Assembly: GCA_965223665.1 (NCBI GenBank)
Contig: OZ245011.1
Coordinates: 3,392,001 to 3,456,000, forward strand
DNA: 64,000 nt
Source: Nitrospinaceae bacterium
GTDB taxonomy: Bacteria; Nitrospinota; Nitrospinia; Nitrospinales; Nitrospinaceae
Direction: 5' to 3'
This document shows, in pieces, positions 1-64,000 of the stretch (position 1 is its first letter; each line of letters opens with the position of its first letter). Below the pieces are notes generated by a model, which was given only the letters and a program-made list of their open reading frames with translations, was not told the DNA's origin and ran no database searches. A program made the position numbers and the translations under genes.

Positions 1-188
1 GTTTCCTTTATATTTATGTGAATAAGGCTCCAGGAAAACCTTTAGATCCATTAACACTTGAATTCTTAAAAATGGTTCTTTCTAAAGAAGGTCAAGAAGT
101 TGTTGTTAAAGGAGGATATTATCCATTGCCTAATGCTGCAACTCAAGAAGATATAAGTGCACTTACCGGCTCTTCTTTAACAAATTAA
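1..188 (+). CDS. pstS: Phosphate ABC transporter substrate-binding protein, C-terminal fragment (truncated by window edge)
   Basis: Manual translation from position 3 gives [43 protein letters not shown]...TN*, stop TAA at 186-188. Typical PstS C-terminus, directly upstream of pstC. Confidence 0.9.
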
Positions 189-189
189 G

Positions 190-2454
190 ATGAGCAAGAG
201 CCTATCAGGAAATACTGAATCATTATCGCAATTTGAGGGAAAAGGAATTTCCCAGATTTTGCGATGGCGTCTATCAAAAGACCGTATGGCGACCCGTGTA
301 GTGGTTGTCAGCGGTCTTTCAATTATTTTTGTGATTCTTGCGATCTTTTTTGTTATAGCCGCTGAAGTATTTCCTTTATTTAAAGCTCCGAAGCTAACTC
401 CACTCACGGATATGGACTTACAAATTTCCTCTTCCCCTTTAGCATTCGGTGTAGATGAATATCAAGAAGTTGTTTACGTTGTAACAAAATCAGAAGTAAA
501 ATTTTTTTCTATAAAAAAAAATCAAAGCTATAGCCCGGTGTCATTGCCGGGTTTAGGGGATTCTAAAATTGTTGCTGCTTCTTCTCCTTTCTATAACTCT
601 ATTGTTCTTAGTTTGTCTGATGGTAGAGTCCTTCCCGTTCAAATTGATTTTCGCGTTAGTTACGCAAATGACCAACGTGAAGTAATTGGAAGTTTTAAAT
701 CGAATTCTCCCCTAAATTTAAGTTCAAGTGAAAAGCCAATTACGCTTTTATCTCATATAAAAAATGAGGATGGATTTTGGATTGCAGGGGTTACTGGAAA
801 TCATAATCTTTCAGTAGTTGAAATTACGCAAAAGAAAACTTTGATGGGAACCATCAAACAAAAAGAGAGTCGAAGTGAATTTGTAATTCCCAACAAGGGA
901 AAAATTACAGCGCTCGCTATGGGTCAGAACCCTGACCGTGTATATATTGGAACCGAATCCGGTCAAATAATTGCAGTCAATCTCAACCCTCGTGAAGGAG
1001 TCGATGAAATTGAAACACTTGGAGCAGTTTCTGACAGTACCAGTGGGGTTGCGGGATTTGGGTTTTTAAAGGGAGGAATGACCCTGGTTGCAATGGATAA
1101 TTCTGGTGGATTATCGAGCTTTCATTTTCAAAGAGGTGAAGATAATAGATATCGAATGGAAAGAGTGTATCAGTTTGAACCTCATTCCGCTTCACCCACA
1201 ATTTTTGCTGCCTCTCAAAGGAATAAAGGTTTTATCACTGGAGACGCAACGGGGACAATAAAATATCATTACGGAACATCCGGAGAAACGCAATATGCAA
1301 TTGAAATAGGGGATGATCTGTCTCTTCAGAAAGCTTTATTGGCTCCTAAAGATAACGGAATATTGGCAATTAATGAAAAGGGGCAACTTAAAAGATGGAT
1401 GGTAGAAAATCATCACCCTGACATCACTTTGAATACTCTTTTCAATGAAGTGAAGTATGAAGGATATCCTGAGCCCGATTATGTTTGGCAATCCACCGGG
1501 GGTACAGATGATTTTGAATCAAAAATTAGTTTAACCCCGCTTATCTTTGGAACTTTAAAAGGAACATTCTATGCCATGTTAGTTGCGATTCCGATTGCAT
1601 TGTTTGGTGCTTTTTATGCTTCGCAATTTATGAATCCGTCTCTAATGGGTGTGGTGAAACCAACCGTGGAATTTATGGCAGCCATTCCCAGTGTGGTTTT
1701 AGGATTTTTTGGGGCATTGTGGCTTTCTCCAAGGGTTGAGACTTTATTGCCTTCCATAATAATTTTTCCTTTTGTTACAGCAGGCTTAGTTTATTTGTAC
1801 CAATGGGCCGGAGATCGATTCACCTGGCGCTCATCTTCGGAAAAAAATTCCATAAAAGATTTTTGGATTTTGATTTTTATAGTTTTGATTGGAAGTCTAA
1901 TTGCTTATATGGCAGGACCAATTTTTGAATCTAATTTTTTTGATGGAAATTATAAAACCTGGTTGCGGGAAACCTTGGGTTTGGGCTTCGACCAAAGGAA
2001 TTCTTTGATCGTCGGATTAGCGATGGGTTTTGCGGTGATTCCAATTATTTTTACCATTGCGGAAGATTCTTTATCTAACGTTCCCAGACATCTCACTGCT
2101 GCTTCTTTAGCCGTAGGGGCAACTCCTTGGCAAACGGCTATGCAAGTTGTGTTGCCAGCAGCAATTCCGGGAATTTTTTCTGCAGTGATGATTGGTTTGG
2201 GTCGGGCAGTTGGGGAAACAATGATTGTGTTAATGGCGACTGGAAATACTCCTATTTTGGATTGGAATATTTTTAACGGATTTCGGGCCATGTCAGCAAA
2301 CATTGCTGTGGAACTACCCGAAGCCCCTGAAGGGGAAACTTTGTTTCGGGTATTATTTTTGACCGCATTAATTTTATATTTCATCACTTTTATTTTTAAT
2401 TCCTTGGCCGAATGGGTTCGATTGCGACTTAGAAAGAAATATCAATTGTTATGA
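190..2454 (+). CDS. pstC: Phosphate ABC transporter permease PstC, long form with large beta-rich periplasmic domain
   Basis: C-terminal WQSTGGTDDFESK, LIFGTLKGT and GLGRAVGETMIVLMATGN motifs; position in pst operon. Confidence 0.92.
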   Translation: MSKSLSGNTESLSQFEGKGISQILRWRLSKDRMATRVVVVSGLSIIFVILAIFFVIAAEVFPLFKAPKLTPLTDMDLQISSSPLAFGVDEYQEVVYVVTKSEVKFFSIKKNQSYSPVSLPGLGDSKIVAASSPFYNSIVLSLSDGRVLPVQIDFRVSYANDQREVIGSFKSNSPLNLSSSEKPITLLSHIKNEDGFWIAGVTGNHNLSVVEITQKKTLMGTIKQKESRSEFVIPNKGKITALAMGQNPDRVYIGTESGQIIAVNLNPREGVDEIETLGAVSDSTSGVAGFGFLKGGMTLVAMDNSGGLSSFHFQRGEDNRYRMERVYQFEPHSASPTIFAASQRNKGFITGDATGTIKYHYGTSGETQYAIEIGDDLSLQKALLAPKDNGILAINEKGQLKRWMVENHHPDITLNTLFNEVKYEGYPEPDYVWQSTGGTDDFESKISLTPLIFGTLKGTFYAMLVAIPIALFGAFYASQFMNPSLMGVVKPTVEFMAAIPSVVLGFFGALWLSPRVETLLPSIIIFPFVTAGLVYLYQWAGDRFTWRSSSEKNSIKDFWILIFIVLIGSLIAYMAGPIFESNFFDGNYKTWLRETLGLGFDQRNSLIVGLAMGFAVIPIIFTIAEDSLSNVPRHLTAASLAVGATPWQTAMQVVLPAAIPGIFSAVMIGLGRAVGETMIVLMATGNTPILDWNIFNGFRAMSANIAVELPEAPEGETLFRVLFLTALILYFITFIFNSLAEWVRLRLRKKYQLL

Positions 2455-4070
2455 ATAAATTTTGGACACGCGGTGAATTTTTAATTTTGTTCACAGGGTC
2501 AGTATTGGCTTTGTCAATGGTCCTTTTGTGTGGTTTGATCATAGTGTTATTTGCGAACGGATTGAGCCATTTTGTTCCAAGTGATATTGCTTTATTTAAA
2601 TTAAATGATGGAAAAGTCGTGATGGGGGAATTGACGGATCGAGAAAAAGTATTTAATTCCACCGGGGACGAATCTAAAGAAAATTTATATCGAATACAAA
2701 TTAAAAGAGCGAATCGAGATGTTTATGGTCAGGATTTTACCTGGATTGATGAATCTCAGGTGAAAGAAAAATCATTTCCTGATGATGTAACTGTTTTTGA
2801 AAGGACTGAATGGGGAAACTTTTTTGGATGGGCGAAAGAAATTTGGGACGGGAATAAGCTTTTGTCGAAGGAACCCACTAAAGTGTTAAGCCTTATAGAA
2901 GAGAAATTACCGGAAGTGAAATCGGTTGTTGATCAAATCCATCATATTCAAAAAAACGAAATTGGAAGAGTGAACTATTATTTAGAAAAAAGCCGCCTTA
3001 AAATTAAAAAACTTTCTCTTAAGGGAATTAATACGGGTGATGATATTGATGAATTGAATAAGGAAATTAAAGATTGGAGCAGACAATATCAGGCCTATGA
3101 AAAAGAGTTATTGAAATTACGTACCTCATTAACCGAGCGTGCGGTGGTGGAAACTGTTGAAGGACAAAAGATAAGTTTACCTTTAAGTTCGATACTAAAA
3201 GTATATCAGCCGAATACCTATGGTATTTTTTCTAAGATAAGTTTTGGTTTTGAAAAAGCCTGGAATTTTATATCTATGGATCCCCGAGAATCCAATACTG
3301 AGGGAGGTGTATTCCCCGCATTATTTGGAACGGTGTTTATGGTTTTGATCATGAGCATGGTGGTCACTCCATTTGGTGTGCTTGCAGCTATTTTCTTAAG
3401 AGAATATGCGAAACAAGGGACCATGATTAGTATGGTACGGATTGCAGTAAATAATTTAGCCGGCGTTCCTTCGATTGTTTTCGGTGTTTTTGGAGTTGGT
3501 TTTTTTATTTACTTTGTCGGTGGAACAATCGACCAAGTATTTTTTCCTGAAGCTTTGCCCACTCCAACATATGGAACGGGTGGGATTCTTTGGGCTTCTT
3601 TGACCTTAGCTTTATTGACGGTTCCTGTAGTTATTGTAACAACAGAGGAGGGGCTTTCTGCCGTTTCCCAAGGAATTCGAGAGGCAAGTTTAGCAGTAGG
3701 TTCTACAAAATTTGAAACTTTGAAAAATGTAGTGCTGCCGGCCGTAATGCCTTCGGTTTTGACTGGGCTAATTTTGGCGATGGCACGTGCGGCAGGGGAA
3801 GTGGCTCCATTAATGATAACTGGAGTTGTAAAAATGGCACCTTCGCTACCGATGGATTCCTTTTTTCCTTTCATTCATTTAGACCGAAAGTTTATGCATT
3901 TAGGATTTCATATTTTTGATGTTGGTTTTCAGTCACCTAATATAGATGCAGCAAAACCTATGGTATATACGACTACATTATTACTCTTGGGTCTTATACT
4001 AATACTAAACAGTTTAGCCATTGCTCTTAGGACTCGTCTGAGAAGAAAGTTGCGGGTTTCCAATATTTAA
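2451..4070 (+). CDS. pstA: Phosphate ABC transporter permease PstA, long form with coiled-coil periplasmic insert
   Basis: [29 protein letters not shown] and [10 protein letters not shown] motifs; ATGA overlap with pstC. Confidence 0.92.
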
Positions 4071-4084
4071 TAGAGGGATATATA

Positions 4085-4957
4085 ATGGACTTAGCCAAAA
4101 AAAAACAGATTCCGTTACCTAATTTTGTTGAATTGGACGGTCCGGAAACAAAAGAAGCGGATTTTAATACGAGAAATTTTCCAATGTATCAACCAGAAGA
4201 AATGAATATTATCGTAAATATAAAGAACTTGGATTTGTTTTACGATACCAAGCAAGCCTTATACAAAGTGAATATGGACATTCCAAGTAAAAAAATAACG
4301 GCTTTTATTGGTCCATCAGGATGTGGAAAGTCAACTTTGTTGCGTTGTGTGAATCGTATGAATGATTTAGTTGATTCTGCAAGTTTAAGTGGACAAGTCC
4401 TAATTAACGGAAAAGATATATATGAGCCAAATTTAGAGGTGAGTGAATTGAGAAGGCGGGTTGGAATGGTTTTTCAAAAGTCGAACCCTTTTCCTAAATC
4501 TATCTATGATAATATTGCTTATGGTCCCCGAATTCATGGGATAAAAAACAAAAATGAATTAGACGAAATAGTTGAAAGAAGTCTTAAAGGCGCTGCTCTT
4601 TGGGATGAGGTTAAAGATCGTTTAAAAGATAATGCTTTAGGTTTGTCAGGAGGTCAGCAACAAAGGCTTTGCATAGCCAGGGCAATTGCAGTAGAACCGG
4701 AAATTCTTTTAATGGACGAACCTTGTTCGGCTTTGGATCCCTTGGCAACGGCTAAAATTGAGGAATTAATGGTTAATTTAAAAGAAGATTTCACTATTGT
4801 GTTGGTGACCCATAATATGCAGCAGGCTGCCCGGGTTTCTGATTATACCGGATTTATGTTGATGGGAAAGCTAATTGAGTTTGGGAAAACGGATGAGATT
4901 TTCACTAAACCGGAGAAAAAAGAAACTGAAGATTATATTACTGGACGATTTGGCTAA
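4085..4957 (+). CDS. pstB: Phosphate ABC transporter ATP-binding protein
   Basis: Walker [33 protein letters not shown] and C-terminal YITGRFG. Confidence 0.97.
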
Positions 4958-4970
4958 AAGAGAGTGAATC

Positions 4971-5702
4971 ATGGCTAGACATACAAAACATTTTGAACGT
5001 TCCATGGAAAAATTAAAAAAATTGATCCATTCCCTGGGTGCTCAGGTTGAGGAATCTGTTGAAAGAAGTATCCGATCTCTCACCCAAAGGGACGTACGAC
5101 TGGGTAAACAGGTAATAAACGGTGATGATAAAATTGACCAAAGCGAAGTAGAACTTGAAGAAGAATGTTTGAAAGTAATGGCGCTTTATCAGCCGGTTGC
5201 AAATGACTTACGTTGGGTGGTTTCTATTTTAAAAATTAATAATGACCTGGAGCGAATTGGGGATTTAGCGGTCAATATTGCCGAGCGCGCTATTCACTTG
5301 GCCAAACAAGAAGAAATCCCTATTACCCTGGAGTTTACAGAAATGAGTCAGACTGTTTTAGATATGCTTCGTTACAGTCTTGATGCATTGATCAATTTAG
5401 ATGATGATTGGGCTCGTAAAGTTTGTGTTATGGATGACCGTGTGGATGAACTCAATCGAAAAATGTATGATCATTTCGAATCCTGGTTGAGAGAAAATCC
5501 TTTAGCTGTCAATAACCATATAAATTTATTATCGGCTTCGCGTTACTTGGAACGCATTGCAGATCATGCTACAAATATATGCGAAGATATCATATATATG
5601 GTGAGTGGAAAAATTGTACGGCATCGCAAAGAAGCTATGTACTATCCTGAAAACGGTAACAACGGTGAAAATAAAAAAACCAAGAAAATAAAGGAAAGCT
5701 AA
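4971..5702 (+). CDS. phoU: Phosphate signalling regulator PhoU
   Basis: QPVANDLR, DLERIGD and LERIADHATNI repeats; last gene of pst operon. Confidence 0.96.
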   Translation: MARHTKHFERSMEKLKKLIHSLGAQVEESVERSIRSLTQRDVRLGKQVINGDDKIDQSEVELEEECLKVMALYQPVANDLRWVVSILKINNDLERIGDLAVNIAERAIHLAKQEEIPITLEFTEMSQTVLDMLRYSLDALINLDDDWARKVCVMDDRVDELNRKMYDHFESWLRENPLAVNNHINLLSASRYLERIADHATNICEDIIYMVSGKIVRHRKEAMYYPENGNNGENKKTKKIKES

Positions 5703-6307
5703 CGGACGTTTCTCACTGCACGAACCCCACCATTTGTACAACTGCTTAGACGGCGAACATTGGAAAATCCTTTAACAAAATAATAAGAATAAGCACAACA
5801 ATCGGTAAGATCCGTTTCTGCCCTTTCTCCTGTCCAATACCAGTAGGCTGACCCTTTTGCAAATAGTTTTGACAGATGTAAAGGATTGTCAGGGTCCTGA
5901 TCCCAGGCTAATACATTTTCAATCGTGTCATCATAAATGCCGTATAGTTCTAAAACTGTTGGCATTCTCCAATCTGTATACCCTCCAGTTTTTAAATCTT
6001 TTACATACTTCTCTGATTGATGCCAATTTAAGCATATACCTAATTCCGCATAGCTGTCCTTTTGTGTCCACATGAGTCCGTGGTTATCTGTGATCGTGCC
6101 ATCATGGTTGTTAGTTAAAATTACCCTTGGAGGGGGTGGAGGTGGGGGAACATACTGGGGGGCTTCAAAGGGGGTTCGAGATTTATAAGGTGTAAAGTCA
6201 TTAGCTAAAGATAAAGAAATAAAAATTAACTGAATAAATGCAAAATAAATAGCCAGAAAAAAAGATTTATGAAGCTTTACTTTTGATGATTTAAATAAAA
6301 AAATCAT
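5699..6307 (-). CDS. Secreted DUF1566 (Lcl-type) domain protein with polyproline linker
   Basis: Hydrophobic N-terminus, PPPPPPP, DGTITD..GLMW, GGYTDWRMPT..EL, YWYW and VRAVR motifs. Confidence 0.75.
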   Translation of the reverse strand: MIFLFKSSKVKLHKSFFLAIYFAFIQLIFISLSLANDFTPYKSRTPFEAPQYVPPPPPPPRVILTNNHDGTITDNHGLMWTQKDSYAELGICLNWHQSEKYVKDLKTGGYTDWRMPTVLELYGIYDDTIENVLAWDQDPDNPLHLSKLFAKGSAYWYWTGERAETDLTDCCAYSYYFVKGFSNVRRLSSCTNGGVRAVRNVR

Positions 6308-6394
6308 TTCTACCTTTATCTATTTATTTGGTGCATTGTATACTTTCAAAATTGGAAAGACAACTCTACCCAGTATATTCAGAATAATTTATTA

Positions 6395-6709
6395 ATGTCT
6401 AAAATCTTTGTTTGTAAAACTAAAGAGTTATCCCTTGACGGTGGAATAACTATTGATATGGAAGATAGAACCATTGCTTTATTCAGTTTAGATGGCAAGA
6501 TATATGCGATTGATGATTTTTGCCGACACCGTGGTGGGCATTTAGGAGAAGGAACGTTGCGGGAAGAAATTGTTGCATGCCCATTACATGGATGGCGTTA
6601 TAATATCACTAATGGCGAATGTCTTTCTCATCCCAAAGGAGATGTTCAAAGTTATCCAGTAATAGTAGAAAACGAAAATGTGTACTTGTTATTAAAAGAA
6701 ATTATCTAA
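6395..6709 (+). CDS. Rieske 2Fe-2S ferredoxin (NirD/dioxygenase ferredoxin-like)
   Basis: CRH...CPLHGW Rieske ligands; 104 aa. Confidence 0.9.
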   Translation: MSKIFVCKTKELSLDGGITIDMEDRTIALFSLDGKIYAIDDFCRHRGGHLGEGTLREEIVACPLHGWRYNITNGECLSHPKGDVQSYPVIVENENVYLLLKEII

Positions 6710-6720
6710 AATTTAAACGG

Positions 6721-9300
6721 TTAGATATCAACTTTTCTAAGAGTATAGATTGGTTTATTTTTAAGAACATCCCAGCTGCTAAGAATCCCAGTAAGAGTAG
6801 TTAAAATTACGGCGGCCAAAAATGCCCAACCCAGGGGAGTAAACCGGAAGTGCCATTCCGATTTAACAACGTATTCCATAATTCCCCAGGACAATCCTAA
6901 AGATAAAAATACTCCAATTCCGGCTGCAATAATTCCCAAAACCGCATATTCATAACCTAGAATAGAAGCTACTGCTTGTCGTTTAGCTCCCAAGGTTTTT
7001 AATATTGCTGATTCTTTTAATCGCCGAAACTTTGTTGAGGCGATCGCACCTGACAAAATAAATAAACCTGAAAAAATAGCAAAACCAGACATGAAATCTA
7101 CCAGGGTTAAGAGTTTATTGACTACCGATTCAACAGTCTCAACGATATCTCGTGTTCCTAATGCAGTAATGTTTGGCAAGGCTTGAACAACCGCTTGTTG
7201 TAATGGAAGTTCTTTATCTTTATCAACATTGACTGTGCTTACAAAGGTAACCGGTGCTCCCTCTAATGCACCCGGAGAAAAAATCATATAAAAATTAGTT
7301 CGCATATTTCGCCAATTTACTTTTCGAATGCTGGTAACGGTAGCAGATACTTTTATACCCTGAATATCCATAATAAGTTTAGAACCTATTCCAGCACCTA
7401 ATCTTTTGGCCCCATCTTCTTCAAGTGAAACTAATGACTGTGAAGCCTCCTCTTGGGACCACCACTTTCCTTTAACCAAAGTATTGTCTCGGTCGGGTGG
7501 GTCCGTCATATAAGTTGTCACAAATTCACGTGTGATAAACCATTCTTCTTCATGGCGTTTATTGTATTTCCAAGAATCTGCCAGACGTCCATCTATACTG
7601 TGAAATCGTGAACGAACTAGTGGGGTTAAAGTTTTTTCTGCACTGGGAGCAATTGAATCGACTACTTTCTCAAAAGTTTGTGTTTGGTCTCTTTGAATAT
7701 CAATAAAAAAGAAATTAGGGGGTCGGGCCTCTGTATTCCCATTCAACATGGAAACCATATCCATTTGTACAAGCCGAATTGTAAGCACTAACATGATTCC
7801 TATTCCCAACGCAGTTATAATTGAAGCCGCTTGGTTATTAGGTCGATATATATTAGCTAACCCGTAACGACGAGTCATGCGTTTTGAAGGAGGTAGCTTT
7901 CGAATCAATTTCAAAATTATTAAAGAAATTCCGCTAAGTAGAAAAGCGGAAATTATTAAGGCTAATAAAAAAACCAAACCCCGTTTAATTGATTCAGCTT
8001 GCCAAAAAATCATTCCTGCTAAACCGATGGAAAAGATGATTCCCATTAACCACCTTTGTCGACGGGAACCTTTAGAAAGTTCCTCTTCTTCTGCAATGTG
8101 ACGAAACAAGCGAAGAGGTCTTGTTCGAACTGCACGGATAAGCGGCCAAAGTGTAAATAGTAAAGTGGTGATGACTCCCAGGAGTAGCGATTGTATTGCA
8201 GGTTCCCACATGAACTCGGGTTCAACTTTTAAGGTTAACAAACCACTGAGTTTTGCGGGTAAAAAATGCTGTAGCGCATAACCAATACTAACTCCTAAAA
8301 CGCTTCCAGTTAGACCCAATAAAAGCGATTGTATTAGATATATTTTAAAAATTGTTTTGGAAGTTGCCCCAAGGCAATTGAGAATAGCGATTGTATCTAA
8401 TTTTTGTGCCATGAAAGTTTTTATGATCATGGCAATACCGATTCCACCCATTAATAAAGCTATAACCCCTACAGAACCTAAATATTTGCCTATCCGATCG
8501 ATTGAGTTAGTTAGCGAGGATTCTTTATCTTTATAAGTCCGCATAGAAGTCCCTTTGTCATTTAATCCCTTTTGTAATAAGGAAGCGGCTTTTTCAACAT
8601 CAAGATTCTTTGGGAGATGAATAAAGGTTTTATGTTTTACCCGACTTCCGGGTGCTATTAATTTTGCTTTGTCAAGTGTCCCTTGAGAAATCATGACGCG
8701 TGGGCCAATACTGAAGGCTCGTGAAATTCTGTCGGGTTCAGCTTCAATGATTCCGGTTATTTTTACCTGGGTGGCTCCTAATTGAAATGTGCTCCCCAGT
8801 TTTAAGTTAGTTTTGATTAGAAAGTTTAGTTCTACAAGGGCACTATTTCCTGCGATTAACTGGGATAAGGGAAGAGAAGGACGAGTTTTTAATTCTCCGT
8901 AAAAGGGATATAACGGTGGTTCTAGCGGTACAGATTTGATCTCGGTTAAAATGTTAGCAATTTTATTTTTTGTGGAAGAGGGAAATCGAGCCATTGCATT
9001 CAATTCTTTGATAAATGCAAAATCTGTTTGGGGAGGAAGGATTTTCTTTTGAAAACTTTTATCTTCAGGACTTTGTTCCCAACTACTTGATATAACTATA
9101 TCTGCGGCGAGAAGCCCTTTGGATTCTTTCTGAATGGCTTGTTCCAAAATTTTTGAAAAACTTTGGATGGTCATCACTGCTCCCACTCCTATAGCAAGGC
9201 AGATGATAAAGAACATAAACCGTCTTCCCGCGCCCCGGCATTCGTTCCAGGCCAAGGCAAAAATTTTTTTTATAGAAAGCCGACGATTAGAAGTAATCAT
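6721..9300 (-). CDS. ybbP: ABC transporter permease, YbbP/FtsX-like
   Basis: 859 aa two-repeat FtsX/MacB-type permease; PNFFFIDIQ and NFYMIFSPGAL motifs; ybbA-tesA synteny. Confidence 0.8.
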   Translation of the reverse strand: MITSNRRLSIKKIFALAWNECRGAGRRFMFFIICLAIGVGAVMTIQSFSKILEQAIQKESKGLLAADIVISSSWEQSPEDKSFQKKILPPQTDFAFIKELNAMARFPSSTKNKIANILTEIKSVPLEPPLYPFYGELKTRPSLPLSQLIAGNSALVELNFLIKTNLKLGSTFQLGATQVKITGIIEAEPDRISRAFSIGPRVMISQGTLDKAKLIAPGSRVKHKTFIHLPKNLDVEKAASLLQKGLNDKGTSMRTYKDKESSLTNSIDRIGKYLGSVGVIALLMGGIGIAMIIKTFMAQKLDTIAILNCLGATSKTIFKIYLIQSLLLGLTGSVLGVSIGYALQHFLPAKLSGLLTLKVEPEFMWEPAIQSLLLGVITTLLFTLWPLIRAVRTRPLRLFRHIAEEEELSKGSRRQRWLMGIIFSIGLAGMIFWQAESIKRGLVFLLALIISAFLLSGISLIILKLIRKLPPSKRMTRRYGLANIYRPNNQAASIITALGIGIMLVLTIRLVQMDMVSMLNGNTEARPPNFFFIDIQRDQTQTFEKVVDSIAPSAEKTLTPLVRSRFHSIDGRLADSWKYNKRHEEEWFITREFVTTYMTDPPDRDNTLVKGKWWSQEEASQSLVSLEEDGAKRLGAGIGSKLIMDIQGIKVSATVTSIRKVNWRNMRTNFYMIFSPGALEGAPVTFVSTVNVDKDKELPLQQAVVQALPNITALGTRDIVETVESVVNKLLTLVDFMSGFAIFSGLFILSGAIASTKFRRLKESAILKTLGAKRQAVASILGYEYAVLGIIAAGIGVFLSLGLSWGIMEYVVKSEWHFRFTPLGWAFLAAVILTTLTGILSSWDVLKNKPIYTLRKVDI

Positions 9301-9977
9301 GCCTTTGTGTTTAGTATGTCGTTAATAATTTTCCCGTCTTCCATTGTTAGTATCCGTTGGGTTTTTTCGGCAATATGACGTTCATGGGTTACTAGAAGAA
9401 TGGTGGCTTGTTTGACTCTATGTAATTCTGATATAAGTTCTAAAATACGGTCGCTATTTTTGCTGTCTAAATTTCCCGTGGGTTCATCCGCCAGCACTAT
9501 ATCCGGTTCATTTATAAAAGCGCGAGCTAAAGATAACCGTTGTTGTTCCCCGCCTGATAGTTGAGAAGGATAATGATGATAACGTTCCCCTAAACCTACG
9601 GTTCCTAAAAGGTCTTGGGATTTTTTGTAAGCACTACTGGTACCATTTAATTCTGCAGAAAGAATCACATTTTCTAAAGCGGTTAAAGTGGGAATTAGAT
9701 GAAAATTTTGAAAAACAAAACCAAATCTTTCTCCTCTCAGTTGAGCTAATTCATCCTCGTTAAATTTTGTGATATCCTCGCCATCCACCATAATTGAACC
9801 GGTGGAAGGTATATCCAGTCCCGCTAATAGGCTAAGTAATGTTGTCTTGCCACTTCCTGAGGGGCCAGTAATGGCAACGAATTGTCCCCTGGGCACCATT
9901 AGATTGATACCTTTTAATATATCAACCCGGTGGCCGCCCCCATGTAATGATTTTGTTAAGTCAATGGTTTGGATCAT
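9297..9977 (-). CDS. ybbA: ABC transporter ATP-binding protein, YbbA/LolD-like
   Basis: GPSGSGKTT, LSGGEQQR and ADEPTGNLD motifs; divergent from tesA. Confidence 0.85.
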   Translation of the reverse strand: MIQTIDLTKSLHGGGHRVDILKGINLMVPRGQFVAITGPSGSGKTTLLSLLAGLDIPSTGSIMVDGEDITKFNEDELAQLRGERFGFVFQNFHLIPTLTALENVILSAELNGTSSAYKKSQDLLGTVGLGERYHHYPSQLSGGEQQRLSLARAFINEPDIVLADEPTGNLDSKNSDRILELISELHRVKQATILLVTHERHIAEKTQRILTMEDGKIINDILNTKA

Positions 9978-10057
9978 TTGATAAACTATATTTGTTAAAA
10001 TGTTAAAAGCAATCCATCAACAATTATGTAAATACTCAAACATAATAGATAGGGCTT

Positions 10058-10696
10058 ATGAATTATTTTTACAAAGTCAGGCGGTTGATTCCAGTTGTTT
10101 TTTTATTAGTCCTTATTTGGGGTTTAACTATGCATGAGGGGGAGGCAAATTCCGAACCGGTAATTCTAGCTTTTGGGGATAGCCTTACCGCAGGGTATAT
10201 GGTGGCGGAGAGCGAGAGCTATCCTCAGAGATTGCAAAAACTTCTCAAAGAGAAGGGCTATTCGCATAAAGTTATCAATGCTGGCGTAACTGGGGATACC
10301 ACTGCTGGAGGTGTCCGACGGATCAATTGGTTACTCAAGCATAAACCGGAAATCGTAATTTTAGAACTTGGCGCTAATGATGGGCTTCGAGGTTTGTCTT
10401 TAGAGGAAATGCGTATAAACTTATCAAAGATTATTGAAGCTTGTTTAAATAATGGGGCAAAAGTACTTTTGGCGGGAATGAAAATTCCACACAATTATGG
10501 TCTCGAATATACCAATGAATTTGAAGAAAGCTTTTCTAAATTAGCTAAAAAATATAACTTGCCCTTTATTCCTTTCTTCTTAGAGGATGTTGCTGCTCAT
10601 CGTGAACTTACCCAGCCAGATGGTATCCACCCGGTAGGGAAAGGCTATAACCATGTTACCCAAACTGTGTGGAAGCACCTAAAACCAATGCTATAA
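10058..10696 (+). CDS. tesA: Arylesterase / acyl-CoA thioesterase I (SGNH/GDSL family)
   Basis: FGDSLTAG, NAGVTGDTT, ELGANDGLRG and DGIHP motifs. Confidence 0.9.
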   Translation: MNYFYKVRRLIPVVFLLVLIWGLTMHEGEANSEPVILAFGDSLTAGYMVAESESYPQRLQKLLKEKGYSHKVINAGVTGDTTAGGVRRINWLLKHKPEIVILELGANDGLRGLSLEEMRINLSKIIEACLNNGAKVLLAGMKIPHNYGLEYTNEFEESFSKLAKKYNLPFIPFFLEDVAAHRELTQPDGIHPVGKGYNHVTQTVWKHLKPML

Positions 10697-10709
10697 ATCA
10701 AAGTCAGTT

Positions 10710-11807
10710 TTACTGCATTTCCTCAATTAAGCTCATCAATTTCTCAAAACATTTTCCTTCTTTCTGGAGCCGAATTGCTAAATCAAAGGTGTTTTGTAGG
10801 TTAGTTTGCTTATGAAAATGAGATTTTAAGGTTGCAGCCTGATGTGCAATCATGACAGTAGCGGGACTGGAACCATTTTTAAGAGCTTGTTCGCCAAGTT
10901 GGGCAAGATTGGTCCGGGTTGCGGAGATTTCTTTTAGTTCCTCAAAGGCATTTTTGATTTTTCGCACCGTGGTTTCATTATAAACGGACTCAAAATATAT
11001 ACTAATATCTTTTGGCTCTTCCTCTTGGGAATGTATAAATAGCTTAGCCTTTTTATGAATCCCATAAAGAGTAGTTCCTTCCATTCCATTACCAATAATA
11101 ACTCTATTAAAGTCACTTAATTGAGCCACAGCCAACATGGGTTCTTCATAACCGGGATGAAAATAGTTTGTGGCTAAAAAATTCGTTTTTGCTTTTAAGG
11201 GCATTAACATTTTTTCAAAAGTGGCTAGCATAGGACGTTTTACAATTTCTTTACGTAAGTCTTGAAGTGAGTCCAGTTTGGGATGGCTTTGCTGAGTGCT
11301 CAAATAACCAAATCCATTCTGTTCAATAAGAATTTTCCTTTGTTCAAATGACGTGTTTTTGGGAACTCCATAATGATTGATCAGTAAATCTTCAAAAGTA
11401 ATTCCAAACTTTGGAGGTAAGGGTAAGCAAGAATGACCATAGGCCGGAAGTCCCATTTCAGCCAACACGGGCAAAGTGTAAAAGCCAAAGTATGGAATTC
11501 GCTGAAATCCATCAAACGCATCCGCAACCTGAAGGAGGCAATCTAGTTCTATGGATTGAATATGAGTGCTGGAATTTAAGGCTTTCCAGAAACCAATATT
11601 TTCTTCCAATGTTTCGCGTTTCATTCTAAGTGCAATGAGAAATAATCCGGATCTAACAACTGAAACTTTACCATCCAAAACTAAGGTTAATCCGTCCTGA
11701 GCTTCTTGCTCTGTTAGGTTTTTGCTCATGTTAGGGCCGGTGGCAACCTTTAAAAGATAACCCTTCATTCTTTCTTCTGGAGTTAAGTTAAATATTGAAT
11801 CATTCAT
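10710..11807 (-). CDS. Anthranilate phosphoribosyltransferase-like (TrpD/YbiB, glycosyl transferase family 3) protein
   Basis: N-terminal helical domain ATGPNMSKNL...FLIALRMKRET..E; PPKFG and GMEG motifs; lacks the canonical TrpD GTGGD motif. Confidence 0.7.
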   Translation of the reverse strand: MNDSIFNLTPEERMKGYLLKVATGPNMSKNLTEQEAQDGLTLVLDGKVSVVRSGLFLIALRMKRETLEENIGFWKALNSSTHIQSIELDCLLQVADAFDGFQRIPYFGFYTLPVLAEMGLPAYGHSCLPLPPKFGITFEDLLINHYGVPKNTSFEQRKILIEQNGFGYLSTQQSHPKLDSLQDLRKEIVKRPMLATFEKMLMPLKAKTNFLATNYFHPGYEEPMLAVAQLSDFNRVIIGNGMEGTTLYGIHKKAKLFIHSQEEEPKDISIYFESVYNETTVRKIKNAFEELKEISATRTNLAQLGEQALKNGSSPATVMIAHQAATLKSHFHKQTNLQNTFDLAIRLQKEGKCFEKLMSLIEEMQ

Positions 11808-11879
11808 AAATTCACAGATAACTGGTCTTAGGACTTTATTTCGAGTAAGATTATAGGTTTAATCCTTAAAATAAATTCA

Positions 11880-13595
11880 GTGGATACTAAAGCTATAAAT
11901 TCATTTCATTTCCAACACCCAAAGGAGCGGGAAGCTAAGGTATTATTGGTTTACCCAAGTACCCAGGATGTTGCGCTGGCCAATTTAGGCTTTCAAAGGG
12001 TGTATACCATTCTAAACAATTTAGATGGAGTCATTTGCGATCGATTTAGTCTCCCTCAGGGTTGGACCCCCGATCAGTCTACCTTAAAAGCTGATCAAAT
12101 GCGCTCTCATGATTTGGGTTTGTCCCCTCAAGAATTTGACATCATTGCTTTTTCTATTTCTTTTGAACCGGATTATCTCCATGTTGTAACTATTCTTAAG
12201 TATTTTAACATTCCAATAGATAGTAAGGAACGGGGATTAGAATTTCCGCTAATTGTTGCGGGTGGTTCTGCATTATTTATTAACCCCGAACCCCTTGCAG
12301 AAATAATGGACTTATGTTTTGTAGGAGAGGGAGAGGGATTGGCCAATGCATTTTTTAAGGAATTCACTGAAGGTTTTTGGAAAAGTAGAGATGAGTTATT
12401 AAGGAATTCAGAAAAAATTCCCGGGATTTACATCCCCAGGTTTTTCCAACCTGTTTACGAAGGAGAATATCAAGTAGACTTAAAACCCAAGGGTAGTTTT
12501 TCAGATAGGATAATTCGTCATTGGGTTCCGGAAAACTCTAAAGATCTTTGCACACATTCTGAGTTACATGATACCAGTTCGACTTTCAAAGATATGGCAT
12601 TGATGGAAGTGACTCGTGGTTGTATTTGGGCTTGCCGCTTTTGCACGGCAGGTTTTATTTACCGTCCACCTCGGGAACCGAACCTTGAAGACACATATAA
12701 TTCACTTTCGGAAGCTTTACATAATCAGGGCAAAGAAATGTCAACCATTGGTTTGGTGGGACCTTCAGTGACCGATCATCCAGAATTAATTCCATTAGCT
12801 CAACGGCTGGTTGAAGAGGGAAAGAAACTTTCTTTTTCTTCCCTACGAATGGAAACCTTGACAGAAGAGTTAGTGGATTTAATTTTACAAAGCGGTCAAA
12901 AAACTATCACAGTAGCTGTGGATGCACCCTCTGAACGAATGCGTGATGTCATAAATAAATCGGCTAGTGATGACTTTATTGTAGATAAATGTCGATTCCT
13001 TACTGAAAAAGGGATTTTGCATTTGAAGATTTATTCCATCATTGGCCTACCTTTGGAGCAGGAAGAAGATATTGACCAATTTATTGATCTTGTGAAATCT
13101 ATCCAGGGGGCATATGTGGATGCAAGTCGGTCTCGAGGAAAGATCGGAAGTATTACAATCAGTTTAAGCCCATTAGTTCCTAAACCAGGAACTCCATTTC
13201 AATGGCACCCTATGGAATCAGTTTCAGTTTTGAAAAAAAGATTTATGAAAGTACGTAAAGCTCTCAGTCGAATTCCAAATATTAATTTGTCTTTTGGTTC
13301 TCCTAATGAGGCTTATTTACAGACATTTTTATCTCGAGGTGACCGGAGGGCTTTAAATTTTTTTAAAGAATATTTATTGAATAATCATGATGCAAAACGC
13401 GCCTTGCAAAAAATGAATCCCCATCCAGACCATGTGGTTTATAGGCAATTCAATAAGGATGACTTTTTACCTTGGGACGTTATTGACCATGGTTATAGCC
13501 CAAATTTTTTATGGCAGGATTATCAAAGAGGATTGCGTGCAAAGCATACTCCTGTATGTGATACGGCTACTTGTAAAATTTGCGGAATTTGCTAG
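11880..13595 (+). CDS. Radical SAM protein (TIGR03960/YgiQ-like, B12-binding-like N-terminus)
   Basis: EVTRGCIWACRFC (CxxxCxxC), NPEPLA, PKPGTPFQW and C-terminal CDTATCKICGIC. Confidence 0.85.
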   Translation: MDTKAINSFHFQHPKEREAKVLLVYPSTQDVALANLGFQRVYTILNNLDGVICDRFSLPQGWTPDQSTLKADQMRSHDLGLSPQEFDIIAFSISFEPDYLHVVTILKYFNIPIDSKERGLEFPLIVAGGSALFINPEPLAEIMDLCFVGEGEGLANAFFKEFTEGFWKSRDELLRNSEKIPGIYIPRFFQPVYEGEYQVDLKPKGSFSDRIIRHWVPENSKDLCTHSELHDTSSTFKDMALMEVTRGCIWACRFCTAGFIYRPPREPNLEDTYNSLSEALHNQGKEMSTIGLVGPSVTDHPELIPLAQRLVEEGKKLSFSSLRMETLTEELVDLILQSGQKTITVAVDAPSERMRDVINKSASDDFIVDKCRFLTEKGILHLKIYSIIGLPLEQEEDIDQFIDLVKSIQGAYVDASRSRGKIGSITISLSPLVPKPGTPFQWHPMESVSVLKKRFMKVRKALSRIPNINLSFGSPNEAYLQTFLSRGDRRALNFFKEYLLNNHDAKRALQKMNPHPDHVVYRQFNKDDFLPWDVIDHGYSPNFLWQDYQRGLRAKHTPVCDTATCKICGIC

Positions 13596-13600
13596 TAAGT

Positions 13601-14515
13601 ATGGAAACGATAGACACTTTAGAAAAAATGAACAAGCTTCCAGCGGATCGCCGTTTTTTTGATATTAATGATTTGTGGTATTTCCCCAAACGGTGGGCCG
13701 TCCAATTTTTTTATCCTCTTCCAATTTCAGCGAATCAGATAACATTCCTTGCCTTAATCATGGGATTAATTTCTGCAGGAATATATTTTTGGGGAGGGAA
13801 TACTGCTCTCATATGGGGAGCTATCTTTTTATATCTGAAATCATTTTTGGATAATGTAGATGGTAACTTAGCAAGAGTTCGTGAAGAAGAATCCCGGTTA
13901 GGCCGATTTTTAGATTCCTTTTCGGATTTTGTAGTTGCTGTTCTTGTTTATGCAGCGGTAACTTGGAATTTATCCTTATTATCTTTGCAGCCAGGATACT
14001 ACTGGGCTTTAGGTGGGATGGCCTTGCTCAGCACTTTGATTCAGTGCAGTTATTGGGTTTATTATTACGTAAATTATACACAGTGGGTGGGAACTTATGG
14101 ATTAAATCGAGTCGATGAGTCTGTTACCGCTCAGGATAAAGAAAAATTAGAAACTGGAGAAATTTCCAGTATTACATTTTTCTTGCAGAGGTTTCATCAA
14201 TGGGTTTATGGGTGGCAAGATCGTTTAATCCAACAGTTTGATTTAATTTGTCGCCGTATTGCAGGTTATCAAGAGATAGAAAGGGAAAGAGAAATTTGGT
14301 TTGCTGATCAGAAATTTCTCAAGCTAATAGGACCCCTGTGTGTTTGTACGAATTCAATGGGGTTTGTGGTTTTTTCTTTGTTGGGAAAAATTGAGTTATT
14401 TTTTTTAGTTGTGGTAGTACTTGGAAACATCTATATGATTGGACTTTCAATCTTAAAAATTAGATGGTTTCGACGAAGTAAATTTAAATGGAAGGCAAAG
14501 GATCCTTCTTTTTAA
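13601..14515 (+). CDS. CDP-alcohol phosphatidyltransferase family protein
   Basis: DNVDGNLAR......GRFLDSFSD signature. ATG at 13601 preferred over the TTG at 13580. Confidence 0.88.
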   Translation: METIDTLEKMNKLPADRRFFDINDLWYFPKRWAVQFFYPLPISANQITFLALIMGLISAGIYFWGGNTALIWGAIFLYLKSFLDNVDGNLARVREEESRLGRFLDSFSDFVVAVLVYAAVTWNLSLLSLQPGYYWALGGMALLSTLIQCSYWVYYYVNYTQWVGTYGLNRVDESVTAQDKEKLETGEISSITFFLQRFHQWVYGWQDRLIQQFDLICRRIAGYQEIEREREIWFADQKFLKLIGPLCVCTNSMGFVVFSLLGKIELFFLVVVVLGNIYMIGLSILKIRWFRRSKFKWKAKDPSF

Positions 14516-14535
14516 GCCCTCTTAAGATTTTGGTA

Positions 14536-15195
14536 CTAATTTCTTCTGTAATCAAAATTAGTTTCTTTAAATTTTTTGGATTGGAAAACCAGTTTAATTT
14601 TTAGCCTAAGATATTCCATTAAAAATTCGTGACGTTTTAATACATCTATTTCTTCCAGAAAAAACTTTTTTTGATCCAAAGACATATCGAATAGATAAGA
14701 AATGCGGTCTACAGCTTGGCTTAGGGTTTTACAATCTGATAAATCTGGTTTCACTTTTTGTGAGTTTTTTTCAGGTAGGGAATCGATAAATTGTCTAAAA
14801 GTGCCCATTAAACTATTCAATAAAGTATTATGGGGTTCCAATGGTTGATCGTTTACAGGATTTAGCCACTCTACTTCTGCTTGACGGTAAGAAGTGTCTC
14901 CAAATTCATTAATTATTTTGAATCTCTTTTGCCCCTTCAAAACTATATCAAATTTACCATCATTTAAACGGTTCCATTTTTCTAAATTTCCTGCACATCC
15001 TATAGGCTGAACTTCGGGTTTATTATAATATTCATTTTCCCATCCAGGCTTAAGGAGAACCATTCCTATCCACTGATTGCTTTTAATAGAATCTTCAACC
15101 ATGTCACGGTATCTAGGTTCAAAAATGTGAAGGGGTAGCGGAGTGTCCGGAAAAAAAACTGAAGAAGGTAAAGGAAAAATGGAAATTCGATTCAT
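14536..15195 (-). CDS. Lon protease N-terminal (substrate-binding) domain protein
   Basis: IFPLPSSVFFP..PLPLHIFEPRYRDMV motif; no AAA or protease domain. Confidence 0.88.
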   Translation of the reverse strand: MNRISIFPLPSSVFFPDTPLPLHIFEPRYRDMVEDSIKSNQWIGMVLLKPGWENEYYNKPEVQPIGCAGNLEKWNRLNDGKFDIVLKGQKRFKIINEFGDTSYRQAEVEWLNPVNDQPLEPHNTLLNSLMGTFRQFIDSLPEKNSQKVKPDLSDCKTLSQAVDRISYLFDMSLDQKKFFLEEIDVLKRHEFLMEYLRLKIKLVFQSKKFKETNFDYRRN

Positions 15196-15427
15196 TTTTT
15201 TCTTTTTATTAAGTCGGAAAAGCTATTTTTAATAAATTTGGTTGTATAGGGATTTTAACATCCTTAAAATTAAGGAAAAAGGGTTTCCTTATAAATTAGA
15301 ATAAACCATAAATACCCTTTTTAGGGTATTTTGTTAAATGAAATAAATCCTTCTGCGATTTAATGAATCCACATTATGTTACAAAAAGCATTTTTTCGGC
15401 CCTTTTTAATCTTAAAACCGTATAGCT

Positions 15428-16828
15428 ATGATCGTTGTACCTGAAAATATTTGTGCAGAAATACAGGGATCTCTTATTCAATCAGGCCTCTATTCGTTAG
15501 AGCATAATGATCCTGTAAAAAATTGGAGAATAGCGGCAGAGCCCTATAAAGTTTCCTCTCAAGATTTAGACTTTTTCAAAAAATTAGGGGGAATTTTATT
15601 AGAGTTTTATTCGGCTCTAAATAGCTTATACCTGGAAAGCTATAAGGGGAAAGCTCCTGAATGGGTAGCAGATTATTTGGATCGTGGCAAGCCTTCCGAC
15701 TTAGTAGAATATTCTAGAATGAAAAAATTTAAGAATATTCTACCTGGAATAATTCGGCCGGATATCATGGTAAAGGAAAAGGGGTTTGCGGTTACAGAGT
15801 TGGATTCAGTCCCAGGAGGGTTTGGATTAACGGCCCATTTAATGAAAGCATATTCCAATCATGGATGGGAAATTTGTGGTAGTGAGAATGATATTACAGA
15901 ATCATTTTTTAAAATGTTAGGAAATTCTTCAAATGTAACCAATCCAACTGTTGCCATTATTGTTTCTGATGAGGCTGTGGATTACCTTGCAGAAATGGAA
16001 TTTTTAAGTAAGGAGTTAAGAAAAAAAGAACGCAAGGTTTATGTATTGCAACCGAGACAGGTAATATTTTCTGAAGAGGGATTGTTTTTTGAAAATGAAG
16101 GTAAAAAAGTTTGCATTGATATTGTTTATCGATTTTTTGAATTATTTGATTTGAAAAATATTCCTAAGTCTGAATTATTTATGTATAGCAACAAAAAAGG
16201 AAAAATTAATACCACGCCACCCTATAAGCCGTATTTGGAAGAAAAGTTGAATTTTGCCTTGTTTCATCATCCTGCTCTCAGCGTTTGGTGGGAAAAACAC
16301 CTTAAATCTGAAACTTTTGAGACTTTAAATCATCTAATTCCAAAAAGTTGGATTCTGGATAACCGGCCTTTACCTCCTCAAGGAGTGATTCCTAACTTGA
16401 AATTAAGGAATAAGGCAGTCCAGGATTGGGCAGAGTTAAGTTCCCTATCTCAAAAGGAACGTGAACTGGTTATTAAGCCCTCAGGATTTTCCCCAGAGGC
16501 TTGGGGAAGTCGGGGTGTAACCATAGGCCATGATGTTTCAAGTGAAATTTGGCAGGAAACATTAAGTGAAAGTTTAGATCGATTTGAAAGCCAACCTTAT
16601 ATTTTGCAGGAATTTCATAAGGGAAAAAGAATTCAAATGAGTTATTGGGATCCACAAACAGATACAATGGAAGAAATGCAGGGTAGAGTTAGGCTCACTC
16701 CTTATTATTTTATTGTTAACCAAGAGGCCCAATTAGGCGGTATATTGGCGACCATTTGTCCTCAGGATAAAAAGAAAATCCATGGAATGGTTGATGCGAT
16801 TATGGTGCCTTGCGCGGTCGAAAATTAA
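15428..16828 (+). CDS. Circularly permuted ATP-grasp ligase (glutathione synthetase / glutathionylspermidine synthetase-like fold), function unknown
   Basis: Motif order IRPD...TELDSVPGGFG, DIVYRFF, P.K..LEEK, LVIKPSG...WGSRGV, YILQEF. Confidence 0.65.
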   Translation: MIVVPENICAEIQGSLIQSGLYSLEHNDPVKNWRIAAEPYKVSSQDLDFFKKLGGILLEFYSALNSLYLESYKGKAPEWVADYLDRGKPSDLVEYSRMKKFKNILPGIIRPDIMVKEKGFAVTELDSVPGGFGLTAHLMKAYSNHGWEICGSENDITESFFKMLGNSSNVTNPTVAIIVSDEAVDYLAEMEFLSKELRKKERKVYVLQPRQVIFSEEGLFFENEGKKVCIDIVYRFFELFDLKNIPKSELFMYSNKKGKINTTPPYKPYLEEKLNFALFHHPALSVWWEKHLKSETFETLNHLIPKSWILDNRPLPPQGVIPNLKLRNKAVQDWAELSSLSQKERELVIKPSGFSPEAWGSRGVTIGHDVSSEIWQETLSESLDRFESQPYILQEFHKGKRIQMSYWDPQTDTMEEMQGRVRLTPYYFIVNQEAQLGGILATICPQDKKKIHGMVDAIMVPCAVEN

Positions 16829-16844
16829 ATAACAATTATTAATT

Positions 16845-17084
16845 ATGATACGACTATATAATATTGATGGTTGCGGTTATTGTAGTTTAGTTCGTAACAC
16901 TTTAAAAAATTTGGAAATTGAGTACGAAAAAATTGATGTTCCCTGGCCACACCATTTACGAAAAGAAGTGCAAGAAGTTTCAGGACAAACTACAGTGCCG
17001 GTATTGGTTGATGGGGATGTTGTTTTGGCTGATGAATATGAAATAATTGATTACCTGAAAACAACCTATTCTAAGAAAATTTAA
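16845..17084 (+). CDS. Glutaredoxin / GST-N-like protein
   Basis: CGYC active site; SGQTTVPVLVDGD (cis-Pro loop); 79 aa. Confidence 0.88.
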   Translation: MIRLYNIDGCGYCSLVRNTLKNLEIEYEKIDVPWPHHLRKEVQEVSGQTTVPVLVDGDVVLADEYEIIDYLKTTYSKKI

Positions 17085-17106
17085 TCTCCCAAACAAAAGG
17101 ATATCC

Positions 17107-18240
17107 ATGGAGCTTTGGCAAAAGCAATTAAGCGGCAGCGTAGTTAAAGTACAGGACTTGCCATTTATATCCCGTTCTCCAGAGTACTTAGAGAAATTGA
17201 AAAAGGTATCTGAGGTTTTTCCTATAAGGATTAATTCATATTTTATGGATCAGATTAAACAGGAAAATGATCCTCTTTGGAAACAGGTTGTTCCCACTTT
17301 AGAAGAGTTAGACGATTATTTAGCAATGGAGGAGTCATTGGAAGCCGATCCATTGAATGAAGAAAAAGATATGCCTGTTCCCGAGTTGGTGCATAGATAT
17401 CCTGATCGGGTTTTATTAATGCTAAATAACCAATGTCCAATTATTTGCCGCTTTTGTACTCGAAAAAGAAAAATTGGTTTTCCTGGTATTGTGACTAGAG
17501 AGACTTTACGTCAAGGAATTGAGTATATCGCAGATCATCCCGAAATTCGGGATGTAATTATGTCCGGGGGGGATCCCTTATTAGTGCCTGATAAGGAATT
17601 AGAACGAATATTGCGATCATTACGAGAAATCCCCCATCTGGAAATAATTAGAATAGGGACCAGGGTTCCTGGGACGTTGCCAGATCGTGTTACACCTGAA
17701 CTCTGTGATATGTTAAAGAAGTACCATCCCATATACTCCAACTTACATTTTAACCACCCGGATGAAATTACACCGCAAGTGGAGCTAGCTTGTAATCGAA
17801 TGGCGGATGCGGGCATTCCATTGGGAAGCCAAACGGTTTTGTTAAAGGGGGTGAATGATGATGTGGAGATAATGAAACAACTGGTTCAAAAGTTGTTAAA
17901 AATTCGAGTTAAACCATATTATCTATACCAAGCGGATATGACTATGGGAACCGACCATTTTCGAACTCAGGTTGAGAAAGGGTTAGAGATCATTCGTGGA
18001 TTGCAGGGGCATACTTCTGGAATGGCAGTACCTTATTTCGTAATTGATACGCCAGGCGGTGGTGGTAAGGTACGTTTGTTACCCGACTCGATTGTAGAGT
18101 TTAGTGAAGAAGAAATTATTGTGAAAAATTACGAAGGCAAGATTTTCAAGTATCCCCAACCTGCAAAACAAACTCCCACTAAAAAAACGATTTCATCCCC
18201 TGTTTCATCCTCGCAAAGTAAGATTTGTGAGATGGCTTAA
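17107..18240 (+). CDS. kamA: KamA-family radical SAM protein, lysine 2,3-aminomutase-like
   Basis: HRYPDRVL, CPIICRFC, SGGDPL, PYYLYQAD and VIDTPGGGGK (PLP lysine). Confidence 0.85.
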   Translation: MELWQKQLSGSVVKVQDLPFISRSPEYLEKLKKVSEVFPIRINSYFMDQIKQENDPLWKQVVPTLEELDDYLAMEESLEADPLNEEKDMPVPELVHRYPDRVLLMLNNQCPIICRFCTRKRKIGFPGIVTRETLRQGIEYIADHPEIRDVIMSGGDPLLVPDKELERILRSLREIPHLEIIRIGTRVPGTLPDRVTPELCDMLKKYHPIYSNLHFNHPDEITPQVELACNRMADAGIPLGSQTVLLKGVNDDVEIMKQLVQKLLKIRVKPYYLYQADMTMGTDHFRTQVEKGLEIIRGLQGHTSGMAVPYFVIDTPGGGGKVRLLPDSIVEFSEEEIIVKNYEGKIFKYPQPAKQTPTKKTISSPVSSSQSKICEMA

Positions 18241-18259
18241 ATATAAATTTCATTCCCCT

Positions 18260-18289
18260 TTGACATTGGATAGAGAATTCTAATATATT
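18260..18289 (+). promoter_or_regulatory. Putative sigma70 promoter for the DUF502 gene
   Basis: TTGACA (18260-18265), 18 bp spacer, TATATT (18284-18289). Confidence 0.45.
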
Positions 18290-18323
18290 AAATAATTACA
18301 ATGATTATTAGAGGCTTCTCTTT

Positions 18324-18947
18324 GTGAGTTTCATCAAAAACAATTTGATTGCGGGATTGTTAATAACAATTCCAATTGTCTTGACGTATATTCTCTTTTC
18401 TTTTGTAATTAATGCTTTAGACAGGTGGATGGCTCCCCTGATTTCAACCGTAATTATAAAGTTGCACTTACCTTTACCCGAAGACTTTTATTTACCGGGG
18501 CTTGGTGTTGTAATAGTGATTTTCTTCATTTTTCTTATGGGTTTATTGGGGACCAATTATTTTGGAGAAAAGTTAGTTCAAACAGGTGAGGCGTTGTTGA
18601 ATAAGACTCCCTTTGTTCGGGGTATATACAATACCATTAAGCAGGTTATAGAGACTATTTCTAAAACTAAATCGAATTCCTTTAAAGAATTAGTGTTGGT
18701 GAAATACCCTCACCAATCTCTTAGCATGATTGGCTTGGTTGCTGGCACAACTAAAGGGGAAGTGGCTACTAAATCAGAAGATGAATTAATTAATGTGTTT
18801 CTGCCCTTATTGCCAAATGTAACATTAGGATTTTACGTTGTGATCCCCAAAAAGGATGTGACTCCCTTAGAAATGGGTTTGGAGGAAGGAATGAAATATT
18901 TAATGTCATTTGGGATAGTTGATAAGGATCAATCCAGGGCAAAATAG
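18324..18947 (+). CDS. DUF502 family membrane protein
   Basis: AGLLITIPI, PFVRGIYNTIKQ and VFLPLLPNVTLGF motifs. Confidence 0.85.
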   Translation: MSFIKNNLIAGLLITIPIVLTYILFSFVINALDRWMAPLISTVIIKLHLPLPEDFYLPGLGVVIVIFFIFLMGLLGTNYFGEKLVQTGEALLNKTPFVRGIYNTIKQVIETISKTKSNSFKELVLVKYPHQSLSMIGLVAGTTKGEVATKSEDELINVFLPLLPNVTLGFYVVIPKKDVTPLEMGLEEGMKYLMSFGIVDKDQSRAK

Positions 18948-18967
18948 ATTTCCAATTTGAAGATTTG

Positions 18968-19570
18968 TTATTGTCTTACTTTTCGGCTGTCCCGTTTTCC
19001 GGCAATTTTTTCACTGATATTTTTGGCTGATCTGGTCTTCATTTTTGCAAGTACTTTTCCGGCAATTTTACTCTTCATTTTAGAAATTATTTGAATTGCC
19101 ACGCCTTGGTCCATTGCCTCTAAAAGAGTTGCAGCTTCGGTTGGTTTCATAGCGGAGTATACTTTTACAAGAGATTTTACATTTTTTTCAATTAAATCTC
19201 TTTTGATTCCTACTTGCTCTTCACTTCTTGCCAGGGCTTCTTCAATTTTTTTTAAGTCCTTTAAAACTTTTTCTTCAAGGATTTTTAAATTACTTTCCCT
19301 GAGTAATAATTCCTCCTCACGTTTTTTAAGGTCTTCATTTTTCTTTGCAATCATTTCAAGCATTCGCAGGGTTTCAGGATTTAACGATGAAGGATTTTGA
19401 GGAAGTTTAGGTTTTTCTTTCAGGGGTTCTTTAATTGGAGATTCAGTGGTTGATTCAAGTTCCGCATTATTTGGGTTTTTCCCCTGTTCTGTTGATATAT
19501 CAGAATCTTGTGTAAAGCCTGGTGTAGACAGCCCAAATAAAACAAGGAATAAAAATATAATAATTCTCAT
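18968..19570 (-). CDS. MotE/FlbB-like flagellar protein (MgtE-N-like C-terminus)
   Basis: Signal or TM segment, coiled coil, LVKVYSAMKPTEAA..L..MD...I..MK...AGKVLAKM; immediately downstream of fliJ. Confidence 0.75.
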   Translation of the reverse strand: MRIIIFLFLVLFGLSTPGFTQDSDISTEQGKNPNNAELESTTESPIKEPLKEKPKLPQNPSSLNPETLRMLEMIAKKNEDLKKREEELLLRESNLKILEEKVLKDLKKIEEALARSEEQVGIKRDLIEKNVKSLVKVYSAMKPTEAATLLEAMDQGVAIQIISKMKSKIAGKVLAKMKTRSAKNISEKIAGKRDSRKVRQ

Positions 19571-20004
19571 AGGGACCTCTTATGCCATCGAGAGGATGCA
19601 ACCTCATCAAAAAAAGCTGTTTCTTGTTTCCTTTTTTTTTGTTGAAATTGAATTAAAGCCTGATCTTTTAGAATTTCCAATGTTTTGCGTTTTCGCATTG
19701 CTTCAATCAACTCATCTCTTTTTTCTGAAGCTTTTTTTTCTATTTCAGATATTATTTGACCTTGAGTTTGTTCCTTGCTTTTGATGGCTTGAAAATAATT
19801 TCCATAAAGCATTAATGTGTTCGATTCTGTGGGTGCTTCGAGCATTTTTACAAATTGTTTTTTATTATGATTTTCTTCATTTTCCATATCAGATAATGCA
19901 TTCTGTTGTTGGACCAAATGGGATCTGACCACTCCAAAATCTTTTTGAATCAATTCTTCCTGATTTTTCCTTAATCTTAATAAAGTTTCGAAGCGAAATT
20001 TCAT
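19567..20004 (-). CDS. fliJ: Flagellar export protein FliJ
   Basis: MKFRFETLLRLR start, coiled coil, RKTLEILK...E..FFDE; follows fliI. Confidence 0.88.
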   Translation of the reverse strand: MKFRFETLLRLRKNQEELIQKDFGVVRSHLVQQQNALSDMENEENHNKKQFVKMLEAPTESNTLMLYGNYFQAIKSKEQTQGQIISEIEKKASEKRDELIEAMRKRKTLEILKDQALIQFQQKKRKQETAFFDEVASSRWHKRSL

Positions 20005-20007
20005 TAT

Positions 20008-21354
20008 TTAATTCTTAATTAAATGATTCAGTTGTTGAACACTTTCTTCCAAGGAAATCGACTCCTGAATTCCTTGTCTTAGATATTCATTAAATTTTTC
20101 AACTTTATTGATTGCCAGGTCAATTTTGGGATTACTTCCTGGGGTATAAGCTCCAATATTGATTAAATCTTCAGCTTCCCTGTAAGTGGCTAATATGTCT
20201 TTGAACTTCATGGAAACTTCATGATGTTCAGGTTTAATAACATCTATCATTAAACGACTAATACTTTCTAATATGTCAATTGCTGGATAGTGGTTGTGGG
20301 AAGCTAAACGACGAGATAATACAATGTGGCCATCAAGTATGGCGCGAACTGCATCAGATATCGGTTCATTGAGGTCGTCTCCTTCTACTAAAACCGTATA
20401 AAGACCTGTAATGGTTCCATTACCCTTCGAAGTCCCTGCCCGTTCCAGCAATTTGGGAAGTAGGGAAAACACAGAAGGTGTATAGCCCCGGGTAGTTGGA
20501 GGTTCACCGACAGAAAGACCAATTTCTCTCTGAGCTAATGCAAACCGGGTAACCGAATCCATCATTAAAATTACGTTTTTTCCCATATCTCTAAAATATT
20601 CTGCGATGGTTGTGGCAATGAAAGCTCCTCGCAACCGAACCAGGGGAGGCTGGTCAGAAGCAGCTGCCACAACTACTGACTTTTTTAAACCATCAGGACC
20701 CAAGTTTTCATCAATAAATTCTTTTACTTCTCGTCCCCGCTCTCCAATTAGTGCAATTACATTTATTTCCGCCTCTGTATTCCGTGCAATCATTCCCATT
20801 AATACAGATTTTCCCACACCGGTACCTGCCATTATTCCTATTCGCTGTCCACGAGCGCATGTGATTAATCCATTCAATGCGCGAATACCTACATCGAGAG
20901 GGCGTGATATTGGTGATCTTTCTAAGGGATTTAGGGGGGTGCCTATTATGGAATACTCCTTTCCCATTGGGATAGGACCCTTGTTATCCAAGGGGTTTCC
21001 ATTCCCATCAATCACTCTACCCAATAATCCCGGGCTAACATTTAAAGTAGGAGATTCTTCTTTTGCTTCAACGATACTTCCGGGAACCAATCCAGCCATA
21101 TCACCCAAAGCCATAAGCAATATTTTGTTATCACGGAAACCCACGACCTCAGCATCCACTGATTTTTTGTTTTGCGGTGAATGGATGGTACATATACTTC
21201 CAAGAGAAACTGCAGGTCCATCTCCTTCTAATATAAGTCCGGTAACACGATTTATTCGGCCACTTTTTTTTACCAAAGGCAAACTATTTATATAAGAATT
21301 ATATTTTTTTAAATCGATCATGTTTTGCATTAAATAACTACTCGTTTGTTTCAA
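20008..21354 (-). CDS. fliI: Flagellar export ATPase FliI
   Basis: GQRIGIMAGTGVGKS, IGERGREV, DSVTRFA and GEPPTTRGY motifs. True start probably 21330 or 21321. Confidence 0.96.
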   Translation of the reverse strand: MKQTSSYLMQNMIDLKKYNSYINSLPLVKKSGRINRVTGLILEGDGPAVSLGSICTIHSPQNKKSVDAEVVGFRDNKILLMALGDMAGLVPGSIVEAKEESPTLNVSPGLLGRVIDGNGNPLDNKGPIPMGKEYSIIGTPLNPLERSPISRPLDVGIRALNGLITCARGQRIGIMAGTGVGKSVLMGMIARNTEAEINVIALIGERGREVKEFIDENLGPDGLKKSVVVAAASDQPPLVRLRGAFIATTIAEYFRDMGKNVILMMDSVTRFALAQREIGLSVGEPPTTRGYTPSVFSLLPKLLERAGTSKGNGTITGLYTVLVEGDDLNEPISDAVRAILDGHIVLSRRLASHNHYPAIDILESISRLMIDVIKPEHHEVSMKFKDILATYREAEDLINIGAYTPGSNPKIDLAINKVEKFNEYLRQGIQESISLEESVQQLNHLIKN

Positions 21355-22162
21355 ATGAAGTCGATTCTTCAGGAATGGGGGCAGTATTCAGTATTTTTTC
21401 AATTTGATCATGTAGGGTTTCAATTCCAGCGTGAATGGTTCCAAAATTTGAGTCTATTAAGCAATGGCCTTGAGGAACGGAGGTGTGTCCCTCTATTTTT
21501 AAATTATGGACATCCTGAAATTGTTCTTTTAACTCTGGTTTATACTTATCTACATAACCCTTGTCAGTAGGATGGACTTTAATAGTCATTGTTTCTCGGT
21601 CGAGAATGGATTGGACGGCAAGTCGAATGATATCTTGAATACTGTTTTCTTTATTTTCTAGTTCAACCTGTAAAATTTTCTTTGAAATTCCCACAATCAT
21701 TTCTAACATTTCCCGCTCGACTTTAGGAAACATTTGTTTTCTAAACTTACTAAGTTCTTCTATCAAGTTTTGGGTAGTAGTGATAAAGGGCATGAATTCT
21801 TTTGCAGCATTAGATTCTCCTGCTTTAAAACCTTCAGCAAAACCTTCGTCATAGCCATCTTTTTTGGATTGAGACCGGATATTGTCAGCTTGAACTTTTA
21901 TTTTCTCCATCGCGTCTGCAAAAATTTCCTTAACACCTTCTCTGGCTTTTTTTACATTGCTTACCTCAAAATTTCTAGCTTGTTCTGAGTCAAAAGTGAA
22001 CTTCCGTTTTACAGATTGAGTATTGGAAACAAATTCATTTAGTTGAAATGGTGTTGGGTTTTCAGATTGTATATCGGGGTTTTCTTCAATAGGGGTGGTC
22101 TCGTTGAGTGAAGAATTTGAAAAATCATTACTACGTTTAAACAAGCTCTTCCCCTCCGCCAC
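21338..22162 (-). CDS. fliH: Flagellar assembly protein FliH
   Basis: GxxxG repeats (GYDEGFAEGFKAG), IKVHPTD and GHCLIDSNFG; between fliG and fliI. Confidence 0.9.
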   Translation of the reverse strand: MAEGKSLFKRSNDFSNSSLNETTPIEENPDIQSENPTPFQLNEFVSNTQSVKRKFTFDSEQARNFEVSNVKKAREGVKEIFADAMEKIKVQADNIRSQSKKDGYDEGFAEGFKAGESNAAKEFMPFITTTQNLIEELSKFRKQMFPKVEREMLEMIVGISKKILQVELENKENSIQDIIRLAVQSILDRETMTIKVHPTDKGYVDKYKPELKEQFQDVHNLKIEGHTSVPQGHCLIDSNFGTIHAGIETLHDQIEKILNTAPIPEESTSFETNE

Positions 22163-23150
22163 CTATTACGAGTTTGCCTTCTTCTTCCAGGCGTTTGCAT
22201 ATAGCAACAATCTTTTGCTGGCATTTTTCAACTTCACTAACTCTTGTGGGTCCAAGAGATTCTAAGTCTTCCCTCAGCATGGTGGCAGCCCTTTCAGACA
22301 TATTAGAGAAAATTTTATTTTGCAAATCTTCGCTTGCAGTTTTAAGGGAAATTAAGAGGTCTTCTTGATTAACTTCCTTAAGGACTAGTTGTAAGCCGTT
22401 GTCGTCGATTTTAAGAATATCTTCAAAAGTAAATCGCAAGTTTCGAATTTCATTTGCCATATCCGGATCTACTTCATCCATGGCCGTTAATATAGAAGTC
22501 TCAGTGGCACGATCCAGGGATCCCATAATTTGTGCCGCTTGAACTACGCCTCCCATTTTGCTTCCAGATACTGCTCCAGAGGAACGAAACTCAGATTGTA
22601 ATGCTTCATCTAATTCTCGTATAACTTGTGGAGAAACTCTTTCTAAAGTTGACAGTCTATGTAAAATTTCCATTCTAGACTCTTCAGGCATTTCTCTTAG
22701 AGTAGCGCTACTAACTTGTGCTTCAAGATGGGCCATGATGATTGCAGCAGTTTGAGGATGTTCATTTTTTAGAAAAGTTGCAATTACTTTAGGTTCTAAC
22801 ATTCGGACCGTTTCTAAACCACCTCCTAAATCTTCTCCTGGGGTTGTAATATTATTGAGTATTTCGGAGGCTTTAACGGGGTCCATAGCCCGCATCAAAG
22901 TGGTCTTCAAAAAATCTAATCCTGGGATACCCAATCCCCCTGTCCCTGTTTCGACGTTTTCGTAAAATTCTTTTGTGACATTATCCATGACAAACATGTC
23001 TACATCCCCAAGGGCAGACATGTAGTTACCAATGGTTTGGATTTCACGTTCTTCCATTTCAGCCAAAATTTTTGCAGCACCTTCCTCACCCAAGGACATC
23101 AGAAATATTGCGGCTTTTTCTGGACCTGTATATTTTCTATCTTGGGCCAT
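22137..23150 (-). CDS. fliG: Flagellar motor switch protein FliG
   Basis: GPEKAAIFLMSLG, EHPQTAA, FTFEDI and NMSERAA motifs. Confidence 0.97.
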   Translation of the reverse strand: MAQDRKYTGPEKAAIFLMSLGEEGAAKILAEMEEREIQTIGNYMSALGDVDMFVMDNVTKEFYENVETGTGGLGIPGLDFLKTTLMRAMDPVKASEILNNITTPGEDLGGGLETVRMLEPKVIATFLKNEHPQTAAIIMAHLEAQVSSATLREMPEESRMEILHRLSTLERVSPQVIRELDEALQSEFRSSGAVSGSKMGGVVQAAQIMGSLDRATETSILTAMDEVDPDMANEIRNLRFTFEDILKIDDNGLQLVLKEVNQEDLLISLKTASEDLQNKIFSNMSERAATMLREDLESLGPTRVSEVEKCQQKIVAICKRLEEEGKLVIGGGGEELV

Positions 23151-23165
23151 AATTTGGGTTCCTTA

Positions 23166-24749
23166 CTAGGATCGATCTTTTAACCATTTTCGGATAATTC
23201 CAGCAGCATATTTAGGATCCGCTTCTACAAATTCATTGACGGATTGACGCATGTCCGTCATTTCTTTATTTGCGCGTTGGATTCGCTTCTTTTCTTCTTC
23301 AGCCTCTAACTCTTCATGGCTGGGTAAAGGTTCTTCTTCAGGGACCACTTCTACACTCGTTGAAACCCATCGAACCATGGGCATTAGAATTTTTAATATG
23401 AATATTAATAATAGTATAACAGCGCCTAGAATTTTTGCACCGGTGATGATCATATCCCAACGCTCTTCAGAGGCCAATTTTTCAGCTCTTTTCAGGTCTT
23501 CAGATTTATCAAACTGTACATTTTCAAGTTGGATTTTATCTCCCCGTTTTTCATTGAATCCAACGGCTGTTTTAATAATTTCTAAAAACTTTGCCATCTC
23601 TTCGCTGGACCGTGGTTTGTATTCGGGGGGATCTCCTTGAAGAAGACCATCTACCAAAACGCTTACGGATAGCCTTTTTATTTCACCTGATGTTTCAGTG
23701 ATATGTTTAATAACTTTATTAATTTCATAATTGAAAGTCTGTTTTTCTTTCGATTTTTGTGCAGGATTGCCACCCGTTGTCTGACCACCCTGTCCACCAG
23801 GGACCAGAGACTGAACTCCAGGAACTCCACCAGCAGGGGAAGAACCAACGGACGATTCATTGGAATTTTGTTCACTGCGAACCACCTGAGAATCAGGATC
23901 AAAGATCTCTTCTGTCCGTTCAACTTTGTCAAAGTTAATTTCTGCTGTAACTTTTGCAATTACTTTCTCCGGGCCTAAGGCTTCTTCAAACATTCCAATA
24001 ATGCTTGCTTCTAATTCTTGTTCGACTTTTCTTTTATACTTGTAATTAGATGCAGTAAAAAGTGCGGATTCGGAGGAAGTTCCCTTTTGTCCTGAAAGTA
24101 AATTCCCGTTAAAGTCTACCAAGACTACGTTATTAGCAGGCAATCCTTCAACACTGCTTGATACTAGATGGACAATCCCTTGAATTTGATGTTCGGTAAG
24201 AGATTTACCTGATCGGATTTTTAACATAACTGAGGCTTTTCCCTCAGGTTTATCTTTTAGAAAAATTTCTCCTTTTGGAATTACTAAATGAACACGCGCT
24301 TGATCAACAGCATCAAGGGATTTAATGGTTCTAGAAAGCTCCCCTTGCAGAGCCCGTTGGAAATTTAATTTTTGAATAAATTCAGTCATTCCTAAAGGGG
24401 TGTCTTCAAATAATTCCAATCCAACTTCATTCCCTTCAGGTAAACCTTTGCTGGCAAGATTGATGCGAGTTTCGTGAACCACTGAAGCAGGGACACGAAT
24501 ATTTTTACCGTTGTTTGAAAGTTCATATTCAATATTTCTTGTTTTTAATTCTTCAACAACTGCAGAAGCATCTTCAGGGGATAAATTTGCAAATAGTAAC
24601 TGGTGGTCAGGAGATTGGATCCAGATCACCATGGTCAATAGAGAAGCAACAAATGCGGCCGCCAAACCTAATGCGATAGCTTTATTCGTAGGAGAGAGGT
24701 CCTTAAATCGGGTAATTAAATTTTGAATGAACTGGAGGAAATTGTCCAT
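23166..24749 (-). CDS. fliF: Flagellar MS-ring protein FliF
   Basis: GLELFE..LGMTEF, RALQGELSRTI, ARVHLVIP, ASV.L, YEINK and RLSVSVLVDG motifs. Confidence 0.96.
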   Translation of the reverse strand: MDNFLQFIQNLITRFKDLSPTNKAIALGLAAAFVASLLTMVIWIQSPDHQLLFANLSPEDASAVVEELKTRNIEYELSNNGKNIRVPASVVHETRINLASKGLPEGNEVGLELFEDTPLGMTEFIQKLNFQRALQGELSRTIKSLDAVDQARVHLVIPKGEIFLKDKPEGKASVMLKIRSGKSLTEHQIQGIVHLVSSSVEGLPANNVVLVDFNGNLLSGQKGTSSESALFTASNYKYKRKVEQELEASIIGMFEEALGPEKVIAKVTAEINFDKVERTEEIFDPDSQVVRSEQNSNESSVGSSPAGGVPGVQSLVPGGQGGQTTGGNPAQKSKEKQTFNYEINKVIKHITETSGEIKRLSVSVLVDGLLQGDPPEYKPRSSEEMAKFLEIIKTAVGFNEKRGDKIQLENVQFDKSEDLKRAEKLASEERWDMIITGAKILGAVILLLIFILKILMPMVRWVSTSVEVVPEEEPLPSHEELEAEEEKKRIQRANKEMTDMRQSVNEFVEADPKYAAGIIRKWLKDRS

Positions 24750-24792
24750 TTTTTGAGAGGATTATATTAAGAAATATTGAATGAAAAAGTAA

Positions 24793-25230
24793 TTATCTGC
24801 CTAATTCTATTGCTCGCATTGCCATCGATTTTGCTGCATTTATTGCTTGGATATTGGCTTCAAAGGATCGAGAGGCATTGATTAAGTCAACCATTTCCTG
24901 GACCATATTTATATTTGGAAAAGCTACATAGCCTTCTTCATTTGCATCAGGGTGACTTGGATTGAATACTAATTTGGGTTGCGTTTGGTCCTCGGAGATG
25001 TTTGTGGTGATTACTTGTCTTACCTGGTCAGCAAGTTCTTCGTTTAATTGCGAGGAAAAGTCATCGCTTATTGGAAGGGAAGAGACGACAATATCTTTTC
25101 TTCGATAGGGTCCACCTTCAGGGGTTCGCGTGGTCTCAATATTGGCTAAGTTACTTGAGATGGTTTCCATTCGCTTTCTCTGAACCGTTAGGCCTGAAGA
25201 GCTAATATTTATCGATGTAGAAAATTCCAT
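24793..25230 (-). CDS. flgC: Flagellar basal-body rod protein FlgC
   Basis: SGLTVQRKRM..ISSNLAN..TT...GGPYRRK, HPDA..EGYV..PN and ASRSFEAN motifs. Confidence 0.97.
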   Translation of the reverse strand: MEFSTSINISSSGLTVQRKRMETISSNLANIETTRTPEGGPYRRKDIVVSSLPISDDFSSQLNEELADQVRQVITTNISEDQTQPKLVFNPSHPDANEEGYVAFPNINMVQEMVDLINASRSFEANIQAINAAKSMAMRAIELGR

Positions 25231-25304
25231 AAGAGCGTCCTTCCATTGGGCTTAGTTAAAAATCACCAAAATCTAACAATTTCAAATGGTTATAATGATT
25301 TATT

Positions 25305-25321
25305 AGCAAAACTTATACCAA
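25305..25321 (-). promoter_or_regulatory. sigma54 (-24/-12) promoter of the flgC-fliF operon
   Basis: Minus strand TTGGTATAAGTTTTGCT (GG-N10-GC), about 75 bp upstream of the flgC ATG. Confidence 0.75.
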
Positions 25322-25458
25322 ATTATTCGATGGGTACAAGTTATTGGTAATGGGGAGATCGATCCCAAAATCTCTTGAAAAAAAGGACTTTATAGTGCAA
25401 TTATTTAGATTGGGTCTGAGGATTTCTATTAAGGTAGGGAATTAGGGAAGGAAAATAC

Positions 25459-25491
25459 TGTCAGTAGTTTGACAATGAGGCAAATTTTGAC
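25459..25491. promoter_or_regulatory. Pair of putative enhancer-binding-protein (FleQ-like) sites
   Basis: TGTCA-GTAGTT-TGACA palindrome (25459-25474) and GGCAAATTTTGAC (25479-25491), about 140-170 bp upstream of the sigma54 site. Confidence 0.55.
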
Positions 25492-25518
25492 TTTAAGAGA
25501 AGGATATAGAGAATGATA

Positions 25519-26895
25519 TTAGGTTTGATGATTTTCAGTTTGGTATTCATTGAGTTTATTTCTTAAAGTTCGAATGCTAATTCCCAATTTTTCCGCAGCG
25601 CGGGTTTTATTCCCGGATTCTTCGTCCAGAGTTTTGTAAATAAGAACCCGTTCCATATCTTGAATGGTTCCTTGAAAGTTTCCTATAACCTTACCTTTTT
25701 GGTTAGAAGGAATCGTATTTTCTTCTAAAAATAAATGAGACGGATTCAGAGTATTTTCTTGGCAAATTAATACCGCTCGTTCCATTATATTTTCCATTTC
25801 ACGGACATTCCCTTTCCAATAATATTTTTTTAAGGTATTAATAGCTTCAGCTGAAAGTTGAGTTAATTGTTTCCTATTTGCCAAACTGTGCTTCTTAAGA
25901 AAATATTCCGCTAAAGCAGGGATGTCTTCAGGCCTTTCCCTTAGAGGGGGTAAATTTATTGGAATCACATTTAAGCGATAATATAAGTCCTCACGAAATT
26001 TGTTCTCTTCGGTAAGTTTTTTAGGATCCCGGTTAGTGGTAGCAATAACTCGGACATCCACGGGGATGGGCTCACGACCACCTACTTTGTCAACCTCATG
26101 TTCTTGCAATACTCTTAAGAGTTTAGCTTGCAGAGCCATACTCATTTCAGTCACTTCATCTAGAAGAATAGTCCCTTTATTTGCAAGTTCAAACTTTCCC
26201 TCCTTTTTATTTATGGCCCCAGTGAACGCACCTTTTTCATGCCCGAATAACTCTGATTCAAGTAAACCTTCTGGAAGGGCAGCACAATTTACTGCTAGAA
26301 AGGGTTGGTCTGAACGCGGGCTGCATTGGTGAATATATCGAGCAAACATTTCTTTTCCAGTTCCTGTTTCGCCAGCAATGAGAACGGTTGATTTACTGTA
26401 TGCAATATTTTCTACAAACTTAAGGAGTTCTAACATTCTGGGATTACATGTAATTATTTCTCCCTTTTTTTCTAAGATTACTGGTTTGGGAGAAGATGTA
26501 GATTTTGAAGAAGAAGTGGTTTTATTTTTTAAAGCGCGTTTTACAGCTGAAATAAGAATGTCTACAGAAAAAGGTTTTAAAAGGTAGTCAAAGGCTCCTT
26601 CCTTCATCAACTCAACTGCATTATCAATGGTTCCAAAGGCGGTCATCATGATTACAGGTGTTTGAGGAGATAATTTTTTGATCTGACTTAAAAGTTCGTG
26701 ACCGGTCATTTGGGGCATTTTGACATCAGAGATCACCAAATCGAAATCATGGTTTTTAAATTGTTCAATTGCTTCTTTTCCATTTTCTGCGGCCTTAGGT
26801 TCTAGACCTTCTCTGATAAGAGCTTCAGTTAAAGCCGCACGCATTTCTGATTCGTCATCAACAATTAAAATTTTATTGGAAATATTTTTTTTCAT
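25519..26895 (-). CDS. sigma54-dependent response regulator (REC-AAA+-Fis; FleR/FlgR-like)
   Basis: REC domain, GETGTGKE, ESELFGHEKGAFTGA, FREDLYYRL, WKGNVRE and Fis HTH. Confidence 0.93.
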   Translation of the reverse strand: MKKNISNKILIVDDESEMRAALTEALIREGLEPKAAENGKEAIEQFKNHDFDLVISDVKMPQMTGHELLSQIKKLSPQTPVIMMTAFGTIDNAVELMKEGAFDYLLKPFSVDILISAVKRALKNKTTSSSKSTSSPKPVILEKKGEIITCNPRMLELLKFVENIAYSKSTVLIAGETGTGKEMFARYIHQCSPRSDQPFLAVNCAALPEGLLESELFGHEKGAFTGAINKKEGKFELANKGTILLDEVTEMSMALQAKLLRVLQEHEVDKVGGREPIPVDVRVIATTNRDPKKLTEENKFREDLYYRLNVIPINLPPLRERPEDIPALAEYFLKKHSLANRKQLTQLSAEAINTLKKYYWKGNVREMENIMERAVLICQENTLNPSHLFLEENTIPSNQKGKVIGNFQGTIQDMERVLIYKTLDEESGNKTRAAEKLGISIRTLRNKLNEYQTENHQT

Positions 26896-26899
26896 TAAT

Positions 26900-28195
26900 T
26901 TATTCTTCCCATCCTGGAATTTTTACAGTAAAAGTTGCTCCTTGCCCTTCACAGCTTTCCAAGTCGATTGTGCCTTGATGTGCTTTTACTATGTTATGAG
27001 CAATGGCCAACCCCAAACCGGTACCTTTATCTTTTGTGGTAAAAAAAGGATTAAATATATTTTTTTGATCTTTTGTAGAGATTCCAACTCCTGTATCAGA
27101 AAATGTAACAGCTACATAGTGACGATGATAAATGTTTCTAAGATTAGAATAATTTTTATCTGTTTGAATTTTTAATTCTCCTCCTTTAGGCATGGCTTGA
27201 ATTGCATTTCTTATAAAATTCAAAAATACTTGCTCTAATAATCCTCGATCTCCCGAAGCAATCACATTGCTTTCTTTAAAATTAAAATGAATTTTTATAT
27301 TTTTGGGAATGCTTAATTGAGTGGAAGATTCAAATATGTGTTTTAGCAATTCATTGATATCGCATTGTTGTCTGGAGGGTTCAGGCGATTTTGCAAATAA
27401 AAGCAAGCTCGAAATGATTCGATCCATATTTTTAACGCCTGAAATGATATGTTCAGTTAGAGGTCGTTTGTCTTCATCTTCCAATAAATCTTTTTGGAGC
27501 ATTGATGCAAATAACTCAATGCCCCCTAGAGGATTTCGAATTTCATGAGCAATCCCTGCAGCCATCTCTCCCATTGCCCTTAACCTGTCGTTACGTTGGG
27601 CTTCTTCTTCCAAATGTTTAAGTTGTGTTATGTCTTGGAGAATTAGCACAGTCCCTATGGGATAGCCCTGTGGATTTTTTAGGGGGGATGCTGTGACCTG
27701 AATTTTCTTTTTATTATTATTTGCAACCCATTGGATTTCCTCTGAAATTGCAATGGCTTCCCCATTTTGCATTTGATCGACAATACTGATGATTATTTCA
27801 TTATAAATGGTATCTATTAATTTGCTTGAAACGCACTTATTTGAAGGAAGACTCGTAATTGTTTCTGCTGCTTGATTGAAAGTTGTAATTATCCCGTTAT
27901 GGTCTACGACAATTACCCCGGTTGGCAAACTTTCAAGAATATAATGAAGATAGTTTTTAACTTCTTCTTTTTCATTTAAGTTCTGCTTAAGCTCTAAATT
28001 TTTATTCTCAAGCTCTAAGTTAAGTGTTTCAATTTGTTTTTGAAGTTTTTCATAGGACTCTTGCAAGTGTCGAGTGGTTTCATTAAAAGACTCGAAAGCA
28101 GAGCGGAGTGTATTTAATTCGATTGTCGATAAATTTTTGGGTAAATCTTTTTCCATAATGGTTGGTGTTGAATGAACTTTTTTGTGGCTAATCAT
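26900..28195 (-). CDS. PAS sensor histidine kinase (FleS/FlgS-like)
   Basis: Coiled coil, PAS domain, AHEIRNPL, NAIQAM, DTGVG and PFFTTKDKGTGLGL; no clear TM segment. Confidence 0.92.
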   Translation of the reverse strand: MISHKKVHSTPTIMEKDLPKNLSTIELNTLRSAFESFNETTRHLQESYEKLQKQIETLNLELENKNLELKQNLNEKEEVKNYLHYILESLPTGVIVVDHNGIITTFNQAAETITSLPSNKCVSSKLIDTIYNEIIISIVDQMQNGEAIAISEEIQWVANNNKKKIQVTASPLKNPQGYPIGTVLILQDITQLKHLEEEAQRNDRLRAMGEMAAGIAHEIRNPLGGIELFASMLQKDLLEDEDKRPLTEHIISGVKNMDRIISSLLLFAKSPEPSRQQCDINELLKHIFESSTQLSIPKNIKIHFNFKESNVIASGDRGLLEQVFLNFIRNAIQAMPKGGELKIQTDKNYSNLRNIYHRHYVAVTFSDTGVGISTKDQKNIFNPFFTTKDKGTGLGLAIAHNIVKAHQGTIDLESCEGQGATFTVKIPGWEE

Positions 28196-28210
28196 TATTT
28201 AATTTGAAGC

Positions 28211-30718
28211 TCAAAGTAATTCTTTTAAACGATTTTCCCAATCAATTACTTTAAGCCGAGTTTCTGCAGCTTTTTGAATTACCTTCTCAGAATTTTTCAC
28301 TTCCACTAAAGATTTTAATTCAGTTTCTGCCTGTTTCTTTTGATTCATTTGCTCTAAATTTTCTACTATGAGGTAATCCCCCCAGGCCCTGAGTCGATGG
28401 TCGGGGAATAAGGTGCGACCTGCTTTTAAGGCATCTAAAGACTTTTCATATTTTTTTTGAATATGATAAACAATTCCCAATTTAAAATAGGCGTTAGGTA
28501 TATAATCCGGAGGATTTCGAATCTTGGAATTGAAAGAATCCAAGGTTCTTCTGTATTCTTTAGCAGCTTCCTTTAACTGTCTAGAGGAAAAATATGTTTC
28601 TGCTAAAAGGTAGTGAATTTCAGCTTTTTTGACATCTCCTCTTTTTAACAATTGATTATAAATATTTATTGCCTGGTTAAATTTATTTTGGCCTTTATAA
28701 GCCGCAGCCTGGATTTTCATTGCATCTGGTATTTGTGAGCTTGATTTGTATCTTGTGGTAAAGGTTTTAGCAACCAGGCTCGCTTCATTATAATTATTTT
28801 CTTCTAAATGAATCTTTCCCAAATTTAAAAAGAGACGGTCTGTAAAAGCATTGTTAAAGTCTTTGAGCTTTACTTTTTCAAAAAACTTTAATGCTTCAGC
28901 ATTCATCCCAACTCCCTTATAGCTTTCGCCAATTTGCAGAAGTGTTTTTATATTTTCCATCTTCCCTATATTTAGGGATACAAAATCACTGTATGCATAC
29001 AAAGTTGGTAGATAACCTTTTTGTTGAGAATATTGATCAATCAGATGGACCAAGGAGAGATAAATTAAATTCTTGGCAGATTGATAATACCGGGATGATG
29101 GATCTAAGGATAACAATTTTTTAAACTCATTAAAGGCTTGTAAAAATCGAAGCTCTTTTAAATATGCTTTTCCCCTGCTTAAAGTTACCTCAGCTAAGAC
29201 ATCCAGGGAGGAGGGATTATTTAACACATCTTCGTAAGTTTCGTAGGGATGGAAAAAGGGGCGTACCTGAAATATTATGTCCCTTACGGGCAGAGAGGGA
29301 TATTGAATACCCACATCAGCCAACCGAATCATCCCATACTGAGATTCCGCACTCCCCGGATTGGTATTTCGCGATTTATTAAAAGTTGAAAGCGCCCCTT
29401 GTCCATTTCCCTCGATAAGATAAGAATCTCCTATTCGGTTTAAACTGAAATGAGCATTTTCATTTTCCGGGTCTAAATTGATTAAATTAAAAAAATATTT
29501 TCTTGCTTTGGCAAATTGATTTTTTGAAAAGTAAATTTGTCCAATATAAAAATTTACTTCTGGGTTTTCGTTGAGTTCTTCTGGCCAACGAAATACGGCG
29601 TCTTCATATATTTTAAGGGCCTTGTCATAATAGTTGTTTTCATAATTCCATTTTGCAATTTCAAAAATGCCTTTACGTGCTTCTTGATTTTTGGGTGTTT
29701 TTTTCAATATTCTTTGAAATGCTGAATAAGCTGGATCATGCCTTCCTTCCCGAAGCATCATATTTGCAAGGCCAATTTCCCGGAAAAAATTATACGGACT
29801 CAACCGATCGCGTCGGATACCATTTAAATATAAAGTGTTAGCTTCTAAGACAAATTGCATTTCTTCATAAATGGAGGCGATTTTGAATAAAGCGTGGTCG
29901 TAAAAATGAGACTGGGGATAATTGCGGATTGCCAATTGATAAGCTTCGAGAGCTTCCTCAAAATGTGGGTTTTCTTCTGCCTTTGCCAAATTATATAAGG
30001 ACTCAGCGGTTAGGTAAGCAACATGTGAAAGGTAAGGGCTTTCAATAAACTTTGAAGTAAAGCTTTTAAACACTTCTAAGGCTTCCGCATATTGTTGGCT
30101 TTGAAATAGGTTTAAACCTTTTTCATATTCTTCCCAACCTCCTTTTAATTTATTTTCTGAATCGGAACTGGTAATTTCCTTTATTTTATTTTTAGGAATT
30201 CCAGGAATATAAGGCTTAATTTTATTACGAGCAGTTTTAAGTGGTTTATTTATGGATTTATCTGATCCTTGAATTAAGGGATTGGGGTTTCCTTTAAGGT
30301 CGACAACTATTTGGGAGGGATTTTGTTTTGAAAAGTGAATAAACCGGGTGTTACTTTCTTTAAAACGCAAGCTGATTTTTACTGAACTACCATTTTGACG
30401 TACATGTATTTGGAAAATATTATCATCTCTTAGAATTTGAGATCGAACATTTGGAGCTAACAATGCATTGGAAATTAGGATACCCAATTTTTTTTTCTGA
30501 AAATCGGGGGACATTTTATAAGATGCATCCTTATTTAATTCAATAATAATTCGCGTGTACTCTGGATGTCCTCCAAGCCTAATATTTTTGACAATTGTTG
30601 ATGGGTTCTTTTTAAAATCTTCCGCAGAGATATCCTCTGGAGAAAGACCATTTGTTAAAAAAAATAAAAAGATTAATAAAATATGTAATAAAGGCAAAAG
30701 ATTAACTTCCTTAAACAA
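28211..30718 (-). CDS. Periplasmic TPR protein with N-terminal AMIN-like domain
   Basis: Signal-like N-terminus, IRLGGHPEYTRIIIEL...QIVVDL, then many TPR repeats. Confidence 0.8.
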   Translation of the reverse strand: MFKEVNLLPLLHILLIFLFFLTNGLSPEDISAEDFKKNPSTIVKNIRLGGHPEYTRIIIELNKDASYKMSPDFQKKKLGILISNALLAPNVRSQILRDDNIFQIHVRQNGSSVKISLRFKESNTRFIHFSKQNPSQIVVDLKGNPNPLIQGSDKSINKPLKTARNKIKPYIPGIPKNKIKEITSSDSENKLKGGWEEYEKGLNLFQSQQYAEALEVFKSFTSKFIESPYLSHVAYLTAESLYNLAKAEENPHFEEALEAYQLAIRNYPQSHFYDHALFKIASIYEEMQFVLEANTLYLNGIRRDRLSPYNFFREIGLANMMLREGRHDPAYSAFQRILKKTPKNQEARKGIFEIAKWNYENNYYDKALKIYEDAVFRWPEELNENPEVNFYIGQIYFSKNQFAKARKYFFNLINLDPENENAHFSLNRIGDSYLIEGNGQGALSTFNKSRNTNPGSAESQYGMIRLADVGIQYPSLPVRDIIFQVRPFFHPYETYEDVLNNPSSLDVLAEVTLSRGKAYLKELRFLQAFNEFKKLLSLDPSSRYYQSAKNLIYLSLVHLIDQYSQQKGYLPTLYAYSDFVSLNIGKMENIKTLLQIGESYKGVGMNAEALKFFEKVKLKDFNNAFTDRLFLNLGKIHLEENNYNEASLVAKTFTTRYKSSSQIPDAMKIQAAAYKGQNKFNQAINIYNQLLKRGDVKKAEIHYLLAETYFSSRQLKEAAKEYRRTLDSFNSKIRNPPDYIPNAYFKLGIVYHIQKKYEKSLDALKAGRTLFPDHRLRAWGDYLIVENLEQMNQKKQAETELKSLVEVKNSEKVIQKAAETRLKVIDWENRLKELL

Positions 30719-30747
30719 TCAATCTGAATTGGAAACGATTTATTTTT

Positions 30748-30764
30748 AGCAATTTAGATGCCAA
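30748..30764 (-). promoter_or_regulatory. sigma54 promoter of the TPR-kinase-regulator operon
   Basis: Minus strand TTGGCATCTAAATTGCT, a near-perfect TGGCA-N7-TGC match. Confidence 0.8.
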
Positions 30765-30901
30765 GGGATGAAAACAAAATAAATAAATCCTCCCTATAGA
30801 AGTTTCGTCAGAAATTGACTGAAATATTAATATTTATAAGGACAAAAAAAAGTGAATCTGTTTATACTAATTTAATAGCCCCTTATTAAAGGGGAAGTTA
30901 G

Positions 30902-30937
30902 GGCAAAAAATTCACTTATGAATGTCAATTAATTGGC
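30902..30937. promoter_or_regulatory. Pair of putative FleQ-like upstream activator sites
   Basis: GGCAAAAAATTCAC (30902-30915) and GTCAATTAATTGGC (30924-30937); an extra GTCAGAAATTGAC lies at 30807-30819. Confidence 0.45.
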
Positions 30938-30987
30938 GGTTCTCTAGTGGAGATCCTCTGTATTTTTAATTAAATATTGAAAAGCCC

Positions 30988-32094
30988 ATGGGTGAAAATC
31001 AACAGATCATTCTGAATAAATTGCATGATGCAGAGCAAATTAAAACTCTGTTAAAACGGCAAAATGAATTGCTTGGGAAAACTTTACTAAGTTTGGACCA
31101 ATTTCTTTTCCTGCACAAAAGTATTAGTCGATTGAACTTTGAGGATATAAAGGAAATATTAGAGGAAAAACTCCCCTATATTCTGTCGATAAAATATTTT
31201 TCATTATTTCTTTTTGATAAAGTACAAAGAGTTTTGACTTTATCTTGTCATAACCACCCCAAATTCCCGGATGAATTGAGTTTAGACCTTCATGAATCCG
31301 GAATTATGCAAGATGCCTTGTCTCAGGGTCGATATATATTCGAGCCGGACTTTTCAAAATCAAAATATTTCAAAGGTAAATTAAACCCACTTTTCAAGAA
31401 TGATTTTTTAGTTTGTGTTCCTTTAATGATTGAAAACCAGATCATCGGAGTACTTAATATTAATGATAATGAGAAAGGTGCCTTTGGGGTTGGAGATTTA
31501 GACTATACCTTGAATATTGTTGAATTCATTTCTCTCTCAATCAGTAATGCTCTTCTATATGAAAAAACAGAAATGCTATCGGTCACCGACGGATTGACCC
31601 AATTGTATAACCATAGGCAGTTGCAAAATATTCTTAAAAGTGAATTCAATCGGAGTAAACGTTATCAATCGCCCTTATCTTTGATCATGATGGATGTGGA
31701 TCATTTTAAAACCGTAAACGACACTTATGGTCATCAAATGGGAGATGAGATATTGATTGCTTTAGCTTCAGTAATTTCCCGGGTTTGCCGTGCCAATGAC
31801 TCTGCTGCAAGATATGGAGGGGAGGAGTTTTTGCTAGTTCTTCCAGAAACTCCCATAGAGGGAGCTAAGCAATTTGCTGATCGTATTCGAAATGAGTTTG
31901 CTAAAAAGAAATTTAAATGTAAGGAAAAAACCTTTCAGGTAACGCTTAGTTGTGGGGTTGCTGAATTAGATGTTAAGCATATGAAATTTTCCACGGAGTT
32001 GATCCAATTAGCTGATCGAGCATTATATAGGGCTAAAGAGGAAGGTCGTAATCGCACTATTGTTGGAGATCTTAATGAGACCATTTCCGCTTGA
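30988..32094 (+). CDS. GAF-GGDEF diguanylate cyclase
   Basis: GAF domain, TDGLTQLYN, DVDHFK..ND.YGH, RAND I-site and RYGGEEF. Confidence 0.93.
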   Translation: MGENQQIILNKLHDAEQIKTLLKRQNELLGKTLLSLDQFLFLHKSISRLNFEDIKEILEEKLPYILSIKYFSLFLFDKVQRVLTLSCHNHPKFPDELSLDLHESGIMQDALSQGRYIFEPDFSKSKYFKGKLNPLFKNDFLVCVPLMIENQIIGVLNINDNEKGAFGVGDLDYTLNIVEFISLSISNALLYEKTEMLSVTDGLTQLYNHRQLQNILKSEFNRSKRYQSPLSLIMMDVDHFKTVNDTYGHQMGDEILIALASVISRVCRANDSAARYGGEEFLLVLPETPIEGAKQFADRIRNEFAKKKFKCKEKTFQVTLSCGVAELDVKHMKFSTELIQLADRALYRAKEEGRNRTIVGDLNETISA

Positions 32095-32935
32095 CCCTTT
32101 TAAAAATGTTGATCATCTTCCTACCCCATCAGACCAGATCGCTAAAGTTTTAGAGGAAATCCAAAATACCACCACATTGGAATTTAACGTGGTAAAAATG
32201 ATTCAGTATGATCCCTCTATTGCCAGTAGAATTTTAATGATTGCTAATGATCCTTTTTATGGGTTCCAATCTCAAGTGGATTCATTGCAACAAGCCGTAG
32301 CTCTTTTGGGACCGGGGATTATTAAAAGCATTATACTTACTACCCCAATATTTGATCCTTATTCAAAAAACGTATGTCTTATGGATCAGGATTTTTTAAA
32401 AATTTGGATTCATTCTGCGGTTACAGGGGTTTTAGCCTCGGGGTTATCGCGTTTTATTCGACCCCTACAATCTGATGTTTGTTTTACAGCAGGATTAATT
32501 CAGGATATAGGAAAGATAGCGTTAATTGATAAAAACCCTGAAGCTTTGATCCAAGCGGCCGATATCTGTAGGTCAAAAAAAATATTTCTTGATGATGCGG
32601 TCAGGGAAATTTTGGGTTGTTCTATTGGCGAAATAGCAGCACAATTAGGAAGATCTTGGAATTTTCCACCCCGGTTAATTGAAATTCTTCAAAGAAATTA
32701 CCTTTTACCTATGGAAGGAAAAACTGATAAATACAGTGCGGTAGTTTTATTGGCCAAAGACCTTGCTTTTCAATGGGGGTATTCTGATGGGTTAGAACAG
32801 GTTTGCCTGAAAAATACCAAGTGTCTTTTAGATATTTTAGAAGTAACCGAACAAGAATTTCGTGCTAGAGAATTAAAATTAAAACAATTGGCTTTGGAAG
32901 TATCAGACGCCGTAATTGACCCAATCAAACATTAA
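32075..32935 (+). CDS. HDOD domain protein
   Basis: LPT, DPSIASRIL..AN..FYG, AVALLG, WIHS, AGLIQDIGK and WNFP motifs. ATG at 32075 with GGAG RBS. Confidence 0.88.
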   Translation: MRPFPLDPFKNVDHLPTPSDQIAKVLEEIQNTTTLEFNVVKMIQYDPSIASRILMIANDPFYGFQSQVDSLQQAVALLGPGIIKSIILTTPIFDPYSKNVCLMDQDFLKIWIHSAVTGVLASGLSRFIRPLQSDVCFTAGLIQDIGKIALIDKNPEALIQAADICRSKKIFLDDAVREILGCSIGEIAAQLGRSWNFPPRLIEILQRNYLLPMEGKTDKYSAVVLLAKDLAFQWGYSDGLEQVCLKNTKCLLDILEVTEQEFRARELKLKQLALEVSDAVIDPIKH

Positions 32936-32965
32936 TAAGGCTTTTCTTGGTTTGTTTCAAAATTA

Positions 32966-34909
32966 TTAGCACTGGTTTGCCAATTCCTTTATTTTTGGTG
33001 AAATATGAACGGGATAAACTTTTTGTGATTTTAAAGAGCGTAAATCATCAGGCAATTGATTAATTTGTTCCTTCGTATAAAATCGAATTTTGTCTAGTGA
33101 AAGCGGGGGACTCAATCTCTTGCCAAAACGTAGATATGGTTTTAGTAGAGGTGTTTCATTAAGGACCTCACTTTCTAAAACTAATCGGTCTTCTTTTATC
33201 TTTCCCTCCTGGTCTAGTAAACGGATTATTTGCTTTCTTCCGGGAAGTGTAGATTTGCTTTGAGAAAGTTTTCTCCTGGGCCTTCCTTTGTACTCTTGTA
33301 ATTTATAGGCGCATTCTAACGAGGGGCAGTCAGAGGAAACAACAAGTTGCGTTCCAATCCCAAACCCATCGATAGCGGCTCCTTTTGAAATTAATTTTTC
33401 TATTTCGTATTCATCCAGATTCCCACTTACAAATATCTTTACTTCATGTAACCCCGCCTTATCAAAAATAGATCTTACCCTATTTGAAAGGTTTGCTAAA
33501 TCGCCGCTATCAATTCGCACGCCTTTTATGAAGACGTTTTTCTTTTTAAATTCATTGTATAGAAGAACAACTTTATTCGCAGCTTCTTCAGTATTATAAG
33601 TATCTAGCAGTAGGATTGCATTTTTCGGCCAAGAGTTTGTAAAGTTTCGAAAAGCCTGGTATTCGTTATCTTGAGAAAGAATATAAGAATGAGCCATAGT
33701 TCCAAAAATTGGAATTCCAAATTCCATATTTGCTGCAACAGTGGATGTTCCTGAAAAGCCTGCCAGATAACTTGCGCGGGATGCAAGTAATCCAGCTTCA
33801 AGAGAATGGGCACGACGTAATCCAAAATCAATTAAAGACTTTTCGGGGGCACTTAAAACCATTCTTGTGGCTTTGGTGGCAATTAAAGTTTGATATTGTA
33901 GGATATTAATAATGTGGGTTTCTATAAGCTGAGCTTCTTGAATAGGTGCGGTTATTCTTATTAAAGGTTCATTAGGAAAACAAATGGTCCCTTCAGGTAA
34001 CGCATCCACATGTCCTGAAAAACGAAAAGATCTTAAAGATTGAACAAATTCTTCAGGAAATAACCTGGTTTGTTTTAACCAGAAAATATCCTGATCTGTA
34101 AAATGTAAATTTTCCAGATATTCCAATACTTGTTCCAAACCAGCGGCAACTAAAAAGTTCCTTTTAGCAGGAAGATTTCGAATGAAAAATTCGAACACTG
34201 CTTCATCAGTCATGGCTTCATCGTGATAAGCTTTTAACATTGTTATTTGATAAAGATCTGTTAAAAGAGGTGAGGTAGGGCGAGATAAGGGTTTTAGTAA
34301 ATGGGATGCGATGCAGTTTGCGCCTAAACTTTCCATTTTTGAAAGAGCCTTTTGACCATCGTCGGGATTAACATTGACGGCCTGTATTGCGTCTTTAAGA
34401 ATTACAACAGAAAAATTGTTTAGTATGGCGTCTTCAACAGTTTTTGAAACACAGTAATCCGTGGCAATTCCACCAACAAAGACTCGTTTGATACTTTTCT
34501 CGTTTAGGTTCCTTTTAAGTGAGGTATTTTGAAAAGCAGAATAAGCGTCTTCATCCTTTGTTTGGGCTTTTGAAATTACTATTGTGTTCTCGGGAAGATT
34601 TAACCCAGGAGCCAACTGTGAACCTTCTGTATTTGCAATGCAATGAGCTGGCCATGGCCCTCCCTGCTCCTTAAAGGAACAATGATTTTTGGGATGCCAA
34701 TCCCGACTTACATAAATAGGTAAGTTCAGTTGACAAAAAATGCTAATTAATTTATTTAATGGGGGGATTACTTTGTCCCCATCATTGACCGCTAAAGAGC
34801 CACCCGGAAGAAAGTCGTTTTGTACATCTACAATTAATAGAGCATCTCCATTCGATGGAAAAAACTTATTTGCAAAATTTTGGTCGAGAGCCATAAGCTT
34901 TTTTATCAT
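32966..34909 (-). CDS. pncA-pncB: Fused nicotinamidase (PncA) - nicotinate phosphoribosyltransferase (PncB)
   Basis: N-terminal VDVQNDF..GGSL, DWHP, WPAHC, ATDYCV; C-terminal LLTDLYQ, DFGLRRAH, GTMAHS, LLDTY, RIDSGDL. Confidence 0.92.
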   Translation of the reverse strand: MIKKLMALDQNFANKFFPSNGDALLIVDVQNDFLPGGSLAVNDGDKVIPPLNKLISIFCQLNLPIYVSRDWHPKNHCSFKEQGGPWPAHCIANTEGSQLAPGLNLPENTIVISKAQTKDEDAYSAFQNTSLKRNLNEKSIKRVFVGGIATDYCVSKTVEDAILNNFSVVILKDAIQAVNVNPDDGQKALSKMESLGANCIASHLLKPLSRPTSPLLTDLYQITMLKAYHDEAMTDEAVFEFFIRNLPAKRNFLVAAGLEQVLEYLENLHFTDQDIFWLKQTRLFPEEFVQSLRSFRFSGHVDALPEGTICFPNEPLIRITAPIQEAQLIETHIINILQYQTLIATKATRMVLSAPEKSLIDFGLRRAHSLEAGLLASRASYLAGFSGTSTVAANMEFGIPIFGTMAHSYILSQDNEYQAFRNFTNSWPKNAILLLDTYNTEEAANKVVLLYNEFKKKNVFIKGVRIDSGDLANLSNRVRSIFDKAGLHEVKIFVSGNLDEYEIEKLISKGAAIDGFGIGTQLVVSSDCPSLECAYKLQEYKGRPRRKLSQSKSTLPGRKQIIRLLDQEGKIKEDRLVLESEVLNETPLLKPYLRFGKRLSPPLSLDKIRFYTKEQINQLPDDLRSLKSQKVYPVHISPKIKELANQC

Positions 34910-34944
34910 AAAATCCCTTTGCCCTGTTATAGAAAAAGAGAATT

Positions 34945-35913
34945 TTATTCTGGACCCATAAATTTAATAAATTGTTCTAACATTGATTTATCAAAATCAT
35001 CTGCCATTTGTTTTCTCATTAAGGTAAGTGTATCGTAGGGATCCATCGCTTTTTTGTAGGGCCGTCTCGTCGTAAGCGCGTCATAAACATCCATAACTCT
35101 GCATATGCGTGCAAAAGGAGAAATTTCATTTTCTTTGAGACCTTGCGGGTAGCCTGTACCATTATAGTTTTCATGATGTTGCGCAACCATATCGATTATG
35201 GAATGACCAAAACATTTCATTCCTGATAAAATTTCTTTTCCAATTGGAGCATGTTTTTTGATGGTTAAAAATTCGTTCGGGGTCAGTCTTCCTTTTTTGT
35301 TTAACAAGTCTCCTGAAATTTTAGATTTTCCCACATCATGTAGCAAGCCACCTAATCCCAATTGCTTGATTTCATCAGGTTTCATGTTGGTTTTAACGCC
35401 ATAAGTCATGCAATATAATCCGACATTTACGCTGTGGGTATAGGTATAGTAGTCCTTGTTTGTTATTTTTGAAATACCATAGAATCCTACATCGCTGTCT
35501 TTAAAACAATCCTCCATCATTTCCATGACTTCTCGGGAACAAATAAGAACTTTGTTGGATGCATTATTCTCGAAGAACTCTTTCATAATGTTTTTAGAAA
35601 CATCGTAAACCTTTTTAGCTTTAATTTCGAAGGGAAGATTTGGATTAGAAACAATTTTTCTTAAAGTCTTCGTAGCATGGCTGTAATATTTGAATAAATC
35701 TTCCTCCAGGATATAAAAATCAATTGTATCCTCTTCAGATTCTAATAAACGGTATACTTTTTCCTGATGTTCCTTTTTAGAGGAAGCATATTTAACAAAT
35801 TTAGCTTTTCCAAAAACTTTTGTTTTGTAAAAGATATCAAAATGTTCTGTTCCGTTGTGATCTAAAAACTTTAAATCAATTCGTCTATAATTTTTCTGTA
35901 AAGTAAGAGTCAT
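34945..35913 (-). CDS. HD-GYP domain c-di-GMP phosphodiesterase
   Basis: YTYTHSVNV, LLHDVGK, QHHENYNGTGYP and DVYDALTTRRPYK motifs. Confidence 0.92.
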   Translation of the reverse strand: MTLTLQKNYRRIDLKFLDHNGTEHFDIFYKTKVFGKAKFVKYASSKKEHQEKVYRLLESEEDTIDFYILEEDLFKYYSHATKTLRKIVSNPNLPFEIKAKKVYDVSKNIMKEFFENNASNKVLICSREVMEMMEDCFKDSDVGFYGISKITNKDYYTYTHSVNVGLYCMTYGVKTNMKPDEIKQLGLGGLLHDVGKSKISGDLLNKKGRLTPNEFLTIKKHAPIGKEILSGMKCFGHSIIDMVAQHHENYNGTGYPQGLKENEISPFARICRVMDVYDALTTRRPYKKAMDPYDTLTLMRKQMADDFDKSMLEQFIKFMGPE

Positions 35914-36109
35914 GAAAGAGCAATTTGAATGAACAGATTTTAAAAGAAGATTTTTGTAGTCTTAGTGAAGATTAATCTAAGACAAAATGTTCAATGGTCA
36001 ACACAATTGAATAAGGTGTCTTAAATTAGTTTAAGAGATTGTGTTACAGAGGGAAAGTTAATATATTCTAAGTAAACGAAAATCAATAAGTTATGAGCAA
36101 ATTTTTGTT

Positions 36110-37963
36110 TTATGGAAATGCTGATTGTGAATAAATTAAAAAGTGGGTAATGGAACGGGACCCACCTATTAAATCTACCATAGATAGGCTTTCTCCAGGT
36201 TCGTGCATTTGGCAGTGCGTGTCGTAAACTCCTATACAAAGAGGAGGTATGGGGCCAAGAGCATCCGTAAGTTTCTTTATAAAGGGAATGGTTCCTCCAC
36301 ATCCGTAAAGGCAGGGTTTTTCATTAAACCCCTTCTCCAAGGATTCCCACATTAACTTAAAGGCCGGTTGCGAAATTGATGTCAACCAAGGTTTGGCTGA
36401 CTTATCAGGTTCTATTGATAGTTTAAAACCCTGAGGTGTTTTTTCTTTTAAATGATTTATTAATTTAATTAATACTTCTTCATCATCGCTCCCAGGAGCT
36501 AAACGGATTTCCACGATGCAACTGGCAGTCGACTTTTCAAAAGGTACAGGTTTGCTTATGGAATGGGTCGATAATTGTTGGGTAGAAAAAAGTGAAAGGG
36601 TTTCATTTTCCGTAACCAAATTATCTATATCAGGTACCAATAAGATTCCCTCAGTAGATATTAATTTATCTATTATTTTAGCCAGTTGAATTTCTGGGAT
36701 AGGAAATGGTCCTCCATTTACTCCTGAATGCGGATCTTTGATTGAGGATTGAAGGATTAAATCTAGGGTGTAGTGATTGGGTTCATTAGTTTCAACTGAG
36801 TTCAAATCAATCTTAAGATGAAATCGGTTTAATTTCTCAATTTGATTGAAAAGGAGTTGGTGAAATTTATTTCTATTTATGGTGGGAGAAAGATTAAATA
36901 TAAAGCGCACTCCTGCTGCTCCTAATATAACTGAACCTGTAACTCTTTGTCCAGGGCGGACATTTACAAAAGACTTTCGAAACTGGGATTCAATAATAGA
37001 AACTTTTTCATTGGCAACTGTGGGTAATACTTGATTAAGAAGGCCCGCTTGACTGCGTAGAGTTTCAATTGAAATAGGAATTAAAGCAAGCCATTCTTTT
37101 TCTTCTGAAGTAACGGGAGTATCTAGAATCCCCTCAATAGCAATAACTTGGTTGCCATCAATTAAAGTGGCCAGAGCTTTATACAATGCGGTTTGTTCAT
37201 CTATACGATTGTATGATGAAACACTTTGCATTTGGACCTGCGTCTGAACTAATCCACGAAGAGATGTAGTCAGACCAGGTTTTCCAGTTTCGGGGTTTGT
37301 TACATCAGTAATAATGACGCAATCTATAGAAGAAAAAAAATCTAGATTTTGATGTATTTGCTCCATCAACGAATTTGATCCAGATTCTTCCTCAGTCTCA
37401 AAAATAATTTTTATATTGCAAGGTAGTTGTTGAATTCGATTTTGCAGGTCATCGTTTTCCTTAGATTCAAGTGATTTTAATAGAGCATCCACTGCCATCC
37501 CGGTTGCAATTACCCCGCTTAAATCATCTGCCGCTCCGCGCCCGTAAGCACGGGTCTTATTTTTATTCCAAGTTAATTGAGTGGGTGGGATTCCTCCCCA
37601 TTTTTGAAAGGTGTCATCGTCCATATAAGGTTGTTTGTCCAAATGCGCATATAATAAAACAGTGGGTTTATCTTTCCCTGAATGCATTTCTGCCATTAAT
37701 ATAGGCGTGGCATTTTCTAAGTGAGGAGAAGGAGAATTAATTTTTATGGTTTGAAATCCAATTTCTTTAAGGTAGGTGGAGGCTAATTCTAAAATTTCTT
37801 TCATATCTGAAGGAGAGGTTCGATCCCCCGGGTATTCATTAACTCCAAAACTTCGGCTGTCAATGGCAACAAATTTTTCCATATATTCCATATGCCGATT
37901 CATAAAAGGAGTATTAAAATCGATAAGTTTAAAAACCTCACTTATCCAGCTTTTTGGTTCCAT
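36110..37963 (-). CDS. M20 family metallopeptidase (DapE/ArgE/CNDP-like) with enlarged dimerisation domain
   Basis: YAHLDKQP, YGRGAADD, ETEEESGS, GGTIPF and MHEPGES metal ligands. ATG at 37963 preferred. Confidence 0.85.
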   Translation of the reverse strand: MEPKSWISEVFKLIDFNTPFMNRHMEYMEKFVAIDSRSFGVNEYPGDRTSPSDMKEILELASTYLKEIGFQTIKINSPSPHLENATPILMAEMHSGKDKPTVLLYAHLDKQPYMDDDTFQKWGGIPPTQLTWNKNKTRAYGRGAADDLSGVIATGMAVDALLKSLESKENDDLQNRIQQLPCNIKIIFETEEESGSNSLMEQIHQNLDFFSSIDCVIITDVTNPETGKPGLTTSLRGLVQTQVQMQSVSSYNRIDEQTALYKALATLIDGNQVIAIEGILDTPVTSEEKEWLALIPISIETLRSQAGLLNQVLPTVANEKVSIIESQFRKSFVNVRPGQRVTGSVILGAAGVRFIFNLSPTINRNKFHQLLFNQIEKLNRFHLKIDLNSVETNEPNHYTLDLILQSSIKDPHSGVNGGPFPIPEIQLAKIIDKLISTEGILLVPDIDNLVTENETLSLFSTQQLSTHSISKPVPFEKSTASCIVEIRLAPGSDDEEVLIKLINHLKEKTPQGFKLSIEPDKSAKPWLTSISQPAFKLMWESLEKGFNEKPCLYGCGGTIPFIKKLTDALGPIPPLCIGVYDTHCQMHEPGESLSMVDLIGGSRSITHFLIYSQSAFP

Positions 37964-38097
37964 TTTAAGATTCCTGTGTTTAATTTTAACTTTTAGGTAG
38001 AAAACTTTACTTGTAGGATTCAATCCTATAATATGATCTTACGCAATATACTTTCCATAATATTTTTAATTTTAAAATTTTTTTGTTCTAATTCAAA

Positions 38098-38370
38098 ATG
38101 TTTGAAAGAATTAATAATTTACTTCGATTGATTCAAATTTTCCGAGAGAGGGGAAACTGGATTTTAATCAAACATTCTAAAAAGCAACTTATAGATTTCA
38201 TCTTAGGGCGCAATGATTTAAACCGAATGTCGATTTTTAAAGTCCCTTTTTATTGGTTTGATCTTTTAAAAGGACTGGAAGTATTGGTTTGGCGTTTAGA
38301 GACTTTCGGGTTTTTATTTCTTCCAAATTCAAGTGAAGAAAATAAAAAACACTTGAATCGCACCCTATAG
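38098..38370 (+). CDS. Hypothetical protein (90 aa)
   Basis: ATG-started ORF in otherwise empty space; protein-like composition; no recognised motif. Confidence 0.55.
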   Translation: MFERINNLLRLIQIFRERGNWILIKHSKKQLIDFILGRNDLNRMSIFKVPFYWFDLLKGLEVLVWRLETFGFLFLPNSSEENKKHLNRTL

Positions 38371-38804
38371 CAAGTTACATTTTCCTGCCAAATATTTTCT
38401 TAATGAAATTATCTAAAAAAGTAAGAAGAAATTCTCAAAAAATTTTTATATTTACTTCTTCCAGTAAGATTTAATGTGGAAAAATTTTAGGTTTTAAAAT
38501 AAAGAGAAAGGGTAGTTTTTTTTGCTTTTTAAAATGAATGTGAGTCAAAAAAATTTTTAAAAGATAAATTGCTTGAAGAGAAAAAAGATAAGATGTCTTT
38601 TTCTTAATCTGGCTATAAAACAAGAAAGCAATTTAGTTGGGGGATTAGGAGTGCTTTTTTAACAAATAAATCCTTTTTAAACTGTGATGCGAATTTGTGT
38701 AAAATCTATGAATTATATTTATCTTGAAAATCAATTAGAAATTCAATGATTGAATTTAAAATTGAGGGATTCTTGAATGAAATTGGTTTTTTTGAAGAAT
38801 CAAT

Positions 38805-39005
38805 TTATTGTTCGTGTAATACTGGAAACTCTAAATCTAATTTTCGTTTTACCCAAGAAGGAACTTGTTTAGTCGCTGTGGTTAGTAAACCCACACCATC
38901 TTCCATTTCCTTGAAGGTTTTCCAGTGTTTGTCACTTAAGCTTTGGCTTGAAATTTTCTTTTTAACTTTACCATCTTTATTTAAAACTCTAACTTCATAA
39001 AACAT
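38805..39005 (-). CDS. Small hypothetical protein (66 aa), sigma54-promoted
   Basis: AGAGAGGG RBS just upstream of the ATG and a sigma54 site about 45 bp upstream. Confidence 0.7.
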   Translation of the reverse strand: MFYEVRVLNKDGKVKKKISSQSLSDKHWKTFKEMEDGVGLLTTATKQVPSWVKRKLDLEFPVLHEQ

Positions 39006-39049
39006 AAGCCCTCTCTAGGTAATTAAATTTTGAATATAGATCAGCTTAG

Positions 39050-39066
39050 TGCAAAACCGTTGCCAA
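39050..39066 (-). promoter_or_regulatory. sigma54 promoter
   Basis: Minus strand TTGGCAACGGTTTTGCA (GG-N10-GC). Confidence 0.78.
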
Positions 39067-39265
39067 ATTTTTCTCCCAAAGATTTGTTTGAGAATTTAAC
39101 GCTATAAATATTTATGTTATAAGGGTTTGAGGATTTCGGTTTGCTTAAGGGTTTTTGTATTGTTGAAATTTTAGAACGGAAACCGGAAAATCAGCCCGAG
39201 ATTTCGCTCTAGATTTTGGCTGATAAATTGAATTAAATATTTTTATAGGTTGGAAATTAAGAAAT

Positions 39266-40003
39266 ATGATCAGCGTCGCAATAATTGTAAAAGATGGTGA
39301 AGATTATCTGGAAGGCTGCCTAAAATCTTTAGAAAAGTTTGAAGAGGTTTTGTTGATGGATACGGGTTCTAAAGATAAAACTCTGGAAATTGCGCAAAAA
39401 TTTACCAACGTTAAGATCGTCCAGCATGATTTCATAGGTTTTGGTCCAACTAAAAACTTAGCTGCCCAAATGGCTAATAATGATTGGATATTATCAATTG
39501 ATAGTGATGAAATATTGTCATCAGAACTAAGTTGGTCAATTCTAAACCAAAACTTAAATGAAAACGTTATTTACAGGTTCATCCGTCAATCATATTATAA
39601 TAAAAAATTTATTAGAGGATGCGGTTGGTATCCAGATAAGATTCTTCGTCTTTTTAATAAGAAAAGAACTGGGTTTAATGAAAATATGGTGCACGAAAGT
39701 ATTTTGGTGGAACCCGATATGCGAATTGAGGATTTGAAGGGAGTATTGAGGCATTACCCTTTTGATAGCGCGGCCAGTTTAATTGATAAGTTCCAGTTTT
39801 ACTCAACACTATTTGCAAATCAAAATAAAGGCAAGTTGGCCTCAAGTCCTTTTAAGGCAATTTCGCGTGGAATGGTGGCTTTTTTAAAGGGATATTTTAT
39901 TAGAAGAGGCTTTCTGGATGGAAACGAAGGATTTTTAATTTGCTTTTGTCAGGGATTGGGAACTTATTTTAAATACATTAAACTTTATGAGGCGAATAAA
40001 TGA
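39266..40003 (+). CDS. Glycosyltransferase family 2 (WaaE/KdtX-like LPS core GT)
   Basis: DTGSKDKT, GFGPTKN, WILSIDSDE, GWYPD..LRLF, VHE and GFLDG motifs. Confidence 0.88.
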   Translation: MISVAIIVKDGEDYLEGCLKSLEKFEEVLLMDTGSKDKTLEIAQKFTNVKIVQHDFIGFGPTKNLAAQMANNDWILSIDSDEILSSELSWSILNQNLNENVIYRFIRQSYYNKKFIRGCGWYPDKILRLFNKKRTGFNENMVHESILVEPDMRIEDLKGVLRHYPFDSAASLIDKFQFYSTLFANQNKGKLASSPFKAISRGMVAFLKGYFIRRGFLDGNEGFLICFCQGLGTYFKYIKLYEANK

Positions 40004-40009
40004 TAAATA

Positions 40010-41289
40010 TTAGCATGGTTTTTTTTGGTCTATTGAAAAGGGTAATGCCATAATTAAATAACAAAGCAAAACCACTTCGGAATCATAAAAATTGGTTTCA
40101 AAAAATCCTCCTACTAAAAACCCCATTACTGAACTTAGGCTTCCAAAAACTATCCAATTTTTTGGGTTATCATTTGAAATTGTATTTTTTAGAAATTTTA
40201 ACGTGGAATAAAAAAACGAAATCCAGAGAAAAAGCCATGTAGCAATTCCAATAATTCCAGCATCTACTGCTAATTGGACAAGGTTGCTATGTAAGGTTCT
40301 GTAATTGCTAAAAATTTCTTTATAACTGGGATACTTATTACGAACCTCTTCTAAACATCTAAATCCACATCCGGTAACAGGATATTCTTCAAAAATTTTC
40401 AGACCCAGTTCCCACATTTGCAATCTTTTTTGTAAAGTAACATCTTCAACTTCGGTAAAACTTTTGATTCTTTCTTTAAGTGGGGCAGGCGATACCTGGT
40501 AAATTACTAAAACAAAAATAGGAATAAAAAGTATTGCTAAGGGTTTCCTTCCCACTAATAAAACCAACAAACCTGCCAAATAACCTAACCAAGTTTGCCG
40601 AGTTAATGTCAATAATAAGCTGATTAAAATTAAAATCAAACATCCCCAAATCCATTTGTTTTTAATATTTCGAAACAACAAATAACTTGTCGCAACCAAT
40701 CCTGCTTGCATAAGCAACCCAGCGAATGTCATGTAAATGCTAAGGGTTCCCGAAACACGATGTTCTAGATCGAAACCTTGAATGAAAGTTTGACCAATTC
40801 CAAGGATGGCTGCCATTGTGGCAACAAAATCATCCAAAAAATTATTGCTTCCCTTAGAGGTAAATCATTAAGTCTTTTCAATGAATTCCTGATGAATTTA
40901 AAATATTGAGAAATTTTATCTAAGTTCAAAAAGTCAGATAATTTACTCGCTCCCAAATTATTCAGTGCCCAAAAAAATACAAGCATTTCAAAAAGCCGTT
41001 TTAAATGTGTGAAACTTTTTGGTGGGTCTAAAGAAGTAATAACAGACAAAATACTTGCGGTTGCAAATAGAAAAAAAGGAGTTGCTAAAGGGAGTCTTAT
41101 ATTGTTCCACTGTTGGGATAAATAAACAGAAATTATCCAGGATATTCCCCCTGCAAATGCCAAGATGTGTGTCAGGGTAATTGAAAAAAAATCAAAAAGG
41201 ACAAACCCAAATAAACAGTATATTTGAAGTCGATAAAAAAATACTGAAACTTTGTTTTCTTGAGTAGCTTGAATGACTGTGGGAATCAT
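40010..41289 (-). pseudogene. waaL: O-antigen ligase (WaaL/Wzy_C family) split by a 1-nt frameshift (real or sequencing error)
   Basis: Two overlapping membrane ORFs (40765-41289 and 40010-40837). The downstream half has TLTRQTWLG, RLQMWE.G..IF..YP.TGCG and LHSNLVQ..VDAGIIG. The frame switch is at about 40826-40841. Confidence 0.75.
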
Positions 41290-41402
41290 TGGAAAAACCA
41301 GTGGGAAAGAATAATCTTGAAGATCTTACCTCAGGGTAAAAGATTCTATTGGTTTTTGCAAAAGAGAAAAGCTTTAAAGAGAGAGAAGAAATAAATTACT
41401 TC

Positions 41403-41630
41403 TTAAGCACTATGAGTTCCATCGCAAAAGGGAGAATTTTTTGTTTTTCCGCAATCACAAATAGCAACCCGACGAGGTTTATCCACGATAAACTCTGTAG
41501 GTTGTTTTCCTGTATTTTTAGTTTCATGAGAACCATCGCAATAAGGTTTATTAGCTGACTCCCCGCAAGTGCAGTAATATTTTATCCCAGGAGTTTCATC
41601 AACATAATTCGGGAAGTTTTCGTAAGGCAT
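41403..41630 (-). CDS. Tandem CDGSH iron-sulfur domain protein
   Basis: CTCGESANKPYCDGSH and CDCGKTKNSPFCDGTH; GGAG RBS. Confidence 0.92.
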   Translation of the reverse strand: MPYENFPNYVDETPGIKYYCTCGESANKPYCDGSHETKNTGKQPTEFIVDKPRRVAICDCGKTKNSPFCDGTHSA

Positions 41631-41747
41631 GGGTGGCTCCTATAAATAAATTAAAAACTTTATTATTTTAATACTTCAGCGTTAGATGATACATTATGGA
41701 TGTTTTAAATAATAGAAACAAGCAAAGTTTAATTTTTTTTGAAAATT

Positions 41748-43127
41748 ATGAAAATTTTAGTCACAGGAGCCACAGGTTTTATTGGCAATAGGTTGCTTTT
41801 AAAACTGCGAGACCTTGACCATGAAGTGGTTGTATTAACCCGTGATCCTAAAAATGCGGTAACGCGACTTCCTGTTCATTGCAAAATTTATGGATGGGAT
41901 CCTGCCTTGCTTGAACCGCCTCGGGAGGCCTTGGAGGGTGTCGATGCGGTGATTCATTTGGCGGGTAAGAATATTTTTGGGCGATGGACGGAGAGCCGGA
42001 AAAATGAGCTCTATAGATCTCGGATCCTATCCACCCATAATTGGGTTAGAGTTTTTAATGAAATGGATGAGAAACCCCAAACCTTTATTTCCCCTTCAGG
42101 AATTGGGGTCTATGGTGATCGTGGCGACGAAGAGTTAGATGAAGAATCTTCCTTGGGAAGTGATTATTTAGCTCATTTATGTCATCAATGGGAAAAAGAA
42201 GCTCTTGCGGCCCAAGACCTTGGGATTCGCACGGTAGTTTTCAGAATTGGGGTTGCTTTAGGAAGTGAAGGAGGCGCTCTAAACTTGATGCTTCCTGCAT
42301 TTAGATTAGGATTAGGTGGAAAATGTGGTGACGGAAAGCAATGGTTCAGTTGGATACACGTGGATGACCTGGTTGATATGATGATTTTCGCCTTAGAAAA
42401 TAAGCAAATTCAAGGTCCCATAAATGCAGTTAGTGCAAATTGTGTTACCAATGCAGAATTCTCGAAATTCTTAGGTCAATCCTTAAATCGTCCGACATGG
42501 TTTACGGCACCAAAATTTTTATTGAAGATGGCTTTGGGGGAAATGGCAGATGTAATTTTAGGAGGACAAAAGGTTAAGCCTAAGAAAGCATTAGAAGCGG
42601 GTTTTACTTTTAAATATCCCCATCTGGACAAAGCCCTGGAAACAGAATCAGATAAGAAAACCCATAACTTATATATGGAGCAATGGGTACCTCAACCGAT
42701 AGAAAAAGCATTCGAATTTTTTTCCAATGCCAAGAACCTTGAAACTCTAACTCCAAGATTTCTAAACTTTAAAGTTTTAAGTCAATCTTCAGAAGAGTTA
42801 AAAGAAGGTGTTCGAATTAATTATCAATTAAAACTGTATGGAATCCCCTTTCGATGGCAAACATTGATTACCGAATGGCATACAAACCAACAATTTTCAG
42901 ATGTGCAAGTAATTGGCCCTTATTGGTTATGGCATCATACCCATGAGTTTATTGCAAAAGAAAAGGGGACTTTGATCCGGGATCGGGTTACCTACCGTGT
43001 TCCATTATGGGTTTTTGGAGATATTTTTATTCTTCCTATTATAAAAAAAGACTTACATAAAATCTTTTCTTACCGCCACAAGATAGTTGAGGAAATTTTC
43101 GTTTCTAAAAACGAAGAGACACTCTAA
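41748..43127 (+). CDS. TIGR01777 (YfcH-like) NAD-dependent epimerase fused to C-terminal SRPBCC domain
   Basis: MKILVTGATGFIG, GDGKQWFSWIHVDD, GFTFKYP; then NLETLTP, GIPFRW, GPYWLWHHTH. Confidence 0.87.
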   Translation: MKILVTGATGFIGNRLLLKLRDLDHEVVVLTRDPKNAVTRLPVHCKIYGWDPALLEPPREALEGVDAVIHLAGKNIFGRWTESRKNELYRSRILSTHNWVRVFNEMDEKPQTFISPSGIGVYGDRGDEELDEESSLGSDYLAHLCHQWEKEALAAQDLGIRTVVFRIGVALGSEGGALNLMLPAFRLGLGGKCGDGKQWFSWIHVDDLVDMMIFALENKQIQGPINAVSANCVTNAEFSKFLGQSLNRPTWFTAPKFLLKMALGEMADVILGGQKVKPKKALEAGFTFKYPHLDKALETESDKKTHNLYMEQWVPQPIEKAFEFFSNAKNLETLTPRFLNFKVLSQSSEELKEGVRINYQLKLYGIPFRWQTLITEWHTNQQFSDVQVIGPYWLWHHTHEFIAKEKGTLIRDRVTYRVPLWVFGDIFILPIIKKDLHKIFSYRHKIVEEIFVSKNEETL

Positions 43128-44137
43128 ATCCAATTCTTAACAAATGACCAGTAAGTTCCCAAGGCAGGGCTAAGTATCTTTTCCAGCAACGGACTTTTGA
43201 TTCCACTCAACTGCAAGTTATCCTTGTATAGTTCTATTATTTCTTTGTCAGAAACTTTACGTTTCTTTTGAAGAGATTTTCTTTTTGTTAAAATTTGAGG
43301 AAAAGATTTGATTAGTTCATAATAACTTTTGATTTTTAGTTGCAACCAACCGTGTGTGAGTGCATGGAACCATTGAGCCAATTCAATAATTATTAAAGCG
43401 GGAGTTATTAATAGGAGAGTTTTTGTTTGAAAGTTTTTAATTAAAATATGCAGCCGGTTTTTTTCAGAGTAGTAAAACTTCGAAAGGCCTTTGTTGAATT
43501 TGTAATGGTGATAAAATACTGCATCCGGACAAACCATCAGTTGGTAACCATTTAATCGAATTCTCCAGGATAAGTCATGGTCCTCATGATAAAGAAATAA
43601 TTCTTCATCAAAACCTCCAATAATATTGAACAGAGATCGACGAAATATAAAAATTCCTCCACAAGCCGAAGGTTGAGCCTTAAGATCCTCTGAATCCTGT
43701 TCTTCCAACATGTTTGGATAAGCCATTCCAGTAAAATGAATATTTACCCCGTAGGAATTTATTTTGTTTGGGTATTCACAAAATAGAATCTTTGGAATAA
43801 CCGCTCCAATAGAGGGATCTCTTTCTAAAAAATTAACAAGATGGCGAATACTATCGGGTTTTAAGACTAGATCATTATTTAGAAAAATAAAGTATTCACC
43901 CTGGGCAATATCAAATCCTCGATTGACTGCAGCGCCAAACCCTAAATTGACTTCATTTTCAATGAGGATTACTTGAGGAAAGTTTTTTTTAAAATATCCT
44001 TGAGATCCATCCGTAGATCCATTATCACTTACGATAATTTCTAAATTCGAGTAATCCTGTTTTAAAAGAGAATTGATACATTCTGCTGTGGTAATTTTAT
44101 CGTTCCAATTCACTATGATGGCAGAAACTTTATTCAT
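43124..44137 (-). CDS. Glycosyltransferase family 2 (rhamnosyltransferase-like)
   Basis: IIVNWN, DNGSTDGS, NLGFGAAVN, FLNND and GGFDEELFLYHEDHDLSWR motifs. Confidence 0.9.
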   Translation of the reverse strand: MNKVSAIIVNWNDKITTAECINSLLKQDYSNLEIIVSDNGSTDGSQGYFKKNFPQVILIENEVNLGFGAAVNRGFDIAQGEYFIFLNNDLVLKPDSIRHLVNFLERDPSIGAVIPKILFCEYPNKINSYGVNIHFTGMAYPNMLEEQDSEDLKAQPSACGGIFIFRRSLFNIIGGFDEELFLYHEDHDLSWRIRLNGYQLMVCPDAVFYHHYKFNKGLSKFYYSEKNRLHILIKNFQTKTLLLITPALIIIELAQWFHALTHGWLQLKIKSYYELIKSFPQILTKRKSLQKKRKVSDKEIIELYKDNLQLSGIKSPLLEKILSPALGTYWSFVKNWI

Positions 44138-44151
44138 AACAAAAGAAAAGA

Positions 44152-44556
44152 CTAATCTAAAATTTTTTGAAAGAAAGTATCTGGGTCATTTGGGTCGAAT
44201 GGCTCATAAGAATATACGATCAGGACCATTTGATCAGGACCAATATTCTTTATTGCGTGAATGGTTCCTGGAGGAATGCAAATGGATTTAGGGTCCTTTT
44301 CACTTAAAAATATTTCTTTAGTTTCACCTGTTGTTTTATTTTTTAATAAAAGCTGTGCTGAGCCACTGGTGACAAAAAACCATTCTGCTTTTCTAGTATG
44401 AAAGTGATTTCCTCGCACTTTCCCGGGCAATGCTACGGATACGTGAACTTGACCGAACTCCTTTTTTGGTCCAAGCCAGTCTCCCCGTAATGCTTCAAAT
44501 AACCAACCACGATGGTCGGACTTCTTAGTTAAACGTTCAACGATTAATCCTTCCAT
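44152..44556 (-). CDS. Cupin NDP-sugar epimerase/isomerase (WxcM / CapF C-terminal-like)
   Basis: DHRG.LFE, PGKVRGNHFH..KAEWF and IPPG..HAI.N motifs. Confidence 0.82.
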   Translation of the reverse strand: MEGLIVERLTKKSDHRGWLFEALRGDWLGPKKEFGQVHVSVALPGKVRGNHFHTRKAEWFFVTSGSAQLLLKNKTTGETKEIFLSEKDPKSICIPPGTIHAIKNIGPDQMVLIVYSYEPFDPNDPDTFFQKILD

Positions 44557-44557
44557 T

Positions 44558-45424
44558 TTATTTTAATCTTTCAAACCATTTAAGGGTTTGGATGATACCT
44601 TTCTCTAATGACACAGAGGGTTTCCATTTAAAACGCTTTTTAAATTTAGAATTATCCAGACAATATGCTTTAGGTCCTATGTCAGCGGTTTCAATAAAAT
44701 TAATTTTTGTTGCAGGACGGATGTCTTTAATTTTTTTTGCAATTTGATTTAAGGTTGTTACTTTTGCTGAGCTTAAATTAAAAACACCCTGTTTTTTTGA
44801 TGGAAATTTCCCGACTTTTAAAAAAGCGTCAATTACATCTTCAATATAAATAAAGTCGCGTCCCTGATTCCCTTTTCCGTGAATTATTAAGGGGTTTTTT
44901 TTTATGGCGTTCTCACAAAATGTTGCAACCACGGAATTATATTTGGCTTTACATTTTGGGCCATATACATTGCTTAACCTTAAAATTGTAAAGGGGATTC
45001 CAGAAATTCGAATTAAATCTTCCGCAGCCTTTTTTGCTATGCCATAAACCGTAGGTGGCCTAATAATTTTTCCTTCACCGATAGGTTTTGTTGAAGGCTG
45101 GTATATCTGCCCTGATGAAGCAAAAATAAGGTGTGGAAACGGTTTCCCATTTTCTAATAGTGCAGAGATCAAATTTTGTGTATTAATAATATTTCCACTT
45201 AAAATCTCTTCATCAGTTCCACGGTTGACACCCCCTAAGTGGTAAATAAAATCTAGTTGATTACACTTTTTCTTCAGAAATTTAGATTCCAGCCTCCCTG
45301 ATTTTGAAGAGCGAACTAGGGGAATCACCCCTACCATGGAATTTTTATCAAGTGTTTCCAAAAGATGGGAGCCAATAAAACCTCGGGTTCCAGTTATGCC
45401 GATACGTAAGGGTTTTGTAACCAT
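44558..45424 (-). CDS. NAD-dependent epimerase/reductase (WbjC/CapF N-terminal-like)
   Basis: GTRGFIG, HLGGVNR, YGIAK and NVYGPKC..YNSVVATFC motifs. Confidence 0.82.
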   Translation of the reverse strand: MVTKPLRIGITGTRGFIGSHLLETLDKNSMVGVIPLVRSSKSGRLESKFLKKKCNQLDFIYHLGGVNRGTDEEILSGNIINTQNLISALLENGKPFPHLIFASSGQIYQPSTKPIGEGKIIRPPTVYGIAKKAAEDLIRISGIPFTILRLSNVYGPKCKAKYNSVVATFCENAIKKNPLIIHGKGNQGRDFIYIEDVIDAFLKVGKFPSKKQGVFNLSSAKVTTLNQIAKKIKDIRPATKINFIETADIGPKAYCLDNSKFKKRFKWKPSVSLEKGIIQTLKWFERLK

Positions 45425-46344
45425 TGGCGAATTTGTTCAATTCCAGCTGTTAAATCTGTTTTGGGTTCCCAACCCAGCAAGTGTTTTGCTTTGGAAGAGT
45501 CGCACAAAAGTTTTTTAATTTCGGATTGTGGGTGGTGATGCTCAATGAATTGAATTTTTTCAGGATCGCTACATATCATTTTCGCAAGATAATAAATAGT
45601 GAAATCTCTTCCCAATCCAGCGTTAATAACCTGACCCAATGCATTTTCATTGGTAGAGGCCGTATAAAGAAATTCCACACAATCTTCTACATATAGGAAA
45701 TCACGAGTTTGAGTACCGTCCCCAAAAATTTTTATGGGTTGTTTTTCCTTTGCTTGTTTTACAAAAATTGAAATTACCCCACCCTCAAGATTATGTTTTT
45801 GAAACGGGCCATATGTATTAAAAGGACGACATATAACAATGGGAAGCCCATAGCTATAATAGTAAGATTCTGCTAATTGTTCAGCAGCTAATTTGGAACC
45901 TGCATAAGGAGAAACTGGTTTAAGAGGATGATCTTCTGCAATGGCCTTTTTACTCTCTGCTAAATCATAAACCATGCACGTTCCCATTAATAGCAGTTTT
46001 GTTTTATTAGGTTTGCAGGCTTCTAAGATGTTAAAAGTTCCTTCAACATTTACTGAAAATGATTTTTGAGGATTTTCTAAACTTTCATGGACATTGATTT
46101 GTGCGGCCAAATGGTAAACCATATCAAAGCGGGTTTTGAATAAAGTTTCCAGCACTTTTGTGTTTCGGATGTCGTCAATGACTACTGCCTTCAAATAGGG
46201 ATTTCCTCTGAATTCATCAAGGTTACTCTCTTGTCCATTATCAAGGTTATCAAGCACCCAAACTTCGATATGTTCATCAAGTAGCTTTTTTACTAACCAG
46301 CGACCGATGAACCCGGCTCCTCCTGTAACTAAGGCTTTTTTCAT
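45394..46344 (-). CDS. NAD-dependent epimerase/dehydratase (RfbB/GalE-like)
   Basis: VTGGAGFIG, HLAAQ, SPYAGSK, RPFNTYGP and GDGTQTRDF motifs. ATG at 46344 overlaps the upstream stop. Confidence 0.9.
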   Translation of the reverse strand: MKKALVTGGAGFIGRWLVKKLLDEHIEVWVLDNLDNGQESNLDEFRGNPYLKAVVIDDIRNTKVLETLFKTRFDMVYHLAAQINVHESLENPQKSFSVNVEGTFNILEACKPNKTKLLLMGTCMVYDLAESKKAIAEDHPLKPVSPYAGSKLAAEQLAESYYYSYGLPIVICRPFNTYGPFQKHNLEGGVISIFVKQAKEKQPIKIFGDGTQTRDFLYVEDCVEFLYTASTNENALGQVINAGLGRDFTIYYLAKMICSDPEKIQFIEHHHPQSEIKKLLCDSSKAKHLLGWEPKTDLTAGIEQIRQWLQNPYVSA

Positions 46345-47297
46345 AGATGTTTCCGATACCAATTAATTGTTCGTTTGAGACCTTCTTCTAGGGAGAACTC
46401 TGGTTTCCAATTTGTTTTTTTTCTTATTAGCGAATAATCTGCCTCTAGTGACATTAAGTCGGCGTTTCTTCCAGGGACAAATTTAATTTCAGACTTGGAT
46501 TCTGCAAGTTCTTTTATTAAATAAGCCAGTTCTTTAATAGAAGTTTGCTTTTGAGTTCCAATGTTGAATACTTCACCTGCAAATTGCTTATCTTTGGTAG
46601 TGACAAGAGAATAAGCTCGGATAGCATCTTTGACATATTGAAAATCTCTTGTCTGATTTCCACCGTCATGAATGGTTATGGGTTCATTTTTTAAACAACG
46701 CATGATAAAGGAAGATACGACTCCCGCATTTCCTGAAATGTCCTGGTTTTCCCCGTAAGTATTAAAATTTCGAATAATGGTTACCGGATAGTGATACCAC
46801 TCATGCATTGCTTTACAATGTTTTTCTGCAGCTAACTTAGTTACCGCATATATACTTCGGGGCAACATAGGATGGTTAATATCCATAGGGGTATAAATTG
46901 GGTTGCCGTAAACCTCTGGGGACGAGGCATATATCATCATGGGCCAGTTCTCGGTCCGCACCAAAGTCTGCATAAGTCGAAAAGTGCCCCATTCATTATT
47001 TTTAAAATAGCCATCCGCTTGTTCCATCGATTCGGGGATAGAAATAAAAGCAGCAAGATGGATAACCGTATCTAACTGCATATCGTTTAACTCTTTAACG
47101 GTCAGGTCATAAAAGCTTTTGCGGATTAAGGTGAACTTTTTGCGGAAAGCTTCTGATTTGATAAAAGGATCCGGTTCAAAATACCAGCGGGAAAAATCAT
47201 CTATTCCATACACTCGGGTAACATCTTCGCGTTGGACTAATAAGTCCACCAAATGAACCCCATACATTCCGGCTGCGCCGGTAACTAAAATATTCAT
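46341..47297 (-). CDS. NAD-dependent epimerase/dehydratase
   Basis: VTGAAGMYG, HLAA, SIYAVTK, RNFNTYG and GGNQTRDF motifs. Confidence 0.9.
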   Translation of the reverse strand: MNILVTGAAGMYGVHLVDLLVQREDVTRVYGIDDFSRWYFEPDPFIKSEAFRKKFTLIRKSFYDLTVKELNDMQLDTVIHLAAFISIPESMEQADGYFKNNEWGTFRLMQTLVRTENWPMMIYASSPEVYGNPIYTPMDINHPMLPRSIYAVTKLAAEKHCKAMHEWYHYPVTIIRNFNTYGENQDISGNAGVVSSFIMRCLKNEPITIHDGGNQTRDFQYVKDAIRAYSLVTTKDKQFAGEVFNIGTQKQTSIKELAYLIKELAESKSEIKFVPGRNADLMSLEADYSLIRKKTNWKPEFSLEEGLKRTINWYRKHL

Positions 47298-47422
47298 CTT
47301 GTTTTTTTATTAGGGGTGGCAATACCCTTTAAAAGTTTGTTTAGGACAAGGGTTATTATGTTAACCTGCTGAAAATAAAAATACGGGTCATAGTCTTTAT
47401 CGAACAAAAGTAGGGAAAACTT

Positions 47423-48535
47423 TTGAGATTCTTTTACCTAATTATTACGATAACGGTCATTTTGGGGATGTCAACTGCTGCAGGTAGAGCCGAAAAACCC
47501 TTTCGTTCGGCTTTAAAGGGCTATAACTACCAATTTCCACGTGATTTTTATGCGCATGAGGATTTTCGCATTGAATGGTGGTATTACACCGGAAACTTAG
47601 CCGATAAGGGAGGTAAAGAATATGGATATCAACTAACTTTTTTCCGAGTGGGTCTTGATCCACAAAAAAAAATACAAAATCCTTCAAAATGGGCCGTTAG
47701 GCAAATTTATTTCGCTCATATGACCGTGACAGATATTGATTCAGGAGAGTTTTTCTTTTTTGAACGAGTCAATCGGAAAGGTCTGGGTCAAGCGGGAGCG
47801 TCCTCAGACAAACTTTTTGTTTGGAATGAAGATTGGGTTCTTTCGGAAAAAAGTGGAAAACATCACTTGGTGGCAAATGAATCTAGGGTAGGATTAGATC
47901 TTTGGTTAACCCCAGAAAAAGAACTGGTAATCCACGGCAAGGAGGGAATCAGTAAAAAAGGGGATACTCCCGGGAATGCCTCCCATTATTTTTCTTTTAC
48001 TCGAATGAAAACTCAAGGAAAATTAAAAGTAAACGGAAAAGAGGTTCTGGTGAATGGTTCCAGTTGGATGGACCATGAGTTTTCCAGCAATCAGTTGAGT
48101 TCGAACCAAATTGGTTGGGATTGGTTTTCCCTTAAATTAAACAATTTTGAAGAGATTATGCTGTATCAAATCCGTTTAAAGGGTGGGGGAGTCGAAAAGA
48201 ATTCCAGCGGTACTTGGGTCAAAGCAAATGGGGAAAAAATTCATTTACCCTTTTCAAGCTATAAAATATCTACCCAAGGCAGTTGGACAAGTGAAATTAC
48301 CGAGGCAACCTATCCTTCAGGTTGGATTATAGAATTGCCTGAACATTCCATTCGTTTACAGGTTTCGCCTGATGTTGCAAATCAAGAGTTGACTCAATTA
48401 CGTTCCATTGCATCTTCCTATTGGGAGGGAAGTGTGACAGTCGATGGGATTATTGATGGTAAAAAAATTTCTGGAAAAGGCTACGTGGAACTAGTCGGAT
48501 ACCAAAAGGATTTAAGACAAGAGTTACCCAATTAA
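47423..48535 (+). CDS. AttH/CrtC-like lipocalin-fold secreted protein
   Basis: FPRD..AH..FRIEWWYYTGNL, WMDHEFSS, GWDWFSL, YWEG and GYVELVGY motifs. Confidence 0.85.
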   Translation: MRFFYLIITITVILGMSTAAGRAEKPFRSALKGYNYQFPRDFYAHEDFRIEWWYYTGNLADKGGKEYGYQLTFFRVGLDPQKKIQNPSKWAVRQIYFAHMTVTDIDSGEFFFFERVNRKGLGQAGASSDKLFVWNEDWVLSEKSGKHHLVANESRVGLDLWLTPEKELVIHGKEGISKKGDTPGNASHYFSFTRMKTQGKLKVNGKEVLVNGSSWMDHEFSSNQLSSNQIGWDWFSLKLNNFEEIMLYQIRLKGGGVEKNSSGTWVKANGEKIHLPFSSYKISTQGSWTSEITEATYPSGWIIELPEHSIRLQVSPDVANQELTQLRSIASSYWEGSVTVDGIIDGKKISGKGYVELVGYQKDLRQELPN

Positions 48536-48543
48536 ATACTTCA

Positions 48544-49308
48544 CTATTGAGGGTAAGGCAAAATTAAACTTAAGCAAGTTACCCCTCCATCGGCTTTTTC
48601 AAATTCGCTCATTGAAATGGGAAGAGGTTTCCATCCTTGATTGGAAAGAGTTTCAGTTAATTTGGGGAATCCTTTCGGTAAAATCACATTATCCCCTATT
48701 GCCAGGCAATTGGCAGCATAGCTTTCCTTGGGGTCCACTATTATTTTTTTAAATCCGTTAAAATGAGAGTCATCGACCATCTTAGGATTCAAAACTATAG
48801 TATTATTTCCTAAATAACTTACCGATGATTTCAAATGAAGATCCTTATTGACTTCAACGGGAATAATTTTTTTTGGTGAGTTTTTTGCCAGTTCTAAAAC
48901 GGCGTTATGGTTTGTTCGAGAGGATTGTCCAATAAAAATAACCTTTTCTGTCTGTAAAATATCCCCTCCATCAATAGTAACTGGTGAAAATAAAACCTCA
49001 ACTTTAAGGAACTCTTCTAATTCTTTCTTGGTTAAATCTGTCTCCCCTTTTCTGGTGGAAGACTTCATGGAACAAAGCAAAGCCTTATTTTCAAGGATTA
49101 TTGCATTGTCTTCAATGAATACACTATCCGGGAAATTTTCTAAAGGGGGTAAAGTTCTTACTTGGATTCCGGATTTTCTTAAAGACTTTACGTATTCATT
49201 ATGCTGCTTTAAGGCCGTTCGGAATTCAATGGTTTCCCTATCTGGATGATTTGATATTGCCTTAACAAACGAGGTACCGGGAGAACGGACCATTGCCAAC
49301 AAATTCAT
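48544..49308 (-). CDS. ddaH: Dimethylarginine dimethylaminohydrolase / amidinotransferase-family hydrolase
   Basis: FPDSVFIED, DGGD, HLKS, YAANC and KADGGVTCLS catalytic motifs. Confidence 0.85.
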   Translation of the reverse strand: MNLLAMVRSPGTSFVKAISNHPDRETIEFRTALKQHNEYVKSLRKSGIQVRTLPPLENFPDSVFIEDNAIILENKALLCSMKSSTRKGETDLTKKELEEFLKVEVLFSPVTIDGGDILQTEKVIFIGQSSRTNHNAVLELAKNSPKKIIPVEVNKDLHLKSSVSYLGNNTIVLNPKMVDDSHFNGFKKIIVDPKESYAANCLAIGDNVILPKGFPKLTETLSNQGWKPLPISMSEFEKADGGVTCLSLILPYPQ

Positions 49309-49313
49309 GACAA

Positions 49314-49802
49314 TTATTTTTTTGTTTTTTCCTCTAAGGTGGGCATATTCATGAGACGAGAAATATATAGCATGGTTAATTTCTTTTTGCAGACTTTATA
49401 TCGTTTCAAAATTTCCTTAGTAGGTAAAAGTGAATCATCGGTCCGGTGTTTCTGGGCCATGTATACTACCCCATTGACAAAAGTGAAGTCGTGTTTGGTG
49501 AAGCGCATTTTTTTTCGCAGATATTCATCAGGGTGATGATATAGTTCGTCTAGTTTCGGTAAAAATTTTTCATCTATTTCGTATAATATTCCCTCCATCA
49601 TTCCTAAATTACTATCTGTTGGAACAATATTAGGATCGCCAACTCCCTCAACACCTTGGTTGTCAACAGGGATCTTATTGAATTTTAAACGATAAGCCGA
49701 AAGGGTGACGCTAAAGGAAGCATTATATTCGAGCCCGTGCTCTTCCATTTTTTGAGGAATCATCATTTCATCGTAAGCGAACCAATGGATAAAGTTGGGC
49801 AT
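49314..49802 (-). CDS. Gamma-glutamylcyclotransferase-like (AIG2) protein, divergent
   Basis: WFAY, YRLKFNK, NIVP, GILYEI, LD..Y and P..E motifs of the GGCT fold. Confidence 0.65.
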   Translation of the reverse strand: MPNFIHWFAYDEMMIPQKMEEHGLEYNASFSVTLSAYRLKFNKIPVDNQGVEGVGDPNIVPTDSNLGMMEGILYEIDEKFLPKLDELYHHPDEYLRKKMRFTKHDFTFVNGVVYMAQKHRTDDSLLPTKEILKRYKVCKKKLTMLYISRLMNMPTLEEKTKK

Positions 49803-50066
49803 AAAGTCACTCCTGAATTAGAAAATTTAATGGGTTTTTGAAACCTTACCAAATATTACAGGCAAGTTTCAAAAAGTTTTTCTAATATTTTTTGAATCAT
49901 TTTAGTCCTTTTATGAATCTTCCTTGAAAAGAAGGTATAAATGTTTTAGGGTTATAGGGTCGAGAGAAGGTATGTTTCCAATTCCTTTTTCGAAATCATG
50001 CCAATAAATCCATTTGGGCCTTCCGGTAAGGGCAATTAAAGAATTACATCTTAAGGAGATCAATTT

Positions 50067-50399
50067 ATGTCTGGCAGCAAAATTGTTACAGTTTCGGATT
50101 CTGAGTTTGACTCATCCGTATTAAATGCAGGAAAACCCGCTTTAATCGATTTTTGGGCGGAATGGTGCCAGCCCTGCAAAATGTTGGCCCCTACGGTAGA
50201 GGAGCTTGCAAATGATTATGATGGTCAGGTTTTGGTTGGAAAACTTAACGTAGATGATAATCCCAATACTGCAACTAAATATGGAATTCGGGGAATTCCA
50301 ACTCTATTGTTGTTTAAGGATGGTCAGGTAGTTCAGCAGGTGGTTGGGGTCAAATCCAAAGCAGAAATCAAAAAAATTATTGATGAGAATATTGCATAA
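50067..50399 (+). CDS. trxA: Thioredoxin
   Basis: DFWAEWCQPCK and YGIRGIPTL motifs; AAGGAG RBS. Confidence 0.96.
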   Translation: MSGSKIVTVSDSEFDSSVLNAGKPALIDFWAEWCQPCKMLAPTVEELANDYDGQVLVGKLNVDDNPNTATKYGIRGIPTLLLFKDGQVVQQVVGVKSKAEIKKIIDENIA

Positions 50400-50407
50400 T
50401 GTAGTGG

Positions 50408-50432
50408 AACCCCTCGGATATATTGAGGGGTT
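50408..50432. terminator. Rho-independent terminator between convergent trxA and bioB
   Basis: AACCCCTC-N9-GAGGGGTT stem followed by TAGTTTTTT. Confidence 0.7.
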
Positions 50433-51472
50433 TAGTTTTTTTGTTCCTCTTTAGAAGCTACTCCACTCATTCCAATAGATTCAGCAGATTCAAAAACAGG
50501 GTAAAGTCCTAAACTTTCTATCATTTCTATATCTCTTTTGGGATCTTGTCCTTTAGTAGTCAGGTAATCTCCACCTAGAATCCCATTTGCACCTGCAGCA
50601 AACAATTTTTCTTGCTGATCGGCAAGTATTTCTTCTCGACCTCCGCAAACAAAAAAGTCCATCTTGGGCATGACTAACCGAAGTAAAGCAATGGTTTTTA
50701 ACGCTTCATAGACGGGTAAAAGCTTTAGAGATTGAAGGGCGGTTCCTTCAATGGGTTTTAAAAAATTGATAGGAAAGGTATCGGTATCCAATTCTCTTAT
50801 TGCTAATGCAAGCTCTACTCTTTGGGCAAAAGATTCTCCCATTCCAAAGATACCGCCTACACAAACCTGCAAACCTGCTTCCTTAGCGTTTCGTACTGCT
50901 TCCACTTCGTCTTGATAAGAGTGTGTAGTTACAATTTGATCAAAGTGGCTCTCTGAAGTTTCGAGATTATGGTGGAATCGATCTAATCCCGCTTCTTTAA
51001 GTTCTTTTAAGTGTTCAGTTTTCATTAAACCCAATGAACTGCATGTTTCAAGATTGGTTTCTTCTTTAATACGCCGAATGGCTTGTTTTAAAATATTTAG
51101 TTCTTTTGGATCATTTATAGATGTTCCGGAGGTTACGACGGAAAATTCATTGGAGCCAAATGCCTCGGCTCTTTTGGCCGCAGAAACAATTTCATCGACA
51201 TCCATCATTTCATATTCAGGAGATTCTGTCTCAAAACTAGAGGATTGAGCACAGAACCCACAATTTTCAGGACATTTCCCAGACTTTGCATTTACAATAG
51301 AGCAAATTTTTACTTCACTACCTTTGAATTTGCTACGAATTTTGTCTGTTCCCTGGAATAAATACTCCAATTCTTTCTGGTCAAGGTTATCTAAAGCTAA
51401 AGCTTGTTCTTTGGAAATACCTTCGCCAGAAAGAGCATGATTTATAATTGAATCAATAAATTCTTTTTTCAT
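50432..51472 (-). CDS. bioB: Biotin synthase
   Basis: NAKSGKCPENCGFCAQS, HHNLET, CVGGIFGMGE and GANG..GDYLTT motifs. Confidence 0.95.
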   Translation of the reverse strand: MKKEFIDSIINHALSGEGISKEQALALDNLDQKELEYLFQGTDKIRSKFKGSEVKICSIVNAKSGKCPENCGFCAQSSSFETESPEYEMMDVDEIVSAAKRAEAFGSNEFSVVTSGTSINDPKELNILKQAIRRIKEETNLETCSSLGLMKTEHLKELKEAGLDRFHHNLETSESHFDQIVTTHSYQDEVEAVRNAKEAGLQVCVGGIFGMGESFAQRVELALAIRELDTDTFPINFLKPIEGTALQSLKLLPVYEALKTIALLRLVMPKMDFFVCGGREEILADQQEKLFAAGANGILGGDYLTTKGQDPKRDIEMIESLGLYPVFESAESIGMSGVASKEEQKN

Positions 51473-51597
51473 ACCTTTAACCTTTTGGTTTTCTTAGCTT
51501 GATATAAAAAATGTAATAAACGTTAAATTGAAAAATAAGGAAAAATACTAACACAACCTATTGGGAAAAGAAATGGATTACCTAATCAACTATTAAG

Positions 51598-53691
51598 TCA
51601 TTGGTTTTCTATAGGTTGCCGATAGTCATTCAGTAATTTCTCTAAATTATCAATAGAAGTTACCGGGGCCAGGCAGGTACCGTGATGACAAACGTAGGCG
51701 GTGGCCTTTCCATCCAAGGCAGTTTTCCCTGCAAGGAGAGGGACTCGGTTTTTTTGTGAATCATCTTCCATGGAAAAAGCAAAAACTGCATTAGGGAAAA
51801 AACCTTTACGAATATAATTAAGCATTTTTTCTGTACTGGGGTGATTGCGCACCCCAATAATAGCGACCTCTTTTAAACCAGATAAATAAAGATGCAACCC
51901 TTGCATCATAAAAGCAGAGTTGAGACCGTATTCCATTAAGTCGTCATAAAAGGCGAGAAACACCTTTTCGGCTCTACGCTCAAATTCTGGATTTAGATGA
52001 TATGCAGCTAGTTTTAACCAAGCCAATGCGGCGTTGCTATTTCCCGAAGGCTCTACACCATCGTATCCGGAAATTTGGCGAACAATGAGATTTTCTCCAT
52101 CATTAGCAGTTTCATAATAGGCTTTTTCAGAACTGAACTTTTCTTCAACGATATTCATTAGCACTAGAGCTTTATCAATATAGTCAGGATTATAAGTCGA
52201 TTCATACAATTCCAAACAGGCTACAGCAATCGAACTATAATCGAATAGATATCCATCGTAACGGGCTTCACCCTCTCTGAATCTGCGTAGAAGTTTTCCA
52301 TCTTTTGTTCGCAAGTTGGTCCAAATAAACTGAAGAGCTTTTTCCGCTTTCTCAATTCGCGAATTATCTCCTAGAACTCTTCCTACCTGAGCCATAGCCC
52401 GGATCATTAGCGCATTCCACGAAGTTAAAACTTTATCATCTAAGAAAGGGCGTATACGTTGGTTTCTGACATCCAAAAGTTTTTCCCGGGCTTTTGCCAC
52501 CTTTTCAATCACGAACTCTAGTGATAAACCTTGTTCCTTAGCAATTTTTTCAGGAGGACGTGTTAAATGTAAAATATTTTTCCGTTCCCAATTGCCTGAG
52601 GCAGTAACATTATAAAAAGGGATGGCAATACTTGCTTCATTACGGGTGAGGATTTTTTCAATTTCCTCTTTGGTCCAAACATAAAACTTTCCTTCAACTC
52701 CTTCGCTATCAGCGTCCTCTGCGCTATAAAATGCTCCTTCTTCAGATGTCATATCACGATCAATATAGGTTAGTACATCATTAGCAAAATCTGCAAAATC
52801 GGGGTTATTTGTAACCTGAAAAGTTTCAATTAATGAAGTAACGAATAGTGAATTATCGTAAAGCATTTTTTCAAAATGCGGAACCAGCCAATGAAAATCG
52901 GTGCTATACCGCGCTAATCCTCCACCAATTTGGTCATAAATCCCACCATACTTCATAGCTCTAAGTGTATTTTTAACCATTTCTAAGCTATGTTTGTCGC
53001 CAGTTCTATGGTGATGTCTTAAAAGCAAGGATAATCCCATTGAAGGGGGAAATTTGTTTTGTGTTTGAAATTTAAACCCATGATTTAAATTGTCGTAATG
53101 ATCACGATAAAGCTTTTGGGTTTTATCCTCACCTGAAAAACTCAGGGATTCTAAAGACCCTGTCTGTTCCTGCTGATTTGTACTCTTTAAATATTCAATT
53201 AAGGAGGTACTCTGTTTAGTGACTTTTTCAGGTTCTGTTTCCCAGGTTTTATTAATAAACTTTAAGACGTCTAAAAAGGAAGGGAGGTTATACCGGCTGA
53301 CGGGAGGAAAGTAAGTTCCTCCATAAAAAGGAATTCCTTCAGGAGTTACAAAAACATTTAAAGGCCATCCTCCTTGTTGACCAAAAGCTTGAATGGATTT
53401 CATATAGATTCCATCAACATCCGGTCGTTCTTCTCTGTCGACTTTAATGGCAACAAAGTGATCGTTTAAAAATTTTGCGAGTTCTGGGTCTTCAAAGGAT
53501 TCTCGTTCCATTACATGACACCAATGGCAAGTTGCATAACCTATGCTTACTAAGAGAGGTTGGTTTTTTTCTTTTGCAATTTGAAAGGCTTTTTCCGCCC
53601 AGGGAAACCAATTGACAGGATTATGTGCATGTTGGAGTAAATAAGGACTTTTTTCGTGTATTAACTCATTAGTAAATATGTGATCACTCAT
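51598..53691 (-). CDS. YyaL/SSP411 thioredoxin domain plus (alpha/alpha)6 protein
   Basis: [35 protein letters not shown] and DADSEGVEG motifs. Confidence 0.92.
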
Positions 53692-54943
53692 ATAGTTTTT
53701 CTAATTCCTCAAAAAAGCTGGGAAAGGATTTTTCTACGCATTTAGGATTTAAAATTCGAACACCAGGTAACTTTAACCCGGCAAGAGAAAAGCTCATAGC
53801 CATTCGATGATCATCATAAGTATTTATGTCAGTTCCTTTCAATGGACCCGGATGAATTACCAGGTAATCTTCACCGGTTTCGACTTGAGCTCCTAATCTT
53901 GTTAACTCTTTAGATAAAGCATCAATGCGATCGGTTTCTTTTATTCTTAAATTTCCTATATGAGTGATGGTAGTTTTACCCTCTGCAAATAGGGAAACTA
54001 CAGCCAAAGTTTGAACTACATCTGGCATTGAGTTCATATTTATATTAATTCCTTTTAGGCGGTGTCCACGAACTGTAATTTTTTCTGCAGAAACATCCAC
54101 GTCACAACCCATTTGTTTTAAGACGGAGGGAAAGCCAATATCCCCTTGTACGCTTTTAGGGTTGAGATTAGTTACAGAAACTTCTCCATCCGTAATTGCA
54201 GCTGCACCGAAAAAATAGGAAGCGCTTGAGGCATCTCCTTCAACAGAATAAGCTTTTGGTTGATATTTAATTCCTGCCGGGATTTTGAATTCCTGATATG
54301 ACTCATTTTTAACATTAACCCCAAAGGTTTTCATGATATCTAAAGTGATATCAATATATGGTTTAGAAGTTAGTTCACCAATAATTTTGATAGTTGTCGG
54401 GTTTTGAAAATAGGGAGCACACATTAGCAGCGAAGTTAAATATTGACTGCTTTTATTTCCGGCCAATTGGATAGCGCCCCCAAGAGGTTGGCCTCCATTA
54501 ATTTCCAAGGGAGGGCATTGATTATTTTTAATTGACTTGGCTTCTACATTTAATTGTTTTAAGCATTCCAACAAATCTTCTATAGGTCTTTCTTGCATTC
54601 TTTCATTGCCGGTGAGATGTGTGATACCTGGAGCCAAGGTGGAGAAAGTTGTAAGAAACCGCATGGTGGTTCCCGCATTTCCTACGAAAATTTCCTTTTC
54701 AGGAACTTGCAATTGACCTCCCTTTCCGTAAACAATTATTTCATCCTGGGATTCTGAAATTTCAATTCCGAATAGCTCTAACGCTGATTTCATATAACGG
54801 GTATCGTCACTAAAAAGAGGATTTTTTAAGTGAACAATTCCTTCGGCTAGGGCTGCAATAATGTAGGCTCGATTGGTATAACTTTTTGATGCAGGAACCT
54901 TAATGGATGCTTTAATTTTTGATGTGGGTCGGATTTCTATCAA
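53684..54943 (-). CDS. aroA: 3-phosphoshikimate 1-carboxyvinyltransferase (EPSP synthase)
   Basis: [28 protein letters not shown] and DDHRMAM motifs. Confidence 0.97.
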
Positions 54944-55183
54944 AATGAGGCCTTATAAAATATTTAATTTAATTGAAAATTGAAAGAGGATTTTGTTGGG
55001 AATTTAAACAATTGGCTTTTATATCACCACCTTAAAAATAATTCAAACTGGTGAATAATCAGGCTAGTTAGAGTAACTTGTTTCAAAGCAAGGGTTTTGA
55101 TATGATGATCCAAGATACTTCTAAGGTGGGCGTCCTTAAGCATTTGTTTTTATTGCTATTAGAGAGGGTTTGAGGCAAAGAAA

Positions 55184-55564
55184 ATGCTGGGTTCTATTAA
55201 ACAATGGTGGATTGGAAAATCTGAAAAAGAACAAAAGCGGATCAAGTCTTTTATCCCATTGGTACTTTATACTTTTGCATTTATTTATTTTGTAATTTAT
55301 TTATCCATTCTAAATTCAGTCAATCGTTATAAAGATGGATCTGTTGTCAAAAGCGGATTTGGGGGGGATAACGCAATAATTATTGAGATGCAAAAGCGTC
55401 AGGAAGAGGAAATCCAAAATAGCTTTAAATATTCACGCAAAAGAGTTTCAGGTGAGCTGGATCCTGAAACTATTGCGAAACTTAAGCAGAAAAAAGAAGA
55501 AACTCCTAAAAAATCCCAAATTGGAAACAAAAAAAATACAAATGGACAAGGTCCTAAACTTTGA
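55184..55564 (+). CDS. Hypothetical single-TM protein
   Basis: One hydrophobic helix, Lys-rich tail, GAGG RBS; overlaps the next gene by 4 nt. Confidence 0.6.
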   Translation: MLGSIKQWWIGKSEKEQKRIKSFIPLVLYTFAFIYFVIYLSILNSVNRYKDGSVVKSGFGGDNAIIIEMQKRQEEEIQNSFKYSRKRVSGELDPETIAKLKQKKEETPKKSQIGNKKNTNGQGPKL

Positions 55565-56091
55565 AGCGTTTAATTTACATTTCTAATTGGCTTTATTTAT
55601 TCTCATTAGCCCTTTGGGTAGGTGGAATGTTTTTGTTGGGAATATTAGTCGAAATAATTGTTCGCATAAAATTGAAAGAACAACCCCAAATGGCCAGCAA
55701 TATAATGAATGGAATTATGGACATTTTTAATGTCAAAATTATATATTGGTGCCTTGGCCTAATGGTGGTGGCAGTGGTAATAAAATGGTGGGTGGAAAAG
55801 AAACCCGGCACTGGTTTTCGCCAGGTGCAAGTAACAAAGCGACCTTATTTAAAAGAAATATTTTTAGGTATCATGATTGTTCTGGCTCTTTATATTGGAA
55901 GTATTTTGCGACCGCAAATGCATGAAATGGATCAACAGAAAAAAGCCAATCCCGAAAATATCAAATTACAAAAACAATTTGACAGTTATCATAGCCAGTT
56001 GACATGGTTGTATACAATCAACATGATTTTAGGGCTTTCCTTGTTTTATATTCATGGGAAGGAAATGACCCGATTCGAGGATAAATCCTAA
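55561..56091 (+). CDS. DUF4149-like four-TM membrane protein
   Basis: ALWVGGMF, four TM helices and FDSYH..LTWL motif. Confidence 0.7.
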   Translation: MKRLIYISNWLYLFSLALWVGGMFLLGILVEIIVRIKLKEQPQMASNIMNGIMDIFNVKIIYWCLGLMVVAVVIKWWVEKKPGTGFRQVQVTKRPYLKEIFLGIMIVLALYIGSILRPQMHEMDQQKKANPENIKLQKQFDSYHSQLTWLYTINMILGLSLFYIHGKEMTRFEDKS

Positions 56092-56162
56092 TCTATTAAT
56101 TGAATTCAATGTTTGTTGGCACAATAATCAAGTTAATTAATGTATAACATTGCTATTGATAA

Positions 56163-57098
56163 ATGATTCATCGTGTCCACAAAATATTTCTCAAAGTTTT
56201 TGCAGCTTTAGTTTTTCCTCATTTAATTTTTGTAATACCGATTTCTGCAGAATTATCTCCACAAGATGCAAAATCAAAATTAGATCTTCACGAATATTCC
56301 GATATGGTCGAAATTTCCGAAGGTAAGTTTAAGATGGGTTTTAACTTTAAGGAGGTTTCTAAAGTTTTAAAATGGTGCCAAAAAGTTGATAAAAAATGTG
56401 TTCGTTGGTGGTTCAAGGATGCATTCCCTTCCCGGTTGGTATATTTGGATTCTTATTGGATTGATATTTATGAAGTGACAAATGAAAAATATAGAGAATT
56501 CGTATTAGCGACTGGACATCGTCCAGCCTTAGATAGCTCTTGTAAGTCCGACAAGTGTTGGGAAAATAACCTTTGGAAAGGAAATGATTTTCATAAAGAT
56601 GTTCGGTTGCAGCCCGTAACCCAAGTCAGTTGGTTTGATGCCGATGCTTATTGTAAATGGCGTGGCAAGCGGCTTCCTACGGAAGCGGAATGGGAAAAAG
56701 CTGCAAGAGGACCCACAGGGAATATGTTTCCCTGGGGAAATGATATGCCACCTGGTCGAGCAACCTACAGGAGAAAATGGCGAGGTATTCATACCATGAC
56801 AGATGTGGGCTCATATCCTACAGGAGTTTCTATTTATGGGGTTCATGATATGGCCGGAAATGTATGGGAGTGGGTAGCAGATTGGTATGATCATAAATAT
56901 TATCAAAAAAAAATAAATAAAAACCCAAAGGGTCCAGAAAATGGAGAACTAAAAGTAGTTCGTGGGGGCTCTTGGGTAAATTTTAAAGATTCCTTGCTTA
57001 GTGCTTTTAGGCGTTGGACTCGCCCCGAGGAAAGGTATAGTGACACTGGTTTTCGATGTGCCAAGGACCCAATAAATGAAACAAAAACGGACGGATAA
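56163..57098 (+). CDS. Formylglycine-generating enzyme (SUMF1/FGE-sulfatase) domain protein
   Basis: FKMG, YEVTN, PVTQVSWFDA, RLPTEAEWEKAARG, DMAGNVWEW, RGGSW and GFRC motifs. Confidence 0.92.
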   Translation: MIHRVHKIFLKVFAALVFPHLIFVIPISAELSPQDAKSKLDLHEYSDMVEISEGKFKMGFNFKEVSKVLKWCQKVDKKCVRWWFKDAFPSRLVYLDSYWIDIYEVTNEKYREFVLATGHRPALDSSCKSDKCWENNLWKGNDFHKDVRLQPVTQVSWFDADAYCKWRGKRLPTEAEWEKAARGPTGNMFPWGNDMPPGRATYRRKWRGIHTMTDVGSYPTGVSIYGVHDMAGNVWEWVADWYDHKYYQKKINKNPKGPENGELKVVRGGSWVNFKDSLLSAFRRWTRPEERYSDTGFRCAKDPINETKTDG

Positions 57099-58737
57099 AT
57101 TAAGCGATCGAGAAAAAGAAATCCTTGCTCCTTTTTTAACGGATGTTGAGGCAAAGGTGTTCTCCCTGAAAAACCTGAACCCTGAGGTTATTGGGGCAGC
57201 TTTGGCTCGTTACAGCCGTGCCCCTACTGGGTTTAAAGAAACTGTTGCACGGGAATTTTTAAATTCTGATGGAACTCCTAATGAAGTGAAAGGGAGTGAA
57301 ATGATTGACCGCGTGGTTAACAAATTTGGCGATGAGTCTGTAGCGGAATTGGCGGTTTCACCTTTGTGTATAGAAGAAGTTTCTAACCTGATGACAAAGA
57401 TTATTGAGGATTGTCGTATTGGAGGTTCTCCAATTGAAGAGTCGACACGATATGTTCTTTACGATCAAAAACGGGATGGACGGTGGCGTTATGTAAGACC
57501 TATCAATATTATGGAATCTGGTCTGGGAAAAAAGTATGTTCAAACCATGGATTTTATTTTCGAAACTTATGCATCCATGGTGGAGCCCATGCAGGACTTG
57601 TTTAGAAAGCGATTGCCGGGTAATGATTTTAAGATTGAGGTCGACAGATCTAATGGAAGGGTTCAAGCAGGGGAGGGTGATCTTCAAAATGATAACGAAA
57701 GAAAAGCGCATCGAATTGCATACAGTTTTACCATTCGAAGTGCTGCTTGTGATGTTATTCGTTGTATTTTACCAGCATCCACCCAGGCAAATATGGGGAT
57801 TGTAGGTAATGGAAGATTTTTTTCCGGTTTGATTTCTAAATTATTGACCCAGGATTTAAGAGAAGCAAACGATCTTGCAGGAAAAATTCAGGAAGCATTA
57901 AACCACCAGATACCCACATTTATTAAACGGGCTCAAAAAAACGAATATGTCTCTAAGGTTCAAAGGGAAATGCATATTTTTTGTAGCGAATTATTTGCTT
58001 CAGAAAGTATTGATCCCTCACCGGAAGTGGAACTATTAGACGATAATCCTCAGGATTATTGGGTAAATCTTTTGGCATCCATGATTTTCCCTTACGTGCA
58101 ACACTCCTCAAACCAAATTCGCCGCGTTGTGGAAAAAATTTCAGAAGAGAAACGTAAAGAAATTTTTAGCACTTATTTAGGTGAACGTGAGACCAAGAGA
58201 GATCGTCCCGGAAGAGCTTTTGAGTATGGGTACCCGATTAATTTTGACATCATTGCCGGTTTCGCTGAATACAGAGACTTGCAAAGGCATCGAATGCTGA
58301 CCCAGCAACGACAAGATATGGGAGTTTTGCTGGGTTATTCGATTCCGGAGGAAATCAGTGAAATAGGTTTTGAAAAACAAGTGCAGGAATGTTTTGAGAA
58401 ATCAGAATTACTTTATCATGATTTGATACGTGCGGGTTTAAGGCAGGAGGCGCAATATGCTTCTTTATTTAACCATTTAATTCGCTGGAATATGGGAATG
58501 AACCTCAGGGAACTAGGGCACTTTACAGAATTAAGAACCCAAAAGGCCGGGCATCCCAAATACCGAAGGGTTTGTCAAACCATGGCTAAGGTATATTTAA
58601 AGCGTCATCCCGAAATGGAACCTGTTTTACGATATGTTGATTACCAAGACTATGACCAGGGTATCACCCGCGCCGAACAAGAAGCCAGGACAGCACGAAA
58701 AAGCTTAGCCTCGGGTGTTTTTGACGACATGGATTAG
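57076..58737 (+). CDS. thyX: Two-domain flavin-dependent thymidylate synthase (ThyX-like)
   Basis: ARYSR, FGDESVAEL, EESTRYV, RCILP; second repeat YRDLQRHR, NLREL.HF.ELR and GHP.YR. Confidence 0.8.
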   Translation: MKQKRTDKLSDREKEILAPFLTDVEAKVFSLKNLNPEVIGAALARYSRAPTGFKETVAREFLNSDGTPNEVKGSEMIDRVVNKFGDESVAELAVSPLCIEEVSNLMTKIIEDCRIGGSPIEESTRYVLYDQKRDGRWRYVRPINIMESGLGKKYVQTMDFIFETYASMVEPMQDLFRKRLPGNDFKIEVDRSNGRVQAGEGDLQNDNERKAHRIAYSFTIRSAACDVIRCILPASTQANMGIVGNGRFFSGLISKLLTQDLREANDLAGKIQEALNHQIPTFIKRAQKNEYVSKVQREMHIFCSELFASESIDPSPEVELLDDNPQDYWVNLLASMIFPYVQHSSNQIRRVVEKISEEKRKEIFSTYLGERETKRDRPGRAFEYGYPINFDIIAGFAEYRDLQRHRMLTQQRQDMGVLLGYSIPEEISEIGFEKQVQECFEKSELLYHDLIRAGLRQEAQYASLFNHLIRWNMGMNLRELGHFTELRTQKAGHPKYRRVCQTMAKVYLKRHPEMEPVLRYVDYQDYDQGITRAEQEARTARKSLASGVFDDMD

Positions 58738-59093
58738 TATTGAGAATTTATAGTCAATAAATCATCCAATAAGCTTAGAGTCCATATGATTGCAAGCCTA
58801 GGCAAAATCAGAAATAAACCTAGGGTATTAACTTTGCCATTGTTTCTTTAAAGATTATTTTTTTTCGTATTTTGGAAGTAGAGATTTTTTAAATGCGAAT
58901 AACCTGTTTAACCCACCATGCCAAAAATTTTAATTTTTTCAAATTTATAAATCGTCTCAAAACTAATTGAATACGCACTCAAAATGAGTTAACCTTTTTA
59001 ATGAGCATGATTTATTTATAAAGTCCTTTGGCGCAAACTACCCCATTAATAAAATTATTTTTACCTTAGAAAATTTTTAGGAATTTGAAAATA

Positions 59094-60023
59094 ATGAGTT
59101 TGATTCAAGTTCAAAATCTTACATTTGAATATCCTGGGCATCGGGCTTTAAATGATGTGTCATTCACCATAGAAGAGGGGACAGTGACAGCTCTTGTGGG
59201 TCCCAATGGAGCAGGTAAAACAACATTGATGAATTGTTTGGCCGCTTTAGACCAGCCTGTGTTGGGAAGAATTCAAGTAGAAGGAATTTCTGTGTTGGAT
59301 GAACCTCGAAAATGTCATGAAGTGATTGGTTACCTTCCCGATTTTTTTGGCTTATATGAAGAGCTTACTGTGGAGCAGTGTCTCGCTTATATGGCAATGG
59401 CCCAGGGAATCCCTTTATCCCAAACCGGTCAGGCAATCCAGAAAACAGCACAACGAGTACAATTACTTAAACGATTAGGACAAAAAGCAGGAGAACTTTC
59501 TCGAGGACTCCGTCAGCGATTAGCCATTGGTCAAGCTATAATACACGACCCAAAAATTATACTTCTTGATGAACCGGCCTCTGGTCTAGACCCGGAGGCG
59601 CGATTTCATCTTTCTGAGTTAATTGTGGAATTACATCAACTAGGAAAATCCTTATTGGTGTCTTCGCATATTCTTTCGGAACTAGAGGATTATTCTACTC
59701 ATATAATGGTTATTAAAGACGGAGAGTTAAAGGAACACTCCTCCATTCAGAAAAATGGAAGTTTATCAGAAAATAAAATGGTGATTACCTTGTCCCACCC
59801 AATAGACCGATTCGAAGAGTACCTTCAATCAATAGAGTCTATTCAACAATTACATATTAAACCAACTCAAGCCACATTTAAGTTTAAGGGAAATTTGGAG
59901 GACCAACATCAATTACTTCGAAAATTATTAAATATAGGTTTGCCAGTATGCTCTTTTGAAGTTCGGAATAAAAACCTTCAAGAGTCCTATCTTGAAAAAT
60001 TTGGAGGAGAGTTGCATGATTGA
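59094..60023 (+). CDS. ABC-2 type exporter ATP-binding protein
   Basis: GPNGAGKTT, LSRGLRQR, LDEPASGLDP and SSHILSEL motifs. Confidence 0.92.
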   Translation: MSLIQVQNLTFEYPGHRALNDVSFTIEEGTVTALVGPNGAGKTTLMNCLAALDQPVLGRIQVEGISVLDEPRKCHEVIGYLPDFFGLYEELTVEQCLAYMAMAQGIPLSQTGQAIQKTAQRVQLLKRLGQKAGELSRGLRQRLAIGQAIIHDPKIILLDEPASGLDPEARFHLSELIVELHQLGKSLLVSSHILSELEDYSTHIMVIKDGELKEHSSIQKNGSLSENKMVITLSHPIDRFEEYLQSIESIQQLHIKPTQATFKFKGNLEDQHQLLRKLLNIGLPVCSFEVRNKNLQESYLEKFGGELHD

Positions 60024-61419
60024 CAATCCTGAACTAAGAAAAAATATTTGGATGGAAGTCACTCGCCATCGTCTAATTTTAACCTCTGTAATTTTAGGAG
60101 TTATTTTTTATGTTGCTTTAATTTCAGAGGGAAAAGAGACCATATTGGGCGTTATTAAATTCGTTTTTTTACTTGGTGTTGTTTTTTGGGGGGGGTTGCT
60201 TGCTGAAATGTCTCTAGTTCGAGAAGTTCAAAGGAATACATGGCCACTTCAGAGAATGACTTCCATTCAACCATGGACTATGACTTGGGGAAAATTAATT
60301 GGTGGAACTATATGGGCCTGGTTTGTGGGTTTTTGGGTGTTTTTGTTTATGATCATGGTTTATGTTTTTTCACCGGATTCATTTTTCCAATCAAATAGTT
60401 CAAGTAATTGGATATTATTTCAAGGGGGATTATTCCCAGCTATTGCTTTTCTCATTGGATTAGCCATTTTGAATCACGCTCTGTGTTTGTTGATAGGGTT
60501 TGGTCCCATGCAAATGAAGTTTTTTAAATCATTGAAAGTTTGGTTTGGAGCATCTTTGGTAATTAGTGGAATAGTCATCACTAGCAAATTGGGAATATTT
60601 TTCAAATTATATGGTAGGAACATAACATTAAATTGGTACTCGTGGAACTTTCAAAGTATTTACTTTTATTTAGCAGAAATATGGTTTTTAGCTGGTTGGG
60701 CAATAATGGGTGTTTATATGCAAATGCGAAAAGAATTTCAAATGCAAAATTCACCTTGGCCCTGGATTGTATTTTTAATATTTATCTCTATTTATGTAAT
60801 GGGATTTTATGAGGGATTGATACGAATTTCTCAAGGGACCCAATATATAAGGTCATTAATGGAAAGCTCCGATTTATGGATCAATCGTTTCTACCGTGGG
60901 TGGATTGTAGTTGTTATTGCTACTTATGCGATTATTATTTGGCAACCTCCAAATCGACCAGTGTTTAACAAACTAACAGTGTATTTTCAGAAAAAAAAGT
61001 TACGTCAATTTTTTAACGAAATTCCTAGATGGATATTCTCCTTAATAATCGTCCTGTTATACTTCGTAATTATTTTTGCTTATCATATTAAGACAGGGGG
61101 TAATATTTATCTAAAGAACCAACCTGCTAATACTTTAAGTATTGTTGGGAGTATGACAGGGTTTTTAATTCGTGATCTCGGTATTATAGTCTTTTTTTGT
61201 TTATCTAAAGATCACCAAAGAGCGTTAACAACGGCAATTGTTTATTTAGCCATATTGTATTTTTTATTTCCTTTAATAGTATCTATCTTAAAAATAGAAT
61301 CCTTAAAACCTCTATTTTTGCCAGATAATAAATCCCAAATCCCGTATGCCGTTTTTGCTGCTTGGATTGAAGCAATTCTTATTTGGGTATTTGTTCGAAA
61401 AAGGTGGATTGAGGGTTGA
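60016..61419 (+). CDS. ABC-2 type exporter membrane protein
   Basis: NPELRKNIW.E and EVQRNTW..QRMT..P....WGKL.G motifs; about 12 TM segments; ATG at 60016 with GGAGGAG RBS. Confidence 0.8.
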   Translation: MIDNPELRKNIWMEVTRHRLILTSVILGVIFYVALISEGKETILGVIKFVFLLGVVFWGGLLAEMSLVREVQRNTWPLQRMTSIQPWTMTWGKLIGGTIWAWFVGFWVFLFMIMVYVFSPDSFFQSNSSSNWILFQGGLFPAIAFLIGLAILNHALCLLIGFGPMQMKFFKSLKVWFGASLVISGIVITSKLGIFFKLYGRNITLNWYSWNFQSIYFYLAEIWFLAGWAIMGVYMQMRKEFQMQNSPWPWIVFLIFISIYVMGFYEGLIRISQGTQYIRSLMESSDLWINRFYRGWIVVVIATYAIIIWQPPNRPVFNKLTVYFQKKKLRQFFNEIPRWIFSLIIVLLYFVIIFAYHIKTGGNIYLKNQPANTLSIVGSMTGFLIRDLGIIVFFCLSKDHQRALTTAIVYLAILYFLFPLIVSILKIESLKPLFLPDNKSQIPYAVFAAWIEAILIWVFVRKRWIEG

Positions 61420-61476
61420 AAATAACCCAGGATCAGAATGGAATTTTTTCTTTAGAAAATTTAGGAAAAGAATGGA

Positions 61477-62298
61477 TTAAGTGGCGAGAGCTGTAAGGCG
61501 GAGCCAACACATGCCCTTAGGGCGGTGTTCATTAATAATAAACTCCTGGTCCTGCGGAGAAGCATTTTTTAAGATTTCATATTTGTGAATAGGGATTGGA
61601 TGATCGTACACGATTTCAATTTTGTGAGTGTCTAGAAACCGTTCAATCAAAGTCTGGGTAATGCCCTCTTCTACACAATCATGAGTTTCTACTATAAGGT
61701 CAGAGTATTGCAAGGTTTTAGCTCCTTCCATATCCAGTAAACTTTTCTCACCACCTTCAATATCACAAATAATAAGGGTGTTTTTTCCTGCATGAATATT
61801 TAACTCTGTTTGCGAGCACTCACCTTTGATTTCAATTCGACTTGCCACTCCATTCATATGAGAAAGGTCCTGACAGAGTAATTGAGCTTTTTCGTTATGA
61901 TCATAAGCTAAAACTTTTAAATCAGGCATTCTATAAGCTAATCCCACTGCATAATATCCCTCAGCGCAACCAATGACGATAGCTTTTGAATAGGATTTTT
62001 TAAAAGCATCCACAAACCAGGGCTGAATTGGATGTTCATAACAACCGGTGATTTTTGGAAGAAGGCGGCTTCCATGAGCCTGGCTGAGGTACTTCATTCC
62101 TTCAAAGGGCCCATGATGAACACAGGTATTGTCATTAAATATCTTTTTTAATATGTTGGATTCACGCTGGGATCGAGTCGTTTCGAGGGCTTGAATTTTC
62201 CTTTTATATTGAGGAGTGAGTTGGTATCCATAAGACAATAGTTTATAAATATTGGGAATTGATTTCCGAAGAGACTCCTTTATTTCCTGATTATCCAT
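61477..62298 (-). CDS. Class I SAM-dependent methyltransferase-like protein (FkbM-related)
   Basis: GPFEGMKY, PK..GCYE, IGCAEGYYAVG, ICDIEGGE and VETHD motifs. Confidence 0.7.
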   Translation of the reverse strand: MDNQEIKESLRKSIPNIYKLLSYGYQLTPQYKRKIQALETTRSQRESNILKKIFNDNTCVHHGPFEGMKYLSQAHGSRLLPKITGCYEHPIQPWFVDAFKKSYSKAIVIGCAEGYYAVGLAYRMPDLKVLAYDHNEKAQLLCQDLSHMNGVASRIEIKGECSQTELNIHAGKNTLIICDIEGGEKSLLDMEGAKTLQYSDLIVETHDCVEEGITQTLIERFLDTHKIEIVYDHPIPIHKYEILKNASPQDQEFIINEHRPKGMCWLRLTALAT

Positions 62299-62322
62299 AA
62301 GCTACTGAATTATAGTTTGACT

Positions 62323-63735
62323 TTATTTAGAATTGACTTCAGCTTGATCTTGATCCGAATGTATAACCCGATTCCTACCGGATCTTTTCGCTACATATAA
62401 TCGATTATCAGCCATTTTGATCACAGAGTCCACATCTTGATTTATTTCTGAGTAATGGCTAATCCCTATACTTATGGTAACAGGAATTTTATTATCTAAA
62501 TAGGTGAAATGGTGGGTTTCGACGCTGGAACGAAGGCGTTCCGCAATTTCTTTGGCTCCAGATATGGCAGTTTCGGTTAAAAGAAGGACAAATTCTTCGC
62601 CGCCCCACCGACAAAGAAAGTCTTGTTGTCGAATAGAATTTTCCATTAATCGGCTCAAATCCACTAAAACTACGTCTCCTGCATCATGACCAAAAGTGTC
62701 ATTTATAGATTTGAAATGGTCCACATCCAATATTAAGACAGAAAATGGTCTTTTATACCGTTTAAACTGATTCAATTGTTCATCCATTTTTTCCTTACAC
62801 CCGCGACGATTGAGTAGGCCGGTTAGCGGGTCAGTTCGGACGGTTTCTTCTAACTGCTTCTTGACTCCCAGCAATTCTCTTAATGCAATGGATTTATTTT
62901 CATGAGCATTTTTTAAATCTGTAATATTTTCTACGGTAACAAATGTTATTTTACCTGATTCGTCTAACAGAAACCGAGATCTTAGCTGGGTCCACAGAAT
63001 TTCTTGGTCGGGTCTTTTAAGCCGGCATTCAATAACGATTTCTTGATCATTCTGTTTAGGTTTTTCCCAAAGATTTCGAACTTTTTCTTGATCTTCCGGG
63101 TGAATAAAATCCCACCAGGGTTTCCCTAGAATATTACAGAGCGGTTCTCCAATGAAATTTTGGAAAGTACTATTTACGTAAAGTAAAAGGTTGTCAGAAT
63201 CTACATGAAATATTCCTACCGGAGAGGATTGAATAATTTCTCGAAACCGCTTTTCTCGATTGAATAATCTATTTTCTAACGATTTTTTTGAAGTAAAATC
63301 AAGGGCAATTCCATCATAACGAATTACCTTTCCTTCACTATCCAGTGCGGGTTGTTCAAGAACCTCCAACCAAATGAGTTGGCCGCTTTTGCTTTTAATT
63401 TCTAAATTGTAGGTTACAAGTTTGTCTTTAAAGTAGGTCTCATTGCGTGTCAGCCAAACATCTTCATTTACTAAATCTTCACTTAGATAATTTTCCCAAT
63501 CATTTTTAAATTCTTCGGGAGAATACTGTAATAATTCTTCAATTTGTTCACTTACAAATGTGAATTCCCCGTACCGGTTTCTTGAAAAAAAGAAAAATTT
63601 AAACAACCCCTGGAAAAGATGTAATGTATTTGAAAAATTTTGGGGAAGATTGGTTACCGCAGAAGGAACGATTTGAGGTTTGTGCTTAGAAGAATCCTCA
63701 GATGCTGGAATTTTTGGGTTGAGAGCTTCACTCAC
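62323..63735 (-). CDS. PAS-PAS-GGDEF diguanylate cyclase
   Basis: Two PAS/PAC domains, TDPLTGLLNRR, RQQD I-site and RWGGEEF. Confidence 0.93.
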   Translation of the reverse strand: MSEALNPKIPASEDSSKHKPQIVPSAVTNLPQNFSNTLHLFQGLFKFFFFSRNRYGEFTFVSEQIEELLQYSPEEFKNDWENYLSEDLVNEDVWLTRNETYFKDKLVTYNLEIKSKSGQLIWLEVLEQPALDSEGKVIRYDGIALDFTSKKSLENRLFNREKRFREIIQSSPVGIFHVDSDNLLLYVNSTFQNFIGEPLCNILGKPWWDFIHPEDQEKVRNLWEKPKQNDQEIVIECRLKRPDQEILWTQLRSRFLLDESGKITFVTVENITDLKNAHENKSIALRELLGVKKQLEETVRTDPLTGLLNRRGCKEKMDEQLNQFKRYKRPFSVLILDVDHFKSINDTFGHDAGDVVLVDLSRLMENSIRQQDFLCRWGGEEFVLLLTETAISGAKEIAERLRSSVETHHFTYLDNKIPVTISIGISHYSEINQDVDSVIKMADNRLYVAKRSGRNRVIHSDQDQAEVNSK

Positions 63736-64000
63736 GGCTTTGATCCGAAACCAGTGTTAATTTATAGTACCCAGGAGAAGGAAGGAAAACTCAGCAAGGT
63801 TCCTTTGGTTTAAACTTTAAAATTAAAATTATCAATAAGTTGCGATTAAATCGTCAGGCCCTTTGTTTAAAAGGGTTTTGATGACCCAAGCGGCTGAATT
63901 TCAAGAGAGGAATTATAGGCCATTTATTATAATTATCCAAATTTTTGTTAGGATCTTGCAATGGTTTAGGGTGTTTTAGCCAAAGAAATCTAATTATCTA

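Follow-up and report, generated by a model that had tools for sequence, protein, structure and literature searches.

An operon found in nitrite oxidizers of two phyla, in which genes for an ATP-grasp ligase, a glutaredoxin, and a lysine 2,3-aminomutase (KamA) follow one another, probably makes beta-lysine and then joins it to another molecule by means of a glutathione synthetase (GS)-like ligase of an undescribed family. Nitrospina and Nitrospira are responsible for most nitrite oxidation in oceans, soils, and wastewater plants, and this strictly conserved, unannotated three-gene module is a candidate for a missing piece of the redox or stress physiology of nitrite oxidizers. No paper on the operon or on the ligase family was found in a full-text literature search, most subscription journals being outside its coverage.

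The operon was analyzed within a 64-kb window (the whole stretch of DNA under study), which is syntenic with Nitrospinaceae. All three open reading frames (ORFs) lie on the plus strand and encode, in this order, the ligase (466 aa; positions 15428 to 16828), the glutaredoxin (79 aa; 16845 to 17084), and KamA (377 aa; 17107 to 18240). They are separated by 16 bp (16829 to 16844) and 22 bp (17085 to 17106), and a direct rereading of the sequence reproduced the gaps of the initial annotation. The divergent intergenic region described there was likewise recovered: the neighboring gene at the 5′ side, on the minus strand (14536 to 15195), leaves 232 bp of AT-rich sequence (15196 to 15427) that presumably contains the operon promoter and that includes an inverted repeat with a 9-bp stem (15310 to 15331). 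At the 3′ side, where a separate promoter had been proposed, a sigma-70-like site on the plus strand (TTGACA-18-TATATT; 18260 to 18289) matches the consensus at 11 of 12 positions and would mark the boundary between the operon and the next gene, a DUF502 gene at 18324 to 18947. Promoter-like sites, however, are not in excess across the region, with 10 observed compared to a mean of 10.8 in shuffled sequences. A search of positions 15000 to 18500 against Rfam at an E value of ≤1 yielded no riboswitch or other RNA family.

To assess the conservation of the linkage, the gene neighborhoods of the 80 top-ranking genome matches to the ligase, out of at least 580, were surveyed, among which 68 related loci were assessable. 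The complete ligase-glutaredoxin-kamA arrangement is present in 49 of these loci, 2 combine the ligase with kamA only, and 17 (15 from Poribacteria and 2 from Bacillota) have neither partner. Because the same gene order and strand recur in 49 of the 68 loci, the three-gene arrangement is not a chance one. Within Nitrospinota and Nitrospirota, the arrangement is found in 47 of 48 loci, and at two loci, from two phyla, the ligase and kamA ORFs overlap. Conversely, the ligase has no kamA or glutaredoxin gene next to it at any of the 15 assessable Poribacteria loci or at 2 of the 3 Bacillota loci, so the linkage is conserved but specific to certain clades. The other neighbors of the module change from clade to clade. 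Several were considered as further pathway members and rejected, each being confined to a single clade: LPG_synthase_C in Nitrospirota, dCTP deaminase and a Lon-N protein in Nitrospinota, and PhyH together with serA in Poribacteria. The ligase tree agrees with the taxonomy, with the window copy placed inside a Nitrospinota clade with 100% support. The module is vertically inherited in Nitrospinota and Nitrospirota, where it is located among housekeeping genes, and it therefore seems to belong to core physiology and not to be a cluster for secondary metabolites.

KamA passes the threshold of the KamA family model TIGR00238 (304.8 bits; cut-off, 199.2) and aligns over residues 4 to 358 with the lysine 2,3-aminomutase (LAM) of Clostridium subterminale (PDB 2a5h; E value, 3.5e-114). 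Among the equivalog models, the highest score is to AblA (TIGR03820; 441.7 bits, under the cut-off of 525.4); EpmB (TIGR03821) scores 247.4 bits, under the cut-off of 369.3. The TIGR03820 match spans model positions 10 to 367 of 417; that is, the window KamA is devoid of the C-terminal ∼50 residues of AblA/LAM. All 25 sequences aligned share C110, C114, C117, R119, D277, D314, and K321. Of these, C110, C114, and C117 (the CxxxCxxC motif) and K321 (the PLP lysine) align with C125, C129, C132, and K337 of 2a5h, and D277, D314, and R119 align with D293, D330, and R134. In 2a5h, D293 and D330 bind the epsilon-ammonium group of lysine and R134 binds the carboxylate; the roles of D277, D314, R119, and K321 in the window KamA are presumed by analogy with published work on LAM and glutamate 2,3-aminomutase. 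Judged by its sequence, KamA is predicted to be of the lysine type, scoring closer to LAM/AblA than to EpmB, in line with its initial annotation as a lysine 2,3-aminomutase. That annotation had also reported no adjacent genes for EpmA, EF-P, AblB, or lysine fermentation, and indeed, no epmA, efp, ablB, or lysine fermentation genes were detected anywhere in the 64-kb window. Cysteines of KamA (a lone one in the C-terminal tail and C200/C229) were evaluated for a link to the glutaredoxin and discarded, as they vary without any pattern relative to the presence of the glutaredoxin.

The ligase, by comparison with KamA, belongs to no curated family. It has no match to Pfam or NCBIfam models at an E value of ≤0.1, and when the Pfam threshold is relaxed to ≤10, it still matches no family, including PF03917, PF03199, PF03738, PF04174, and PF14403. 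Among 46 family members, weak Pfam matches were limited to GSP_synth in 2 (best E value, 4e-4) and CP_ATPgrasp_2 in 2; a profile search against PDB sequences yielded no match. Structural comparison was far more informative. An AlphaFold2 model of the ligase (pLDDT, 84.3; pTM, 0.88) gave 92 PDB matches at an E value of ≤0.001 in Foldseek, the top one being human GS (8fbz; probability, 1.00; E value, 5e-17; TM score, 0.66). GS and homoglutathione synthetase (hGS) structures come first (E values from 5e-17 to 4e-14; TM scores, 0.59 to 0.66; sequence identity, 12 to 14%), followed by 3n6x, Cp1B, glutathionylspermidine synthetase (GspS), and YgiC/YjfC. The nearest named Atlas cluster is bacterial GS (PF03199/PF03917; score, 0.95). 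The ligase is thus modeled as a circularly permuted ATP-grasp enzyme with a GS/GspS-type fold, as had been proposed from its motifs, although sequence models are silent. The family comprises at least 6,991 homologs, falling into 1,030 representative clusters at 50% identity and distributed over at least 580 species genomes; it is named “hypothetical protein” in every source and lies outside all Pfam and NCBIfam models, so assigning a single function would annotate thousands of genes. Extended or fused forms were also sought and dropped: the 8 longer representatives contain no Pfam domain, and no homolog of 817 to 2,330 aa was found, which is weak evidence.

The motifs initially picked out in the ligase (R110-P-D112, E124-L-D126-xx-G130-G-F-G133, Y234-R-F-F, L270-E-E-K273, K350-P-x-G353, G360-S-R-G363, and L393-Q-E-F396) are all present, and most are invariant or nearly so when 34 or 46 family members are aligned. 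Within the family, R110, D112, D126, E189, R345, K350, Q394, and R422 do not vary at all, and E124, E271, E272, and K273 hardly vary; they include candidates for the Lys/Arg and acidic residues that would contact ATP and Mg2+. Residues 355 to 363, a flexible glycine-rich loop, are modeled with low confidence. Nine positions separate kamA-linked from unlinked ligases, five of them at residues 399 to 457, in the C-terminal lid region. The Poribacteria and Bacillota ligases that lack an adjacent kamA retain nearly all of the conserved residues, an observation that counts against a beta-lysine amide as the product: the ligase may not need beta-lysine, unless kamA is located elsewhere in those genomes. 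C444 and C462 flank the C-terminal lid loop. All 51 glutaredoxin-linked ligases have Cys462, and it is missing from 4 of the 18 ligases that have no glutaredoxin gene next to them, including those of both kamA-only operons (Fisher's exact P = 0.0035, ignoring the kinship of the sequences). Given that Cys462 is also absent in 33 of 70 more distant representatives of the family, the C444/C462 pair is clade specific.

The 79-aa protein matches the Pfam models Glutaredoxin (PF00462; 49.5 bits; cut-off, 22.9) and GST_N_3 (53.5 bits), and the best PDB matches of its profile are N-terminal domains of glutathione S-transferases (GST-N), glutaredoxins, and 2lqo (Rv3198.1). It remains under the cut-off of every NCBIfam glutaredoxin and mycoredoxin equivalog. 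All 22 operon copies aligned share C10, C13, and the V51-P52 cis-Pro motif. The residues between the two cysteines vary: CGYC, CPYC, CPEC, and CPDC occur, with CGYC in Nitrospinota and CPEC or CPDC in Nitrospirota. Hence, the initial description of a CGYC glutaredoxin is accurate for the window copy but does not extend to the family, and CGYC as a mycoredoxin-like signature is ruled out as a family trait. In a predicted complex of ligase, KamA, and glutaredoxin, the glutaredoxin scored 0.00 as a partner, a value that speaks neither for nor against binding.

Taken together, these genes suggest a pathway to a beta-lysine amide, a reading that we give an even chance of being correct. In the first, well-supported step, KamA would convert L-lysine to beta-lysine by radical SAM/PLP chemistry. 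The ligase would then use ATP to form an acyl-phosphate on a carboxylate, which an amine attacks; this step follows from the modeled fold, and the candidate amine is beta-lysine, in the position that glycine occupies in GS, beta-alanine in hGS, and spermidine in GspS. Finally, the CxxC glutaredoxin may reduce a disulfide of the pathway, either the putative C444/C462 pair of the ligase or one in a thiol-bearing product.

Free beta-lysine has a known cellular use as an osmolyte, in the form of N-epsilon-acetyl-beta-lysine, which lends some weight to an unlikely alternative, namely, that the operon yields a beta-lysine amide that is not a thiol (for instance, a compatible solute or a polyamine-like metabolite) and that the role of the glutaredoxin is limited to keeping the oxygen-sensitive KamA or the ligase reduced in these aerobes. 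The correlation between Cys462 and the glutaredoxin fits this alternative, suggesting a disulfide within a protein and not a thiol in the product. So does the biology of the hosts, which are aerobic nitrite oxidizers: the Nitrospina gracilis genome paper (PMC3578206) states that catalase and superoxide dismutase are absent in Nitrospina and Nitrospira. However, the operon is kept equally in freshwater and soil Nitrospirota, as classified by record titles, which argues against a salt-specific solute, and a GST-N-like glutaredoxin fits a glutathione-like ligand. A more specific form of the beta-lysine amide pathway, which we consider unlikely, would have the product be a novel low-molecular-weight thiol in which beta-lysine replaces the glycine of glutathione or the beta-alanine of homoglutathione (such as gamma-Glu-Cys-beta-Lys or a different beta-lysine amide that contains Cys). 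Such a thiol would serve nitrite-oxidizing Nitrospinota and Nitrospirota as their principal redox buffer, with the GST-N-like glutaredoxin as its dedicated redoxin, comparable to mycoredoxin and mycothiol.

It is decidedly improbable that the ligase is simply the eukaryote-type glutathione (or gamma-Glu-Cys-X) synthetase of the lineage, using glycine, with the glutaredoxin as an ordinary redox companion and KamA merely cotranscribed to supply beta-lysine for another purpose, for example, as an osmolyte. GS and hGS are the best structural matches of the ligase, bacterial GS is its nearest named Atlas cluster, the glutaredoxin resembles GST-N domains, and the ligases of Poribacteria and Bacillota do without kamA, all of which count in favor of a plain GS. 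Nevertheless, the GS models PF03917 and PF03199 are matched by 0 of 46 family members even at an E value of ≤10, and identity to GS structures is as low as stated above. Moreover, kamA adjoins the ligase in 51 of 68 loci, with the overlap of the two ORFs in two phyla, and no AblB-type acetyltransferase was present among the conserved neighbor clusters scanned.

A small molecule is the more likely carboxylate partner of the ligase than a protein. Modification of a protein, with beta-lysine ligated to EF-P by an ATP-grasp analog of EpmA or to a carboxylate on a different protein, similar to the action of RimK/LysX, would suit a conserved operon in a housekeeping context, a KamA with paralogs (EpmB) that serve EF-P beta-lysylation, and the existence of ATP-grasp ligases (RimK and LysX) that act on proteins, but it is very unlikely, considering that the EpmB score of KamA is far under its AblA score, that neither efp nor epmA is found in the window or among the conserved neighbor clusters scanned, that all the closest folds of the ligase have small-molecule substrates, and that the glutaredoxin would have no role.

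If beta-lysine is indeed ligated in this way, the operon would be the first case of an ATP-grasp enzyme putting free beta-lysine to use. Among known systems, the eukaryote-type GS and hGS (2hgs, 8fbz, 1m0w, and 3kal) share with the ligase the same fold over the whole chain, a similar length, and the flexible glycine-rich loop at residues 355 to 363; hGS further illustrates that the GS fold can take a beta-amino acid. The ligase differs in its 12 to 14% identity, its position outside the GS Pfam models, and its adjacency to a lysine 2,3-aminomutase, and we know of no GS with such a linkage. Glutathionylspermidine and trypanothione synthetases and Escherichia coli YgiC/YjfC (2io7, 3o98, 2vps, 7uk6, and 7uka) are of the same fold class (E values from 3e-10 to 1e-8), and in the known enzymes, the nucleophile is a basic amine, spermidine. 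The ligase, however, is structurally less similar to this group than to GS, lacks the amidase domain, and is not a member at the sequence level.

CP_ATPgrasp_2 (3n6x) and the fungal E-64 ligase Cp1B (9cjn) are matched with Foldseek E values of 9e-14 and 3e-13, respectively. Cp1B joins a non-amino-acid carboxylate to an amino acid, and the CP_ATPgrasp_2 family typically has alpha-E and transglutaminase neighbors. Such neighbors are absent here, and the model is matched, weakly, in only 2 of 46 members. The E-64 pathway proceeds through successive condensation steps, according to PMC12568646. The operon glutaredoxin resembles mycoredoxin-1, small glutaredoxins, and GST N-terminal domains in its CxxC thioredoxin fold and cis-Pro motif, whereas it scores under the NCBIfam cut-offs and has a variable CxxC motif. 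Parallels in pathway logic are AblA/AblB, which produce N-epsilon-acetyl-beta-lysine, and EpmA/EpmB, which carry out EF-P beta-lysylation, each of which also pairs a KamA-family aminomutase with an enzyme that forms an amide on or with beta-lysine. The window KamA is shorter at the C terminus than AblA/LAM and falls under both equivalog cut-offs; its partner is an ATP-grasp ligase instead of a GNAT acetyltransferase or a LysRS paralog, with a glutaredoxin added to the pair.

Three same-strand genes form a compact operon with gaps of 16 and 22 bp, exactly as the initial annotation described it, and encode a 466-aa ligase (P0001, 15428-16828, +), a 79-aa glutaredoxin (P0002, 16845-17084, +), and a 377-aa KamA aminomutase (P0003, 17107-18240, +). 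The divergent intergenic region expected 5' of the operon is present as an AT-rich spacer of 232 bp with an inverted repeat (15310-15331), next to a minus-strand gene that ends at 15195 and whose product, in a domain search, contains the Lon N-terminal domain only (Lon-N). The separate 3' promoter is sustained in part: a near-consensus sigma-70-like site (18260-18289, +; 11/12 matches) lies in the 83-bp spacer before a DUF502 gene, but the count of promoter-like sites across the operon region was not above that in shuffled sequences, so only this single strong match is noteworthy. None of gshA, gshB, efp, epmA, or ablB was found within the 64-kb window, in agreement with the reported absence of EpmA, EF-P, and AblB genes adjoining kamA. 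In the overall scheme that we propose, and to which we give an even chance, beta-lysine would be a substrate of the ligase, most simply as the amine nucleophile, the product would be a small beta-lysine amide, and the glutaredoxin would reduce a pathway disulfide.

GC content is without anomaly across the window. Directly 3' of it is a minus-strand flagellar operon (18968-25230; flgC, fliF, fliG, fliH, fliI, fliJ, and an FlbB/MgtE_N-like gene) that is syntenic with another Nitrospinaceae locus (L002). On the 5' side, a TIGR03960-type B12-binding radical SAM gene (11880-13595) runs 16 bp into the 5' end of a CDP-alcohol phosphatidyltransferase gene (13580-14515); this pair also precedes the operon elsewhere in Nitrospinota and may serve lipid modification. 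Elsewhere, the window contains a 647-aa fusion of nicotinamidase (residues 22-201) and nicotinate phosphoribosyltransferase (residues 209-646) at 32966-34909, unusually long pstC (190-2454; 754 aa) and pstA (2451-4070; 539 aa) genes with permease domains confined to the C-terminal parts, a thioredoxin gene, trxA (50067-50399), and a 311-aa protein (56163-57098) that resembles the C-terminal FGE-sulfatase half of EgtB/SenA with scores far under the cut-offs. Finally, a stretch of ∼1.2 kb (38024-39265) has no ORF of at least 110 aa and falls where the GC content of the window is lowest (0.30 for 38001-40000).

P0001 relatives were found at 580 or more genome loci. To assess conservation, relatives of P0002 and P0003 were located by tblastn within 6-kb flanks of the best 80; 12 loci with <1.5 kb downstream of the ligase were set aside, leaving 68. 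Both the glutaredoxin gene (grx) and kamA lie downstream of the ligase in 49 of these, namely, 11/11 Nitrospinota, 36/37 Nitrospirota, one unclassified bacterium (1/1), and one Armatimonadota locus (1/1) with the order ligase-kamA-grx. Two loci carry kamA only (L041 of Nitrospirota and L042 of Peptococcaceae), and 17 carry neither gene (all 15 Poribacteria and the other two of three Bacillota). The linkage is therefore conserved in Nitrospinota and Nitrospirota (47/48 loci) but does not extend to Poribacteria (0/15) or, as a three-gene unit, to Bacillota (0/3). The ligase and kamA ORFs overlap in L042 and L057. In a Bacillota metagenome-assembled locus (L069:100-1512), the ligase is split between two ORFs (132 and 324 aa), which may reflect a frameshift or a pseudogene.

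The window derives from a Nitrospinota genome and the module is vertically inherited, given that gene order matches that of L002 all the way from Lon-N to DUF502 and fliJ-fliI-fliH-fliG and that P0001 is nested in the Nitrospinota clade with 100% support (quick IQ-TREE); the rest of the tree tracks taxonomy. The Nitrospinota loci carry the Lon-N gene, like the window, and the Nitrospirota flanks include a divergent LPG_synthase_C gene upstream in 29 loci and a dCTP deaminase gene downstream in 30. The stand-alone LPG_synthase_C (DUF2156) gene, which lies on the opposite strand ∼1.7 kb before the ligase (loci L015-L077; e.g., L017:4031-4987) and not in the Nitrospinota loci, encodes the aminoacyl-tRNA-dependent lysyl-transferase domain of MprF; with the lysine aminomutase, it makes two lysine-related enzymes at one locus, perhaps by coincidence and perhaps not. 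The Poribacteria ligases are flanked by serA upstream (10 loci), a PhyH dioxygenase gene downstream (8 loci), and an AhpD/CMD-family gene (8 loci) (examples are L065:7396-8229, L060:4234-5874, and L046:3292-3612), neighbors that may point to another amine substrate and another redox partner. Apart from grx and kamA, no neighbor common to several clades was found in the loci examined.

P0002 scores above the Pfam Glutaredoxin and GST_N_3 cut-offs and passes no NCBIfam equivalog; C10, C13, R39, S46, Q48, and V51-P52-V-L are invariant in 22 operon copies. The CGYC motif singled out in the initial annotation is present in P0002 but is no family-wide trait: Nitrospinota have CGYC, with one CPYC, Nitrospirales have CPEC or CPDC, and two deep Nitrospirota have CPYC, so that CGYC is a clade feature. 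The best PDB matches of the P0002-family profile are GST N-terminal domains, aligned over the full length, followed by glutaredoxins and mycobacterial Rv3198.1, a pattern that fits binding of a glutathione-like ligand, short of proof.

One of two ligase cysteines correlates with the presence of an adjoining grx. Of the ligases of full length (69), 68 have C444 and 65 have C462; none of the four ligases without C462 (L041, L042, L037, and L080) has an adjoining grx, and two of them belong to the only ligase-kamA operons without grx. Conversely, C462 is present in 51/51 grx-linked ligases (Fisher's exact p = 0.0035, or 0.0019 minus three too-short loci, with loci treated as independent of phylogeny), and the ligase tree implies at least three losses of this residue. 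In the AlphaFold2 model, C444 and C462 flank a low-confidence loop (446-457) taken to be a C-terminal lid. Of 70 more distant ligases, 32 have both cysteines, 27 only C444, 5 only C462, and 6 neither; because C462 is often missing there, the pair is a feature of this ligase clade. The correlation suggests that the glutaredoxin may act on a putative ligase disulfide. The same correlation would leave room for a non-thiol product with the glutaredoxin as a merely protective reductant, a reading that we regard as rather unlikely beside the glutathione-like profile matches; that the product is a beta-lysine-containing glutathione analogue, serving as a thiol buffer of these nitrite oxidizers, likewise seems unlikely.

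The P0001 family is outside every curated sequence model. No Pfam or NCBIfam model matched P0001 at E ≤ 0.1, no real relative was found among PDB sequences with the family profile, and only 2 of 46 diverse members touched GSP_synth, and 2 of 46 CP_ATPgrasp_2, in Pfam at E ≤ 10. The family comprises at least 6991 matches in 90% clusters, 1030 clusters at 50% identity, and at least 580 matches in species-representative genomes, and its members are "hypothetical protein" wherever any source names them. The ligase motifs noted at the outset were all found in P0001 and are invariant or nearly so across the family, and the circularly permuted ATP-grasp fold claimed with them was recovered by structure comparison. 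The AlphaFold2 model, built from an alignment of 34 sequences, is confident (pLDDT 84.3, pTM 0.88), with weak stretches only in loop regions (317-319, 355-363, and 449-452), and gave 92 Foldseek matches in the PDB at E ≤ 0.001. The top matches are glutathione synthetases (GS) from human, yeast, and potato and the homoglutathione synthetase (hGS) of soybean (E 5e-17 to 4e-14; TM 0.59-0.66; identity 12-14%), followed by 3n6x, the E-64 ligase Cp1B (9cjn), nematode GS-like effectors, and then E. coli glutathionylspermidine synthetase (GspS), YjfC, YgiC, and trypanothione synthetase. Given the matches to GS, hGS, and GspS, P0001 is, by its predicted structure, a circularly permuted ATP-grasp carboxylate-amine ligase.

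Only 9 positions are conserved differently between ligases with and without an adjoining kamA, 5 of them C-terminal (399, 422, 440, 451, and 457); near residue 422, linked ligases have GRVRLTPYYF and those of Poribacteria GRxLLRPYYF. In GS and hGS, a C-terminal loop decides between glycine and beta-alanine specificity and, by analogy, the C-terminal differences would be compatible with a differing amine substrate. The GS-like fold would also suit a plain glutathione-type synthetase beside an unrelated kamA, which, set against the recurrent linkage of the two genes, we consider quite unlikely.

P0003 exceeds the KamA subfamily cut-off (304.8 versus 199.2 bits) and falls below every NCBIfam equivalog cut-off, including those for AblA (441.7 versus 525.4 bits) and for glutamate (386.7 versus 650) and arginine (334.8 versus 600) 2,3-aminomutases; the shortfall against AblA is due to a missing C-terminal segment of ∼50 residues. 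Residues 4-358 align with Clostridium subterminale lysine 2,3-aminomutase (LAM; 2a5h, E 3.5e-114), such that C110, C114, C117, R119, D277, D314, and K321 correspond to C125, C129, C132, R134, D293, D330, and K337, and all seven are invariant in 25/25 operon KamAs from four phyla. The aspartates D293 and D330 reportedly bind the lysine epsilon-ammonium in the LAM structure and are said to be substituted in the glutamate enzyme. Because both are kept, giving a lysine-type active site, P0003 is read as a true lysine 2,3-aminomutase. Unlike clostridial LAM, it lacks the Zn-site cysteines, with Asp at the C268 equivalent and no C-terminal Cys cluster. Its tail (∼355-377) is of low complexity and has one Cys only, which most but not all operon KamAs share. 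EpmB was also considered, but P0003 scores 247.4 bits against a cut-off of 369.3 for that model and is nearer to LAM; modification of a protein by the module, such as beta-lysylation of EF-P, to which a KamA-family enzyme might lend itself, is accordingly improbable.

No publication on the operon or the ligase family was found in the full-text literature (subscription journals and bioRxiv supplements aside), and portions of the Nitrospina gracilis genome paper mention only generic "thioredoxin and glutaredoxin systems" (PMC3578206). The enzyme chemistries on which the proposed formation of a beta-lysine amide would draw are familiar, but the ligase family is uncurated and its combination with KamA and a glutaredoxin undescribed.
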